Source of the DNA: Psammoneis japonica
Taxonomy: Eukaryota
DNA length: 64,000 bases
NCBI GenBank assembly: GCA_008632985.1
Contig: QPGO01000006.1
Location: 372,001 to 436,000, forward strand
Reading direction: 5' to 3'
In this document: positions 1 to 64,000 of the stretch, piece by piece
Layout: each line of letters begins with the position of its first letter
Numbering within the stretch: position 1 is the first letter of the stretch
Program-made: the position numbers and the translations under genes
The notes under the pieces: model-generated
Databases searched by the model: none
What the model was told of the DNA's origin: nothing
The model's input: the letters and a program-made list of their open reading frames with translations, nothing else

Positions 1-250
1 GCTTTTGTTCTTGTTGGGTGTTGCGGACATCATTGCGTTTTCCGACGTCTACAAAGGATGGTTTCCTGACTGGCCTGGTGGATTGAATTTCCCCATTGGC
101 ATGTTTGCGGAACCCAATGGCAGCCCATTCAGTGTTCCTGACTGCTGGATCTAATGATCACAGAACAAATGTCATTTCGCCAAATGCAAAGTCCCAACCT
201 GTCGATGACACTTGATTCATCCACGGGGGGCAGCACTGACAAAGAAGCAG
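1..250 (+). repeat. Direct repeat copy A (partner at 2758-3023)
   Basis: Shares long identical blocks with copy B, e.g. acaaaggatggtttcctgactggcctggtggattgaatttccccattggcatgttt. Confidence 0.9.
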
Positions 251-1162
251 CACATGGACGATGCCGACCGCAAGCAGGCCAAAGTCGAACCCGGCTGCTG
301 CTCACTGGATGATGACTCTGTTGTCATTGCTCTTGAAAAAACACCTGACTTTTCTCTGACGTCCACGCTTGGCCTTGAGCATGTTGCCGACCCAGCGAAA
401 ATCGGTCGCTCTGTTGCTGTCCCTGCTAACGGCAACTGTGGGTGCCACGCTGTGCTGAAGGGACTGGAGGAGGCTAGCTCAATCAAAAAAGGCACTTGCA
501 ACAAGGACATGACTGGTTTCCGAAAACACATGCATGGTTTTGCTGCACAGAACTTTGAGGGCTTGTGCGGTTGGCCCTTGGATGATGGTGCAGGTGAGGA
601 CAGAGGTCTCTTGGCGGCTGCGTGCGATGGGAAAGTCATCGGGGAATTTGTTGTCGACAAGAGGAATGAGCACAATGCTGGTGCAAGCCGGAAAGATCGA
701 TTTCTAAAACTGCTTGCTTGCATCTGGAAGACTGGGATTGACTTCAATTCTGGTTGTGGCAAAGGTTGTTGGTGTGATGCGAGTGCATGCAGCACCATTG
801 TCGCTCTCAAGTGTGAGCAATTGATTGTCTGCCATGGAATGGGAAGCAACAAAAACACGTCCATGTGCCATCATTCCAATGGAAAAGTGCAGCTGTTGTT
901 TGTAAGAGACACTTGGCTCTCTCCTCCGGCCAATTCCATCACCACAACCCACGACGGCGGCGGCCATTTTGAACACTTAAGTCCAGCAAGTGCAAAAGGA
1001 AAGGCATGTTGTTGTGTGCTTGGCCAGAGTCATTTTCATTTTAAAAAAAGCAACCTCACAATTTACTCCCATTGTGCTTGCTTGCATCATTGGGACATTC
1101 TCGACTCCGGCCGTGAAGGATGTGGTTCCTGCCATTGCCACCAAAGCGAGCACCGAAGCTGA
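212..1162 (+). pseudogene. OTU-like cysteine protease remnant, probably transposon-borne
   Basis: VPANGNCGCHAV matches the OTU catalytic Cys box (typically V.GDGNC.Y.A). HDGGGHFEHL matches the His box. Only one Tyr in 316 aa. Confidence 0.6.
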
Positions 1163-1981
1163 CAACAATGAAAAGGCAGCGGTAAGTTTTGAGGTGTGCC
1201 ACAGTTCGTCATGCAGTGCAAGGCAATCCAACCATGTCATGTGCGAAATGAGTGCAGATTCAGCAGCAAGACTCGTTCCATTGCCGCAACAACTGAGCCA
1301 GCCTGCCGTCTCGGACTTGGGACTCACTCAGCATTCCATCCAAGCACCTTTTGGGACATTCGGCATTCCGTGGGAATGGAAGGCGGTCAAGGTTTCATTT
1401 CTGGTGGCCCGTCTGTCCGCCTGTCGGTTTTCGTGTCTCAAAGCCACAGAAAAATTGAAAATTTGGGTCGCGCGCATCACTCATCACAAACCGCACATGC
1501 CAATGGCGTCACTTTGGAGTCCTCATTTCGCGTCAACCACAGATTGAACCATGGGTGCACCATCTCCTGCTTCCACATTGTGGAGGACGAACAAGTTGCC
1601 GATTGATTTGGCCATTGGAGCCATTCGAAACATTGCCTCAAAGCTTCATCACCAGAAGACCACACTTCAAACTGATGCCGATGGCAGTGCCGGCAGCGAC
1701 ATCATGAGTGTCGACATTGTGCCCCCTCGACAGCAATTAAAAGTGGCTCTGGACGCCAATCTCATTGGCAACAGGCATCTTGGAGATCGCTCTCCATTTG
1801 ATCCCGATCAAGCCGTCATGCACATCGCCGAGGCGTTGTCCAGCATTCACGTTGATGTGGCAATTTTCGCCAATCATCCAACGGAACGCCATCCGTCAAA
1901 ACAAGCAACTTGCAAGTGAAGGGCTGACGCAGCAAAGGCTGGTGTACAACTGACAATGGCCCGCCCAGTTCCAACGTCACC

Positions 1982-2920
1982 TTGAGTTTCAGAGTCTCAA
2001 AGAAGAGGGGCCCACCAAGGGGGGCAAAAAAACTCGGCTCACCAACGGCCTTTTTGGGTCATCCCCAAGATGTCTGCATTGCCAATGTGGAGCAAATTGT
2101 CAACAATAAATTGACAGTCAAGCAAATGGTTGACAAGTTCTCCATGGAAGGCATTCACCTGGCTTTCAAAGGACATCTCAACTTGATGGCGTTTCAGCAA
2201 GCAAACAAGGATGATGCGATTTTTGACGCGTTCCAGCCCTAGGTGGGACTCCGTGTGACATTGGGCCCGTAGAATTCTACGTGCGAGCTCCGTAGTACGA
2301 GAATTTAATTAATGGATATAATTATCTTCAACATCAAATAAACGGCCAAGTTTGTGGTACAATTATGCCTCTTACCACTCGACGTTTTTGCAAATGCACC
2401 TGCCCTACGCGATTCTTAAGACATTATAGAATCGCGCTGTAACAAAAAATGTCAAAAGTTGTTGGACGGATCGCTCAATAAGTGTACCGTAAAATGACAC
2501 AAAATGTCAAAAAATCACGTAGAATTCTACGTGCGCGACATACGACGAGATTCAAAAAACTATCGATGTCACAGTTCAGTAGTACGAGGTCCCACCTAGA
2601 CCTGGAACGCGTCTTTTTACAGTTTTGCTCAAACTGCCAACAATGTTGGCCCAACAGTTGCTCAAGAGAAGATCAATGTCCTCAAGAGTGGGAACTTGGG
2701 AGCTTTGAAATCTGACTTGATTTTTTGCAAGGCTAAACAGTTCTCGGCTTTGTTTTTGCTTTTGTTCTTGTTTTGGGCGTTGCGGACGTTGTTGCTGCGT
2801 TTTCCGATGTGTCAGCACAAAGGATGGTTTCCTGACTGGCCTGGTGGATTGAATTTCCCCATTGGCATGTTTACGGAACCCAGTGGTGGCCCATTCAGCA
2901 TCCCTGACTGCTGGATCTGA
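1982..2920 (+). pseudogene. Hypothetical ORF interrupted by the 2225-2613 MITE
   Basis: Removing 2225-2613 plus one TTTT copy fuses ORF 1982.. (..KDDAIF) in frame via YSFAQTANNVGPTVAQEKINVLKSGNL to ORF 2696..2920 (GALKSDLIF..PDCWI*). Confidence 0.6.
2225..2613. mobile_element. MITE, 389 bp, 25-bp TIRs, 4-bp TSD (TTTT)
   Basis: gacgcgttccagccctaggtgggac (2225-2249) is the inverted copy of gtcccacctagacctggaacgcgtc (2589-2613), 23/25 match. T-runs flank both sides. The palindrome cgtagaattctacg occurs twice inside (2268, 2518). Confidence 0.85.
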
Positions 2921-3023
2921 TGATGCACAGAACACATTGTTTCGCCAAATGCAAAAGTCCCAACCTGTGTCGATGACACTTGATTCGTCCACGGGGGGCC
3001 AGTGCTGACAAAGAAGCACCACA
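2758..3023 (+). repeat. Direct repeat copy B (partner at 1-250)
   Basis: Aligns to 1-250; the differences are mostly transitions at TA/TG/CA/CG dinucleotides plus small indels. Confidence 0.9.
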
Positions 3024-3252
3024 CAGAAGAGACTACTAAAAAAATAGTTCAATGCACCACGGCAGTGTCCTTGCCTCCTGACGGAGTCTCTACTCCTGCT
3101 TAGACTGTTGTCAAGATAGATGAAAAGATAGAGTAGTGTGGGAAACCCGTTGCATCCCAAAATAACGAGTCACGAGTTGTTCCGGGACTCAACAAAAAGA
3201 CTCCCAGATGTGCGATATCCAGATAGTCGATAGTAGCGTTCTTGCCATTATC

Positions 3253-4509
3253 ATGCCAACTGATGCCAACTCTCTCGCCATGCAAGTTGTATCGAAAAAG
3301 AAAAAGGCTAGCTTCTTGTTTGTTTCTGTCACCTTTGCATGTCTGGTGCTGGCGTCGTCAATAGTCAGTATTTGGTGTGTGTTGTCAATTCAAAAGTTGG
3401 CAGACAGCTACGAGCACTATGGCAACGTTGCGCCAGTCTCCTTTGCTGGGTCTTACGAAATTCCACAAGACAAAGTTGCGGTTGAAGATGAAATGCTGAA
3501 ACCGATTTCAAATGCTTCTCTGACTGTGTTTGGCTTTTTGCGTATCCAGAAGACAGGAAGCTCCGCTTTGTTGAGCTTTCTCGGTCTAAGCTCTGGATTG
3601 CTCTCCTGGGACAAGTATATATACAATGCAAGCGAGTATGTTCACTCTGAGAGCATCCCGAAAACAGTGTTTTGTGTTTACGGCAATGCCAAGGGTTTGA
3701 CAGAGGACTATTTTCGACGTAATCCGAATGATGGGGAGAATGTGTTTGTTATTGGACCTCCCAGTCTTAGCGTGGTTCCTGATTGCCAGCACTTCAGTTA
3801 CGACAGTCTCGTCGTACACTGGGAAAGAACGCGTCCATATGTGAACCCTCCAGCGCGGAACTTCTCATTACAGGTATTCACGATTGTCCGCGATCCCTAT
3901 GAGCGACTGAGATCCGTGTTTTATTACGTTGCAGAACGTACTCGGACAAACTTCTGGAAAGAAATGTTTACGGACGACCAATATGAACGGCTTTGCTCAT
4001 TCGACATTGACGGATGGCTACGACTACTTCATACTCACGATGGATACCGTCTCAATTCGACTCGCAAGTGGCGTCGAATTGATCTACCGTATCAGTTTTC
4101 AATGCTAAACGAAGATCCAAACAAGGCTATTTCTATGATACAAGGTGAGACTCCTCAAGTTTTAATTCTTTTGCAAGAATGCTTTGAAGAATCGCTTCGA
4201 TTTCTCGAATACAAGTTCAACCTTGATCCGGGCGTTGTCGATAACTTTACAAATCATGTAATGTTTGACGCCAACACCAACTACGCAGCGAGACAGAATG
4301 TGTCTCTCAATAATGTGTCTCACGAGACTACATTACGGAACAGAGCAAAGCATTGGTTTTACAGAGACTACATGTTTTACAATGCCTCGGTGGAGCAATT
4401 TCGGTATCAAATACAGTCAATCAATCTTGATCCTTCCATCTTGAAGAACCCGTGCGATCTTTTGTGGGGAAATAGTTCTAGTGACAAGAGCATTTTTTCA
4501 GATGAGTGA
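3253..4509 (+). CDS. Golgi-type (type II membrane) sulfotransferase
   Basis: N-terminal TM helix after KKKK. 5'-PSB-like FLRIQKTGSSAL and 3'-PB-like FTIVRDPYERLRSVFYY. Start could be slightly different. Confidence 0.8.
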   Translation: MPTDANSLAMQVVSKKKKASFLFVSVTFACLVLASSIVSIWCVLSIQKLADSYEHYGNVAPVSFAGSYEIPQDKVAVEDEMLKPISNASLTVFGFLRIQKTGSSALLSFLGLSSGLLSWDKYIYNASEYVHSESIPKTVFCVYGNAKGLTEDYFRRNPNDGENVFVIGPPSLSVVPDCQHFSYDSLVVHWERTRPYVNPPARNFSLQVFTIVRDPYERLRSVFYYVAERTRTNFWKEMFTDDQYERLCSFDIDGWLRLLHTHDGYRLNSTRKWRRIDLPYQFSMLNEDPNKAISMIQGETPQVLILLQECFEESLRFLEYKFNLDPGVVDNFTNHVMFDANTNYAARQNVSLNNVSHETTLRNRAKHWFYRDYMFYNASVEQFRYQIQSINLDPSILKNPCDLLWGNSSSDKSIFSDE

Positions 4510-4753
4510 AAGAAGTATTAATATTGGCGGGACATGGATGCCAGTCCTTCGAAACAGTTTCTCAGGCATACTTCCTTCAAGCTCGATTGTTAGTCACGAT
4601 AGACACAAATTAAGAGTAATCCGTTGAACTATCCTGTTCGATTCCATGTTTTTCAGTTTCCTGACTCCTGATTTCTGATTCCACGCGCAGGTTCGCGCAA
4701 AGCGTTCTTTGAGTTTTTGGCGCAACCTCGCTATTTCTCTCAAACTCCTCTCC

Positions 4754-5350
4754 ATGACAACATTTATGATGCCACCGCTGCTTATTCACATGGATGCCTT
4801 GCTGTTGGCCATGGCGTCATCGACGGATAATTTTACTGTTGGTTTTTCGGTAGGAATTGTTGGACAAGCGTTGCCTCTATGGGCCAACATGTTTATCGCT
4901 GCGTGCAACGCGGCGGGTGCGTTTTTTGCGTCTCATGTTGGAACAAGCATGGCCAAGACGGTTCCAACAACAAGCCTAGCACCATTCTTGGCGGCTGTTG
5001 CATTTGGATATTTGGCGTTTCAAGAATACAAAGAGTATCGTTGTAACATAGAGAAGAAGGAGGGAAAAAGCAACAAACCGAGAATTCTATGCAAGGAAAA
5101 CGTGATGGGATTAGCCTTGCCCATGACGTTCAACAATCTTGCGGGCGGTGTGGCCGGTGGTGCGGTGGGCATGTCCCCCATCTTGTCGGCTCTATATGCA
5201 CTGTTTGCTTCTATAGTGACAATGGCAATCGGACACTATCTCGGACAGCGTCTTGGAAAACAAACGAAATGGATAAATCCAACTCTCTGCTCGTCCCTCT
5301 TGTTGGGAGCATTGTGCGTGTTGACACTCCTGGAAAGCATGCCGTTTTGA
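4754..5350 (+). CDS. MntP/YtaF-like membrane protein (putative Mn2+ efflux family)
   Basis: Several TM helices with the two half-repeats LLAMASSTDNFTVGFSVG and LALPMTFNNLAGGVAGG. Start may be 4790. Confidence 0.7.
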   Translation: MTTFMMPPLLIHMDALLLAMASSTDNFTVGFSVGIVGQALPLWANMFIAACNAAGAFFASHVGTSMAKTVPTTSLAPFLAAVAFGYLAFQEYKEYRCNIEKKEGKSNKPRILCKENVMGLALPMTFNNLAGGVAGGAVGMSPILSALYALFASIVTMAIGHYLGQRLGKQTKWINPTLCSSLLLGALCVLTLLESMPF

Positions 5351-6098
5351 TGAACAAAGTGGAAGAAGCTATTCAATTCGGTGCCAACAAACCTATTGCC
5401 TTGTTGATATGAATCCATTGCAAGAGTTTGAACTTTTGTACAGGAAACGAGAGACCACGCATACACAACTATTTACAGAATTAATTATTACAGATTGATC
5501 ATCCAAAGAAAAGAGATGACAGTAATCCATGTTTGCGGGGTAGGTCGTGGTACTCGTAGAAGGGCGCAGAGTGTTTCTCAATGGAGTTGGAGACGTCGGC
5601 GACGGCAGGCTTGGTCTCTAGGTGTAGAACTTGGAGTTGGAGGTTGGGAAGTAGAACCCGTTGATAGTTGGGATGCGCATTGGGAATCTATGGCAAAGTG
5701 TGACACAAACTAGCAGTCAAATTCCTTAAAAGGGTCCTCCACCGACGTGAAACAGGAGCACACGGCCGATGTGATGGTCAAAACCTTTGGCGGTGGCTCG
5801 TTGCCATACCTCCCCCACACTACTGTACGTCATAATATTTTTTTACTCCATAAAATTCATAGTGAAGATCTAATCCTTTTATCAAATCTTACCTGTAAAT
5901 AAATAAACAACGATCGTTTTGGCGAGAACTGCTAATCGCCGAGGTCATTGCCCATCCCATCAGCTCTATTTCAGTGCTAGCCCTAGCTAGAGCACGGACG
6001 CAAGGTATGGATAGAATGCATGCCCAAATTGGTGTAGCACCCTGCACTACAATTGCATTGGTGATGACGATGTGATGTCATTCAGCACAATCCATCAT

Positions 6099-9000
6099 TT
6101 ACTTTACCGGTCTGCGCATGTTGCAGTTTTTGCATAGTTGCTTTTCTTCGTAATTTTGCACCAAGTTGTTGTACTGATCTGAGTTCCAAATATCCAACAA
6201 GCACGTCTCTTTGTCAGAGATGTTCCCAAACCTACCAAGGCTGAGACGTTGCTCGTCAGGAGCGCAACACGGATCAAACCTACCGCTGTGATTCACCCAG
6301 GCTTCTCGACCTAAAAACGGACAGACGGTGTCTACGTCGTCATTAACCGCAGAATGATCCGATTCTTCATGCGGGACGCCCAAGTCCTCAAAGTTCTCAA
6401 GTCGGAATGGTTTGCCACTGGGCCGGCTGCGCTCAGATGCAATCTCTCGACATTTGCTGGCAATAGCATTCCATCGATTTACGCTATCCTTGCTACGCCG
6501 TAAGTTCTCATCCTTGATTTCTCGAAAATGAGCCCAGAGATGATGTCCTTTCACCCTGTCGCAGTCTTCATCGATGGCGAACTTTACCAGGTCTGGGATC
6601 TCCTCCAGATTAACTTCCATGAATGTCAGCTGCAACGTTACAGAACAATAATTTCCTCCATCTTGCTTCGCAATGTCATTCCGAATTTCAATAAACTTTC
6701 GCAAATTTTCAATCTGTTTATCCAAATTTGATCCCTTCATTATCTTTTCCTGTGTTTCCTGTGTTATCCCATTCCAGCTGATCTTAACGTCGGACCCAAC
6801 AGGAATCACTTTCGGGGCCCAGTACTCGACACCACCGTTATAAAAATGACCCATTCGTTGTCAAGTTCAACTTGACGCCATGTTCATGACAGAGGCTTAG
6901 AATACCGGGGAAATCTTTGTAGTACAAAGGTTCACCCATAGTCGAGGGAATGATTTCTTTCAGGCCTTTCGGAGCTAAGTCAGCCACCGTATTTCGGATT
7001 ATTTCGAAATCCATACGGCGTTTACGAATTTTGTCCCTTTTACGCCGTTCCTGGTGAGGGCTGAATTCAGAGTGCTGCTCACACATTGTGCAGCTGAAAT
7101 TGCAATCGTCAGGATTGGTATCGAAAGTAACCCTCCACGGAACTAGTAAGGGGTCAATCGAATGCCGCTTGGATTCTTGAGTGGCATCGCTTGCGCATGC
7201 GACTTCTGAGTTCACCCTTGCATATGCTGCTGTATACCAGCTGCTAGCTGTAGCCCTCGCAATAGCACTGCGGCTATCCTTTCTTTGTAAAGTTTCAAAC
7301 AGATCCAATAAAAAGTCTGTGTGCTGCTCGATACAGGGGATTTGTCCATCGGGGCTGTAGAGATAACCTCGTTCTCCAAGATACCTCATTCCTGTTGGTT
7401 GCTCTACAGCCTTTCCCATTGCCTCGGCGAGAGAATCTGCATCGCGGTGTTGAAAAGTCAAACCATTCACGGCATCTTTTACAAGCTCGCCCATTCCACC
7501 GAAAGATGAGGTTATAACGGGTACATGGGCCTGCTGAGCTTCATGAATAACCAATGGACTATTTTCTTCCCAGATTGATGGCACAACGAGACAATCAATG
7601 CCATTGAACACCTTGCTGACAATGTCCTTGTTGACATATTCCGGTTCCCAGGAAAAGATATCCCCCGCACGAGAGTCGGGACACTCCGTGATCATTCTTT
7701 GAAGTGATTGAGATGAATTTGCCTCCTGTCGACCAAATATCTTCACACGAAATGGAATCTCGTCGTTGCTGTTGCTTTCGCTGGTCTTCGTGACCTTCAG
7801 CAACTTCAAAGCAGCTTCAACCAGGAGATTGATGCCCTTTCCTGGCTGATGGCGTCCAATATATGCGAAAGTATATGGGCTATTTTTCTCAGTAGAAATG
7901 GACTCGAGAGGGATGTCCAGAGGCGTGCTTGATGATGTGGCCTCGTCGCGATGCTTCCGGTTCGCCAAGCGTTCCCGAAAGAAACCATATGGCTCAACGA
8001 TGACTTTGTCGTCTGGAAGAGAAAATTCGTGGACAAATTTGTTGCGAAGGCGCTGCGAAGGCGCGATGAAGGCATCAATATGCTCACAAGCATTTCTAGT
8101 TGCTTCCATTCTCGACGCTATCCAAGACGTCCAGTACCGGTGGTCTTCGTCGTCTTGAGCGATAGAATTGTTGTCAAGTCCTGTGCCGTATCTGCCGGCG
8201 TAGCAATGACGCGCGCACTTGTCATTCTCTTGGCCGTCACAGAGTTTCCACGTGTGACTCCGAGCTGGTCCTGTCTGCAGGAATTGTCCCCGTGGACACA
8301 TCAGCCAGAAATCGTGTAAAGTATATAGAACTTTGGCACCAGCAGCTTTGGAAACAGAGGGTAGGTTGAGCGATAGGTGGTTCAAGTGATGCAAATGCAC
8401 AATGTCCGGCTTCACCGTGTCGACCACTTCCAGAAAAGCCCTGTCGACGTCTTCCGAAAGGAATCTGAAATAAGGGGCCTCGCGGGAGTAGTTCATGCGG
8501 AATACCGGAAGCTCGCTATCCAGCTGATCGACTGTCCTTCGGATCTCAAAGTCAGGCCGGTACGGGTCGTGCTCACGAGCAAATACATGAACACTCTCAC
8601 ACTCGCCAGAATTCTTCAGTTGCAATGCGACCATTTGCGCGTAAACCTCACTGCCGCCGTTAAAGTCTGGCGGGTAACCGTGATTGACTACCAAAACCCG
8701 AGGCTTTGGTTTGTTTCCATGATTACGCCCAAGAGTAGAGAAGTGCCGACGAAGAACTCCATGATACGTTGCTGGGCCAGATGTTCCTCTTCTCAGAGTA
8801 CACGTGAGTCCGGTTCTGGTGTGGTAACGTTCCTGAAGCTGCTCAAATCGCGAGGAATCCTGCAAAAACGGATCACCCACAAGAGCTACGACTGCTCCAC
8901 CGCCGCCTCCTCCGGATATTTTAGCGCCAATTGCCCCATGTGTACGAAGTTCGTCAACAAGAAAGGATGTTGCATCTGTGTCAAGTCCGCACGCTTTGTA

Positions 9001-12000
9001 TCCAGCATGTGTCTGCGCCATAAGTTCACCCAATATCCGCAAGCCCGGTTCCAGAGGAATCGCATAGTTGTGTACGCCTCGAAGTATATTTTCGAAAACA
9101 TGTACTCTGTGGTTCTCTTCGATAGGAAAGGATGTGGCGGCTCGAACTGGGAACGTAACCTTAGATTCCACGTCACAAAAATCGAAACCCCCTGGAAACT
9201 GGGCTCGTATCTCACCAGAAGACATGGCTTCAGGCAGGTAACCTTTGTATTTTGTGAGTTGAGAAGGAGTCATGTCGCAAAGGTACTGTATCTCTTGTTT
9301 GCTGATCTTTTCTAGGGCGGCTTTGCCCACAGCAGCGCCAACCCGGACGGATTCGTAAGCAGTTGATGCTGTGGACCGTTTCACTCCGGATTCCAAAGCA
9401 ACCACGTGAAGCCCTTCAGGCAAAGGGAGACTGTATGTGGATGCATCCGAAACAGGCAGCCGGCATTGGACTTTCACAAGAGGGTATTCAATCGTTTTTG
9501 TCCCCGGCTGGGTCACGGCAAGTTGATCTAGAATGCCGCAAGGTGCTCCAACTACGTTATTCTCAACTTCTTTGCACATCATCGACACCGAATGCGGCTC
9601 TAACATATCTGGAGGCAGTTGTAACGCGTTACCGAGCGAAATAGCAGTTGCAACTTCAACTGCTGCTGACGAAGCCAAACCTGTGTTCCACGGAAGATCG
9701 CTGATTGTGACGACGGTGAAATCTCTTCCTTGTGGAAACTTGCCCACTTCTGAGCTTTGCAGGATTTGATGAAGTATTCCTGTAAGTACAATCCCCAACG
9801 ATCAACTACATCAGACGTAATGAACTTTTCAGACAGGGAAGCTCTTAACTCAGCGTCGGTTTTCAGTCGACCCATTGCATCAAACAGTTCCATGGTGGAG
9901 ACAGAAGTCTCGCGCACTTTGAAGTCTCCCGTAGCAATAGCTCTTGGCATCTCAGAGAGCTTGTCCACGTGCATACACGCTAGACGAACTGTACCATGCG
10001 CCTCTCCACCGACACTGTCTTTGACAACAGACATTGCCACCACCCGCTCTGCTGTGGGGTGCTGAATGGCTTCGCTCCCTGAGTGGTCTGCAAAACCACA
10101 CATCAGATCCATGCGACCTGGAGAGCTACTGATATGTATCTCGTCGGAGACAGAGCCGCTGCCGTCGTCTGTGGAAAACAAGACGTGTCGCAATGTAGCT
10201 GGAATATGGGCGCTGTTTTCTCGTTGGACCGCACCCACACAACGCAGGATTTCGTCCCTGTCTTGAAGCTCCAGAAAGGCTACCGTCGACCGATCAGGAG
10301 GTCGGTAAAGACTTTCATTATTTGCAATAGTTTGTAGAGATGTGAAATAAGCCTTGGGGTTTCCGATGTCAAGGCGGTGTCCATCAATTAGACAACCAAA
10401 TAAGAATCCATTGTTCTGAAGTGACTCTCGAAGAACTTTTCGTAGATCAACTTCGTCAGGATCAGCGATCGCATGCTTTTCGTTCTGTAGAAGAGTGAAA
10501 ATAGAAGGAGGCAATATTTCAATACCCTGTGACGGAAACGAATAACATACGTAAGATACCAAACAGAGAATTCACTCAGCACAAAAAGGTACATCACGAG
10601 ACCAACTCTGTAAAACTGACCAATTGCGATATGTATTTCGACGAGTCAGCCGCAGTCACCCGAAATGATTCGTAGTCCGATTTCGGTTTTTCGATCATCT
10701 GGTGAACCAGCCATGGACTACCTACTCGGTACGAAGACTGCTCGCTACGCAGCAGTCCAGTATGCGCCACTTCAGATTCCATACAGAGCGCGGCACCAGT
10801 CAAAACAGTATTGCGCCATCCACTGAAACTTGAGTTCGCGGGTAGCTCTTGATAAGCTGCAAGCATATTTTTGACACAATCGGCAGAAAAAACATGGTCC
10901 CCTAGTGCTAGCACAAAAGGCTCATCGCCAATGGTTTGCTCCGCCGCCAGAACGGCATCTCCAAATCCTCTTGCTGTGTGCTGCGTGACTATTTGTAATT
11001 TCACTTCCTTGCTCCCAGTGGCATGCTGCTGCCGACTGTACTCCTGCAAAAACGCCTCTAGCAATGGGATCTGTGGGGGAGTCGACACAATATATACTTG
11101 ATCAACAGTATGAGAAGCGTCACGAAACTGATCAAGAATAAATGACAAAGCAGGTCGAATTTCCCACATCGCCGACAGAGAATCTGCACCATTCATTTTA
11201 GGCCCGCGTGAAATGATCGGAAGCAGAGCTTTGGGGGTAATAGAGGATTGCGGGGCCATTCTGGTACCCAATCCTCCTGCCGTAATGACGGCTTTTCGGA
11301 CCGTCGGAACTGTTGCCGCTTCAATTAAATGAGACGGCGAAACGTCGTCGAGGGTTCGAAAGCTATTGCCATCTTCGGTTTTCACCGATGCTGGAGCTGT
11401 CTTAGTCAGCATGTACATCTCGTGTCCATTGAAATGTTCGCGACCAGCAATTTGCCATCCAGACGATGTAAATAGGTGATCCCACTGCTCGGGATTACGT
11501 TCGCGTGATCCCTGAAGTGCGAACATGTGCAACGACAGCAAAGCATGCAGTTTGTTTGGTGTAGAAACACGATCGACCACACAAACACGTGCATCGTCAG
11601 GGCTTAAGGAATGAAGACGGTCAAGGATTGCGGTTGCTCTGTGGTCGGGCCAGTCGTGCAATACCCGCGACATCAGATACAGGTCAGCTTGTTGCAACTT
11701 TCCATCAAACAGATCTCCAACTTTGTATTTTATAATGTCGCTCGGGTCGACTGACTGATGCGCTTGTGCATTTGAATGCGTAGACGAGGAAGCTGCCGAC
11801 CCTTGGGAGGAAAGTGCGTTTTCAACAACTTCAGGGCGATCGACGCAAATGAATTCTTCTGTGTCTTCGAAGAGCCCACTACCCCGCACCTCTCTCAAGA
11901 GTGATCCGTAGCCTCCGCCCATATCGACGATCGTACGAATATCTTCATTCCGGCCATTCAGCAATTTTGACAGTACTACGCCAGCTCCTTGCCAATCAGT

Positions 12001-13236
12001 ATCAGCGTAGGTCTTGAGCACGCGTTGAGAGCGTTCGAGTGATGCGGGATCTTCAGCTAGATCAGCGAAAGTATCACAATTGAGCGACTGTCGGGGGACT
12101 TGGTGCCAAGCTTGCAAGTATCGGTCTTGAAGCCAGTATCTGCACCGTTCTTCCGTGATTCTGTCAACACAACCATCATGAGACGACGCAGTAAGGAGAA
12201 GACCCCGATTGAGTAGCTGAGATGCTGGGATACCAATAGCTGGGTCTTCTCGACTAATCAGCCCTATCTCCTGGGCACAATCCTTCAAAATCTCCCGAAA
12301 CGTCTTCCAGGCAGAGGAGGGTAGTGTTTTTGGATGGTCGTTGTGCAAGACATCATGTTCGAGAATATGTTTCAAAGCAAACGATTCCCAGTACCGTTTT
12401 GACAAGTGCTCGAGTGCTACTGCACTTGACAGCAGCGACTCTCCCAAGCGTACCAACAACTTTCCATCTTCATCCACAACACCCCACTGCCCATTGCGGA
12501 ATCGTACTCTGGCTTGGCCGTTGTAGTGTGGCTCTGCGAATAAGTACCTTTCACCTCCACCCACTTCATGCCCTGCCTGGTTCATGTAAAACCAGCCCTC
12601 TCCGTCTCTAACTAGAGCAATTCCTTTATGGGGTACAAGGTCTTCGATAACGGTCGATTGCATCCTTGATGAGCACGTACCCCATTCTTTCCCGTAGATG
12701 TCGATTATCATTGGATTACCATGAAGATCATACACTACACTGTGGCCAGCGGAGTTTGGATCTCCAGCGTAAGAAAACGGACCCAACGTCCTTTCTCCGT
12801 TTTGATCGATGTAAAAGTAGCGATTATCGCCATCGCGGACAGCGCTCCTGGCTACGCCCTCGCCCGGCACATCGTGAAAATTGCCGCACCAACTATAGCG
12901 ATCCTCGTAGACGGGTCGGCCTGTCCAGTCAATATGGAAGAATTTATTGTCAAAATCCATCACCGCGGCCCGTTGCGCAGCGTAGAAACCAAAGGTACGC
13001 TTGTATCGGTGATCATACAGGGGAGAGCAACTTCGGTCGATGTGATAAGCACCGCCGCCATTGCTTTCCAGCACCGCTGCGACACCATCGTGAAATGACA
13101 AAATCTCATCAAATTTTTTGCCCCCTCGAGGCTCAGAACTTGAGGTGAAAAATACCAAATGTCGCGACGGTTGCAACGAACATCGCCTCGTAGTGCTTTC
13201 AAGGCACTTCTTGAAATACCTTCCACTGAGAAACAT
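6099..13236 (-). CDS. Giant multidomain enzyme (~2,350 aa): WG repeats + O-methyltransferase + sugar nucleotidyltransferase + GHMP sugar kinase + GT4 glycosyltransferase + radical SAM/SPASM
   Basis: Motifs in order: FHDGVAAV/HYNGQARV..WGVVDEDG; IVDMGGGYG, GDLF, SRVLHDWPD; KAVITAGGLGTRM..PKALLPI, ALGDHVF; PGRMDLM..ADHSGS, GLASSAA, GAPCGILDQ, GAKISGGGGGG; HGYPP..GGSE, TLHDFW, PSIWEENSPLVIHEA; CNFSCTMC; CPFL..PCC..CKNC. Four ORFs are joined by one intron (10527-10620) and two single-base indels (~9783, ~6843), both inside domains. Confidence 0.8.
10527..10620 (-). other. 94-nt spliceosomal intron in the nucleotidyltransferase domain
   Basis: TTG|GTCAGT...TTTCCGTCACAG|GGT. Splicing gives SQL-GIEILPPSIF, in frame. 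Confidence 0.8.
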
Positions 13237-13613
13237 CGTAAGAAGTATTCCAAGATTGGCTTGTTTTTGACCAAAGAAATACTCCTGTCTACTTTGGACT
13301 GCGATGCCCGAGACACTACGCAAGATGCACTCCACTTACGTGGCACTTGATCGCAGAACTTCGAATCCAAAATTTCAACTAGTACCGCACATCAGTAGAA
13401 AATTCTCACCTAAAAACTTGAAAATCTTTGACGCGTTCAAATCACCGTTGCAGTTTGCGTTACTGTATTCCAGGTGGCACCGTGAAAACTACTGTACAAA
13501 TCAGCCATCAGCAGTACACACGCGTGAAGTCAAAGGCGTCGTATCCGAAATCCAAAAAGCAGAAAGGGAATCTCCTGTGTGCGTGGACACAATAAACCCG
13601 TTCAATTTGGACA

Positions 13614-14270
13614 ATGGCAATCAATAGACAAAATGTCCACGATTTTGCCGCGAAACATCTGGAAAAGCTGCTACCGAATGGATTTCGGGGCAAGTTCTTT
13701 TTGGCCGGCGGGTGCTTCAAATCGCTTATCCACGGCAAAGCACCGAATGATTTGGATTTATGGCCGGCATCTAGTGAAGACCGAGCATTCTTGATAGATG
13801 CGCTTCAATCACAAGGCAGCATTTTTTTTGAGGAAACGCTTTTCAATACAGTCTTGAAGAACCCTATTTATCCATTCCGTTTGGAAGTCACACGCAAATG
13901 CCCGAAATCCATAGAGGAGAGCGTAGCCGACTTTGATATCCAGTTAGCCTGTGTGTCGGTTGAATATTCCAATGGGACGATCGAGGATGTTTATATCCAT
14001 CCGGGCGTTGCTGATTGCGTTGCCTGTGAGGAAGTTCGAGCAGTGGATTGTCTCCGTCCCATGAGGTATTCGCTTCGCAGTCTGGAACGCCTGGATAGGT
14101 ACGGTAAGGAACTTGGATACCGCGTGTGCGAGCTAAGTCGGCGTCAGGTTTGGAATGTGTACACGGAAGCTTCCGAAGAAGAGAAGGAAGAGTTGCTGAT
14201 TGCCGCAGGGCTTACGGGGGAAGATGTTCCGCCATACGCCATGCAAGGTCAAGCGAACCATTCCGATTGA
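13614..14270 (+). CDS. Small nucleotidyltransferase of the poly(A)-polymerase/CCA-head-like type
   Basis: FFLAGGCFKSLIHGKAPNDLDLW fits the GG..(R/K)...P.D.D signature, with FDIQLAC downstream. Intact 218-aa ORF. Confidence 0.65.
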   Translation: MAINRQNVHDFAAKHLEKLLPNGFRGKFFLAGGCFKSLIHGKAPNDLDLWPASSEDRAFLIDALQSQGSIFFEETLFNTVLKNPIYPFRLEVTRKCPKSIEESVADFDIQLACVSVEYSNGTIEDVYIHPGVADCVACEEVRAVDCLRPMRYSLRSLERLDRYGKELGYRVCELSRRQVWNVYTEASEEEKEELLIAAGLTGEDVPPYAMQGQANHSD

Positions 14271-14499
14271 GATTTGTCCCGTGCCAACACGGGGACACTG
14301 GTAATCAAGTTCACACCAGAAACATCATAGCATTTGACTCGCTAAAGCCTATTTGAATCTTTCTGGTGCGGTAGGCCTGAAAGTTTGTAAGGACTATGGC
14401 CGAAAAGTTCATTTCGATCATCCAGGTCGAAATAGAGGTAAAATTCGGACTGGATTGATAGAAACGGCTGTGTGTCTTCGGTAGTCTAGAAGCACAAAA

Positions 14500-17400
14500 A
14501 TGATAGCCTGCTGCAAAACAAGCACCATGCCCATCGAAGTGACATTCAACGCACCCATTACCACATTCGCCCGTGTTTGCCAGATTGAGAAGGTCACACC
14601 GGCAACTTTTACATTTGAGAGGGGGTTGGAGTTGGAGGCAGCAAAGTTGGAAGTCCAGCCCCGTTCTAAAAATCCTTTTCCTTCACATTATTTGAGTGTG
14701 CGGTGAGGCATTTGCATGTTGTTGTGACGTCATTTTTGCTTTTTGCGGAGCCCGTGGCAGGTTGAGATGCTTGAAGCGGTTGGACCACTTGATTCAGTTG
14801 CTCTTGCATGCCTGCCAGTTGTTGAGAACACTGAGACTGCATGGTGGGCCGCCATGTCTTGTGCGTGATCTCAGAGCTCTTGGAAGGCTTGATCATGCCA
14901 ACATTGCATCTGTGACAGCAACTTCTGCACTTCGGCCACATCTGCACAGAAGTCAAAGAAGAGCTGGATGACAGGGCAGCTTGGGTGGCACTGGCGTGTG
15001 AATGCAGAGGAGGGGTGGTCCCAAGACATCCATCATGTCCAAACAACAAGGGTGCAAAGGAAGGCAGTTGGGCAAACATGTGGGGAGGAGGAGCCAAAGA
15101 GCCTTGGGTGTGGTGGCGCCATGACCTGGAAGACCATTCCCATCAAAGCCTCTCCTGGCAGAGGAACTCAGCTTGCAAGGGCAGGTGGATCTGGAGGTGA
15201 CAGCATTGGTCAAAGGAAACACACAAAAGAAAGCCAAAGATTCAAAGCTTTGAATGCTGGCCAAAACAATTGGTTGATGAGAGGACTCCACAGCAATTTG
15301 GTTGTCTTTCAAAGTTAAAAAATTGTTGCCATGTGCACAACCAATGAGGTTTGAAACCACCCAAATTTTGTCTGTGACAATTTTAAAAATTGCCACATTG
15401 TGCACTCTGATGAGGGCTTGGAAAACGGACATCAGAATGTTTTTTAGTCTTTGATTTTCTGGATTTCTTTGATTTTCTAGATTTGTTTTCATGAACAACA
15501 TCAACCATGCCAAGGCATCAGCTCTTCTTTTTTGCTGGCTTGTGATGGAAACTCTCACAGCACAGTGTGACAGCAAACAAGTGGTGCCACAACTGCTGAG
15601 TGGATTGCTCTTGATGCTCATGCGTGTCGGTCAGTGTGGGTGTTTGTCTGCTGCAATCTCTGAAAATTGCGCAAGACCAACCCCTGCAAACACATGCAAC
15701 AAATGAATGTGACCCAAACTGTGCCATGCAATCTTGTCCTAAACCACACAGAATGAATGTGAGACAATCGCTGCAGCCATGGGTTCTGAGTGAGTTGGCT
15801 CTGAAAACTGGGCCACCTCAACACTTGACACAAACCTTCTTCCAGCTGTGCACTTTTCTGGAGTTCCACTGCAATTGCCCTTCTTTCTTTAGTTGCATTG
15901 GCAAATTGACTCACAGTTGCCGCTGGATCACCCTCACTTCCATCAAGGACTCCTCAAGGGCCTCAATTTGTCTGCCAACAACTTTCATGCAGTGCTCAAA
16001 TCCTCGTCCCGTTCCACCATTTCCTCTCATTTGGCATCTTGGATGATCTGCCTTGGAAACTCACAGGTCAATGCATCCTTGAAAGTGTGGCCCATGTGAT
16101 GGGTGACTTGAAGTTCAATGTTTTTCAAATTGAACTCCACAGTGCCAACAACCACACACTCGCAAGCCTTGTATGAAACCATGTGTGAGACTCTTTTTGT
16201 GTCATCATGAAAGCCCACTCCATTGGAAGAAGATCACATTCTTCCATCACACGATTTTCCCACCTTTCATGCAGATGCACCTTTGCAACCTCCCCCAGTG
16301 CAACCAGTGAATTGCCCGAGTCCTCCTCCAATGCCAATGGTTTGTGTGAACCAAAGGCTCTGCCAGCACAGTGCTCATTGTCAAAAGATCCTTTTCCAAA
16401 ACTTGTCATGCTGGGGTCAAAAAGTGAGTGCTGCGCACAGGAGCAGTGCAAAAAGGTGCTGCAGTCAGATTGCAACACAGAGCTGCAGAGAGTCCATGAG
16501 ACAGAGCAACAAAAATGGAAACTTGCAGTCAGTTCAACAGCACTGGCAATCTCATGAACAACATTGCACATGAGATCCCACAACAGATCATGGCAGGTGG
16601 AAACAAGAACTGCTCAACTGACAATGGCAGTGCGTCAAAAATGGCCACCATTTTTCCATCCATCTTTGCAACACAAATGGTGGAAACATGGAACAACCTT
16701 TGGAGGATGCTTCCTGCGTGCTCAACCACAAAATTTGATCCAGCTTGAGAGGCATCTTTCACTGCCACCTGGCCTGTTCCAGCTCCAGGTGCTCCGTGCG
16801 GGTTCGATTCCCATCATTTGGAAATTTGTGCATTTGGCGCAATTGGCTTTTTCCAAATCCGTTTTTTGCCAAATCGAAGGGTGAGTGCACACTTTAAATG
16901 CATTTTCGGGTTTACACTCACCTTTTGATTTTCGAAACGATCAAAATTGAAGGAGTCAATTGCGCCAAACTGCGCAGAAAATCGGCCTCTCTCGCGTGAT
17001 GAAAAGCGGATCACCTGGAGCTGGAACAGGCCACCTCCACGTCTCCCAGTTTTCTTGCAGAACACCTCCGCTGAGGTGGCCAATGGCATTCTTGACTTCT
17101 CCTTCCAAATCCTTGGGACTGAGCAGATTCTCAATTTTGCGCGCAATTTGAAAAATTTGATGGCTCGATGAACTTGCTTGCGCCTCCTCAGAAGTTCTTG
17201 TCAGCATGAATGACACAAGCATGCTCCACATCTGAAACAGACAGACAATCACGCCAGCACTGTTCAGCACCGCCAAAATGATTTGGCTTGCACAGAAACC
17301 AATCTGATGCCTCTTCCTCCATGAGCTTGTCTTCCAATGTCTGCTTCTCTTCGGGGAATTCTTGAGACATTTCAAGGTTTCCGTTAAGACATGATGCCAA

Positions 17401-17540
17401 TTTCCTCCTGATCTGAGCCATGAAGTCAAAGACAACAGGAGCTGGCACCTTGGAATGGCGGAGGCACAAATTCTCCTGCAGTGGCTTTTCTTTGTGTGCT
17501 TGACACTCAACGAGCGGTGTGTGATTGGTTGTTCTTTCTC
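14500..17540 (-). mobile_element. TpA-depleted degenerate repeat of unassigned family
   Basis: About 3 kb with very few TA and overlapping Cys/His-rich pseudo-ORFs in all frames. Boundaries are estimated from composition only. Confidence 0.5.
16771..17032. mobile_element. Foldback-like MITE, 262 bp, 26-bp TIRs, 4-bp TSD (ACCT)
   Basis: ggcctgttccagctccaggtgctccg (16771-16796) vs cggatcacctggagctggaacaggcc (17007-17032), 25/26 match. ACCT at 16767-16770 and 17033-17036. Extra internal inverted repeats (tttggcgcaattg / caattgcgccaaa). Confidence 0.88.
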
Positions 17541-17681
17541 TACAGGCATACGCACGGCGTGCGGACTGCCTCATTTTATTTTCCCGCACGATCTAATGAC
17601 GTCACCCAAATTCATCTGCGTGTACGCAAAAACCGACCAAAGGCACGCTGGATACTTACGCTGGTGTCAATCAAAACGACC

Positions 17682-18187
17682 ATGATGATGATTTTTTCAT
17701 TGACGATGCTGCCACCACGTTACTGGATATCGACTTTAGCGTTGCTTGTTTGTCTAGTTCCTCTTGCAAAGGGATTTGTTGCTGCAACTCCTGGATTTCT
17801 TTCTTGCCGTTGTCGTTGTCCGTCCAACAGCAAGTTTTTGGTAGATTTGTCTGTATCAAACAGCAACAACGACAATAGTACGAGCGGCGCGCGGTGGTTT
17901 GTAAAGACGGAAACCTTTTCCAAACCATATCCACTGGTCAAGCCGTTTTTACAAGAGCACCGGGAATGGGTTGCCAAGTTGCGAAAAGACAAAGGAATGG
18001 AAATTACCAGCGGATACCGAGTCGATGCCGAGGGCAAACCTGGCGGAGGCGGCATGATGTTTTTTCGCGCTACAGATTACCAAACAGCAAAGCGTTGGTT
18101 CTGGAGGATCCACTTATTCGAAATGATTGTGTCGATTGGAGGTTAAATGAATGGATTGCCGAAGTGGGTGGCATCCAGTTGCTGTAA
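17682..18187 (+). CDS. YciI-family protein with probable plastid-targeting presequence
   Basis: EHREWV..SGYRVDAEGKPGGGGMMFF, then (after a 1-nt indel at ~18088) LVLEDPLIRNDCVDW. Signal peptide ends AKG-F. Confidence 0.75.
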
Positions 18188-19345
18188 TTGGAAAAAAGGT
18201 GGGAGCCCGAGGCGCACGCGGTCATCTCTGCTTTTTCCAAGTCGCAGTCGACCTGAACTAAAGAAAAAGAGTCGTCCTTCCAAGGGTTTGCTTTTTCTTG
18301 TACCTTGTGTGGTAAGTCGGTTCATCATCCTATCTGAAAGTATTCTGTGAGATACTGTGCATCACATAGCGAGCAACAAGGTATAGGTTCATCTGATGTG
18401 TTGTCGCTCTTATCCAGGAGAATGACTTGGGTATGGATCGCCCAATCCGATCTTTGAAGAAGGCAATCCAGACAGTCGAGGGTTGCCACCACGAATGCCG
18501 TTACGAGTCCAACGATTATGGTGGGCCGTCAGATTTTAGAAAGTACTACATGGTTCTAGCAGCCATCAGTGCGGGTGCGGCTTTTATTTTCAATCCATCC
18601 TTTTGACTATTGCGGCATCGACAGCCAGCTCGACACAGCGAAGAAGTCGGCCTTCTGATGCAAGACACATGCGTTATGAAAAACGAAGACATCCCTTGAT
18701 GGTACACCCATACCAGAATATTGAGTACTTAGCCAAAAAGATTCCTTCCGCTGATAGATAATGTGGATGCTGGCTGTTGCAAGGGCTCTCTAGTTCAAGC
18801 AGCAATCCACGGCAGCTCAAGTTGCGTTGCGACTGCAGAGACGCAACCATTCCTTTTCAAGCATTCAATTCGCACCAAATGTGCACGTCTTTTGAGTTAC
18901 AAACTGGTGGTAAAGGCGTTTCACTGTCACAATCAAAAGCTTTCGCATAGAGTGAAATGCCTTCGGAAAGGAGAAAGGTACGTTGGTCATTGTTCGTCAA
19001 GGGGGTGGGGTCGCGTCTTTGTGTGTGAATGCATCGATCCATCCGCCCGTTATTCTGTTATTCGGACTCATATATGCTTATATTTATTCACTTATTGCCT
19101 TTGCAGTATCAATTCACTTATATATGAAAGATGACATCATTGTTCGTCTATACGTCACTTCAAGAATTCGGAACAATCGTGTGATACAGTGTAGAGATAG
19201 ATGTCGCACGTGAGAAGCGTCCTTTCGATGCGGACGTCCTGCTTTGTTCATTGTTGCAGTGTGTGAGAGAGTACAGTAGGGCCCTCTAACCTCGATCATT
19301 ATGTTGTCTATGTTGGCATTGTGAACTGTGAAACAGACGATTACA

Positions 19346-20527
19346 ATGCCAAGTTCTTCACCCATCACAACGAGGCTTGTTGCGAATATGCTGCAGGCAT
19401 GTTACGCTGTTCAAAAGGCCGCTCTTGAGTTCACGGAGCTCTCAATATCCGAACGAGAGGAAGTTTGGGATGATTTGACGGGAGATCAAGCTCGGAGACG
19501 GCTGTTCGGATATGGCGGAAGAGAGCTATTACCCTTTTCGGAAGAACACGAGCCGAGGGCAATGGTGGAACAATCGTTGATGGACCTCAATGTTGCGCTG
19601 GAGAAACTCCCTGCGGGGCAAAAGAAAGCCTTTGAGAGAGCCTCGAAGCAGTCGCCAGAATACGTGAAGGATCGCAAGTTTCTCATCAAGTTTCTTCGGG
19701 CCGAAAAGTTTGATGCGAATGCAGCCGCAATCCGCATCGCTCGGCACTTTGAGGAAAAGTCAAAGATCTTCAGCGAAGACAAGCTAACCAGGGAAATTGA
19801 GCTGTCAGATCTAGATGAGGACGACATGGATTGCCTCCGACGAGGATATCTTCAGGTTCTTTCCGACGTGGACTGTGGAAACCGAAAGGTTATTTTCTAC
19901 TACAAGGCCGTTTCTGATTGCTACAAGCAACGAGAAAACCTCCTTCGAGCGTTCTGGTACGTCATGAACGTGATTAGTGTCAACGAAGATGTGCAGAAGC
20001 TAGGAGTGGCCAATGTCGTCTACAACGTTGGGGGCTTTCCAGATCACGGGATGGACTACGAGAAGTCACGAAGATTGGCGCTTTTGTTTAGAGCGATTCC
20101 TGTTCGATTCAACAGCTTTTACCCATGCGTCGATGAGATGGCATGGATTGTCGTCGTCGAGACCTTTTCGGTCATGATCAGTAGGTTTCTACGAATCCGC
20201 CTTCGGGTCATTACAGGCAGCCACAATGAGGTTGTGCAAAAACTAAAGAGCGTGGGAGTCCCAGCGGATTCGTTACCGGTCAATGAAAAGAGTGAGCTGC
20301 TGGTCGATTCCCATTTAGCCTGGATTGATTACCTCAAGCAGGCCGAAGCAGCCGCGAAAGAACCGGAACCTGCTCTGCAATATGAACGAGAAAATATGTT
20401 CATGCAGACAGATGTTATAACGGATCTGCTGAAGTCTACGTCATCCTTCTATGATGCTTGTTCATCCTTTCCTGAAGACTCTTCGTCTTTGCATGGACCT
20501 TCTTCCTATTATGAAGCGGTTGGTTAG
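19346..20527 (+). CDS. CRAL-TRIO-like protein of a diatom-expanded family
   Basis: FLIKFLRAEKFDANAAAIRIARHFEEK..ELSDLDEDD..QVL..D..NRKVI. Intact ORF. Confidence 0.7.
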   Translation: MPSSSPITTRLVANMLQACYAVQKAALEFTELSISEREEVWDDLTGDQARRRLFGYGGRELLPFSEEHEPRAMVEQSLMDLNVALEKLPAGQKKAFERASKQSPEYVKDRKFLIKFLRAEKFDANAAAIRIARHFEEKSKIFSEDKLTREIELSDLDEDDMDCLRRGYLQVLSDVDCGNRKVIFYYKAVSDCYKQRENLLRAFWYVMNVISVNEDVQKLGVANVVYNVGGFPDHGMDYEKSRRLALLFRAIPVRFNSFYPCVDEMAWIVVVETFSVMISRFLRIRLRVITGSHNEVVQKLKSVGVPADSLPVNEKSELLVDSHLAWIDYLKQAEAAAKEPEPALQYERENMFMQTDVITDLLKSTSSFYDACSSFPEDSSSLHGPSSYYEAVG

Positions 20528-20856
20528 AATGGAAGAATGGCAACCGCACATGCATATTGAGTCTTAACTTGTTTGTTCCTTTCCTCAGAAATCCATAACT
20601 AGAATATATGCTACTACCCGAATTGCCTCACTCTTACCTCGTGTCAGTAGACCAGACGTACTTCAGTTTTGCATAAGAGATTCCCTGCAGTTGCGGTTTG
20701 CTGTACGATACCTCTCCCTCCACAACTGGATAATAGAGATACTCTTTCGATCTCGCAATCAGAATGGTTCGTCAATACAGTACCATGTCTCTAGCTACTG
20801 ATCATACCTGGCTCCTGGCTGTGGATCACCCCTGGCAGGAGCTGAATTTTAATTTT

Positions 20857-21017
20857 ACAGACGTATCGCATCGCGTGCGACTTCAGTTCTACTAGTCTCT
20901 ACTAGCTAGTAGCTCTAGCTCTACTCTAGTAGCTACTACTAGCTAGCTAGCTAGCTAGCTAGCTAGAGAGGGCCTACTGATCTGAATTTGACAGACGTAT
21001 CGCATCGCGTGCAACTT
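20857..21017. repeat. 27-bp direct repeat flanking a (CTAG)n-rich low-complexity tract
   Basis: acagacgtatcgcatcgcgtgc(g/a)actt at 20857-20883 and 20991-21017, with ctag/tag/cta repeats between. Confidence 0.85.
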
Positions 21018-21252
21018 TTTTTTTGAAAAGTTGCAGTTCCCGCCATTTTCGATTTTTTGTCTGAGACGTGCAAAACACACCCACCGACATATCATCACGA
21101 CGCACTGTTACAAACATCAAACACGATCAAATCCCGCAATCCTGCATTGAGGCAAACACTGCACAGCGAATACAAAAGAAACACACTTTCATCACTTCTA
21201 ACTCCTTTCTAACTCACATTTATTCGTCCCACTCGTCCTTCACTCGGTTACT

Positions 21253-21579
21253 ATGGCAATCAAGAATCCCTTCAAGCGCAAGAACTCCAACGACAAGGAC
21301 AGGGTGGTTCTGAAAAAGGAAGACAAGGAATTCACAGAAATTTCTGTCGTCCGCGTTGACAAGTCCCAAGTGTCGCCAGAACCCGCCGCTGCACCAAAGC
21401 CACAATTAGATTTGCCGACACAGCTAAAACAACGAGACGCTCAAATTGCATCCCTCAAGAATGAATTGGCTGGCTTAAGAGAAAGAATCGCCGAGTTGGA
21501 ACAACAGACCAAGTCGTGCACTTGTGGCGCGCAACGGGAACCCGAAACGACAAGGTCGCGTTTTTCCAAGTGGTCGTGA
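21253..21579 (+). CDS. Small hypothetical coiled-coil protein
   Basis: 108-aa ATG ORF with heptads LKQRDAQIASLKNELAGLRERIAELEQQ. Confidence 0.6.
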   Translation: MAIKNPFKRKNSNDKDRVVLKKEDKEFTEISVVRVDKSQVSPEPAAAPKPQLDLPTQLKQRDAQIASLKNELAGLRERIAELEQQTKSCTCGAQREPETTRSRFSKWS

Positions 21580-23396
21580 AAGCAAGGAAGGAATTGACAT
21601 TGCGTCGTTGTATTTCACTTTTGCATTTATCCATTCATCTACAAACCACACACCGCAATCGCATGATGCATTCTCTTGCTTTTTAAAAACTTTTCATTGT
21701 AACACGTAAGCACACCTTAACGAGATGATGGAGTCGTATTCAATCATTGCATTTCTTTTTCTTATGCTAGTGTACGGTACATATAAGGCTGGAGGAGAAT
21801 ATCTTTCATGATTTTTTACCATTCGTCTGTACATGATAGAACCAGCTTTTCGAGTTGCTGCGGTGGCAAATTAGGGTCTCCACAAATGATCGTTTCTCTT
21901 CGAATGTCCTTTTGCAGACGGAGCAATATATCCGACACACATCATTCTCTAGTTTGTCTAACAAGTCGCCTTGACTCCTCGTCATTCTTGAACGATCATG
22001 CCTCTCTTTGCTCTGTCGCTTTCATTATCATCCTGTATCATCCGTAGTGTCGACAATGAAAGGTTAACTTATCTTGCAGAACAAATAATACTAGCACAGC
22101 CAGGATATATGTGTTCAGCTGCCAAGACTCGGAATCTCAGCCTCTGATACTTCTAGTTCGCCATGCAGTTCCTACACAGGTCGGTGTGAGTGGAGCTCGC
22201 TGATTACGTAGCTCCCTTGCGACAAGATCTCCAAACAAGTTGGAAGCAGGTCGCCTGGTTTTGATTCGTCCCCGCTTCAAAAGTCTCTAGCCAAAATGTC
22301 AACCTCGTGCTGAGCCTGCTGTAATGCCGTGTCCAAAACCACGATTTTTACTGTCATTGATTCGACGCATGTCTCACACTTTCTCCTTTGTCATTGAGTC
22401 GTCGGGAGAGGCACCGCTAATGGACTCAGATATTGATTTGCATGAATCTGGCCTTCAACATCCGCTATGACCTCGCTATGGCTTCTCCGAGCGATGACCG
22501 CAAAAGTTGTCTCTAATCGAAGCTTTACGAGCTTGTTGGCCGTGTTTTGCAAGTCGTCGTTCACCACGCAAGACTCCTCAAGGCCGCGGCCCGCGAAAAT
22601 CAGCCTCACATTTTCAAGTCACGACCCTTTTATGAAGTCATTTCTGTTATACATCATATAGGATCTGGATAAGTTCATTGATTTCTTTGAATCAATTTTG
22701 GCGTCGGACAGTGACCAAAATTGTCGAGGCATTAGTGAACGGAAAGCGAGAGAGGGACAACGGAAATGAACGACATTGTTTGTATGGCCGAAAATGACTT
22801 TGGGAGCTATAGATGTATATGATGCTGCATACACTAATAGAAAATTTCAAAATTGCGCATGTAGAAACCATACTCGGACAAATTCGGACAAATGCCAACT
22901 CTTAGCATGGTCATTTTTCCATTGAATGCGATCCGACCAGGCATTTTCCAACGTCTCCTTTTCCTCTCTCACAAAAAAGGTGAGGTGAATGACTGTCATA
23001 ATCAAACCCTTTATTGTCGACCATTTTCTAGCTTGCTGTATCATCTTCTGTTCCACCATCCGACTCTTTCTCTCTGTGGAACGCAAACCCTTTGTTGGGA
23101 AAGCAGGAATCCAATCGGAGGCAACGCACTAACGAGAGGTGGTCGAAGAGGGAAATCCAGAGATTGGATCGGAGGTGAGTGGACATTGGGCATTATGACA
23201 GCTGTGAGCCTGAATTTTCGACAAAAATGCTTGTATTGCATGTTTTGGTGGCTGTCGGCATCAAGTTTTGAAGATATGGCGTTGTATCTTGGCCTACAAC
23301 TCGAAAATACTTTAAGTATCGTCTTTGTTTCTCGTTTTTTGAGCAGAAAGACATTTTTAGAGTGATTCTGATCACCCCTCCTCATATGATTAAGTC

Positions 23397-24572
23397 ATGT
23401 TTGATGGATCCACTCAAATCATGTCGAGACCTTCCGATGCCGACTCCTCCAGGATGCAAACCATGCTGCATCGTGAAGGAGTAACGACAAGATCATCGTC
23501 TGCCGCTCATTATCAACGTGGCATGACTACAAAGACTCCCGAGCCCGCACCGTCATCCTTTGGCGAGACGAAGCAAAAATTGGTCAAGGAACCACCCAAG
23601 CCACGCCGCAAGTGGAAGAAGGCCAAGGACGCTCCCAAACGCCCATTGTCGGCGTACAACTTATACTTTAGGGAAGAGCGGGATCGCGTCATTAATGAGC
23701 AAGCACCCGATAGTGCGAATGCTATTAGTTTCCGCGACATGGCACAATTGATCGCTTCCAAGTGGAACTCTTTGAATGAAAAAGAGAAATCAAAGTATAT
23801 GGAACAAGCCATGGAAGAAAAGGGCAGGTACTTTGTAGCTCTCTCGCAATGGAAAAAGAAAAAGAAGAATGAAGCAATCAAGGTAGCAGATCAAAAGCAA
23901 GAAATCAAGGAGACGCCAAAGACTTTGCCGAAAAAGAGTGTAGTCAAGACGAAAAAGAGCAAGGCGTCTCTCCCGCCGAAAAAGCGAGCGCCAGAAGTCG
24001 CCGCAAGTAGAAATCAGACACTGGTACATCAAAGCGCTCCACTACCCCACGCCACCAGTTGGCAATTTCCGGCGAGAAAGCCGGCACTGGTATCTCCGAG
24101 TACTCCGTTGCCCCGTGCCACAATGAATGGCCACAGTGTCCATCACGACAATCATGAGCCACTCCCGATTGAGCATCCAATGGATATATCCCATGATCTC
24201 ACCGATGTGTTTTCTTCGTGCGACGATTCCTCCTTTCTTGGAGAAGACGACCCTCATCACAATAGCAAAAAGAGTGGCGCCAACCTTATTGATGCGCTAC
24301 AAAGCTCCTTGGGATGTTATCCTTCCGACGATTCCGTGTCATTGCCGAGTCCAACCTTTGCTCGCGAAACCATCCCCCCGCGTCATCAGCATCATGCTGC
24401 TGCTAGCTTGCCGTTACAACAGCCGGGGTCCCATTTTAATCCACGACATTATCAAGAGAACAAGTACTATCAAGCATGTGATGCCGTCACAAAGCGTGTA
24501 GTGACCTGCTTGGATGCCCTTCGTGCGGATAAAGATTTTGTGGCATTCATGGGTGCTCTAGAGTGGAAATGA
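23397..24572 (+). CDS. HMG-box transcription factor
   Basis: KDAPKRPLSAYNLYFREER..SFRDMAQLIASKWNSL..KSKYMEQAMEEKGRY. Confidence 0.9.
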   Translation: MFDGSTQIMSRPSDADSSRMQTMLHREGVTTRSSSAAHYQRGMTTKTPEPAPSSFGETKQKLVKEPPKPRRKWKKAKDAPKRPLSAYNLYFREERDRVINEQAPDSANAISFRDMAQLIASKWNSLNEKEKSKYMEQAMEEKGRYFVALSQWKKKKKNEAIKVADQKQEIKETPKTLPKKSVVKTKKSKASLPPKKRAPEVAASRNQTLVHQSAPLPHATSWQFPARKPALVSPSTPLPRATMNGHSVHHDNHEPLPIEHPMDISHDLTDVFSSCDDSSFLGEDDPHHNSKKSGANLIDALQSSLGCYPSDDSVSLPSPTFARETIPPRHQHHAAASLPLQQPGSHFNPRHYQENKYYQACDAVTKRVVTCLDALRADKDFVAFMGALEWK

Positions 24573-24894
24573 ACAACATGATTGTATTATTTGTATTGTA
24601 GACTACCGCAACCAAAAGTTCGGCCTAGATTGTAACTCTTTAGCTTTCATAATGTGTACACTATTTTTTGAACAAAACTGAAGCTACAGTTAAGAGCAAA
24701 AAGGTAGGTGAGGAGCGAGGGAGCGGACGGAGGAGGACAGACAGTTTTTGGCTTCCGGAAGGATGCACGAACAGACGTTGACCTCTTGGTCATGCGTTTT
24801 TGACTTCATCTCTGATAATGGCGTCGTCTTCATTCACTGTGAGTCAGTCTTTCGCTGCTTCCTATGGGTGATTTTGGGGGGGTTAGTGACTCCA

Positions 24895-24960
24895 AGAGAG
24901 GGGGAGGGAGAGGAGAAAGAAGGAGGAGGAGGAGAGAAAGGAAGGAGAGAGGAAGGGGTT
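24895..24960 (+). repeat. Polypurine (GA-rich) tract
   Basis: agagagggggagggagaggagaaagaaggaggaggaggagagaaaggaaggagagaggaagggg. Confidence 0.8.
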
Positions 24961-26184
24961 GCGAGGGCAGCGAGCTTGATCTAAAAGGCAGAAGTGGTTT
25001 GAAGAGCCATCGTCAATTCTTTCTCCCGTTTCACCACCCGATGTGTCAGATCTCCGGGTGCTCCCATGTTGAAGTAATTTGGTGTGGTGACACAGATCGA
25101 GACATTGTAGTGTTGAAGTATCTCTAGTATGAATTTTACGTAGAAATCTACGCAATTCAGGAGTTTCCCTCCGACACCACACAAAAAATCGACCATGAGA
25201 CCTGCAAGAGCCGGTAGTCGAAATTGTCGCCGTCACTTGTGATACTGTTGTGACAACAAAGCACGCATTAAAACTCTCTCTGATGAATGAATATACGAAA
25301 AGAGATGTATGAAAAACGTGAAAAATGGATAAGAAATGCTTGGTACTTTTTCCATTTTTTGAACTCGTCTCTCACCGCTCTTGCGTTGCAATTTCTGTTC
25401 GTTCTTGACAGATTGAAGAGCCCTCCTTTAAGCATTGATCATTCATGGCGTCTCTCATGCTGATGCTTTGTATTGTTGCCTTTTTGGCTTCAGCCGAGTG
25501 TTCACCCTTCGTTGACGAGGCTTTAGAAGTTGTTGGAGTGGTGGCTTTTCAGGGTTCATTGGAATTGCTGAGTGCGGCGGTACCACAAGCGCTGTTGACC
25601 GGGATATGATGGAATGGATGTCACATGTTGGTTGTGGGTGTGGTTTGTTTTGGCTGGTAATCTACAATCTACCACTTTTGGAAAAGTCCGTGTATAAGCG
25701 GCAGACGAGGTTGCCCTCGTCTTTAAATAACACGGGCTACTGCCGAGGTTGCTGACTGCAGCAGCGCCTCGGTAATTTTTTTTCTGCAATAATGTTCATG
25801 TGGCCCCACCTCTGAACATTGAGACGGCCAACGAGAGCCAAGGGGTTGCCCCCCGGTGAGGCGTTGACTGGTGCTTCCAAGGACGGGAGTGCCTTCAACC
25901 GCCGCAGACCCGAATCTCCGTTGCGATAGGGTTCACCTGCCCTTGAAAGGTGGCATTTGAGTGTGGTATTGTGATGAAGTATGTGGAGGACACAACAACC
26001 AATAGTTATAGAAGTGTGGTAGATAAGAAATAAAATAGTGAATTCGTAACTCATGGAAACTCAGCTCTGTTTCGAAAACACTACTGTGCGTCTCTAGGCT
26101 AGATCGCTTCTACGAGTAGTAGCTATCTCACGAGAATGTCAACAAAAGTAGTAATACATAAAGTATGCCTAGTAATGATAACAT

Positions 26185-29100
26185 CTACCTCCTTGACTGC
26201 TGTCTCTTTGGGCAATCCTTAGAATGCGCTGGTCGACCTCTTGGTCGGCACCCCGTCACACTGTAGCTTTGCTGCAGCTTGTATTGTAGGAAGACAGGAC
26301 AACAGTATGGATCAATGTCTTGCTTCCTCTGATCCCGTATCAGATCATTAAGATTTGAAAGAGCCGGTTGCACTTGATATGGAACAGATGGGAGGGATGC
26401 GCTCATGCTCGATGCAATGGCAACTTGTTGTGACAGGGCGCTTCTCACGGCTTGCAACATGTTGAACTGCTCCTCGACTCGAACGTGAGCCGCGTTAAGT
26501 AATGGTGTGTCATTCACACACATAGATTCAACCCCCACCTGAGGAGCCGCCACAATTTCCACAAAACCACTAGCCGGTCGAACGCTTGCCACTGCTGTAG
26601 TTTCTCCATCGTTGCCGTTTCCAACAACTGATCTTGTTGTTCGCTTGTATGGATTTGTCACTGGCTTTGTCCCACAGATATTGCACATACATCGATCCGT
26701 CTCCGGGTGTGGAGTAATTGTTTCATTTCTAGCATTCTGCTCCCGCAGGTACTTGGACAGAAAACGCTCGCCGGTGTCCGCCTCGAGTTCCCTTACATCT
26801 GGATAGGGCGCTTTCTTCCCCTTCTTTGTTGCTAGCTTGTTGATTTCGATTAGATTGAGCACGTTCCGATGAGTAACCACACCCCGAAAATCGTATGGAA
26901 TCTTTGCTCGAGTCTCTGGATTCATTCGTTCAACGCGTTCCTTTTCTTCAATTGTAGCGTTGTAGAGAACCAAACCTTCCAGAGTGATCAAATCCATCAA
27001 TGAATCTCGCATCCCACAGTTCCCATAATGAGCCAGCGAATCATGAGCCTTTTCCAACTTTGACTCCGGCCCGAGTAATGTCCGCCACTTCACCAGCTTC
27101 GCTCTTGAACGGAGCGATGGAGCCACTGGCCAGTACTGCTCTGACTTTGGCACTGGAACGTCCAATCCCTTGGATGTTTCTCTTCCATTTGCCACGGCAT
27201 CCTTTGTATCACTTGTAAAGAGTGTCAAACCACTGTTTGGATCAAGACGTCCCCCAGCGGGTCGCGATCCATCAGAAGCCGTACACTTATATCGGGCGTG
27301 CCAATCGTCAAGCAAGCTGATTCTCTTTTCCAGCGGATGCCTCCAAATGCGCATGTATTCTGAGTAGTGCTTCCACCTGGAAGAATGGATGATCTCATCT
27401 ATTTCTGCATCCGTGTGCTTTTTGCCATTGAGAGTTCCATCCTTGAGGGCTTGTATTACTGCTTGGCGGTCCGACCACTCGGTGTATGAAACTGTAGCTC
27501 GAAGGTCCCGAACTGCTTGATGATAGTCGACGTGGTCTTTTCGAAGTGTCTGTACAATACGGTGCATCCAGTGAAAGAGACCCAAACGGCATACTATGTA
27601 ACCTCCAAATAACACCTTCCATAACGATGACTTATTCGGCCAAGTGTCGCTGTAATGGATTTTTGGACGCACGTTCTTTCGCCTCGCGAACTGCTCGGCT
27701 GCGTGAGCAAAATCTTTTGCTTCCAACGTCGGTGTCAGACAAGCAACTCCAACCTGTCCCTTTTCGTTGCACATAGTAAATAGTCCTGCCGCCGCTCCAC
27801 CACCTTCTTTGTATAATTCTTGAGAATTTGAAAAGTGTGGTCAGAAGCCACGCTCATTGATGCTCCCACCATCTGGATCAATCTTGTACATCTGGAGTAT
27901 GATGACGTATCAAGAGCTGTCAATTCTGATGCGCCAGATTCATCATAAAGATCAAGAATCGCAGAACCTGATGGACTGTAGCTGCCAATCCACTCGTAGA
28001 AAGATATCCAGTCACCTGATTCATCGTTGGCTCGTTGATAATACTCTTTCTGGAGATCCTCGAAATAGGCAGCTCGCATCTGGTGTAGCGTGTGAGAAAA
28101 CTTATCGCCGTTTGCGTACGTGACAAGAAAGGATTCAAATAGCCTTGTGGTTTCCCTTGTAAGGTGCCATTTGTTGGTTGCGCTGGCATACTTTGGCTCA
28201 GTTGGATACGATGATTGAAGGCTTTTTGGTAACTTGTGTAGCAGTCGACCGTCGTTGCCCTTGCATCGCGTCTTGCATTTGTTGCACTCATACCACATTG
28301 ACACTGCCACATGAGTCTTACCGCTGATGCAATATATTGGCGTCGCCCCACCGTATCGAGTAAAGTCCATACGGTCATGAATCATCTCCCGTCACACTCT
28401 CCGTCAATACAGGAAATGTAGATGTTAGGACAATTCAGCTCCCAACAAACGATGTATATTATCATACCCTGCAGCTGGTGGTAGTAATAATCAGGCGGTG
28501 AAGTGCAGTCATCCTTGGGAACTTGAAACGATATTGTACCAGGCGGAAAGGTACCATCCTTGACCTCCAGAATCTCTTTGAGCTTAGTGCTTTTTGCTGT
28601 AGCAACAGGATACGTGTTGCTGCCCTGATCAAATCTGGGCTTGACAGAATCCAACAGATAACTGATAAGAGCACTCACTGCAGCCGGGCACTTTGTCTTC
28701 TCCTCCGAGTTCTCATACTTTTTCACTCGTGCTCGAATCTCTTTTTTCAACGTCTCAACCGAGAATTTTGTATTCCTTGCGGCATCAAAAAGATTCGGGT
28801 TGCTTGCGACGGTAGAACTGGACGCTCCCAGATTCACGGGCTTGCAAAAGTTTGAATCACCGGGAGGAGGCAATGGAGCTCGACTGTTTGATTCTTTAAT
28901 TTCAAAATGGTCTTCCATGGTAGAAACTCCTTTCTGTGGGGCGGCTGGGATCGTATTGTTCTTTTCATGGAGCTCTTTTTCCCGTCGCTCTGCATCTTTC
29001 GTAGCCGCGGTGACATTGATTTGCATGTATCGTTTCGAAAACTTGCACGTGGGATCGTGACCATGATGGTATGTAGGCCCATTCTCACACCTCTTGCATT

Positions 29101-29568
29101 TCTTTGTTCCGTCGTCTACTCTTGGCACCTTGCGCCCACTTAAATCGCTCTGTTGCGTGCGCTTCTTACGTGTCTGCGCTTGACTTTTGCTCGTTTTAAT
29201 GGAGCCTTTGCGCTTCTGGGATTGAATGCCCATGTTGATAAAGAAAGGATGCAGCTGCTGCTGTGTAGCCACTTTTAGTGGAGCTGATTCTTCTTCAACG
29301 TCGGTCATCATCGAAGCACCAGTAGAGATTGTACTTTTCTCTCTCGTGGGTTTTTTTTGTGAGAGAATTTTTCTCATCGCGACAGAAGTCTGTGTTGTTG
29401 TGTTTTTCCGTGGCGCGAAAAGAAGATGATTTCGGTCTCCGCATCATTTGATTCTTGTGTCTGATTTTGGAGAGTTGTCTCAGCCTCCTCATCTATAAAT
29501 GATTGCGTCAGATTTTCCGAAAAAATGTTAATTAATTAGTCGGAAAGTCCTCGACTTTCCGAGGGCCC
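26185..29568 (-). mobile_element. Zisupton-like DNA transposon; transposase ~1,060 aa (29377->26185) in three ORFs separated by single-base indels
   Basis: WYECNKC..DGRLLHKLPKSLQSSYP (DUF6729-like), SDHTF, NEKGQV..LT, HYSDTWP, RLGLFHWMHRI..DHVDY. A hairpin plus GGGCCC at 29540-29568 is a candidate end; the other end was not found. Confidence 0.65.
29540..29562. other. Perfect hairpin (10-bp stem, 3-nt loop) upstream of the transposase
   Basis: tcggaaagtc-ctc-gactttccga, followed by gggccc and preceded by ttaattaatta. Confidence 0.8.
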
Positions 29569-29686
29569 CTATAAGTAGAAATCCCAAATGCTGAATTCTG
29601 ATTGGCTCTCGTAGCGCCATTCCTAATCCTCCCTCGATGGCTACTTATCTCTCTGATTGACTTATTGTCATAATAACGCCACCACC

Positions 29687-30598
29687 ATGGCGTCAAAAAC
29701 CTTTCTGACTGTTTCCTTTAGCGGAGCAGGCCACTTACTTCCGTACCACCTCGGAGCGGCTTCGGTACTTTTATCGTCTCATCGAAAGATTCCTCCCATT
29801 CGAGCCGTGTCGGGATCCAGTTCAGGAGCCATTGCCGCCGTCTTGTTGTCTCGATTGCCCCATCGGTTGCATGACTATACCGAAACATTCATCGAAACAA
29901 GAGGCAAGGCGATGGAACTGTTGCAACGGTTCTTGTATCAAGAAGAAGTGGTTGATCCTCGCCAAAAGCCACAAGTCGTAGTGACGCGCAATAACAACAA
30001 CGACGACAAGAGCAGCGGTCCTCCCACGCTGCACATTGCCACTACAAAATGTCAAGACGGATCCTTGCATCTCTTTGACTTTGAACCACCCAAACCGCTG
30101 TTTCATTCGATATCAAATTCCAATCAACACGACCACCTGCTTCGGTGTGTCCGAGCCTCGTGTGCGATTCCATCGAGCTTTCATCCTGTGGATGTGTTGA
30201 AAAAGTCTACAAACGTGTCATATCCAAACGACGATGGATTGGAAATCAACGGTGACTACCATGTAGATGGAGGTATTGCTGGACCGGCGCCACCTACGCG
30301 ACTCGACAACCACAAGGACGCTTGTCGAGTCGTAGTGTCGCCGATATCAGCTGGAAGCATAGCTTCTTCTTTGAACAGCAGCAGTTCCCGTTATTATCGA
30401 ATCAGTCCCGTGGACAAGTCATTCGCCATCTGGAACACCATTTCGTGTAAAGGAGACTTTACGGTGCGACCGTCTATTCAGAACTTGAAAGCTCTCGTGG
30501 CGTCTGCGGGATCCGTCAGCAGTCCATTACTGCGGGAATGGTACGAGCGGGGTGTGGAAGACGCAGAACGGCTTGTGGAGAATTGGGAGCCAAACTAG
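29687..30598 (+). CDS. Patatin-like phospholipase/triacylglycerol lipase
   Basis: SFSGAGHLLPYHLG, GSSSG nucleophile elbow, ASCAIP and DGG. Confidence 0.9.
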   Translation: MASKTFLTVSFSGAGHLLPYHLGAASVLLSSHRKIPPIRAVSGSSSGAIAAVLLSRLPHRLHDYTETFIETRGKAMELLQRFLYQEEVVDPRQKPQVVVTRNNNNDDKSSGPPTLHIATTKCQDGSLHLFDFEPPKPLFHSISNSNQHDHLLRCVRASCAIPSSFHPVDVLKKSTNVSYPNDDGLEINGDYHVDGGIAGPAPPTRLDNHKDACRVVVSPISAGSIASSLNSSSSRYYRISPVDKSFAIWNTISCKGDFTVRPSIQNLKALVASAGSVSSPLLREWYERGVEDAERLVENWEPN

Positions 30599-30796
30599 GT
30601 ACTACGATGCAGTGACAATCACTTCTGTGGGAGTAAAAGCTTGATAGGCTGATCTCTAAGTTATTCTGTTTTGCTGAAAAGAATGTGGATGCGGTCCCTC
30701 CCGATCTCAGAACCTGTCCCTCTGCGTTAACGTGCAGAGATCGACATTCATCATGCGTTTCAGCAATAAAGCTATCAAGACCGCCCAACCCGCGTC

Positions 30797-33700
30797 TTAA
30801 CCTTTTGGCTTGGTCGCCCCTGTAGACTTTTGCCACCGGTTGTTAATCTGTAAAGAAAGAATGCAAGACGTCCGTCGTTAGCGTGGCTCTTTTGCCGAAA
30901 AAGTGGATCAGGATAGGTGTTATGCACTTACTCGGTTGGCGGTAGATCCCTCGGACGAATCTCCAGACATGGAATACATGAGTGAATCGATTGTTAAGGA
31001 CGCGTCGCCACCCGCTGTTCTTGTACCGGCTTCTTCGGTTGACTCGGACAACAGAGAAGGAATGTCGAATCGCCGTTGCCGTCTTGGTGAGTCGAGTCCA
31101 TTCGTGCTTGTCGTCATTGGGTACGTTTTTGTACCGGGTTCTTCGGTTGTCTCTGACAACAGAGGAGGAAGGTCGAATCGTCGTTGCCCCCTTGATGACT
31201 CGAGTTCATTCGTTCTTGTCGTCATGGGGTACGATGTAACCAAATTTGGAACATAGTCTTTTGGAGGAGACGATGAATCCCCTTCCACTTTTTCTTCTTC
31301 GTTACGATTGGTGTCCTCTTTGTCACCTGTCGGAACAAACTTGATACTTGCGCCAGTCTCTGACGATCGACTACTTTTTCCCGAGCTCGCTGGTGACGCA
31401 TAATCTGGCTTGTTTGGTACCAAAATGCTGGTGCCCGGTTTGACACCTGTAGGCACAAACTTGATACTTGACCCTGTGCCTGTCGAGCTTGCCGGTGATG
31501 AGAATTCTGGCTTGTTTGCAGAAAGATACTGCGCAAGTCCTCCTCCGCCCGAAGACTCCCTACCGTGTGCTGCCTCCTCTGTACCTCCCCTACAGAGGTT
31601 AGCGCAACTAAACATCTTATCTTCTGCAATCGTGTGAAGACCTTCGGTTTCCGTCAATAGGCTCTTCGCCGAACTGGCTTGAATATTGGAATATCGTGCC
31701 TGCGCCTCGTCAGCGGAGCCCACAGTCAGACCGTTTGAAAGGTCATAGTCAGCATTGAGATCCGTGTTTCCTTTTTCCATTGAATTTGGACTCATAAAAT
31801 ATGGCACGGCACTGCTGCTTTCTTTATTGGACTTATCGGGTGACGAAACATGGCTTCCTTCATCATACAATGCTTGAAACTTGCTCCCAGTGGAAAGCGA
31901 GTCGATGCTGCCTTTGCTAAAGAGAGAGCTTCCGTTAGAATGTCTCGGATTCGATACCCTTTTCCATATAGCAAAAACTGCCATACCAACTCCAACAGTT
32001 GCAGCGGTGATTGCAACGACAAGTGAAGCACGTTTAACGCCATTTGCATCGCTACCAGACTTGGTTCCTTCCTGCGCACCCTCGACTCCAACTGCAGCGT
32101 TTGGCATTTCAAAGAAACTTGATGACTCTCTTAGTGAATCAACATAGCCGGTGAAATTAGTTTCAAATCCATGACCCACAGCTTCTGCGAATGGAAATGA
32201 ATCGACTCCAGGGAAAACATCACCGATTACATTCATTCCAACTCGGATTTCACCGCTTGCCTGCAATCTCCTTTGAAACGATTCGTATTCTTGACCCAGC
32301 ACGTTAACACTTCTAATATCAACCGAAAACGATTCTACTGGTGGAAGGTTTTCCGTGATAAATCTCCTTGAAATCGCTTCAAACTCCGAGATAGTGTCAA
32401 CATCCATCGTACCTTCCGAGAATGTTTCCACAGATACAATCTGAAGGGTAGAGTATTGTCGTGGTCCAGGACTAGGATGCGACGAAGGCAAAGTTGTCGG
32501 TGCTGGGGACAACACATCAGGATTTGATTCGGGAGTTGAAGGCATCTGAAAAAAGCGTGATGACTCTCTCAGTGAATCAACAAAGCCGGTGAAATTAGTT
32601 TCGAATCCATGACCCACAGCTTCTGCAAACGGAAAAGAATCGGTTCCAGGGGAAACATTACCGATTACGTTCATTCCAACTCGGATTTCACCGCTTGCCT
32701 GCAATCTCCTTTGAAACGATTTGTATTCTTGACCCACCACATTTACACTTGTAATGTCAACCGAAAATGATTCTACTGAAGGGATGTTCTCCATGATAAA
32801 GCTCCTTGAAATCGCTTCAAACTCCGAGATAGTCTCAACATCCATTGTACCTTCCGAGAATGTCTCAACTGATACAATCTGAAGGGTAGAGTACTGTCGT
32901 GGCCCAGAACTAGGACGCGACGAAGGCAAAGTTGTCGGTGTTGGGGACAGCACAACATCAGGGTTTGATTCGGGAGTTGAAGGTGCCGCTGATGATGTTG
33001 AAGACTTAGGTAATGAAGGTCCCCTGGACGGCGCCTTGGAACGCGAACGACTTGAAGAAGGGGAGAATGAAGGTGACGACGTCTGAGAAGGTTGGAGAGA
33101 TTGTAGATCTTCCGAAATGTCTGATGAAGTGGCTGATGGAGTTGGTTCTTCCGTAGAAGTTGGTTCTGAAGGCTGACTCGATGGTATCTTAGAAAACGAC
33201 GGCGTCGTGGAAGGCGATGCTGATGGTTGCTGCGACGGAATTTGACTCGATGCTGCAGATGGTGTCCTTGATGGCGTTGTTGACGGCGTCAAAGATGGCA
33301 CACCGCTCAGTTCATCGGATGGATTGGTTGACGGTTCCGTGCTTGGTGCTGCACTTGGGACTCCCGACGGACTTGATGATGGAGCCAGTGAAGGTTTCGC
33401 GGAAGGCACATCACTCGGTCCAGCTGATGGAGTTGTAGATGGTAAATCACTTGGTTCGGAGCTTGGTTGCGACGACGGCGATGCCGTGGGCACCATTGAA
33501 GGCATCGAAGACGGAGCAGTCGATGTAAAATCACTAGGCGCCGAACTTGGTTTTGACGACGGTGCTGTTGACGGACTTGATGATGGAGCCACTGAAGGTT
33601 TCGCGGAAGGCACATCACTCGGTCCAGCTGATGGAGTTGTAGACTGTAAATCACTAGGTTCGAAGCTTGGTTGCAACGACGGCGATGCCGTGGGCACTAT

Positions 33701-36700
33701 TGAAGGCAACGAAGACGGAGCAGTCGATGGAATATCACTAGGCGCCGAACTTGGTTCTGACGACGGTGCTGTTGACGGCATTGAAGATGGCATGACACTC
33801 GGTTTAGTTGACGGAGTCGTCGATGGTGAAACACTAGGCTCTGAGCTTGGTTGTGACGACGGCGTTGTCGAGGGAACTGTTGAAGGAATTGAAGATGGCA
33901 CATCACTTGGTGCGGCTGATGGGGTAGCGGAAGGAACTATGCTTGGCGCAGTACTTGGTGCCGCGGTGGGTGTGGTTGAGGGAGCAGTAGACGGTGTCAA
34001 TGAAGGCGTATTACTCGGTGGAGAGGATGGACTCGTTGATGGTACACCTCTAGGCTCCACGGAAGGGGTTGTAGATGGTGTCGTTGAAAGTGTCAGCGAT
34101 GGCACGTTACTCGGTTCCGATGATGGAGTCGTCGACGGCACATTGCTTGGTGTAGTGCTTGGTACGGCTGAAGGGAAGGCAGATGGTTCAGTCGAAGGTG
34201 TCAGAGATGGCACATTGCTTGGTTCGCCCGATGGTTTAGCTGATGGTATTTCACTAGGCGACACTGACGGGAAGGAAGTTGGTACGGTCGAGGGTGTCAA
34301 TGTTGGCGCATCACTTGGTTTACTCGATGGAGCTGCTGATGGCACATTGCTGGGTGACTCACTTGGTGCTGATGATGGTGTAGTTGATGGCGTCGCTGAC
34401 GGTACATCACTTGGTCCAGCTGAGGGGCTCCTTGTCGGAAAATCACTTGGAGTGTCAGACGGAATTGTAGATGGAATATTGAAGGTCGTAGGTTCAGACG
34501 ATGTCGTTGGAGCATCGGATCCCAGCCTCGTCGGGCTCTGTGACATCGATGGAGAATCAGATGATGGACTCGGTGCCACAGATGGTGTACTTGATGGCCT
34601 TGTTGAAGGCGTCATAGATGGCGCACCGCTTGGTGCTGTACTTGGGGCAACTGACGGACTTGGCGACGGTGCCAATGAAGGTTTCATGGAAGGCACATCG
34701 CTCGGTTCAGTTGATGGAGTAGTCGACGGAAAATTACTAGGCTCCGAGCTTGGTTGTGACGACGGTGATACCGTGGGAACGGTAGACGGCACTGAAGATG
34801 GCATGACAGTTGGTGTAGTTGACGGAGTAGTCGAGGGGAAAGCACTAGGCTCCGAGCTTGGTTGAGACGACGGTGATACCGTGGGAACGGTTGACGGCAC
34901 TGAAGATGGCATGACAGTTGGTGTAGTTGACGGAGTAGTCGAGGGGAAAGCACTAGGCTCAAAGCTTGGTTTTGACGACGGTGTTGTCGAGGGCACTGTT
35001 GAAGGCCTTGAAGATGGCACCTCGCTTGGTGCAGTAGATGGAGCTTTTGGTGGAACAGCGCTTGGTGCAGTGCTGGGTGCCACAGAAGGTGTGGTCGAGG
35101 GAGCTGCAGATGGTGTCAGGGAAGGCATGTCACTCGGCGCAGAGGATGGACGCATTGATGGTACACCACTAGGCTCCAAGCTTGGTTGAGACGACGGTGA
35201 TGCCGTGGGCACCATTGAGGGTGCGAACGAAGGCCTGTCACTCGGTTTCGAGGATGGATTCACTGACGGCATATGGCTTGGAGTTGAGCTAGGTGATGCT
35301 GTGGGGACGGAAGATGGTACAGTCGAAGGTGTCAGAGATGGCACATCACTTGGCTCGCCCGATGGCTTCGTCGATGGTGCGTCACTTGGTGTTGAGCTTG
35401 GCGATGCTGAAGGGAAGGAAGATGGTAACGTCGTGGGTGTCAGGGTTGGCACATCACTTGGTTTACTCGATGGAGCTGCTGATGGTACATCGCTTGGGGT
35501 CGAGCTAGGCGATGCTGACGGGGTGGTAGACGGCGATAGCGATGGCATAAAACTTGGTCGAGACGATGGAGCCATTGATGGAAGATGGCTAGGAGTCTCG
35601 CTTGGTACAATGGATGGTTCAGTTGATGGCGCCGATGAAGGCGTCAGTGACGGTACATTACTTGGTTCAGATGATGGATTAGTAGAGGGAAAAGCGCTTG
35701 GAGTGCCAGATGGAAATGTGGATGGAGTGTGGGAAGTCATCAGTTCGTCGGCTGGCTCACCAGATATCGACGGCGACTCGGATGCAACGTTTGTAACAGG
35801 TGGCACCGGTGGTAGCTGTGACGGGGTTGCTGTAGGGGTTTCCGACAACACCGGTTCACCTGCTGGTCTGTTCGAAGGTAAGGGCAACAATGACGGTGGT
35901 AGAGATGATTGTGATGACCCTGAAAAGGAATCAGTAGGTGGGCTGGACGGCGCCGGTGACGGTGAAGTTGGTTCCAATGTAGTATCGGACAGGCTCGAAG
36001 ATGGAACTGGTGTGACCGACGGCGACGAAGCAGGTGTTTCCGATGGAGGATCTGTCTGTGGTCTTGAATGAAGGGATGATGGGACCAGAGACGGCGACAT
36101 TGAGGGTGAAGTTGGTGCCACTGTCGTATCTGATACTGGTAATTTCGAAGACGGGGCCGAAGGGGCTGGAGAGGATGTAAAGTCCGGGAAACTGGATTGT
36201 AGAACCTGAGCAAACATGACGTTTTCAAGCCCTTGATCCTTGAATTCAACCAAGCTGTTTACAAAAGGTTCGAGATCTTGTAGCATACTCCATACTTTCT
36301 CTCTCAGATCATCTGGCGGGGCATAGTCGCACTTTACCGTGATTTCCATAACCATCACTAACTCGACTCCAATGATTTCTCGATGTAGATCACGGGGTCC
36401 AGTCTCATCTATAGTCACCTCTGCCTGTCCCAAGAATAGTTTCCTCTTTGATTCCGGAGCTTCGAATTCCTCCAAAACGTCTGATGTCACGGAATCAAAC
36501 TCCACAGACTTCTCATAATAGTCAACCAATTTTGAAAGGACAAAGACGTTCATAGCTTGTTCAACGTTTCTTAGGCTTTCCTCTTGAAGTATCCCTCCCG
36601 TCTCGAATAGAAACATTTTGAATGCCGGGAAAAAAATGGGACCACCCTTGCAATGCGTCGGATTCAATGTTGGAGAGGTTGTGAAATCAGGTAAACCTGC

Positions 36701-37258
36701 TTTAAGGACCTGGGCATACATGACGTTGTCAAGCCCTTCATCCATAAATGCGCCCAAGCTGTTTACAAAGGGATCGAGATCTTGTAGCATGGCCCACACG
36801 TTTTCTCGCAGATTATCAGGCGACGTAGAGTCACAGTTTACCATGATAGCGATGATCATGTTTAACTCCACTCCTATGACTTCTCGGTGGAGATCTCGGG
36901 GTCCATTCTCGTCTATGGTCACCTCTGCGTGTGCCAAGAATCTTTGCCTGCTTAATCCTGGAGTGAATTCCTTTTCCTCTAAAACGTCTGATGAGACTGA
37001 ATCAAACACCACAGATTTCCCGTAGTAATCAACCAGCTTTGAGAGGAGAAATAAGTCCATAGCCTGTTCAATGTTGTTCAAGCTCTCCTCTTGAAGTAAC
37101 CCTTCCGTCTCGAAAAGAAACATTTTGAATGCCGGAAAAATGACTGGGTCGCCCCTGCAATGCTTCTCAACTTGGGCGTTGGCCTTCCTTGCAAAGAGGG
37201 CAAACACTAATCCCATGACGCAAAGGATCATCTTTGTCCATGACCTTTTTCTTGTCAT
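30797..37258 (-). CDS. Large type I membrane mucin-like (PS/PT-rich) surface protein
   Basis: Signal peptide, duplicated N-terminal domain, long PSxxPS repeat, duplicated juxtamembrane domain, TM (LVVAITAATVGVGMAVFAIW). Predicted 84-nt intron 30848-30931 (CGA|GTAAGT..TTTACAG|ATT) and last exon INNRWQKSTGATKPKG*. Confidence 0.85.
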
Positions 37259-37754
37259 CGTGGGAGAGAACTCGATCAGCGGTATGTTTACCAGTTGGTT
37301 TCTTTTCTTTCTGTTGTACAGTGTATGTTGTTTGTGCTAAATTTGTGTGTGGCTCTTCTCATGCCTCGTCTCGTCAGTTTGTGAGCGCGAACGCCCAAAC
37401 AGAAGGCAAACGGATATCATCACACCGAATGTGATTACATAAATAAAATATTAAACTTTAAGAATATAAAAAATGAAATGTTTCAGTTTGAAACCGTAAC
37501 GGTTTAATGAGTGATAATGAAGGTCGAAAACGCAAATAAGTATGTCTGCAATTACTCAGAACCTTTATAAACGAAAGAAACCGTCGCGCTGTCTTTATGT
37601 CGGATTTTTATATGTAGCTTTGTCAATGTATAATTCGTTTAAGATTTGAAATTGGCGTATCATATTAATACTCTAATGCTCTAATTAAAATTGAAATTTA
37701 GAAAAAAAATGGCTGTATCCGAGCGACGGCTTGCCCTACAGTACGGTACGACAA

Positions 37755-37910
37755 GCAAGCTCCAAGCTCTCTACTACTCTCTAGAGTAGCCTCTCTAGAG
37801 CTAGCTAGCTAGTAGAGCTCTACCGGTAGTAGAGTAGAGGAGCTCCTAGCTAGAGTAGAGAGTAGCTATCTAGCTAGATACTAGCTAGCTAGCTAGCTAG
37901 AGGTGGTGTG
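37755..37910. repeat. (CTAG)n/AGCT-rich low-complexity tract
   Basis: ctagagtagcctctctagagctagctagctagtagagctc...ctagctagctagctagctag. Confidence 0.85.
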
Positions 37911-37988
37911 ATATGCGTGGTAGACTAGTGTTCCTCCAATCAACCGTATGACGCCAAAAATAACTTGTGTTTCTTAATGTGACTCTCT

Positions 37989-40955
37989 CTAGAAACCAAT
38001 TGTGTCAGGGAAATGTAAATTAGTGGAGTTTCCGCTTGGACTTGCAGATGCACGAATTCGTTGGTTTGTCCTCTCTATCGTGTTGTCGAAATCATCTCCG
38101 ACCTGGGTATAAACACCAATTTTGTTAAGAAATGATCAACAATCAAAGCAAGTTTACTCTTCAGCAAAGTTTTCAGCCTTACTCACCTTTGCGGATGCTG
38201 AATCATCAGACATGGAATATGCCAATGAGTCAAACGTACGAGAACGGCTAAACCCGAACGCAGCGCTTTCTTTCGCGGTAGTGTCGACATTTTCCAATGA
38301 TGGAGTACGAGTAAGTGCCGTAGTCGTATAACTTAGCTCCTTTGGAGATTGTTTTCTTCTCATAAAAGAGTTTGAGAATCGATTTCGTGGTTTTTTCCGT
38401 ACCAAGTTGTGCGCTCGTGGTGTTGACATGTCTGACGCCAAGGTCCTTGGGGTGCCAGTTCCAGACGGAGACATTAAATAATCCCTTGATGCAAAACTAG
38501 TGTTACTAGGCGTGAGTTCCTCTGAGAACGTCTCAGCCAAAAGACTTTCAGCGACAGAATATGACTTGCGATCACCGGTGCGCGACCGTGTTGTGTCAAG
38601 CTGTAGGAACTGAGTCCCAAGGGGAGTATTCTGTGATTTTCTCGAAGCAGAAGATCCGCCATATGATGAACAATCCTGGGACTTATTTGCTCTGCTTTCG
38701 TTAATGGAAGGTAGGGCCTGACGTGCCCCGGTTTTTACTTCATCCAACATCTGTGTTTGAGAAAGGCATTCGTGAGGCGGGGGGGGGGGGTGAAGGATTT
38801 CAGCGACAAAGGATAGTGAATGATAATGACTTACGGTTTCGGCCTCGTGTTGTTCAAGTACTGACGCTGTCACTTTTGCCTCGAGACTACCGCTAAGACT
38901 ATTTAGTTTTGCGCTCGAAACAGATGATGCCACACTGTTTGATTCCAGACTATTTGGGCTCACAGGTCGGGAGCTTGTTGAACTTGGATTGCTTTCCAGG
39001 CTAGAGCTCCAGATATCATCAGCAGTGATAACTTCCCGACTCCTTCTACTCCTGCAAAATAGAAATGCACCAAGGGCTAGTACAACGGCGCCACTGGACA
39101 CTGCAATAGCGAAAATGACGCTGGGAAAGCTACCGGAATCTCCTGTAGTAGTTGTGTCGTCTTTGAGACCATCACTAGCAGCGTTGGGGGCCGCCCTCTC
39201 AGTGGTCTGAAAGAAATCTGCCGCTTGGTTGAGCTGGAACTGAAACGATCCAAAGTTTGACATTATGACTCGTTCAATAGCAAAGGAGAAACTTGATGCA
39301 TTCATAAAATCTTCTGATGGTTCCATATTAGCATTTACGTCCATTTCAACGGTGAGCAGATAGGGAGCGGGTACATCTTGTTTGACGATTTCGACGGAAG
39401 TTACATCAAGAGAGCCTTCTATTGCAGCTGCCAAATTGTCAGAAATAAATTGTTTTGTTGTTGTTTCGAATATGGTTATTGTGGCATCGTCCATTGTTTC
39501 GTTTTCGGATGATGTTTCGACCGTCAAGGCCTGTCGTGTGCTCAAGAGTAGGTAGACAGTTTCAGTCGGGGATTGACTTGGCGAAAGTGTCGGTGTCAAA
39601 GAAGCGATATCAGCAAGAGCGTCGGCAGTAGGGACTAGACTCGGGGGCGTTGTTGGCTTTGGAGACGGAGCGTCAGTTGGAGAAGCCGACGGGCTATCCG
39701 TAGGAGTGGCTGACGGTTCACTAGTGGGGACTAGACTCGGACGCATTGTTGGGTTTTGAGATGGAGCGTCTGTTGGAGAAACCGACGGGCTATCCGTAGG
39801 GGTGGCAGATGGTTTACTGGTGGGGACGTGACTCGGAGGCATTGTTGGGCTTTGAGATGGAGCATCTGTTGGAGAAGCCGACGGGCTATCCGTAGGGGTG
39901 GCAGATGGTTCACTGGTTGGTGTGCTTGAATGCGAAGAAGTCGGAGAACTTGTCGGTGTGCTTGAAGGTGAGTCTGTCGGTGAAGCAGAGGGAGAAGTCG
40001 ATGGAACAGCCGTAGGACTCGCAGATGGCAATGCAGTCGGATATGAGGAAGAAGTCTCTGTTGGTGGAGCTGATGGAATCTCAGAAGGAGACGTAGTGGG
40101 GAATGCTGAAGGTAGTGAGCTTGGGGTAGCAGTTGGAGTTCCGGAAGGAGTCTCTGTTGGGCCTTCCGATGGAGTAGATGACGGGTTTGCAGATGGAAAA
40201 GCAGTTGGAGATCCGGAAGGTGTCTCTGTTGGACCTTCCGATGGAGTACCAGACGGTGATGAAGTTGGGCTGTTGGATGGAACATCGGTTGGGTTGCTTG
40301 ATGGAGTACTAGTTGGGCTACTAGACGCACTTTCTGTGGGACGACTTGATGGCTTGCTTGTTGGTGTACTTGACGCATCATCAGTTGGATTACTTGACGG
40401 TGTGCCCGTTGGGCTGGTGGATGCGGTTTCCGTAGGCTGACTCGATAGCTTGTTTGTTGGTGCACTGGACGGCGATATAGTTGGCCTAAGTGTCGGCGCG
40501 CTCGTGGGACTGCTTGACGATTCCACAGTAGGATTCGTTGTAGGAGGTGTGGTTGGATCTAGGGTAGGATTTGACATGGGATCTGATGTAACTGGGGGGG
40601 TGGGTTCCGGGGTTGGTACCGGTATCGGACTGGAGGTAGGAGGATGAGTCGGAGGCTCGGTCGGCGGAAGTGTGCTATTGGTTTCAGGAGATTCTGTCGA
40701 AACAGCTGTTGGCGCAGGAGATGGCTCAGGCGCAGGACGTTTACTTGGTGACGGCGATGGCGGGGACGGTTGCGTTGTAACTTGCGGATCTGGTGGGTCA
40801 TCTTTTGCTGCATAATCGCCGCCATCTGTTGGCGCCGTTGTCGCTTGCATGTTCTCTGCATTTAATGACGGAGACGACGGCGATGGTGTCTGTGAAAACA
40901 CAACGTCCACTCCACTTCCCAGCAGCAGAATCAGCAGCGCTTTTCTCTTCGTCAT
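37989..40955 (-). CDS. Type I membrane mucin-like (PT/PS-rich) protein, paralog of the 30797-37258 gene
   Basis: Signal peptide MTKRKALLILLLG, PT/PS repeats, one juxtamembrane domain, TM. Predicted 84-nt intron 38103-38186 (AAG|GTGAGT..CCCAG|GTC) and last exon VGDDFD..PDTIGF*. Confidence 0.85.
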
Positions 40956-41375
40956 TGTTTTGCAAAGTAATGGATAAAAGGTATCGTAGGACAGCTTCAA
41001 AACAAATATTGCATTCGATGTTTTCGTCTCTGCGGTCGTGTGTTGTTCGTGCAAAAATGGACGGGCTCGAGCGGCGATGATTCATTTTGTGAGCGATTGC
41101 AAGTCATCGGATAAACAGAACACCAACGGACATTTCATTTCATCTTTTTTGATAGTGGTCTTTCCTGCAATATTATTGACTGTATACCAAATATAGAATA
41201 TTTCCAAAATTTTATTTAATCAACGGCTACTCACACATGAAAATTTCAAATGCATACTATATGTAAATGTACAATAATAATTAAATGTCGGATCGGCTTC
41301 ATAAATGTCGACCGGCGTGAGAGATTCATTTGATTTTTTTTTTTTTCCCACGGCCACCATCAGCAGCGACGACAC

Positions 41376-44300
41376 TTGAAACCATCCAGTCCGCTGCGAC
41401 TGTCGCTGCTCAGTGGCTGCCAGCAGGGCAGTTGACATTGCGTTGGGAGTTCGCAGCCAGCAGTTTGGAGTGCACCCACCCAAAGCCCAAAACCTTGCTG
41501 AGCTCCAAATGTTGGGACTTGAGCCCCCAGAGAGCTGGAGGCAAAGAAGGAGAGAGATGAGGCGGGACGGTCAAACCCTCTGCAGCTCTGGTGGAGCTCT
41601 CTCTATCTTTGCATTGCAACAACAAGAGGCTGCAACAACAACAGCTTGTCAAGGCTGGAGAGAGCACTGCTGGCATTGCTTCAACTCTTCTTGCTGTGCC
41701 CGCCAAGAATGTGCGGCCGGTGTGGGCGCGATCTGCTGTCCTCTGGCGCTGGTGGCGCGCAGCGGCTCTCTCATTGCACATGCCTCACTTCTGTCTCCCC
41801 CCACCCTCCCCAAATGAAGATGCTTTGAAACCAGTCTTTTGCGACTCTGTCGCCACAGCTGGGGCAGTTGATGTAGTTCAAAGCCAGCAGTTTGGAGTGC
41901 ACCCACCCAAACAAGACAAAACTTCACTGTGAGCTCCCAATGTTGCTGGGACCTGAGCCCAGAGCCACAAGCCAGCTGCACAACACATTGACTGGGTGCA
42001 AGACTTCAATGGAGAAGAGAGAAAGCTGGGAGCCATGCCCAGCTCTGGGTGTTGTGCCCAACCTTGGAATGTGCAGAAACATTGTGATGGTGGCCAGTGC
42101 GGGAGCAGGGGTCTTTGCATGTGGGTGGCTGGTGAAGTGGGGAACAGCAAAAATGTCTTCAGCTGAGGTCATCTGGAGGATGTGTCAGATCTGAGTTGTT
42201 GCACTTGATGGTGAACACACCACAGGAAGGCACTGCCAGACAGTGTCTCCTGCCAACAAGCAGCAGAGTCACAAAGACAATGTTTTGCCCAGGTGCATGG
42301 CCCTGACGGTGCTGGGTCAGACAGATTGGGTGTGCGCCAACATCATCGGCCTTGTCAATGCATTCTGCAGCAGCCCACAGGTGCTTGAGCACAGGATTGG
42401 ACTTGACAAGTTGGCTGGTGCCATCACTGACATCATGAAAGACATTGACAGCAGTGCATTTGTTGGCACCTGGGTGTGGTCGAGACAGGACATGGTGGGC
42501 AGACATGGCAGCCCAAGACTTCTTGGCAGGGCACATGAGAGGGTTGTGAGTTCAGTGCTTGGTGACCATGGCATCTGCCTCATCATTCTTCCTGACACAA
42601 AGGTGGTGAATTTGCTGTCAGCAATGCATGGCTCCAGGTCATTGTGAGGCACTTCTTGACTCCTGTGAAAGAAAAAAATGCAAGTTGGCAAGGGTGAGCA
42701 GCTTTGTGCATGCTGTTTCTCACCAGACACAGTCAAAGGTGCCCAATGTTCACACAAGCACATTGCAAAAAAGAACATGCCCCATGAGCAAGTTTGCCAC
42801 TTGCCTTGTTGAGGTCAGCACCCATGGACTGGGAGAGAAGCACCTGCAGGAGATGGGGCATGATGGCCTTTTCATTGGTTTTTTGCCAGGGTCCAGATTG
42901 GGGTGTCCCTTCAGCTGTCCCAGCACAGAAACTGGCAGAGTTGGATGGGTTCATTGTGGATGGGTGAAGGGTGACCACTGGCAGTGAGCCCCACTGGCCT
43001 CAGCCACAGCATCGTCAATGGTGGCATGGATTGTGTCAGATGCTGGTGCCAAAGCTGATTTTGCATGCACGGGACTGGTCTGGAGCACATTGGCTTGGAC
43101 ATGAGGTTGATTTGCTGAAGAAAAAAAACAGGTGCAGTGGCCCCTGTGGTGATCTGCCTTGTTTCTGGGAAGTTCTGGTGCCAATGCCTTCACACAGCAG
43201 GCTCCTTGAGCAGCCATGTCACAACTTGCAACATGAGCTTGGGCAGCACAGGACACAGTTAGAGTCAAGTTGGAACCTGGAACCTGGAACCTGAGTGGGG
43301 AGGAAGAGGAAGCAATGGAACATGTCAGTCAGAGCTGTGCCAAGGAGAGGTGGGTGCAATGGGAGAGGGAGTCAGCAACCAGGTTCTGCTTTCCAGCTGA
43401 CCATTGATGCCCATTGTGCAGACAGTGCCCCTCCTTCAGAGTGGACATGGCCAAGGCATGTGCCACTCATCATCAAAGTTCAATTTTCCCATCCAGCTGG
43501 CTGGCAGCAGAGGAGATGTGATCACCTTGTGGCAGGTGCTGGCATGACTCTGGTGGGGGGCTGGCCAAGTGGAGGTCCATGTGATGCATGATGTGGCATG
43601 CCAAGAATTCCAGGGTGTTCAGGATGGCTTGATGGTGTGCAGGTGAGGAGGAAACTCCCATTGCCATGCAACATTGGACATGGTGGTGAGTGCAAAAACC
43701 CCAATGCTGCACTTGCAAGCATCCAACAAGTCAATGGATGCCCACTCAGGGAGATCAGCAGGGCAACATTTGGGCTGATGCCAGAGGCAGCACATGGCAG
43801 GAACACCAGTCATGGGATCAGATCTGCACACTCCTGAACCCATGACAAGACAACACCCTGCACCCAACACCATTGAGCTGCACAAAGGGCTTTGGCAAGC
43901 TGACCATGAAATGGTGCACCACAGGGTGGGATGATGAACACAATGAAGCCAAGAAATGTCTGACAAGGAACTCAGGTTGTGCCTTGCCAACACACAATGA
44001 GACTTTGACAGCATGTCACCATGAACAGAGGTCGTCCACACAGCCACTTTCTTCTGTGGCAAGGCAACGGACAAGGCAACAGTGTCAACCAACCATCCCA
44101 ACATGGGGTCTGGACATTGGCCAGAGTGGCCTCCACTGAGAATTTTGTGCAAGCAAGGAGATCCTTTTGCAGGATGGTCTCAAGCTGTGATGCACCATGC
44201 ACCAGGAGGACAGCCAGGAAGGTGCAGGATGAAGGGGGCTGCAGATCCACCATGGGCACAATTGTGCTCCAAGAATGTGGTGAAGATGTGTTCAATGCAG

Positions 44301-46543
44301 ATGTTAAACTTCGGTGCAGAATCTGGCAGAAAGTTCATGGCTGGCTCAGTCCAGCACAGTGGAAGAGAAGAAGGCAGTGTCAGCTGTGTCCAGCAATGGC
44401 ACAGGAGGCAGCAATGCATTTGCTGCTGTGAATGGCAGGTGCTGGAAGGGTCCCAGAAAGCATGTCAGAGACAAGGTCATTGTGGAGATTGTGCACACCA
44501 TGCCAGCTTGTCAACATTGGACCAGAGGCTTGGGTTGGCAGCACTGCCAAAGGTGAGGTGGAGGGTGCAAAATGCAAAAGGTGTCAACAGCAACAATGGC
44601 TTGTGCCATTGACAAAGGGTGCAACAGGTGCAGTTGCTGGCAAGGCAAGTTTCAGCTGACCTTGGTCTGGAAGATGTGTTGATTGGGGGGAATGTGCATG
44701 GGGAGGTGCGCAACGTGGTGAATGCACCACAGCGCATTGCCCAGCCAAAGCAATGTGGGGTTGGGTTGGCCATGTGGACCCCACCAGTGGCTGCACCATC
44801 AACCTTCAGAGATGATTTGTGTTTGGCAAGGTTGTGCAGGAACCCAAACTTGGGGTGATGGCACCATCAAGCCTGCCTGGGAAAGGAGGAGGCAGATGGG
44901 TGTTTGCACACACAACAGCTGCTGAGAGAGACAGAGACATTGGAAACTCAGCCAACAGCCACTCTGTGCTAGCATCAACAACCAATGGACTCCTCATCCA
45001 AGACCAGCTTGGCCATGTTGACAGGGCAAGAGTTGTTCAACATGGAGCAGCACCAATTGCAAAGAGGGGCAGGCTTGCTGCCCACAGGTGGATCTGGCAC
45101 ACTCTCCTGCTCATCATCCCAGCTGGCCCGGCCCTGCATCCTCCTCATGAGAGCCAGCTGGGGAGAGGGCTGGGCCACTGCCCACAGTGGGGAGTTGCTG
45201 CAAGGGATGCCCCCCACACATGTCAGTTGGCTGGAGTCAGCACTTGTTTGTTGGAGTTTGGCTTTCTGGGCAGTGACCCAGGCTGCCATGTTGGCATCTG
45301 AGTGGATGGCATCAGGTCCCTTGCAGCTGTCTTTTTGATTGTGACATCTTGGTTTTGCATGTCAGGGCTGGCAAAGTGCCATTTGGTGCAGACAACACTG
45401 CCAAAAAGGTTGGGACAGCAAGCAAGAATGTGCCATCTGATTTTTCTTGATGTGCCATGGGGCAGACATCATCATGCTTTTGTCATGTCATCATTCTCTT
45501 GACTGTGAAGCCTGGGGATCACTTGGCACATTTTGCTGGTGGCAGCAATTCTGGGTTGTTGAGTGCCCTGTGGCCTGACCCTTGTCAGCCAGTGTCTGCA
45601 GGATGCACTGGCCATTGTGAAGGTGCTCACAGAGGCTGGCAGCATGCTGTGGTGCACTGGAAACAAATGACCCTGCTTGTCACCCAGCAGAGCCTGGGTG
45701 CAAGCATCACAAGGTGGCATTGCATTTTCGTGTGTTGATGCAATGTGAGAATTTCAAGGGGAAGGACTTGTCCTTCTGCAGCATGCTGTCATGGTCAGCC
45801 TCATTGTTGCTCATCATGTGAGAGAGCAGAGCAGAGGGGGGTGGAGACCAGCAATGATGGGGCTGTTGTCCCCAAGGATTCCAGCCACCAGATGCAACAG
45901 AAAGAGTCATCATCAGCATCTTGTCCAAAAGGTGTTGGCATTGCATGGAATGAGGAGTGTTGCCTTGGTTGGTTGCCTTGGCAACATTGGTGCTGGTGGT
46001 GAGTCCAGCACTTTTTTCTGTTTTCATGTGGAAGAACATGTGACATCCTGTGCATGGGTGGGCACAGCATTTTCTTGGAAAAGCAAGAAAATGTGATGCT
46101 GCAGGCTTTGGGTGAGTTGGCTGCAGAGTCCAACAAAGCTTGCCCAGGCAGAGCACTTGGCATGTGGAAAGAGGGAGGCTCACTCTGCACTTGTGAGCAC
46201 ATTGTTGAGGATGTGAGTGGTCAACTGCTTTCTTTGCAGCTGTCCAGTCCAGCAATTCCTTGCACACATCACTGCTGGCTTTGCGCATGCACACCAAGCC
46301 CCCATTGTTGACATCAATGGTGCCAGAGGGGTTGGGAGTTCTGAAGCATGTTGAGGGTCATGCTCTCTCTGAACCCTTTTCAAACCTGTTTTTTGGTGTG
46401 CAATGGATGTGCAGCAGGCTTCCCAAGTCAAGATGTGCAAGAGCATGGTCAGGGTCAAAGGGCAGGGGAAAGGAAAAATTGCACCCTCTGCAGCTCTGGT
46501 GGAGCTCTTGGCATTGCAACAATGAGAGGCTGCAACAAAAACA
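41376..46543 (-). mobile_element. Decayed tyrosine-recombinase retrotransposon (Ngaro/PAT-like, split direct repeats)
   Basis: RT remnants LHLTFGSAANPSLWS, PKFNICIEHIF, MLGWLVDT..LPQKK..W. RNase H remnants DACKCSIG, LNTLEFLA. YR remnants CPAKKSWAA, DVGAHPI, LLVGR. Repeats A (46483-46543 / 41575-41643) and B (~41820-41965 / ~41376-41532). Confidence 0.75.
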
Positions 46544-46604
46544 AGGGTGGTGGCGCATCCAAGGGCGCATCGAGGCCTGAAGTGCGCGCGTGTTGTTGCG
46601 CTGA

Positions 46605-49600
46605 GATGCCGGGACAACAAGCGCGCATTCGTGCCCCAGGGCAGGAAAGCGCCCTGCAGCCGATCGCTGGGCAGGGCGCCAGACATCGCAAAGATGTCAA
46701 GCCTCAACATGCATTTGGCACCCGCCGCCCGCCGCGCCACCGCCCGCAGAGATGACATGGCACTGAAGACTGCTGCAACAAACGCTCATAAAATGAAGCC
46801 ACGAAATCGCTTTTGTGAACAAGCTCTGTTGTTCTGTTGCATCAAACGCAGGACCAACACGAAGCCAAGCAAGGGAGCAATCAAAGCCCTCATCAGGGAA
46901 GGTCTTGATGATTGTGATTTTAAAGAGACAGAGCACAACACATCAGTTCAAGCGGGTGAAATGAGACGACCACGTCAAAATGCTCCATCACACCATGAAT
47001 TCGAGAACAGGCACCACATGGAGGAAGAGACATTTTACATTTTAGTTGATGCTCCATGTGAGGATGCAACAGCAAAACTTGCAAAATCATGAAAGCTGTG
47101 GCATTGCTGCAATTGCTGGCATGCAGATCACTCCAGACAACATGAACTCAAAGTCAATCCAATCAACCCGACAACAACTTCACATTTTTGGTTTTGATTT
47201 TGAGCACAGTTGTACATGCAACATTGTGTCTGTGCAGTTTACATTCTGATGGACTGGTGGAACTGAATCTGCTGGGGCCTGGTCTCCAACACATGCTGTG
47301 ATTCGCATTGTGTCCACTTCCGTGCTGTGCCATTTTGTCGTGAAACTCTTTGAGCTGGCGATTGAAGTGCGCACGCTGCTCTTTTTTGTTTTCGATTTCT
47401 ATTTGGGTCTCGTAGATTTCTGGAAATGTAGATTCTTGCAAGTCAGGTGCGTCATACAAACCACCAGAGTCGGCATCGGATTCGTTGAAGTCACGCCACG
47501 CTCTGTCCTTGGATGCCTTGTTTGATGCCTTTTGAGGCTTCTTGGCATTGCTGCCATTGTTGGCACTCGATTTAGGCAATTGGCGAGCAACAGATTTGCT
47601 GTGTGATCCTTCCGGAAGTTCACCTTTCAAGAAAATGAACCGAGTGTACAATTTGAGGACGCATGACGAGTTGGATTTTAATTGAAGAAACATGAAAGAG
47701 CAATCGGCGCCAGATCTGACATACAAAAAAATAAATCTTGGGTTCAAAATTTCAAATTCAACAGACACTAGACCCTCATTGACGGATTTAACATGGCATG
47801 GAGCGAAGTGACGTCACCTCGCGAACACCGTTGGCCATGTTGGACGACACCAACAATGGCAACAATGGCGGTTCCAAATTGACGCCCACGAAACCCCCTG
47901 CCAAAAGAGCTGGAGTGGAGACTCGAGACCTTGCCCTTCTTGCGAGTGAGGAAGTGCAAGCAAAGAGATTGAGCGAGAAGACGTTCTGCAATTGCACCTT
48001 GGGGTCAACTTGCCAAACACGTGCTTGCTCATGCTACAAACAATGACCAACCGTGTGCCAACTGTGTTTGCTTCCACAAATGTAAGAACAAGGAAGGACT
48101 CCCAACTTGCAGTGTAAGTGACAGGAATTCGGATGAGAAGACACGGAAACTTCTAACCTCCCCGGAAACCAGTCCACTTCAACCGAAGATTTGTCAATTC
48201 ATCAACGACACCCCTGATGATGCCAACAAACAAAACAAAAACAAGGCCAACACCAAAGCCAACAAAGAGAACATCGCGCCCAACAATCAGAGGATGGATG
48301 CTGACGAGGGTGGAAATGATGAGGAGGTCACTGCCACCACAAGGGACAGTGAGCGGTCGGAGGACAGATCGGGCTCGGAGGGAGCTGTCATTCCGTCAAT
48401 TGACGACACCAGTGACACACCCAACGACTTCAATTCAGACGCAGAACGGATCATCTGCGAGACACACGGCGAGACATGTCACCTTGGTGATGGCACTGAG
48501 CTGGATGGTGGGACACTGGACGACAAAACGTGGCAAGAGCATTGGCGCCGGCCAATGCCCTGTCCATCGCAACGATGCGACGCACCAAATGGCTCGGTTG
48601 GCAAACGATTCATCACAATGTTGGCAGAACTGCTAGATGGAGTCACGAGGCGGAAGTGGAACTCGGAAAGATTCACAGCACATCAGACGGTTGTTTTACA
48701 GCGAGACCACAACGTCAAAGGAGCCAAAGACATCAGAACTTTGCTCAGCACGCGCATGGACGATTGGGACGCGGGTGAGCACAAAATGCTGGTCCAATCA
48801 ATGGAACGGCTACTTGAAGCAAACCCAAAAACCACTCAAAGGGAGGAAACGCCTGAGCAGCGCGCCAAGCCATTCAACAGAATGGTGCTCCAAGGGAACC
48901 TACGAGGAGCGGTTGGGTGCATCTCTGAATGTGAAAAAGGTGGGATTCTGTCGCCGGATGACATTGATGAAAAGACCAACGACACAGTGTTTGAAGTCCT
49001 TCAGAAGAAACATCCAAACCAAAGGATCCCGGATGAAGACCACTTTCACAAATTCAGCAAACTACCTGAACTCCAGGACACACTCATCACCGACGGCACC
49101 ATCGAAACCGTTGCGCGGAGACTGTCCGGAGGCGCAGGACTTGGCGGGTCTGATGCCAACGCAGCATCAGAGTGGCTTCTCCATCACGGAAAAGCCAGCG
49201 GATTGCTTGGAGAAGCGTCATGCATGTTCGCAAACTGGCCAGCAAACGAGTCCCCCCCATGGGCCGCATGCCGTGCAATCATGGCGAAGAGACTCGTCGC
49301 ACTGGACAAAAATCCAGGCGCACGCCCGGTCGGCACAGGGGAGGTGTGGCAACGAGCCACCACCAAAGCCGTTCTCCCAGTTGCTGGAGCAGAAGCCAAG
49401 GAAGCCTGTGGGACAGATCAGCTTTGCGCGCTGGACTAGAAGCAGGCATCGAAGGTGCCGTTCACACGATGAACCCACTCTGGGAGCAACACAAATTCGA
49501 AGACGACTGCGGTTTCCTCTTTGTCGACGCCTCCAACGGATTCAACAAAGAGAATCGGATCCTCACGCCACACAACGCAAGGCACATGTGGCCATCGGGC

Positions 49601-52327
49601 GCAAGGTTCACCTTCAACAGTTGTGAGCATTGGAGCATCCTGATCATCCGTGGAAACTTCGGGACCGCCTTCATCTTGTTCAGCAAGGAAGGCGTCACAC
49701 AGGGCGATCCACTTGGCATGGCAGCATGCGGACTGGGCCTTCTTCCACTGGTCCGTGAAATGAATGAGCATTTCAAAGACGCACTCACGCCATGGCACGC
49801 CGACGACTCCGCAGCAGCAGGAAATTTCGCGACACTGTGAGAATTCTTCCTCAGTCTCCGAGCCAAAGGCCCCAAACATGGCCACTGCCCTGCCGACAAC
49901 TCCAAGAACATCCCAGCAGTCCCAGAACGCAACCTGGAAAATGCCAGAACACACTTTGGAGATCCAGGCTTTACCATCAAGTCTGGCAGCCGTCACCTCG
50001 GAGGCTTCATCGGAGAGTCCGACGCGCGTGACCAATGGCCAGTGGAAAAAGCCGAGTCATGGACCTCGGTCGTCCAGGGACTCGCCAAAATCGTGATTCA
50101 TCACCCTCAGACCACCTGCGCTGGTCTGCAGAAGTCCCTGCAACACCAGTGGCAATGCGTCCAACGTGCAGTTAAGGACTGCGGCGAATGTTTGCCGACG
50201 TAGAATGCGCAACACAGCACAATTTCCTGCGGCTTTGACAGGTGAGACCCCAACAGATGATGACCCGAGACCAGCCCCATCTGCCCTCCCAATCAAATTT
50301 TCGGGACTGTCCATCCCTTGTCCAACTGAGTCCGCAGCTCATGACTGCAAAGTGAGCACTCTCACGTGTTCCCACGTGATCAACTCACTCTGCGGCCGCT
50401 CCCAGTTCTCATCCGCAGTCCACAAGGACACCATGCGCGAAGTGAAACAAGAAGCAGCCGATCGAAAGGTCACAGCACACGGGGAGACCCTCAAAACGAT
50501 CCTCAGGACCCTGCCCGACCTCCAGGCCAGAGCTGTCAAACGCAGCACCAAGACAGGCATGTGGCTCTCAGCACACCCTTTGACACTGAATGGTGTGGAA
50601 CTCTCATGCCAAGAGTTCCGTGACGCGCTTTTCCTGTGGCATGGCAGCACTCCACCGGACCTCCCGGAGCACTGCGATGGATGTGGATGCAAATTCACAA
50701 TGAACCACGCCCTTCAGTGCAAGAAGGGCGGCCCAGTCATCTCACGACACGATGAAGTCCGTGACAACCTGGGCGACCCAATGGGCAAGGCTTACAAACC
50801 TTTCTGTGTACGCAACGAACCTCTAATCAACCCTGCTGGTCGCAGCGCAGGAAGCTCTCAAGCACCCCCACTGGCTCCCCAGGAAACACCAACTCCAACA
50901 AGTCCAAGGATGGCGATCGCGGTGACCTTCTCGGCATGCGATTCTGGGATGGAAGGACAGACATGGTCACGGACATTCGCATTCCTGACACGGATGCGAA
51001 GTCACACCCATCCAAAACACCAGAGGATGTCCCAGCAATGCACGAACGGGAGAAAAAGCGCAAGCACCTCAAGCCCTGTCTTGAGCAACGCCATCATTTC
51101 ACACCCTTCGCAGTGTCATGCGACGGACTCTTTGGCAAAGAAGCCAAGGCAATGCTCCGCAAGACAGCCTCAAGACCATCAGACAAATGGCAAAAGCCAT
51201 GCTCTGAAGCATGTGGCTGCGTCAATGCGAGAATGAGCATTGCCACAGTCCGGGCGACTCACCGTTGCCTCCGGGGATCCCGCATTCCTGCCTCTCACAT
51301 CAGCTCCAGACGATCCCAGTGGGAAGACAGTGCTGGTCTGTCCCTGTGCAGACACCAAATGACCCCGCCCAACCGACTCGCACCCTTCCAGACAACATGC
51401 CAACCGACCATCCACCCACAACATCGACATCATGCCTGGAAGTTGACAAAAACCCACCACCACCCCGAAAACGGCGCCACAACTGTTTCAAATTTCGCGC
51501 GCACAGCCTGCAATCTTGCGCGCGACAACTGCCCCTTATTCGCATGACTGCATTAACTGTGTGACACCCATTTTTCTTCTTTGAAAGAGCAACTCAGACA
51601 GAACAATGATGCTCGCCGGTTGGTTTCTCAAAGACACCAGGAAACCAAAAAACAAACTCGTGAAAACACAACAAGCAGCTGCTGTTGCTAACAAAGTCCA
51701 AGAAAGGCTTTGCCGACTCCCTGCCTGCTTCATCGTCTTGATCTCCAAACTCTCCATGCTTCCCAGACAGTTTCCAGTTCTTGAGTGCACACTCATGTTC
51801 CTTCACACACGACTTTAAAATGTCCTCTGACTTTTTTCCACACAATGTCACTTGAAAACTCACTGTTCTAGGGTCCGAGCCTCTGAAAGCTCGAATGGGG
51901 TGCGACGACCTTGGTGACAACAGTGGCGCCATCGACACCAGACACCACTCGTGTCGCTTGTGCCGGCAACAGGCGCTTTTCGAGAAGACGTCAGACCGAT
52001 GGCACCGCTGTCTTCATCACCAGACGAAGCAAGCAGCTCTTCCGTACTGAGAGTGGGCGTTGTCTTGCCGCTGGAAGGGGCGGGAGTGGGTGTTCATAGA
52101 GCGCCGCTCATGGTTGCTTGTGTGTTTTTTGATGTGAGAAACGGTTGGAGGGAGTCGCTGTCAAAGTGCCACCAAAGCACGTAGGATTGTACGTGTTGTG
52201 GCACTCATCACTTGCCGGGCGCCCTGCGAACAAGAGAAGTGCCCAGCAGGGCGCGGTTTTCCGGGTGCCTTCCGCCCGGCAGGGCGCTTTTTGCCCGCGG
52301 GCGCAAATGCTTCGTTATCCCGGGCCC
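46605..52327. mobile_element. Internally deleted PIF/Harbinger-like DNA transposon hosting a LINE
   Basis: Imperfect GC-rich inverted ends (ccgggacaac..aaagcgccctgc vs gcagggcgcttt..gttatcccgggccc) with TGA on both flanks. Plus-strand remnant EFENRHHMEEETFYILVD and a convergent second ORF split by the LINE. Exact ends are uncertain. Confidence 0.5.
47770..51545 (+). mobile_element. Non-LTR retrotransposon, CRE-like clade (RT + CCHC finger + restriction-like endonuclease), inactivated
   Basis: RLVALDK.PGARPVG.GE, DQLCAGLEAGIEGAVH, VDASNGFN, GVTQGDPL, WHADD, HLGGFIG; CDGCG..HALQCKKGG..RHDEVRD; RGDLL..DIRI.D..EREKKRKH..FTPF. Frameshifts and stops are present. Confidence 0.9.
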
Positions 52328-52439
52328 TGAGCCTACCGCGGTACCGGTATGCCGCAACAACCGCCATGTTTTCATTTTTCCCCTTTATAATATCATCACT
52401 TGTCATGGGCATGTTCGACATCGGCGCATCCGCGATAGA

Positions 52440-53476
52440 ATGGCAGAATCATCTCATGATCAGGAATGCGTCAGAGGATGTGTAATTGTTGTATCAAAGT
52501 GTCCTATTCCAGGCAAAAGCAAAACTCGTCTCGTTCCAGCGCTGGGGGCGGAAGGATCTGCTTCCGTTGCCAAGGCCATGCTTACCGACGTGCTTGTAAC
52601 CCTTTCCGACTGTGTGAGTATAAAAACTGTCTGGGGAATGGTATTTTCATAGCTTATTTACATACCTTACCTGTATGTGTTTGCTTCTTTCTTCTGTGTT
52701 TTAACATAGTCTCTGCTTGACGAGGTTTCCAAAGTTCTCTTGTATGCTCCTGGTGATCGCGACGGGCTTGAACACATGAGAGAAATACTTGCTTCGCTGC
52801 AACTCCATGAATATTCTCCAGACACACCGCATGGCTGGATGCTACTTCCATTGATTTCTCCTGATTTAAAGGCATCCGACTTGGGTGCCATGCTAGCGGA
52901 TGCGTTGCAACGAACACGAGAAGCGACAAGTAGTACTACCGATGGAGGCGTTGTCTTTTTGGGAATGGATGCTCCAGAACTTCCCTTGGACGAAATTGTT
53001 TGTAGCTTGCAACTGGCAGCAAAGTCGAAACAGAATGCCTTCATGTGTCCTGCCGATGATGGTGGGTATGGCATGCTTTGTGTTCCGCCCCAAGCACCTT
53101 CGTCTATTTTTGAACATGTACAGTGGTCGTGTCCCCTGACGGCAATGTCACAAATAAAGGCCTTGACGGATCATGGTATCAATGTAACAATGGGTCGAAT
53201 ATGCATGATATTGATGAACACTCGGATCTCTTAAAGTTGGCGAAGCGATTATGTCGACTCTACAACAACAAAGACAACGAGCGGGTAGTCGACGACGACG
53301 ACGTACGATTGCATGCACTCACGAGAAGCAGCATATTGGCGACAGATATTGTGGTAGAGCCATCTCAATGTAGCAATACCTGGAAAATGCTACAGGAGTT
53401 GAAGATTGTAAAGGAAAATGGATCGACTGATTCAAAGACGAAGCGATTCGTTCTTGTCAATGATAATTCAGAGTAA
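52440..53476 (+). CDS. DUF2064/TIGR04282-like (CofC-related) GT-A fold transferase
   Basis: KCPIPGKSKTRL, DLGAML, VVFLGMDAPEL, PADDGGYG, IFEHVQWS, DIDEHSDL. 96-nt intron 52614-52709 and a 1-nt indel at ~53200. Confidence 0.8.
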
Positions 53477-53869
53477 CACGCAACAAACAAGTCGTTCACG
53501 TAGTGTGCCCGATAGAACTAGCGACGTGTCAATCACCCATCTGCTTTTCAACTCTCTATTGTTAGACCAACAGTTACAACCTTGAGATTTGCTCTCGATA
53601 GACTATGCCCCATGAGATCCCCGTCTCGGCTGTCATGACTGACTCATATGCGTCTCACGTTCAAGTTATCCCCGTCCATGGCAGTCTATGCATACGAACT
53701 TGGATCGTGTTCCTCATCAAAAAAATTCGTTCAACAATAAAACCATCCTACATGTGTAGTGCTCATCCGGTTACAGCAAATGGTAAAAACTGAAACTTCT
53801 AGCTAAATGATTTCTTTTCCTATTTGAGTTTCCCGATTGCGACGTACTTTCTGCTAAACTACTACTACT

Positions 53870-55076
53870 CTACACGATTTCTGCCTTTATGATTCGGCTC
53901 ATGGGTTCCGCAGACCAACCATTGGTTTTGATGCGTCCCTTGAAACTGTGCATCTGATTCACAACATTCATACCCTCTACAACTTTTGCAAAGCATGGTT
54001 CCGCATCGCCGGGGAGTGCGTGGTGTTTTTGACCACCCGGACCATGCGATAGAACATTGTCTTGCAAATTAATGAAAAAGGACGGTCCGAGTTGATTAAA
54101 GCTAACGGTACCGACCGTATGCGGAAAGGCTTCGGAATACTCTGGGAAGCTAAGCTTGTCAACTCCTGCCTTTTCAAAGTAGTTCATGCGAGAATCGCCG
54201 CTGAAAGGAGAGAGAGGAGATGCCACAAGCACATGTTCCACCTTGTCGTGACCGTGCCAAAACAGACAACTGTTCCATAGTCCTTTCGATACCGTGTCTA
54301 AAAACATTTGTATGGCATGGGGCATTTCATCTAATGGTGCCATTTCTAATTCAAATGTTCGTATCGACGCCTTGTCGCCAATTTGTACGGAAATCTTTAC
54401 TCTGTGGGGACCCGCACCGTACCTAAGAAAAGAGACGCAGGCAGGTGTTATCTACTAGGGCAAAATCAAGTCATGGTACTGTGGACATTGCATCTGCCGC
54501 TACTTACTTTTCAAGCACAGCTCTCTTACTCTCTTCCTGAACATGTTTTTTGAGTTTCTCTGCTTTCTCTTCCAGCACTTGATGCCTCTCTTCAAGCCAC
54601 TCCACCAAGGCGTCGTGCTGCGCAATTCCCTTTCGTTTCTCACGTCGTTTCTCGGATTTCGACATGGAATTGTCTTCCATTTCATTCATAATTTTGACTT
54701 CATGCTTGAGAACTTGATTGGTGTGTTTCTCTTCGTTGACTTGTGTTTGCACGACACGACGAGCCTCTTCTGCGTCATTTAACGTTTCGAGCACTGATTC
54801 CCGTTCCATTTGCTTGACGCTGTACGCGTACTGCACTTGTTCAAGAGCCGATTTGGACTTGAGAATAGAATAGATTGCTGTTATCCAACAAACAACAATT
54901 GCCAATAATACGATTTTCACAGCTCTGCCTGAAATCAATCCAGATGGCGAGTTGAAGAATCGCGCCGAAATGTTGGAAACCGGTGAAATTGCTTTTCCGG
55001 GAGCGACAGACAAGGACGAGGACTCATCATTTCTCGTCACGATTGGCGTAGCTCGGTGTCGTCTGACTAGCACCAT
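53870..55076 (-). CDS. Type II membrane coiled-coil protein with a C-terminal cyclophilin-like domain
   Basis: TM, coiled coil, intron ~54424-54507, then YGAGPHRV..LEMAPLDEMPHAI..FPEYSEAFPH..GPSFFINLQDN..HGPGGQ..PCFAKVVEG. Confidence 0.8.
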
Positions 55077-55438
55077 TTTTGGCGGATTTTGGTGGTATGG
55101 GTGGTGGTGGGTTGGGCTCCTCCTCTTCCTGTTGATCGTGTCAACCCTCTGCTTCCAGCAAAATGTGAGAGAATTGGCGACCATCGCCCATCGCAAGCAA
55201 CGACAAATTAATACTATTCATATATTTAAAACTTGATATTTTTATTCAAACATCCATCATTAGATGAGATTTACCTCGATCAAAATGTCCCAATCGCGTG
55301 CTCGCTACTGTGAATCTATAGTAAATCGACAACGTTCTACAATAACGTCTACAGAAACTAATGACTAAGTAGTTGTAAGTGACACAAGTCGGACATTTGG
55401 AAAATCGAAAAAGATTTCAGATCCATCGCAAAATCACC

Positions 55439-56368
55439 ATGAAGCCGCAGCCCCTCCAGATGTGGCTTGCTGTTGTGTGTATTGGTCCAGATGGTAATAG
55501 TATCTTCAATGTCACTCTTAAAAACAAGCGAGTCTTTGTCACGGGATCTTCGGGTGGTATTGGTGCTGCAATTGCCAAGAAGTTTGCATCCGAAGGAGCT
55601 GACGTTTTGCTACACTACCACACTCGTCGAGAAGGAGCCATTTCGATCGCGAAAAGCATAAATGACGACTCTGGAGGAACGTGTTTAGGAATGCTTCAAT
55701 GTGATTTTCGTAATTCAGAAGCTATAAAAAATATCTTTCCTGTTGTGGATGAGATTTGGAAAGACGGATTTGACATTTTGATAAACAACGCAGGAATTGT
55801 TACCAAGCTCGCTTTGCACGATGACGATGACGACCTCTCCAGCTGGCATGAAACCATGGCTGTAAATTTGCATGCACCGTTACAGATAAGTTTGTTGGCA
55901 CGGTCTCGATTAAAGGATAGACAAGGTGTCATTGTTAATGTCAGCTCCATCCACGGACAACGCAACGTTGAGTGGATGACAGCTTATGCCACGAGTAAGG
56001 CTGCGTTGGATAGTTTGACTCGCGGCTTGGCTCTCGAATTTGCGACAGATAAGATTCGTGTCAATGCCATTGCGCCTGGTGTTGTGCCGGTCGAAAGAAC
56101 ACAAGCAGCCTTTGACAATCCCGACACCGTCAACATGTGGCTCCCACATTTGCCGCTCGATCGACTCGGGTCCGTGGAAGATGTAGCCGAGGCAACCTTG
56201 TCGCTTTGTACAAATACATGGATGACGGGGAGCATCTTGACTCTAGATGGCGGAATGATGGCTCGTAGCAACATGCCGATACGTCCAAGACCGACGCCAT
56301 CACAAGACGCAGGAGAAGACGTGTTGGGATCCGATATTGTGTTTGAGCGATTCCCTCCCTCAGATTAA
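55439..56368 (+). CDS. Classical short-chain dehydrogenase/reductase
   Basis: TGSSGGIG, NNAG, YATSK and RVNAIAPG. Confidence 0.92.
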   Translation: MKPQPLQMWLAVVCIGPDGNSIFNVTLKNKRVFVTGSSGGIGAAIAKKFASEGADVLLHYHTRREGAISIAKSINDDSGGTCLGMLQCDFRNSEAIKNIFPVVDEIWKDGFDILINNAGIVTKLALHDDDDDLSSWHETMAVNLHAPLQISLLARSRLKDRQGVIVNVSSIHGQRNVEWMTAYATSKAALDSLTRGLALEFATDKIRVNAIAPGVVPVERTQAAFDNPDTVNMWLPHLPLDRLGSVEDVAEATLSLCTNTWMTGSILTLDGGMMARSNMPIRPRPTPSQDAGEDVLGSDIVFERFPPSD

Positions 56369-56487
56369 AACTAACAGACGATAGTATTGAATGTATATGG
56401 CTAGATTATGAATTGATATGTAAGAATATTGCTTTTGCGAATATTTCTAAGGTGCTTGTTGTTGCTTCGAGGGCCTGCCTTGAAGCA

Positions 56488-59400
56488 CTACTCTTCGAAA
56501 TGAAGCACTGTAATTTTTCGTTCCATGTTGCTCTTGGCCGCCATCATTTTCATTACTTGCTCTGCTGTGCAACTTCGAGTGTCGACATTGTCGACCGCAA
56601 TAATGAGGTCGCCCTTGTACACGTGCCCTTGCAAGACAGAGCCCGGCTTGACAGTGTGCACGGCAGGACCGTCCTTGGTGGAATGAATAATGATTTGTAG
56701 CTTTCCTGGCGGAGCAAAGCAATCCCGACAAACAATGCTTTGAGACTTTGTTGACTGTTCAGTCTCGTCATTGGATGAAGGCGAAATGTATGCGTCGTCG
56801 GAATCATACGACAAGGAGTCCGCCGGAGCTTGTGCTAGAACCTGTTCGGGGGTACTTGGAGGAGGAGGTTTCGTTGACAAGGCAATGGACGCAGCCGAAG
56901 GGACCGCGGAAGATTCAGAAGATGCTCCTGGCACTTCCCAGGCCGTAGGAGAGGCCGAGGGTACACTCGATGATGCAGGAGATGACTCAGGTGCAACCAA
57001 CGGGCGGCTACCAGATATCTTTTGCTCGAGCCACACCAAGTCGTCAATGAGTTTTGGGCTGGGAGGAGGCGCTCCTGCAATGCCAGTGTCCTTTGATACA
57101 AAGCTGTCTTCAACAGAAGATTGATTAGTTCTTGGAGAAGCACCGGCTCGTGGAGACGCACCGAATCCAGGAAAGACACCAGTTTGTGGAGACTTGGGTT
57201 GCTTCTCCTTTCTGGAAAAGAAGAATCTCCTTTTCCTTGGCTTGGGCGGGCTAGGCTCTTTTTCAGATATGGACGAATCACTCATCTGATCAGAAGACCG
57301 GTTCGACCAGTCAAGAGGGTGCATAGCGTTAGTTTGGTAAAAAGTGGATCCGTCTGCTGACAATCGCAGTCGATGCTGCCGGCCTGCAGCTGCATTTTCT
57401 GCTTCGGTCTGTGGTGGGACGGCTCCGTCCACCTCATATGGATTCTGGTACAGAGGCGATTCAATTCCTGTTGAACCTCCTCTACTTGAAGCCTTTTGTT
57501 GGTTGATACTCTGTCTAACACTGGCGTCTGATTCATCCTTTTCGGATCTGGCTTTGGATGATGTGACTGTACCGGTTGCAGCCGCTGCTGCTATTCCTAC
57601 TGCAGTTTCCGTTGCCATTGTATCACGGCGATTTTCTACACTCTCAAGAGCCATAGTGGATGAAGAAGCGTTGGGTGCGTCGCTATTCATGCACGGAAGA
57701 CATGCATTGTTGTCGGGATTTTTGCTTTCAACAACAGACGTCGTTGACGGAGTCTCGGTGCTTCGATAAGTTTTGCTATCGTTGGCTGCTGCTTCCGCCA
57801 CAAACATATCAATTCGTTTGTGGTCGTCACTATCAGAAGCCATGGTGGATGATGCATTGGCAGCAGGGCTATTCAAGCATGGAAGACACGTATTGCTGCT
57901 TTCAACAGCAGATGTACTTGATGGAGTCTCCGTGCTTCCGCCATTTCCGTTATCGTTTGCTGCTTTTTCTGGGGAGCCCTTATCTTTCCCAGCGGCAACT
58001 ATTGCTGCAACACCCACAGTTCCTGCAGCGCCAGCGGCAATCAGACCAGCACTGGCAGCTCCGATACCAGCAGAGCTATCGCTCTTGCCATTCACAACCT
58101 GCTCGCTTCCAACTCCTACTGGATGCTCGGAGGTAAGAAGAGAAGACTGTTCGGGAAATTCGACTGTGTCAGTATCGTCGTCGTCTTCGGAGAAGGCAAA
58201 TAGAGAACCACCAACATTTCTCAGACTACTTCTGCTCGTCTTAGAGGGTCCTGTATTCTGCATTCTCTTCGTGATAGCACTGGAGAATGAAGGTTTTGTT
58301 CCAGCCATGCCATAGCTGTCGGGAGTACCGGGATAGCTCATCGGTGATGCAGTAAATACCGAACTGACCCTTCCCGAAGAAGGCCGCTCTCTATTGATTG
58401 GCCTGCCAATGAATCTTCAAGCATGTCTCCATTTTCTGCTTCAAGATCCATATAATTGAGATCTTTGCTCTCGGTAGCAGCTATCACCTCTCGCTCTCTG
58501 TTTCGTCGCTGAATCATAAACAATCCAACAACCGCAAAGAGTGTTGTTGCACCAATCAGAACCGTACTGACAAGAACTGTGTTCTTAGCCGTAGAACGGT
58601 TGTTGCTATTTGTATTCTCTGCTTCTGCACCAGAGGGGGTGCCGATGGCTCCACCGGGATTATCTCCAATGTAGGCGCCTGTGTACCTGTTGGCGAAATC
58701 GTCCCATCATTTTCTGGACTCGTTGGGGTTGTCGGCGAGTCACGTACTGATGTAGGTGCAGATGTACTTGGGCTTCCACCTGCATTATTTACGGTTGGTG
58801 AAGTTGTGACATCACCGCCACCGGGTAATAGCGTCGGTGTCGTTGGACTGTTGCCGTCTGGTGTTATCGTTGGAGACGAGACCGAACTGTTTACTGTCGT
58901 TGGTACCAATGTGCCGGGGCTTCCTTCTCCATTTTCAGTTGGTGAAGCTGTGATATCCCCACCACCGGGTGACAGCGTTGGGCTTGGGCTTCCTTCAACA
59001 TCATTTGCACTTGTTGTTGGAAAGCTTGTCTGTCCTACCGCCGTCGGAGAGTTCGTGCTCCCGTCTGCGGGTGCTGGTGTTGGAGACGTTGTGGGAGAAG
59101 CAGGTAAGCCATTGGAGAACGTTGGAGCTGATGTGCTGGGGCTAATGCCGTCATTCCCTGTGGGGGAAGTGGTGGTTCCTCCGCCATCTAGTGCTGGCGT
59201 AGGAGCAGTCGAGTCGTCACCACCAGTGATGGAGTGGGAGCAGTTGGACCGTCACTATTGGCTGTTGGTGAGCTTGTATTGCCGCCACCGGGAACTGATG
59301 TAGAAGAGGTCGGTGAGCCATCCGAAAGAGTCGGGGCTGATGTACCATCAGTGCTTGTCGGTGAAACTGTACTGTCTCCTCCATTGGGCGATAGCGAGGG

Positions 59401-62400
59401 AGCAGTGGGACCGTCACTATCAACAGCTGTTGGTGAGCTTGTATCGCCGCCTACGGGAGCTAGTGTAGGAAAAGTTGGTGTGCCGTCAGCTCTTGTAGGT
59501 GAAGCTGTACTGTCCCCTCCATTGGGCGTGAGCGAAGGGGCAGCAACTGTTGGAGAGATTGTATCACCTCCATCGGGAAAAGTTGTAGGAGAAGTTGGTG
59601 CCGACGTGTTCCCTCCAGTATCCGGAGCTGAGGTAGGGGCAGTCGGACCTCCGCCAGTGATTGTTGGTGAGCTAGTATCTCCGCCACCGGGACTCTGTGT
59701 AGGAGAAGTTGGTAAGCCATTTACCAATGATGGGGCTGATGTGCTCGGGCTATTGCCGTCAGTTCTTGTAGGGGAAAGCGTGGTTCCTCCACTATCTGGC
59801 GATGGCGTGGGAGCACTTGGACCGTCACCGTCAGCAGCTGTTGGTGAGCTTGTATCACCGCCTATGGGAGCTTGTGTAGGAGAAGTTGGTGTGCCGTCAG
59901 CTCTTGTAGGCGAAGCTGTGCTGTCCCCTCCATTGGGCGTTAGCGAAGGGGCAGCAACTGTTGGAGAGATTGTATCACCACCACCGGGAAAAAGTGTAGG
60001 AGAAGTTGGTGCCGACGTGATCCCTCCAGCATCCGGAGCTGGGGTAGGAGCAGTCGGACCTCCGCCAGTGATTGTTGGTGAGCTAGTATCTCCGCCACCG
60101 GGACTCTGTGTGGGAGAAGTTGGTAAGCCATTTACCAATGATGGGGCTGATGTGCTCGGGCTATTGCCATCAGTTCTTGTAGGGGAAAGCGTGGTTCCTC
60201 CACTATCTGGCGATGGCGTGGGAGCACTTGGACCGTCACCATCAGCAGCTGTTGGTAAGCTTGTATCGCCGCCTACGGGAGCTTGTGTAGGAAAAGTTGG
60301 TGTGCCGTCAGCTCTTGTAGGTGAAGCTGTACTGTCCCCTCCATTGGGCGTTAGCGAAGGGGCAGCAACTGTTGGAGAGATTGTATCACCTCCATTGGGA
60401 AAAGGTGTAGGAGAAGTTGGTGCCGACGTGATCCCTCCAGCATCCGGAGCTGGGGTAGGAGCAGTCGGACCTCCGCCAGTGATTGTTGGTGAGCTAGTAT
60501 CTCCGCCACCGGGACTCTGTGTGGGAGAAGTTGGTAAGCCATTTACCAATGATGGGACTGATGTGCTCGGGCTATTGCCATCAGTTCTTGTAGGGGAAAG
60601 CGTGGTTCCTCCATTATCTGGTGATGGCGTGGGAGTAGTTGGACCGTCACCATCAGCAGCTGTTGGTGAGCTTGTATTTCCACCACTGGGAGCTAGTGTA
60701 GGAGATGATGGTGAGTCATCTACAAAAGTCGGGGGTGATGTGATCGGTCCATTTCCTTCAGTTGTTGTCGGTGAAATTGTGCTTCCTCCATTATCCGGTG
60801 TTAGCGTGGGAGCAGTTGTGCCGTCGCCAACTGCAGTCGTTGGTGAAGTTGTATCACCACCACTGGGACCTTGTGTGGGGAAAGTTGGTTGGCCATCAGT
60901 TATTGTAGGTGAACCTGTTTTGTCTTCTCCATCGGGCGCTAGTGAAGGGGCAGTCGTGCCGTCGCCACCAGCTGCTGTTGGCGAGCTTGTATCGCCGACA
61001 CCGGGAACCAATGTAGGAGAGGTTGGTGGACCGTCCGTAAGAGTCGGGGCTGATGTACCATCAGTGTTTGTCGGTGAAATTGTACTGTCTCCACCATCCG
61101 GTATTAGTGTGGGAGCAGTTGGTGCGTCACTATCAGCGGCTGTTGGAGAGCTGGTATCTCCATTATTGGGACTTGGTGTTGGATTAGTCGTACTTCGTCA
61201 CCTTGCGAAAGGGTGGGGGGCGACGATGGGCTATCTAGGGCTGTTGGGACTGACGTGGCTGGGATACCACTGTTACTTGATGGTAAACTTGTTGCGTCTC
61301 CATCGCCCGGTGATGGTGCTACATCGGTCGTAGGTGAACTCGTGCTTGCTGGAAATCCAGGCGTCAGTGACGGAGAAGTAGGCGATCCATCAACTGTCGT
61401 GGGTACCAGAGTGCTGGGAGATCCTCCTTCGTTCGTTGTTGGCATTCCGGTGCTTCCATGGTGAGGACTTTGTGTAGGAATATCAACCACTGTCGGAGAC
61501 GTGGTCGAGCCACCAAATGTTGTTGGTGTCAAAGTACTAGGACTTCCGCCTTCGGTGGTTGTTGGTGAACTTGTGTCATCTCCATCACCAGGGCTAGAGG
61601 TGGGAGCATTGGAGCTACCGCCTTCGGTGGTTGTTGGTGAACTTGTGCCATTTCCATAACCCGGACTAGAGGTGGGAGCACTGGGGCTATTACCACCTGT
61701 AGCGGTCGGTAAACTTGTGCTTCCGTCACCGGGGTTGGTGTTGGTTCAACTGAATTGCCACCTCCCGTTATCGTCGTCGGAGAACCGGTACTTCTATCAC
61801 CCGGAGATGGTGTCTGACCTGTAGGGTTACCGCCTCCTGGTGCTATTGTCGGAGACGAGGGTGTGCTGTCAACTGTGGTCGGTGCCGATGTATTCGGTTT
61901 TCCTCCTTCATTCATGGTTGGTGAACCTGTGCCGTCGCCATCGGGAGAGAAAGTTGAAGGAGTTATGGTAGGGGAAGTTGTGGCATCACCGCCACCGGGG
62001 TATTGCGTCGGTGTCGATGGAATATTACTTCCTGTTGTCGTTGTTGGAGAGCTCGTACTTCCATCTCCGGGCGATGGTGTCAAATTTGTAGGGCTACCTC
62101 CTCCTGGTGTCGTTGTCGGGGATGTGGGTGTGCCGTCTACTGTGGTTGGCGCCGATGTACTCGGGCTTCCTCCTTCATGCATAGTTGGTGAACCTGTCCC
62201 GTCACCACCGGGAGAAAAAGTTGAAAGAGTTACAGTAGGGGAAGTTGTGGCATCACCGTCACCAGGTGATAAGGTCGGTGTCGATGGAATACTACTTCCT
62301 GTTGTCGTTGTTGGAGAGCTCGTACTTCCATCTCCGGGCGATGGTGTCTGAACTTTGGGGCTATCTCCTCCTGGTGTCATTGTCGGGATGTGGGTGTGCC

Positions 62401-64000
62401 GTCACTGAGGTTGGCGCCGGTGTATTCGGGCTTCCTTCTTTAATTATAGTTGGCGAACCTGTGCCGTCGCCGCCAGGAGACAAAGTTGAAGGAATCACAG
62501 TAGGGAAAGTTGTGGCATCACCGCCACCGGGGGCATGCGTCGGTGTCGATGGAATACTGCTTCCTGTTGTCGTGGTTGGAGAGCTCGTACTTCCATCTCC
62601 GGGAGATGGTGTCTGATCTGTGGGGCTATCTCCTCCTGGTGTCATTGTCGGAGAGGAAGGTGCGCTGTCTACTGTGGTCGGCGCCGATGTAGTCGGGCTT
62701 CCTCCGTCGTTCATGGTTGGTGAAATTGTGCTGTCGCTACCAGGAGACAGAGTAGAAGGAATCATGGTAGGTGAAGTTGTGGCATCACCGCCACCGGGGG
62801 AAGCGTCGGTGTCGATGGAATATTACTTCCTGTTGTCGTGGTTGGAGAGCTCGTACTTCCATCTCCAGGCGTCGTTGTCGGAGAGGAGGGTGCGCTGCCC
62901 ACTATGGTTGGCGCCAATGTACTCGGGCTTCCTCCATCGTTCATGGTTGGTGAACCTGTGCCGTCACCACCAGGAGACAAAGTTGAAGGAATCACGGTAG
63001 GGAAAGTTGTGGCATCACCGCCACCAGGGGATAAGGTTGGTGTCGATGGAATATTACTTCCTGTTGTCGTGGTTGGAGAGCTCGTACTTCCATCTCCAGG
63101 CGTCGTTGTCGGAGAGGAGGATGTGCTGGCCACTGTGGTTGGCGCCAATGTACTCGGTCTTCCTCCGTCGTTCATGGTTGGTGAAGCTGTGCTATCGCCA
63201 CCTGGAGACAGAGTTGAAGAATCATGGTAGGTGAAGTTGTGGTATCACCGCCACCAGGTGATAAGGTCGGTGTCGATGGACTATTAGTTCCCGTTGTCAT
63301 GGTTGGAGAGCTCGTACTTCCGTCCTGGTGACGGTGTCTGATCTGTAGGGTCATCTCCGCCTGGTGTCGTTGTCGGAGAGGTGGTGCGTTGTCTACTGTG
63401 GTTGGTGCCAATGTACTTGGGCTTCCTCCTCCATTCATGGTTGGTGAAGCCGTGCCGTCGGCATCATGTGTTCCTCAGCAGTCGGAACCATGGTTGACAC
63501 TTCCACGGTTGGAACGAGCGTTGCGTCCGGTGTCGCTTCCAAGGTTGGCTCTGACGTTGGAGCGACTGTTGTAGCCTCTACCGTCGGACCAAAAGTCGAC
63601 TCTTCTAAACTTGGATTAGTAGTAGGAGCCATGGTTGCCTTGGTAGCATCAATGGTTGGAACGAGAGTTCCGTCCTGTGTCGCTTCCAAGGATGGCTGTA
63701 ACGTTGGAGCGACTGCTGTTGCCTCACAGTAGGAGCAAAAGTTGTTTCTCCCAAACTTACCCGGTAGTAGGAGTCATGGTCGTTGTCTTGGTAGCATCAA
63801 TGGTTGGAACGAGCGTTCCGTCCGGTGTCGCTTCCAAGGATGGCTCTAGCGTTGGAGTGTCCGCTGTAGCCTCTGCAGTAGGCGCGAAAGTTGATTCTTG
63901 TAAACTTGGTTCAGTAGTAGGAGTCAATGTTGTTGTCTTTGTAGCATCGATGGTTGGAACGAGTGTTGTGTCCGGTGTCGCTTCCAAGGATGGCTCGAAG
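56488..64000 (-). CDS. Very large P/T/S/G-rich membrane protein with a C-terminal PDZ-like domain (5' end outside the window; multiple indels)
   Basis: Continuous SPT/PT repeat coding from 64000 to ~58650, TM near 58515-58560, and C-terminal APPGKLQIIIHSTKDGPAVHTVKPGSVL..GDLIIAVDNVDTR. Confidence 0.75.
59400..60690 (-). repeat. Three near-identical 411-bp (137-aa) coding tandem repeats
   Basis: ggtaagccatttaccaatgatggg occurs at 59711, 60122 and 60533. Confidence 0.9.

What the first reader, a model, noticed from the sequence alone, without database searches (positions are those of the whole stretch)
6099..13236. Six-enzyme megaprotein: an operon-like sugar activation/transfer/tailoring pathway fused into one eukaryotic gene
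Seen: four same-strand ORFs join into one ~2,350-aa frame through a clean 94-nt intron and two 1-nt indels. Both indels fall inside domains: the kinase W..Y..G motif at ~9783, and TTNGSF|YNGG in a T5 run at ~6843. Order: WG repeats - class I O-methyltransferase - GalU-like nucleotidyltransferase - GHMP kinase - GT4 - radical SAM (CxxxCxxC) with a SPASM/twitch-type Cys tail. Established: these families are usually separate prokaryotic proteins. Inference: a horizontally acquired cluster was fused and gained an intron, and makes an unknown methylated, radical-modified glycoside. The Arg/Ser-rich N-terminus may be an organellar transit peptide.
Basis: partly seen in the sequence, partly recalled or inferred. 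Interest (0 to 1): 0.87.

Follow-up and report, generated by a model that had tools for sequence, protein, structure and literature searches.

The report
Algal five-enzyme sugar-tailoring fusion gene
This is a real diatom-type nuclear gene that welds a widespread but chemically unsolved bacterial sugar-modifying gene set (also carried by Wolbachia's phage WO) and a sugar-activating module into one giant protein, although this copy has a one-base insertion that cuts off its last enzyme.

Summary
Four minus-strand frames (13236..6099) join into one reading of about 2,347 aa: WG beta-propeller, O-methyltransferase, GalU-like nucleotidyltransferase, galactokinase-like GHMP kinase, GT4 glycosyltransferase, radical SAM/SPASM. 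That is five enzymes plus a repeat domain, not six enzymes.

Full-length homologues of 2,196-2,458 aa exist in Amphora coffeiformis, Ochromonadaceae sp. CCMP2298, Chromera velia and unnamed records. All are continuous across the three junctions.

Contigs of two public runs of the probable source sample settle two junctions:
- An extra A behind 9783 repairs that frameshift, so the window has an assembly error or a minor allele there.
- One contig skips the 94-nt GT..AG intron exactly.
- Neither run changes the T5 run at 6842-6846, so that +1 insertion stands and truncates the radical SAM domain. The downstream frame is undecayed (60 of 61 invariant residues kept).

GT4 -> radical SAM -> WG-methyltransferase is a conserved prokaryotic cassette. 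The three parts lie in that order in 78 of 80 loci, and GT4 and radical SAM are fused in 24. It is homologous to UC3/UC4 (WD0613/WD0614) of phage WO's Undecim Cluster, whose product is unknown. This scan had already met the cassette on other prokaryotic DNA, but not the eukaryotic fusion. The kinase-nucleotidyltransferase module was not found beside the cassette in prokaryotes. I found no paper on the eukaryotic fusion.

The parts
13234..13236 (-). Start codon (Met 34 of the open frame 10594..13335)
   Evidence: First ATG of the frame. The N-termini of Amphora P0203 and of P0005/P0006 align within a few residues of it.
13114..13233 (-). Basic, Ser/Arg-rich N-terminal extension of about 41 aa. 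A possible organellar presequence; this is inference only.
   Evidence: Read. Prokaryotic WG-methyltransferases begin at about residue 30-35 of the eukaryotic proteins. No targeting predictor is on hand.
12301..13113 (-). WG-repeat domain, a beta-propeller-like fold
   Evidence: 32-42% identical to prokaryotic WG domains. It matches phage WO UC4 with E 2e-24. The model has pLDDT 81.3 and is all-beta. Its best structural matches are BamB-type propellers at TM 0.45, which is generic.
11452..11970 (-). Class I O-methyltransferase domain (Pfam Methyltransf_2)
   Evidence: 73.3 bits against a cut-off of 22.3, residues 456-628 of P0001.
10621..11292 (-). GalU-like nucleotidyltransferase, N-terminal part (end of exon 1)
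   Evidence: NTP_transferase 32 bits and NTP_transf_3 33.8 bits. A GGLGTRM...PK motif is read.
10527..10620 (-). 94-nt GT..AG intron
   Evidence: Sequence. A contig of run X2 joins 10525 to 10620 and skips 94 nt with CT..AC ends on the + strand. Homologues read straight across the junction.
10317..10526 (-). Nucleotidyltransferase, C-terminal part (start of exon 2)
   Evidence: Contiguous alignment to P0133/P0203. In P0006 the NTP_transferase Pfam match spans the equivalent region.
8767..10154 (-). Galactokinase-like GHMP kinase. It holds the window's 1-nt gap at 9783/9784.
   Evidence: GHMP_kinases_N 38.1 bits, GHMP_kinases_C 29.2 bits. The motifs GRMDLMCGFADHSG, GLASSAA and GGGGGG are read. 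Runs X1 and X2 both carry an extra A behind 9783, which restores the frame.
7252..8700 (-). GT4 (GT-B) glycosyltransferase
   Evidence: Glyco_transf_4 48.7 bits, Glycos_transf_1 71.5 bits. It is 38.9% identical to the phage WO GT/radical SAM protein, E 2e-118. An E-x7-E motif is read.
6844..7137 (-). Radical SAM core, N-terminal part, with CNFSCTMC (CxxxCxxC)
   Evidence: Radical_SAM 36.9 bits. 32 of 32 invariant columns of the family alignment are kept.
6842..6846 (-). T5 run. It has one T too many relative to every homologue, so the upstream frame runs into TAA at 6838-6840.
   Evidence: P0013, P0014 and Amphora are in frame here. Runs X1 and X2 show no difference at this place.
6102..6841 (-). 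Rest of the radical SAM barrel plus the SPASM/twitch-type Cys tail, in the +1 frame
   Evidence: SPASM 38.9 bits. It is 80% identical to P0013 and 49% to phage WO UC3. 60 of 61 invariant columns are kept.
6099..6101 (-). Stop codon of the joined reading

Best explanation
What it is. A genuine nuclear gene of a diatom-like alga for a multidomain protein of about 2,347 aa. It fuses two things.
(i) The three-part core of a very widespread prokaryotic cassette: GT4 glycosyltransferase, radical SAM/SPASM enzyme and WG-repeat O-methyltransferase. The same core is UC3/UC4 (WD0613/WD0614) of the Undecim Cluster of Wolbachia phage WO.
(ii) A sugar-activation module, made of a galactokinase-like GHMP kinase and a GalU-like nucleotidyltransferase. 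This module is not part of the prokaryotic cassette.

Likely mechanism. Every step is inferred from the families involved; none is shown.
1. The kinase phosphorylates C1 of a free sugar.
2. The nucleotidyltransferase turns the sugar-1-phosphate into an NDP-sugar, probably a UDP-sugar.
3. GT4 transfers the sugar to a small acceptor.
4. The radical SAM domain abstracts a hydrogen from the glycoside by way of 5'-deoxyadenosyl radical and oxidises, dehydrates or rearranges it.
5. The methyltransferase caps a hydroxyl. The beta-propeller may hold the substrate or a partner.
The fusion would let intermediates pass from one site to the next.

State of this copy.
- The 94-nt intron is real.
- The 9783 frameshift is an error or minor allele of the assembly.
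- The extra T at 6843 stands in the run contigs. This copy therefore most likely gives a protein that ends after about 95 residues of the radical SAM domain.
- That change is recent, or confined to one allele or strain, because the downstream frame is untouched.
For: One gene, and eukaryotic:
- Domains and their order.
- Full-length fused homologues of 2,196-2,458 aa. Amphora coffeiformis, 2,305 aa.
- All are contiguous across the three junctions.
- Neighbouring genes are eukaryotic.

Intron and 9783: one X2 contig skips 10526-10619 (equally 10527-10620) with GT..AG ends. Both X1 and X2 insert an A behind 9783.

Cassette:
- At least 577 prokaryotic stretches encode the radical SAM relative.
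- In the 80 loci kept: GT4 in 78, WG in 80, order GT4 < rSAM < WG in 78, and a single GT4-to-rSAM alignment in 24.
- A histidine phosphatase follows in 63 of 80 loci and an NAD epimerase/dehydratase lies near in 57 of 80.

Link to the Undecim Cluster:
- tblastn to phage WO MN180251.1: 38.9% identity, E 2e-118. Annotation of that region.
- Radical SAM tail 49% identical (E 1e-76); WG domain 31.7% (E 2e-24).

Single eukaryote-type group: 15 of 15 such rows fall on one side of a branch, SH-aLRT 89.

Catalytic motifs are present. 92 of 93 covered invariant columns of the radical SAM family are kept.
Against: - The T5 insertion is unchanged in both run contigs. As sequenced, the full protein cannot be made by ordinary translation.
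- X1 and X2 come from one sample that may be the source of the assembly, and contigs drop minor variants. An intact second allele is therefore neither shown nor excluded.
- X2's library type is not on record. The intron-less contig could in principle be DNA.
- No enzyme of this cassette has been characterised in anything I could find, so the donor sugar, the acceptor and the radical reaction are all guesses.
- The NCBIfam galactokinase and GalU equivalog cut-offs are far from met: 94.5 against 499 bits, and 63.4 against 326.8 bits, both in P0005.
- Structure comparison does not separate peptide-modifying neighbours (SuiB, SkfB, PqqE, anSME) from sugar- or nucleotide-modifying ones (BlsE, DesII, viperin).
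- The prokaryotic partners, the histidine phosphatase and the epimerase, are absent from the window.
Confidence: 0.75

Rival explanations
1. In this isolate the locus is a young pseudogene or hypomorph. The extra T is fixed on all copies, the radical SAM domain is lost and the pathway is dead or shortened. This can hold alongside the main reading of what the gene family is.
For: T5 is unchanged in the contigs of both runs that cover it, at mean word depths of about 61 and 24. All close relatives are in frame at this spot.
Against: The 247 codons after the shift have no stop and keep 60 of 61 invariant residues. Any loss is therefore very recent. An SNP that differs between X1 and X2 (10656 T>C) shows that more than one haplotype or variant is present. 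Contigs hide minor alleles.
Confidence: 0.45
2. The T5 run is read through by programmed +1 ribosomal frameshifting at UUU-UUA-UAA. The P-site tRNA-Phe would re-pair on the next UUU while the rare UUA codon waits, so the full protein is still made.
For: UUU can re-pair perfectly one base on. UUA is the rarest Leu codon in the gene, 16 of 209. A stop follows directly. The downstream frame is intact.
Against: The site is not conserved: P0013 (80% identical), P0014 and Amphora all encode NGSFY in frame. In-frame TTT-TTA occurs at two other places in the same gene, one with the identical TTT-TTA-T context, where a shift would wreck the protein. No stimulatory element was sought or seen.
Confidence: 0.04
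3. The T5 run is a homopolymer error shared by the assembly and the runs. The real gene is fully intact.
For: The assembly has at least one indel error or minor allele in this gene, at 9783. The downstream frame is perfectly conserved. X1 and X2 may be the very data behind the assembly.
Against: Two separately assembled runs agree on T5, at mean depths of about 61 and 24, while both correct the 9783 site. A 5-base run is short for a systematic error. I could not see raw reads.
Confidence: 0.12
4. The locus is bacterial contamination or a mis-joined operon, not a eukaryotic fusion.
For: The closest relatives of three of the domains are prokaryotic, at 50-55% identity for the radical SAM part.
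Against: There is a GT..AG intron, removed in one contig. There are no stops or intergenic gaps between domains. Flanking genes carry HMG-box, patatin and CRAL/TRIO domains. The same fusion occurs in named algae. The kinase-nucleotidyltransferase module is absent from the prokaryotic loci.
Confidence: 0.01

Closest known systems
Undecim Cluster of Wolbachia phage WO, genes UC3 (WD0613, GT group 1 fused to a moaA/nifB/pqqE-type radical SAM with SPASM) and UC4 (WD0614, KWG repeat + O-methyltransferase type 2). Its WD0612-WD0618 copy lies on Rickettsia plasmids. Read: PMC9203015, section 16; PMC4701759, passages.
   Same: The GT4 and radical SAM parts are homologous over their whole length: 38.9% and 49% identity, E 2e-118 and 1e-76. 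The WG domain is homologous (E 2e-24) and is followed by the same methyltransferase family. GT4 and radical SAM sit in one chain in both. Rickettsia and Arsenophonus plasmids also match. The product is unknown in both.
   Different: In the alga all parts are one polypeptide, with WG-methyltransferase moved to the front and a GHMP kinase plus a GalU-like nucleotidyltransferase inserted. The kinase and nucleotidyltransferase did not match the phage WO locus L081, including the GlmU-like UC1, at E 0.01. None of UC1, UC2 (epimerase) or UC5-UC8 (annotated hypothetical proteins and allo-threonine aldolases; named PhyH dioxygenase and ABC exporter in PMC4701759) matched the window. The gene is nuclear, has an intron and is not on a mobile element.
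Free-standing prokaryotic cassette: [NAD epimerase/dehydratase] - GT4 - radical SAM/SPASM - WG-O-methyltransferase - histidine phosphatase. Seen here in Dehalococcoidia/SAR202, Myxococcota, Chlamydiota, Hormoscilla, Zoogloea, Thiomargarita, Nitrospinota, Latescibacterota, Planctomycetota and archaeal MAGs. Uncharacterised.
   Same: The three core parts are the same, at 40-55% identity to the eukaryotic protein. The nearest rows in the tree are a marine gammaproteobacterial MAG and an archaeal MAG (L001, L002).
   Different: The genes are separate or only GT4-rSAM is fused (24 of 80). There is no kinase or nucleotidyltransferase of the eukaryotic type (0 of 80). A histidine phosphatase (63 of 80) and an epimerase (57 of 80) accompany the cassette but are missing from the window.
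Bifunctional sugar-1-kinase / NDP-sugar pyrophosphorylase salvage enzymes, such as L-fucokinase/GDP-fucose pyrophosphorylase (recalled, not tested here)
   Same: They show the same logic: a GHMP kinase and a nucleotidyltransferase in one chain, making an activated sugar from a free sugar.
   Different: No sequence comparison was made with those enzymes. The kinase half here is nearest to an extended galactokinase-like group of 420-500 aa (163 representatives at E <= 1e-30) and to PDB 9ulx 'AbGHMP' (E 2.6e-42). I found no paper on that entry.
SPASM/twitch radical SAM enzymes with solved structures: SuiB, SkfB, PqqE, anSME, BlsE, DesII, BtrN
   Same: They share the partial TIM barrel with a CxxxCxxC cluster and a C-terminal Cys-rich auxiliary-cluster domain. 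VIA Z is 21-24 over 262-298 residues.
   Different: Identity is only 13-20%. The top matches are tied within 2 Z units, so no substrate class can be assigned. Only five conserved Cys lie in the tail, fewer than the seven-Cys SPASM motif as I recall it.

Membership tests
Undecim-type GT4-radical SAM + WG-methyltransferase cassette (WD0613/WD0614 homologues) | GT4 and radical SAM/SPASM homologous to WD0613-type proteins over both halves | tested here: met
   38.9% identity over aa 368-986 of P0003, E 2e-118. P0004 49%, E 1e-76.
Undecim-type GT4-radical SAM + WG-methyltransferase cassette (WD0613/WD0614 homologues) | WG (KWG) repeat domain joined to a type 2 O-methyltransferase | tested here: met
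   WG part 31.7%, E 2e-24 against UC4. Methyltransf_2 73.3 bits in the same chain.
Undecim-type GT4-radical SAM + WG-methyltransferase cassette (WD0613/WD0614 homologues) | The remaining cluster genes lie nearby (epimerase, PhyH dioxygenase, ABC exporter, aldolases, or the histidine phosphatase of free-living forms) | tested here: not met
   tblastn of these proteins against the 64-kb window gave only the WG-methyltransferase match. The rest of the genome could not be searched.
Radical SAM superfamily, SPASM/twitch subgroup | CxxxCxxC motif, Pfam Radical_SAM and SPASM above their cut-offs | tested here: met
   CNFSCTMC. PF04055 36.9 bits against 29.5; PF13186 38.9 bits against 21.5. Fold Z 21-24 to SuiB, BlsE and SkfB.
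Radical SAM superfamily, SPASM/twitch subgroup | An uninterrupted domain in this copy | tested here: not met
   The extra T in the 6842-6846 run puts the last two thirds of the domain in another frame. It is unchanged in X1 and X2.
Galactokinase (NCBIfam equivalogs) | Score above the equivalog cut-off | tested here: not met
   on homologue P0005: best 94.5 bits against cut-offs of 226-509. Only the GHMP superfamily domains pass.
UTP-glucose-1-phosphate uridylyltransferase GalU (TIGR01099) | Score above the equivalog cut-off | tested here: not met
   63.4 bits against 326.8 in P0005. Pfam NTP_transferase passes (32 against 21.2). The nucleotide used is not known.
GT4 glycosyltransferases | Both Rossmann halves (Glyco_transf_4 and Glycos_transf_1) and the E-x7-E motif | tested here: met
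   48.7 and 71.5 bits. EENSPLVIHE read.
Programmed +1 ribosomal frameshift sites | Shift site conserved in relatives, and a context not tolerated elsewhere in frame | tested here: not met
   P0013, P0014 and Amphora are in frame. TTT-TTA occurs twice more in frame within the gene.

The most novel reading that the evidence does not exclude
The megaprotein is a self-contained assembly line for a still unknown radical-modified, O-methylated glycoside. Hundreds of bacterial and archaeal species, Wolbachia's phage WO and several algal lineages would all make that compound. On this reading the eukaryotic fusion is a Rosetta stone. It says that the enigmatic Undecim-type cassette works on a UDP-sugar built from a free sugar, and that algae have taken over a prokaryotic host-interaction or defence metabolite as their own.
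Probability: 0.25. Interest if true: 0.85.

Novelty: new variant of a known kind. Interest (0 to 1): 0.6.

Why it matters
The GT4-radical SAM-WG-methyltransferase cassette is among the most conserved uncharacterised gene sets I met here. Its radical SAM part is 50-55% identical across bacteria, archaea and eukaryotes. It sits in the much-studied Undecim Cluster of phage WO, whose chemistry nobody has solved.

A eukaryotic fusion that adds a sugar kinase and a nucleotidyltransferase in the same chain gives a testable prediction about the donor substrate. It also offers culturable algae, and single recombinant domains, as a route to the product.

The locus is also a clear case of a prokaryotic pathway core turned into one intron-bearing nuclear gene and shared by distant algal groups.

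For genome annotation, gene callers split or mis-name this gene. The Amphora fragment is called 'UTP--glucose-1-phosphate uridylyltransferase'.

Tried and rejected
- No whole genome is held for the window. Paralogues, a second allele and the missing cassette partners elsewhere in the genome could not be sought.
- No RNA holder is listed among the sequencing runs.
- Run X3 covered nothing.
- A 24-nt window string beside the T5 run found 0 matches in metagenome contigs, so there is no independent copy of the same species.
- Literature. Three searches gave no paper: radical SAM, galactokinase, glycosyltransferase, O-methyltransferase, fusion, algae; AbGHMP; radical SAM, GHMP, nucleotidyltransferase, glycosyltransferase, diatom. 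Two gave only unrelated papers. Searches gave only Wolbachia papers, none of which mentions a eukaryotic fusion in the parts I read: PMC9203015, find plus section 16; PMC4701759, find passages. Supplements were not opened.
- Earlier notes of this scan: nothing near this place, nothing like Amphora P0203, nothing for the words searched.
- Fold searches. The radical SAM model cannot be assigned to a substrate class. The WG model matches only generic propellers.
- A prokaryotic source for the kinase-nucleotidyltransferase module was not found with these queries: 0 of 80 loci and weak generic hits in 2 of 5 genomes. The phmmer library has no names or context.
- Rejected as explanations: programmed frameshift, contamination, and separate genes (see the rivals).
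- Limits of the tree. It is a quick search with SH-aLRT support only and a midpoint root. Its 80 prokaryotic rows are the best of at least 577, chosen by likeness to one query. 'Eukaryote-type' for unnamed rows rests on architecture alone. It shows that one origin is not excluded; it identifies no donor.


Full report
**The observation**

The minus strand between 13335 and 6099 holds four long stop-to-stop frames: 10594..13335, 9600..10571, 6838..9801 and 6099..6860 (translations). Pfam places the domains as follows, each above its curated cut-off.
- First frame: Methyltransf_2 and NTP_transferase.
- Third frame: GHMP_kinases_N and _C, Glyco_transf_4, Glycos_transf_1 and Radical_SAM.
- Fourth frame: SPASM.

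The WG-repeat domain ahead of the methyltransferase scores just under its cut-off in a homologue. It is 32-42% identical to prokaryotic WG domains. The stated order is therefore correct: WG, O-methyltransferase, nucleotidyltransferase, GHMP kinase, GT4, radical SAM/SPASM. That makes five enzymes and one repeat domain rather than six enzymes.

**The joins are real**

A search for longer relatives of the third frame found eight proteins of 1,742-2,458 aa with the same domains. They include a hypothetical protein of Ochromonadaceae sp. CCMP2298 and a Chromera velia protein. A cluster look-up added a 2,305-aa protein of the diatom Amphora coffeiformis. This is the closest named relative, at 57, 52, 63 and 70% identity to the four frames. 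BLAST coordinates run on without a break at all three junctions.

At the residue level:
- Intron junction: ...SQL|GIEILPP.
- 9783: the window's RWGLY|LTGILH against Amphora DRWVAYLTGMIH.
- 6843: the window's NLTTNGSF|YNGG against NLTTNGSFYGGG in an unnamed relative that is 80% identical (P0013).

Counting the intron out, one base in at 9783 and one base out at 6843, the reading is 7,044 nt. That gives 2,347 codons plus a stop (lengths).

**What the reads say**

Both run-based tools allowed one use each. Two runs of one sample, which may be the source of the assembly, hold the stretch. Their contigs, laid on 6099-13400, show four things.
- Both X1 and X2 carry an extra A behind 9783 (AA becomes AAA on the + strand). 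This restores the frame (Y-F-T-G). The window's frameshift there is an assembly error or a minor allele.
- One X2 contig joins 10525 to 10620 and skips 94 nt with GT..AG ends on the gene's strand. The library type of X2 is not on record. Its contig set is about 30 Mb with a longest contig of 16 kb. I read X2 as transcript-derived, but an intron-less DNA copy is not formally excluded.
- Neither run differs at the T5 run 6842-6846.
- X1 differs from the window and from X2 by one substitution (10656), so more than one variant exists in the sample.

**The T5 insertion**

In the upstream frame the text reads TCA TTT TTA TAA. The downstream frame needs one T fewer. Relatives at 80%, 74% and 70% identity are all in frame here.

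The 247 codons after the shift are open. They keep 60 of 61 invariant columns of a 12-sequence family alignment, and the part before the shift keeps 32 of 32. The change is therefore recent, confined to one allele or strain, or not real.

A programmed +1 shift is unlikely. The site is not conserved. In-frame TTT-TTA also occurs twice more in the gene, once in the identical seven-base context.

I could not see raw reads, and contigs drop minor variants. Whether an intact allele exists stays open.

**Where the parts come from**

The last frame alone finds 1,313 relatives of 139-443 aa. Most are stand-alone radical SAM/SPASM proteins of about 350 aa, at 50-55% identity, from many bacteria and archaea. 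A scan of one genome per prokaryotic species found at least 577 stretches that encode a relative, and 80 loci were kept.

tblastn with a full-length eukaryotic homologue against those 80 loci gave:
- GT4 in 78 and the WG domain in 80.
- The order GT4, radical SAM, WG on one strand in 78.
- One continuous alignment from GT4 into radical SAM, meaning a fused gene, in 24.
- The nucleotidyltransferase or the kinase in 0.

Clustering all ORFs of the loci and scanning representatives added three neighbours. A histidine phosphatase lies directly after the WG-methyltransferase in 63 of 80 loci. An NAD-dependent epimerase/dehydratase lies in 57 of 80. A UDP-glucose dehydrogenase lies in 12. In one locus a PhyH dioxygenase is fused to the WG-methyltransferase.

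**The link to phage WO**

Earlier notes of this scan on other, prokaryotic DNA named this cassette as the core of the Undecim Cluster of Wolbachia phage WO. I tested that.
- tblastn of the third frame against phage records hits Wolbachia phage WO MN180251.1 at 38.9% identity over residues 368-986, E 2e-118.
[quoted passage not shown] It is flanked by a GlmU-like gene, an epimerase, hypothetical proteins and allo-threonine aldolases.
- The fourth frame matches the same gene at 49% (E 1e-76). The window's WG domain matches the next gene (E 2e-24). The kinase and nucleotidyltransferase match nothing there.
- Rickettsia and Arsenophonus plasmids carry the same gene.

The papers I read describe these genes as WD0613 (GT1 + radical SAM + SPASM) and WD0614 (KWG repeat + O-methyltransferase). 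They report the proteins as detected by mass spectrometry and give only predicted functions (PMC9203015, section 16; PMC4701759, passages).

**The activation module**

The nucleotidyltransferase-kinase part has no close stand-alone relative in the word-based search, apart from fragments of the same eukaryotic fusion. An exhaustive phmmer search with a 730-aa two-domain relative found 4,279 representatives at E <= 0.001 and 163 at E <= 1e-30. Most match only the kinase half, as proteins of 420-500 aa at 33-40% identity (Pfam on nine of them).

The best solved relative of the kinase is PDB 9ulx 'AbGHMP' (E 2.6e-42). I found no paper on it. Five cassette-bearing prokaryotic genomes gave only weak generic matches to the module. 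NCBIfam equivalog cut-offs for galactokinase and GalU are far from met, so the sugar and the nucleotide are unknown.

**Context and phylogeny**

The other large frames of the window carry HMG-box, patatin, CRAL/TRIO-N, SDR and PDZ domains, or none. No other cassette gene lies in the 64 kb.

I built a quick maximum-likelihood tree of the radical SAM tail: 96 rows, LG+G4, SH-aLRT only, midpoint root.
- All 15 eukaryote-type rows fall on one side of a branch (support 89).
- Next to them come a marine gammaproteobacterial MAG and an archaeal MAG, then phage WO.
- The window groups with P0013 (98), and with Amphora and P0014 (99).

The prokaryotic rows are a biased sample, and unnamed rows were called eukaryotic from their architecture. 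The tree is compatible with one origin of the eukaryotic form and shows no more than that.

**Structure**

A model of a stand-alone family member (pLDDT 90.1) resembles SuiB, BlsE, SkfB, DesII, PqqE and anSME about equally, at Z 21-24. That confirms the SPASM/twitch group and says nothing about the substrate. The WG domain model (pLDDT 81.3) is an all-beta, propeller-like fold with only generic matches.

**How it most likely works**

Shown:
- One gene, with five catalytic domains whose signature motifs are intact.
- Three of those domains are tied together genetically throughout prokaryotes.

Inferred from the families:
- Kinase and nucleotidyltransferase make an NDP-sugar from a free sugar.
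- GT4 passes the sugar to an acceptor.
- The radical SAM domain modifies the glycoside.
- The methyltransferase caps it.

The histidine phosphatase that accompanies the prokaryotic cassette hints at a phosphorylated acceptor or intermediate. That would resemble the GT4-plus-phosphatase pairs of sucrose-phosphate or mycothiol synthesis, which I recall from knowledge. The only solved GT4 hit was a sucrose-phosphate-synthase-like protein at E 3e-6. In prokaryotes the epimerase and the UDP-glucose dehydrogenase may supply the donor that the eukaryote makes by salvage. This too is inference.

**Novelty**

The cassette and its place in phage WO are in print, without a known function. The eukaryotic fusion is in sequence databases as hypothetical or mis-named proteins. 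Seven literature searches turned up no description of it. I rate it a new variant of a known, uncharacterised kind. This particular copy carries a frameshift that is unresolved and probably real.

Noticed in passing
window 30920-37336 (-) and 38154-41081 (-): Two very long open frames (2,138 and 975 aa) have no Pfam family apart from a PT repeat. They are built partly of 96-438-nt tandem repeats and coincide with a strong GC skew at 34-36 kb. They look like repetitive secreted or cell-surface proteins.
   Followed up: partly
window 13400 and upstream: The X2 contig that carries the spliced junction runs 1,249 nt beyond 13400, far past the start codon at 13236. Either the 5' leader is long or a neighbouring transcript overlaps. 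Contigs cannot tell which.
   Followed up: no
window 10441-10442: The two X2 contigs abut here, and mean depth drops from about 24 to about 10. There is no obvious sequence reason.
   Followed up: no
window 10656: T in the window and in X2, C in the X1 contig. This is a variant within one sample, so the culture or organism is not homogeneous at this locus.
   Followed up: no
P0032 and P0016: A GT4-tail-plus-radical SAM fragment is filed under the bdelloid rotifer Didymodactylos carnosus, and a radical SAM fragment under an Amoeba proteus transcriptome. Both group with the eukaryote-type rows. Whether they are host genes, prey or symbionts is open.
   Followed up: partly
L001:11041-13443: In the prokaryotic locus nearest to the eukaryotic clade, a PhyH dioxygenase is fused in front of the WG-methyltransferase. 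PMC4701759 describes the gene after the WG-methyltransferase in phage WO (WD0615) as a PhyH dioxygenase. The dioxygenase may therefore belong to the same pathway.
   Followed up: partly
window 4679-5350 (+): The downstream neighbour has a weak MntP-like (manganese efflux) match. It shows no relation to the fusion gene.
   Followed up: no

Follow-up and report, generated by a model that had tools for sequence, protein, structure and literature searches.

Context-specific hypermutation of invading DNA is known from RIP in fungi and, in animals, from APOBEC and ADAR. RIP converts C to T, mainly at CpA, so that TpA and stop codons arise and GC content falls. A TpA-specific A:T to G:C process has been reported once before, in one alga: Mettrop et al. 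(2026, bioRxiv 10.64898/2026.01.13.699255) followed mutation-accumulation lines of Bigelowiella natans and measured TpA to TpG/CpA hypermutation in them directly. The results presented there include 231 mutations in two viral inserts, of which 230 were A to G or T to C, all of these at TpA, and an enrichment of reverse transcriptase, endonuclease-reverse transcriptase and DDE domains among low-TpA coding sequences (bioRxiv 10.64898/2026.01.13.699255). Two further systems share a preference for this context, as their accounts describe it. ADAT mRNA editing in the fungal sexual stage strongly favors U before the edited A (PMC11156358, PMC11087585), and in dinoflagellates TET/JBP modifies thymine to 5-hydroxymethyluracil mainly in TA and TC, with the mark enriched on transposable elements (PMC11572971).

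We analyzed a 64,000-nucleotide stretch of DNA (the window) containing several blocks with very low TA observed/expected (o/e) ratios, among them a LINE. An earlier note on this DNA had attributed the pattern to hypermutation of repeats and had known of no description of such a system; the B. natans preprint, however, measured the same process. The features are as follows.

1..3030, unstranded: depleted block, cut by the window start and bounded by direct repeats; TA o/e 0.10–0.11 outside the MITE-like insert
2225..2613, unstranded: 389-bp MITE-like element with 30-nt terminal inverted repeats, inside the depleted block; TA o/e 0.94
14500..17540, unstranded: depleted block between host ORFs; TA o/e 0.07, CG o/e 0.34
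41376..46559, unstranded: oldest depleted block; TA o/e 0.02 (5 TA in 5.2 kb), CG o/e 0.10
46560..47703, unstranded: left part of multi-copy repeat R, the target of the LINE insertion; TA o/e 0.12–0.23
47693..47703, + strand: left copy of the 11-bp target-site duplication (empty-site joint and sequence reading)
47704..51595, + strand: full-length, dead R2/CRE-group LINE; TA o/e 0.09 (tblastn of intact environmental ORFs, Tyr tally)
51583..51593, + strand: right copy of the 11-bp target-site duplication (empty-site joint and sequence reading)
51596..52300, unstranded: right part of repeat R; TA o/e 0.19

We favor, at a probability of roughly 0.8, a DNA-level process that rewrote mobile or foreign sequences from TpA to TpG/CpA after they had entered the genome.

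TA o/e was 0.23 in 1–3025, 0.07 in 14500–17540, 0.03 in 41376–47300 and 0.10 in 47770–51545, compared with 0.59–0.63 in three host stretches of the window, and Poisson probabilities of the TA counts ranged from 1e-4 to 1e-66 at a background rho of 0.6. TG and CA had o/e values of 1.33–1.98 in the depleted blocks vs 1.12–1.23 in the host stretches. The change was specific to TpA: TA was the only dinucleotide that was low throughout the blocks, joined by CG in the older ones, and TG and CA were the only ones raised. The rarity of TA claimed for the LINE and the named blocks was therefore reproduced (0.02–0.23 vs about 0.6 elsewhere, with TG/CA raised), as was the claim that the signature covers 1–3025, 14500–17540 and 41376–47300 and stops at host genes, its limits lying at repeat ends. 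The LINE had also been called CpG-rich, which it is not: its CG o/e of 0.78 falls short of the host value of about 0.95, and CpG has simply eroded less than TA.

Depletion in the first block stopped at 3030, where the direct repeat ends. A second depleted zone ran uninterrupted from 41376 to about 52300, with the LINE nested within another repeat, and TA density was normal again at 52316, within about 30 bp of the point (52281–52310) where multi-copy sequence gives out. Depletion was only mild over the initial 87 bases of the LINE (4 TA, o/e 0.48). Within the window the scar was confined to the depleted blocks, taken as foreign or mobile DNA, and absent from host genes. A regional bias without a specific target, such as fill-in by polymerase eta (WA to WG), GC-biased gene conversion or a general heterochromatin effect, is an unlikely source of this pattern. 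The blocks are intergenic and could be heterochromatic, and TA lies inside the polymerase eta hotspot, but AA/TT and AT were not depleted (AA o/e 1.05–1.32 in blocks vs 1.14–1.15 in host DNA; AT 0.85–0.97 vs 0.93–0.97), which fits neither WA to WG nor general AT to GC change. The AA values likewise disfavor polymerase eta as one of the candidates put forward earlier. Block boundaries were also sharp to tens of bases, and the 389-bp terminal-inverted-repeat element at 2225–2613 was untouched within its block, being either a later insertion or exempt from the process.

Fungal RIP shares with the process in the window DNA-level, context-specific transition hypermutation that inactivates repeats in place, with sharp limits at repeat ends. 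Unlike RIP, the window process removes TpA, makes no stops and raises GC. RIP itself was ruled out by the removal of TpA and the near absence of TAA and TAG, at 3 and 5 triplets vs 219 TGA in the third block.

The LINE was reconstructed by tblastn with intact environmental ORFs of 1060–1251 aa, which gave a reading path through frame 2 (47807–48040), frame 3 (48045–49430), frame 2 (49424–50188), frame 3 (50223–50870) and frame 2 (50864–51355). Four frameshifts disrupted it, near 48042, 49427, 50205–50223 and 50867, and a TGA stood in frame at 49838; two nucleotides at 49426/7 were missing from other copies in the read-set contigs. The family has a reverse transcriptase domain, judged from an RVT_1 match in an intact relative (E 6e-6, below the Pfam cutoff), and the nearest solved structures to the family profile were R2 proteins (E 7e-8). 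Alignment A2 contained invariant C831, C834, H842 and C846 followed by downstream D, D and K columns, which may represent a zinc knuckle (CxxC...H...C) and a restriction-enzyme-like endonuclease (D...D...K); no library model or fold matched the C-terminal part. With R2/CRE-group LINEs that have a C-terminal endonuclease of this kind, the element shares its layout as one ORF of about 1100 aa: Cys-rich at the N terminus, reverse transcriptase in the center, and CxxC...H...C with D...D...K-type motifs after it at the C terminus. It also shares a target-site duplication, the lack of a poly-A tail and R2 proteins as nearest structures. Placement is at group level (CRE, R2 or NeSL). One insertion was examined. 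It lies inside repeat R with an 11-bp duplication, and the joint 47692 to 51582, with 11 letters fitting both sides, represents the empty site. A loose contig end at 47704 in the read set resumes as 51596 onward, and empty copies of the repeat exist.

Tyr loss was assessed against a consensus from 19 non-redundant environmental homologs. At the 17 consensus-Tyr columns the window LINE kept none, with 8 His, 8 Cys and 1 Phe in their place, while at non-Tyr consensus columns it kept 455/652 residues. The five-segment reading path contained 2 Tyr, 43 His and 45 Cys in 1171 residues, and the ORFs 48021–49439, 49172–49840 and 50936–51547, reported as free of Tyr, indeed had none. All the Tyr substitutions named in the earlier note held against the homologs: YADD to HADD (CAC at 49796), RYLGGFIG to RHLGGFIG (49994), KKRKY to KKRKH (51065), PPWAAYRA to PPWAACRA (49269) and KPYS..CGYV to KPCS..CGCV (51200, 51218). 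The other substitutions it had pointed to were also found, with L to P (10), V to A (8), I to V (7) and I to T (4) fitting CTA to CCA, GTA to GCA, (T)ATN to (T)GTN and ATA to ACA, respectively. It had asked whether relatives also carry His or Cys at Tyr columns, and the family proved ordinary in TA: o/e was 0.30–0.69 at 22 homologous LINE loci, and 0/135 cluster representatives had His plus Cys in at least 40% of Tyr columns.

Both strands were hit, since His and Cys were equally frequent (8:8). Editing of the LINE RNA from A to I by an ADAR- or ADAT-like enzyme with U at -1, fixed through repeated retrotransposition, would instead yield only TA to TG, and so Tyr to Cys, from the sense strand. 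In its favor, the element at the center is a retroelement, and ADAT editing of mRNA in fungi, as described, favors U at -1 (PMC11156358), but the same scar occurs in the flanking non-LINE repeat, in a single-copy block and in two direct repeats whose divergence arose in situ. CA/TG doubles between copies, moreover, need hits on both strands after duplication. RNA editing is already largely refuted and very unlikely.

UpA is under-represented in many genomes. This, and the TA o/e of 0.6 in the host DNA itself, would suit an origin in composition and not mutation, through arrival from a donor poor in TA or through selection on RNA to avoid UpA. We give that origin almost no credence: conserved catalytic residues and every conserved Tyr were destroyed, TA was lost in all codon phases, in non-coding parts and on both strands, the relatives of the LINE are ordinary in TA, and paired repeats diverged in place.

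Comparison of copies gave the timing and the direction of the hypermutation. The direct repeats flanking the first block (1–254 and 2758–3023) differed at 27 positions, including 6 adjacent CA/TG doubles and 2 TA/TG differences, compared with 4 CA/TG doubles in 640 differing positions among five informative host-gene repeat pairs used as a control. Such doubles imply hits on both strands after duplication. Among other genomic copies in a read set possibly from the same sample as the assembly, a comparison that is not independent confirmation, 244/270 differing places were transitions, and the 40 places listed of the 270 comprised 21 TA-type, 11 CpG-type and 8 other differences. At all 21 listed TA-type differences the window copy had TG or CA, and at 15 of the 40 listed places, including in repeat R, other copies read TA where the window copy reads TG or CA; the direction was from TA. 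Environmental relatives were partly converted, with Tyr at 4/16 (L007), 4/10 (L014) and 5/10 (P0012) columns and mostly His or Cys at the remainder. L007 and L014 differed at 95 positions, including 11 CA/TG doubles and 20 TA/TG or TA/CA singles, and an unmutated outgroup had the TA state at 15/20 of these singles. TA-type changes thus dominated the copy differences, as had been predicted, in read-set copies, direct repeats and L007/L014. The hypermutation is DNA-level and post-integration.

The same contigs bear on whether a modified base in the TpA of silenced repeats was misread as G or C. Because it spans nested repeats, the window is probably long-read derived, and the read set may come from the same sample. 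Against such an artefact, a run-derived contig of word depth 57 reproduced the TA-free sequence over 4668 bp apart from 2 differences, contigs split into 70–350-bp pieces inside repeats, resembling short-read graphs, and the same data read TA in other copies at 15 of the 40 places listed of 270. Misreading would also not yield independent TG and CA outcomes across two direct repeats, and the same scar occurs in unrelated metagenome assemblies. We consider an artefact exceedingly improbable.

That contig makes block 41376–46559 single-copy, with short direct repeats at 41575–41643 and 46483–46543. Repeat R, in contrast, had a summed contig depth of 400–590 over its left part vs 57 for unique DNA, with empty-site joints present. 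The description "repeat-targeted" therefore suits the LINE, repeat R and the direct-repeat element, but not block 41376–46560, which is single-copy today by contig depth. The central claim, DNA-level TpA to TpG/CpA hypermutation of mobile DNA that killed the LINE, was borne out by the Tyr tally, the repeat-pair doubles, the L007/L014 comparison and the other copies, and is qualified by the same single-copy block. The further proposal of a genome defense acting on silenced repeats is conjectural. Among 75 ORFs scanned in the three blocks outside the LINE there was no credible Pfam match; the sole match, NPDC1 (E 0.008), was below cutoff and at chance level.

Under the favored TpA process, mobile or foreign sequences would enter the genome and then be converted from TpA to TpG or CpA (A:T to G:C) on both strands, to near saturation and halting at element boundaries. 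Conserved Tyr codons of the LINE (TAY), the one in the catalytic YADD among them, would become His (CAY) or Cys (TGY), and NTA codons would become NCA or NTG, so that the LINE would have been killed through missense. A slower CpG to TpG/CpA decay would lie on top in the older blocks. The process makes no stop codons and erases TAA and TAG, which leads to long spurious ORFs ended only by TGA. We infer that a dedicated, targeted enzyme is responsible. The proposal that it mutates adenines cannot be told from mutation of thymines, because TpA is its own complement. By analogy, our first candidate is an ADAT/TadA-type adenine deaminase acting on DNA. The natural ADAT/TadA substrate, A34, always follows U33. 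As described, ADAT2/ADAT3 (Tad2/Tad3) share A to I conversion read as G, with U favored upstream, but act on RNA and on one strand, whereas the changes in the window are heritable and on both DNA strands. The second candidate is a TET/JBP dioxygenase that would oxidize thymine in TpA to a mispairing base; oxidized thymine mispairs with G. The dinoflagellate mark is likewise TA-preferring, on transposable elements and in another SAR lineage, but in the account cited it is epigenetic, with no T to C scar reported, and TC was not depleted in the window blocks (o/e 0.86–1.21). The process may be extinct in the host lineage of the window.

With B. natans, as reported, the window shares transitions exclusively at TpA, giving TpG or CpA by strand, confinement to foreign DNA, and long-term clusters depleted in TpA and enriched in CpA and TpG. 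The B. natans process targets giant-virus and virophage inserts in a chlorarachniophyte and its rate was measured de novo; in the window, whose host is probably a diatom or other ochrophyte, it is known from the sequence scar alone and targets a LINE, repeat R and other depleted blocks. Depletion was near saturation here (o/e 0.02–0.10) vs a reported 0.45 in the B. natans NCLDV region. Named best matches were diatoms and raphidophytes, and a collection including NCBI, UniRef, JGI, MMETSP and EukProt yielded no near-identical protein for three window ORFs. Because the best named matches of two window host genes were diatoms, the host is probably not B. natans, a placement based on these two genes and a weakly supported tree. 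On this sequence evidence it is probably not a chlorarachniophyte, which would make it a second lineage with TpA hypermutation.

A second, distant host with a saturated retrotransposon scar would mean that the process is older or wider than one species, that transposons are targeted as well as viral inserts, and that there is comparative leverage toward the enzyme. Gene prediction is misled by the long ORFs without stops that the scar leaves in all six frames, and a natural TpA-directed DNA A-to-G activity would be of interest for base-editor engineering. More tentatively, and at somewhat less than even odds, TpA hypermutation may be a genome-defense system common to SAR protists (the window host and the hosts of L007, L014 and P0012) that acts post-integration on retrotransposons through missense only and spares short or late inserts, a sparing that we liken to the length threshold of RIP. 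If so, the enzyme would be findable by comparing scar-bearing lineages, with an ADAT-derived DNA adenine deaminase, a stramenopile deaminase-SAM-Tudor protein and a TET/JBP thymine dioxygenase as candidates.

Observed/expected (o/e) dinucleotide ratios in a 1-kb sliding profile of the window resolved four sharp-edged blocks with near-zero TA and elevated TG and CA. This bears out the depletion that the earlier note had described, with TA o/e of 0.03–0.23 in the four blocks vs 0.59–0.63 in the host stretches outside them.

TA o/e and repeat boundaries in the window
1–3025: block 1, TA o/e 0.23
14500–17540: block 2, TA o/e 0.07
41376–47300: block 3, TA o/e 0.03
47770–51545: LINE, TA o/e 0.10
three host stretches: TA o/e 0.59–0.63
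46560–47703 and 51596–52300: multi-copy repeat R, interrupted by the LINE

The remaining dinucleotides were unshifted in the blocks, except for CG in the older ones (0.34 and 0.16). The longest TA-free run was 1819 bp, and the observed TA counts had probabilities of 1e-4 to 1e-66 at a host rho of 0.6. The depleted zone was unbroken from 41376 to ~52300, where its end coincides with the end of the multi-copy region. Compared with host TA, the 107 TA surviving in 1–3025, 14500–17540, and 41376–52300 lay more often in TTA/TAA and less often in ATA/TAT (chi-square p 1e-10), with TTAA as the commonest context. This bias may stem from flanking bases that the process prefers or from TA that arose anew.

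Protein alignments indicated that the TA had been lost by mutation. We tallied columns with ≥60% agreement among six or more of 19 non-redundant environmental homologues, a set from which L002, L003, and one flanking ORF were left out as redundant or unrelated. The window's LINE kept 455/652 non-Tyr consensus residues and 0/17 Tyr, the latter columns reading 8 His, 8 Cys, and 1 Phe, and the three ORFs that the earlier note had named as lacking Tyr indeed contained none. Further excess changes were L→P (10), V→A (8), I→V (7), I→T (4), and T→A (4), the effects of TA→CA/TG on NTA codons and T|A codon junctions; R→H (3) and R→C (2) were consistent with CpG decay. Low TA is not a trait of the family itself: TA o/e was 0.30–0.69 at 22 LINE-family loci. 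His and Cys together occupied ≥40% of the Tyr columns in none of 135 cluster representatives; these 135, drawn from the best 150 of 3615 at E ≤ 1e-30, were the ones with six or more Tyr columns covered.

Tyr→Cys arises by A→G on the sense strand and Tyr→His by A→G on the antisense strand. With eight of each, both strands must have been hit, an outcome that sense-RNA editing of the LINE is unable to produce. Direct repeats 1–254 and 2758–3023 differed at 27 aligned positions, including six adjacent CA/TG doubles (12 positions), two TA/TG differences, and four of CpG type. A CA/TG double is the outcome when each of two copies resolves the same ancestral TA independently. The control, five informative repeat pairs in host genes, had 4 such doubles among 640 differing positions; the host pair 61723–63200/61989–63463 was not among them, being self-overlapping and aligned with 0 differences. 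Between the window and contigs from other copies there were 270 differing places, of which 244 were transitions. The 40 places listed comprised 21 TA-type, 11 CpG-type, and 8 others, and at all 21 TA-type places the window had TG or CA where the others had TA or the opposite outcome.

The same scar was found in a sister LINE family, in three environmental copies where about half of the conserved Tyr had become His or Cys and TA o/e was 0.34. The other 22 rows mostly retained Tyr, and none had more than one His or Cys at Tyr columns.

Residues at conserved Tyr columns in partly converted environmental copies
L007 (177–3710): Tyr 4, His 6, Cys 5 of 16 columns
L014 (357–1904): Tyr 4, His 3, Cys 2 of 10 columns
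P0012: Tyr 5, His 2, Cys 2 of 10 columns

L007 and L014 shared 94.5% identity, and their 95 differing positions included 11 CA/TG doubles and 20 singles between TA and TG or CA. The unmutated relative L018 had the TA state at 15/20 singles and 5/11 doubles. Of the 104 TA in L018, L007 kept 21, with 24 read as TG and 20 as CA, vs a reverse flow of 6 and 10. L007 still had an open frame of 1178 aa despite the loss of most conserved Tyr. The change from TA to TG/CA removes TAA and TAG and is incapable of making stops, so the blocks are full of overlapping ORFs in all frames; both strands of block 3 together contained 219 TGA vs 3 TAA and 5 TAG.

A miscall in long reads could in principle mimic such depletion. 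A TA-free block was reproduced by a 4668-bp contig at a word depth of 57 with two differences, and repeats in that contig set were broken into 70–350-bp pieces, as in a short-read graph. The run may be from the window's own sample and its library is not on record; long-read miscall is therefore excluded by inference only. Two independent arguments also speak against an artefact: paired repeats diverged in place, and unrelated metagenome assemblies carry the same scar.

With intact single-ORF relatives of 1060–1251 aa from marine metagenome contigs as guides, the LINE in the window could be followed across five frame segments, with four frameshifts and one in-frame TGA. Two nucleotides at 49426/7 were absent from other copies in the same read set, and their absence would close one frameshift. 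The LINE (47704–51595) inserted into repeat R with an 11-bp duplication, as shown by contigs in which 47692 is joined to 51582 and 11 letters are shared, and by two more empty-site joints. Three different empty-site joints at 47622–47692/51582–51616, one with 46 other letters at the site, show that several copies of repeat R lack the LINE. Summed contig depth was 400–1500 over repeat R and the LINE vs 57 for flanking DNA and block 41376–46560, which is thus single-copy today. This block had TA o/e of 0.02, CG o/e of 0.10, TG and CA of 1.8–2.0, and short direct repeats at 41575–41643 and 46483–46543; it may have originated as an old element or a foreign insert.

The nearest solved structures to the LINE family profile were R2 retrotransposon proteins (E 7e-8), and Pfam RVT_1 matched the family below its cutoff, via relatives. 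The element, termed CRE-like in the earlier note, can accordingly be placed in the R2/CRE group and no finer. The window's own LINE ORFs had no Pfam match at E 0.01, the reverse transcriptase being seen through relatives alone. The 75 stop-to-stop ORFs of blocks 1–3 and repeat R contained no credible Pfam family; the sole hit, to NPDC1, was at chance level (E 0.008, below its cutoff) and was rejected. Inside block 1, a 389-bp element at 2225–2613 lay between T-runs and had 30-nt terminal inverted repeats (87% complementary). Its TA o/e was 0.94 and CG o/e 1.53, vs TA o/e of 0.10–0.11 in the surrounding sequence, and it resembles a MITE, either one inserted after hypermutation or one that was exempt or too short for targeting.

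The core reading of the earlier note is supported, but its statement that it knew of no description of such a system no longer holds, as the process is described in one other organism. In the openly searchable literature, the sole earlier report of the process, in diatoms or elsewhere, was that of Mettrop et al. on Bigelowiella natans (bioRxiv 10.64898/2026.01.13.699255). According to that preprint, 231 of 302 mutations in 15 mutation-accumulation lines fell in integrated giant-virus and virophage regions, and 230 of those 231 were A→G or T→C, every one on TpA, at ~6e-7 per site per generation. The same source reports 324 low-TpA CDS enriched in reverse transcriptase, endonuclease-RT, and DDE domains, as well as 124 TpA-depleted, CpA+TpG-enriched clusters, and proposes an ADAT2 homologue as the enzyme (bioRxiv 10.64898/2026.01.13.699255).

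Because TpA is its own complement, A→G following T and T→C preceding A are indistinguishable. Polymerase eta, a candidate source in the earlier note, is disfavoured because AA was not depleted in the blocks. Thymine oxidation is a rival to deamination; oxidised thymine mispairs with G. In tRNA, A34 follows an invariant U33. An ADAT/TadA-type deaminase is an attractive candidate on that ground and because fungal ADAT mRNA editing is reported to prefer U at −1 (PMC11156358, PMC11087585). For oxidation, a dinoflagellate TET/JBP enzyme is described as making 5hmU with TA and TC preferred, and the mark as located on transposons (PMC11572971); the B. natans preprint does not discuss this route. Deaminase-SAM-Tudor proteins, described as stramenopile-restricted (PMC3239186), are a further lead.

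Named organisms among the best 120 hits to the window's SDR ORF were nine diatoms and two raphidophytes (55–61% identity), and the patatin ORF matches with an organism name were three diatoms. In a single-gene tree, the window fell with weak support among pennate diatoms and unnamed sequences, and an Atlas look-up was ambiguous as to lineage, giving both haptophyte and diatom clusters. No protein near-identical to three window ORFs was found in a collection including NCBI, UniRef, JGI, MMETSP, and EukProt, whereas such a match would be expected for an annotated genome like that of B. natans. The host is probably a diatom or some other ochrophyte. A run of long ORFs at 6099–13335 (− strand) encoded fused bacterial-type domains (SPASM and radical SAM, glycosyltransferase family 4, GHMP kinase, O-methyltransferase, and nucleotidyl transferase) and resembles a pathway for modifying sugars, here in an intron-poor eukaryotic context. 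Long diverged tandem repeats (64–90% identity) occurred at 30920–37336 (− strand, a 2138-aa ORF) and 59188–63996, neither with a Pfam match, and a DUF2064 ('conserved in bacteria') ORF at 52710–53234 (+ strand) adjoined the depleted island. The uninterrupted multi-kilobase host ORFs in the window are consistent with an intron-poor genome; the B. natans genome is intron-rich. The scar in the window is of the same kind as that left by the B. natans process, here on a retrotransposon and probably in a different lineage.
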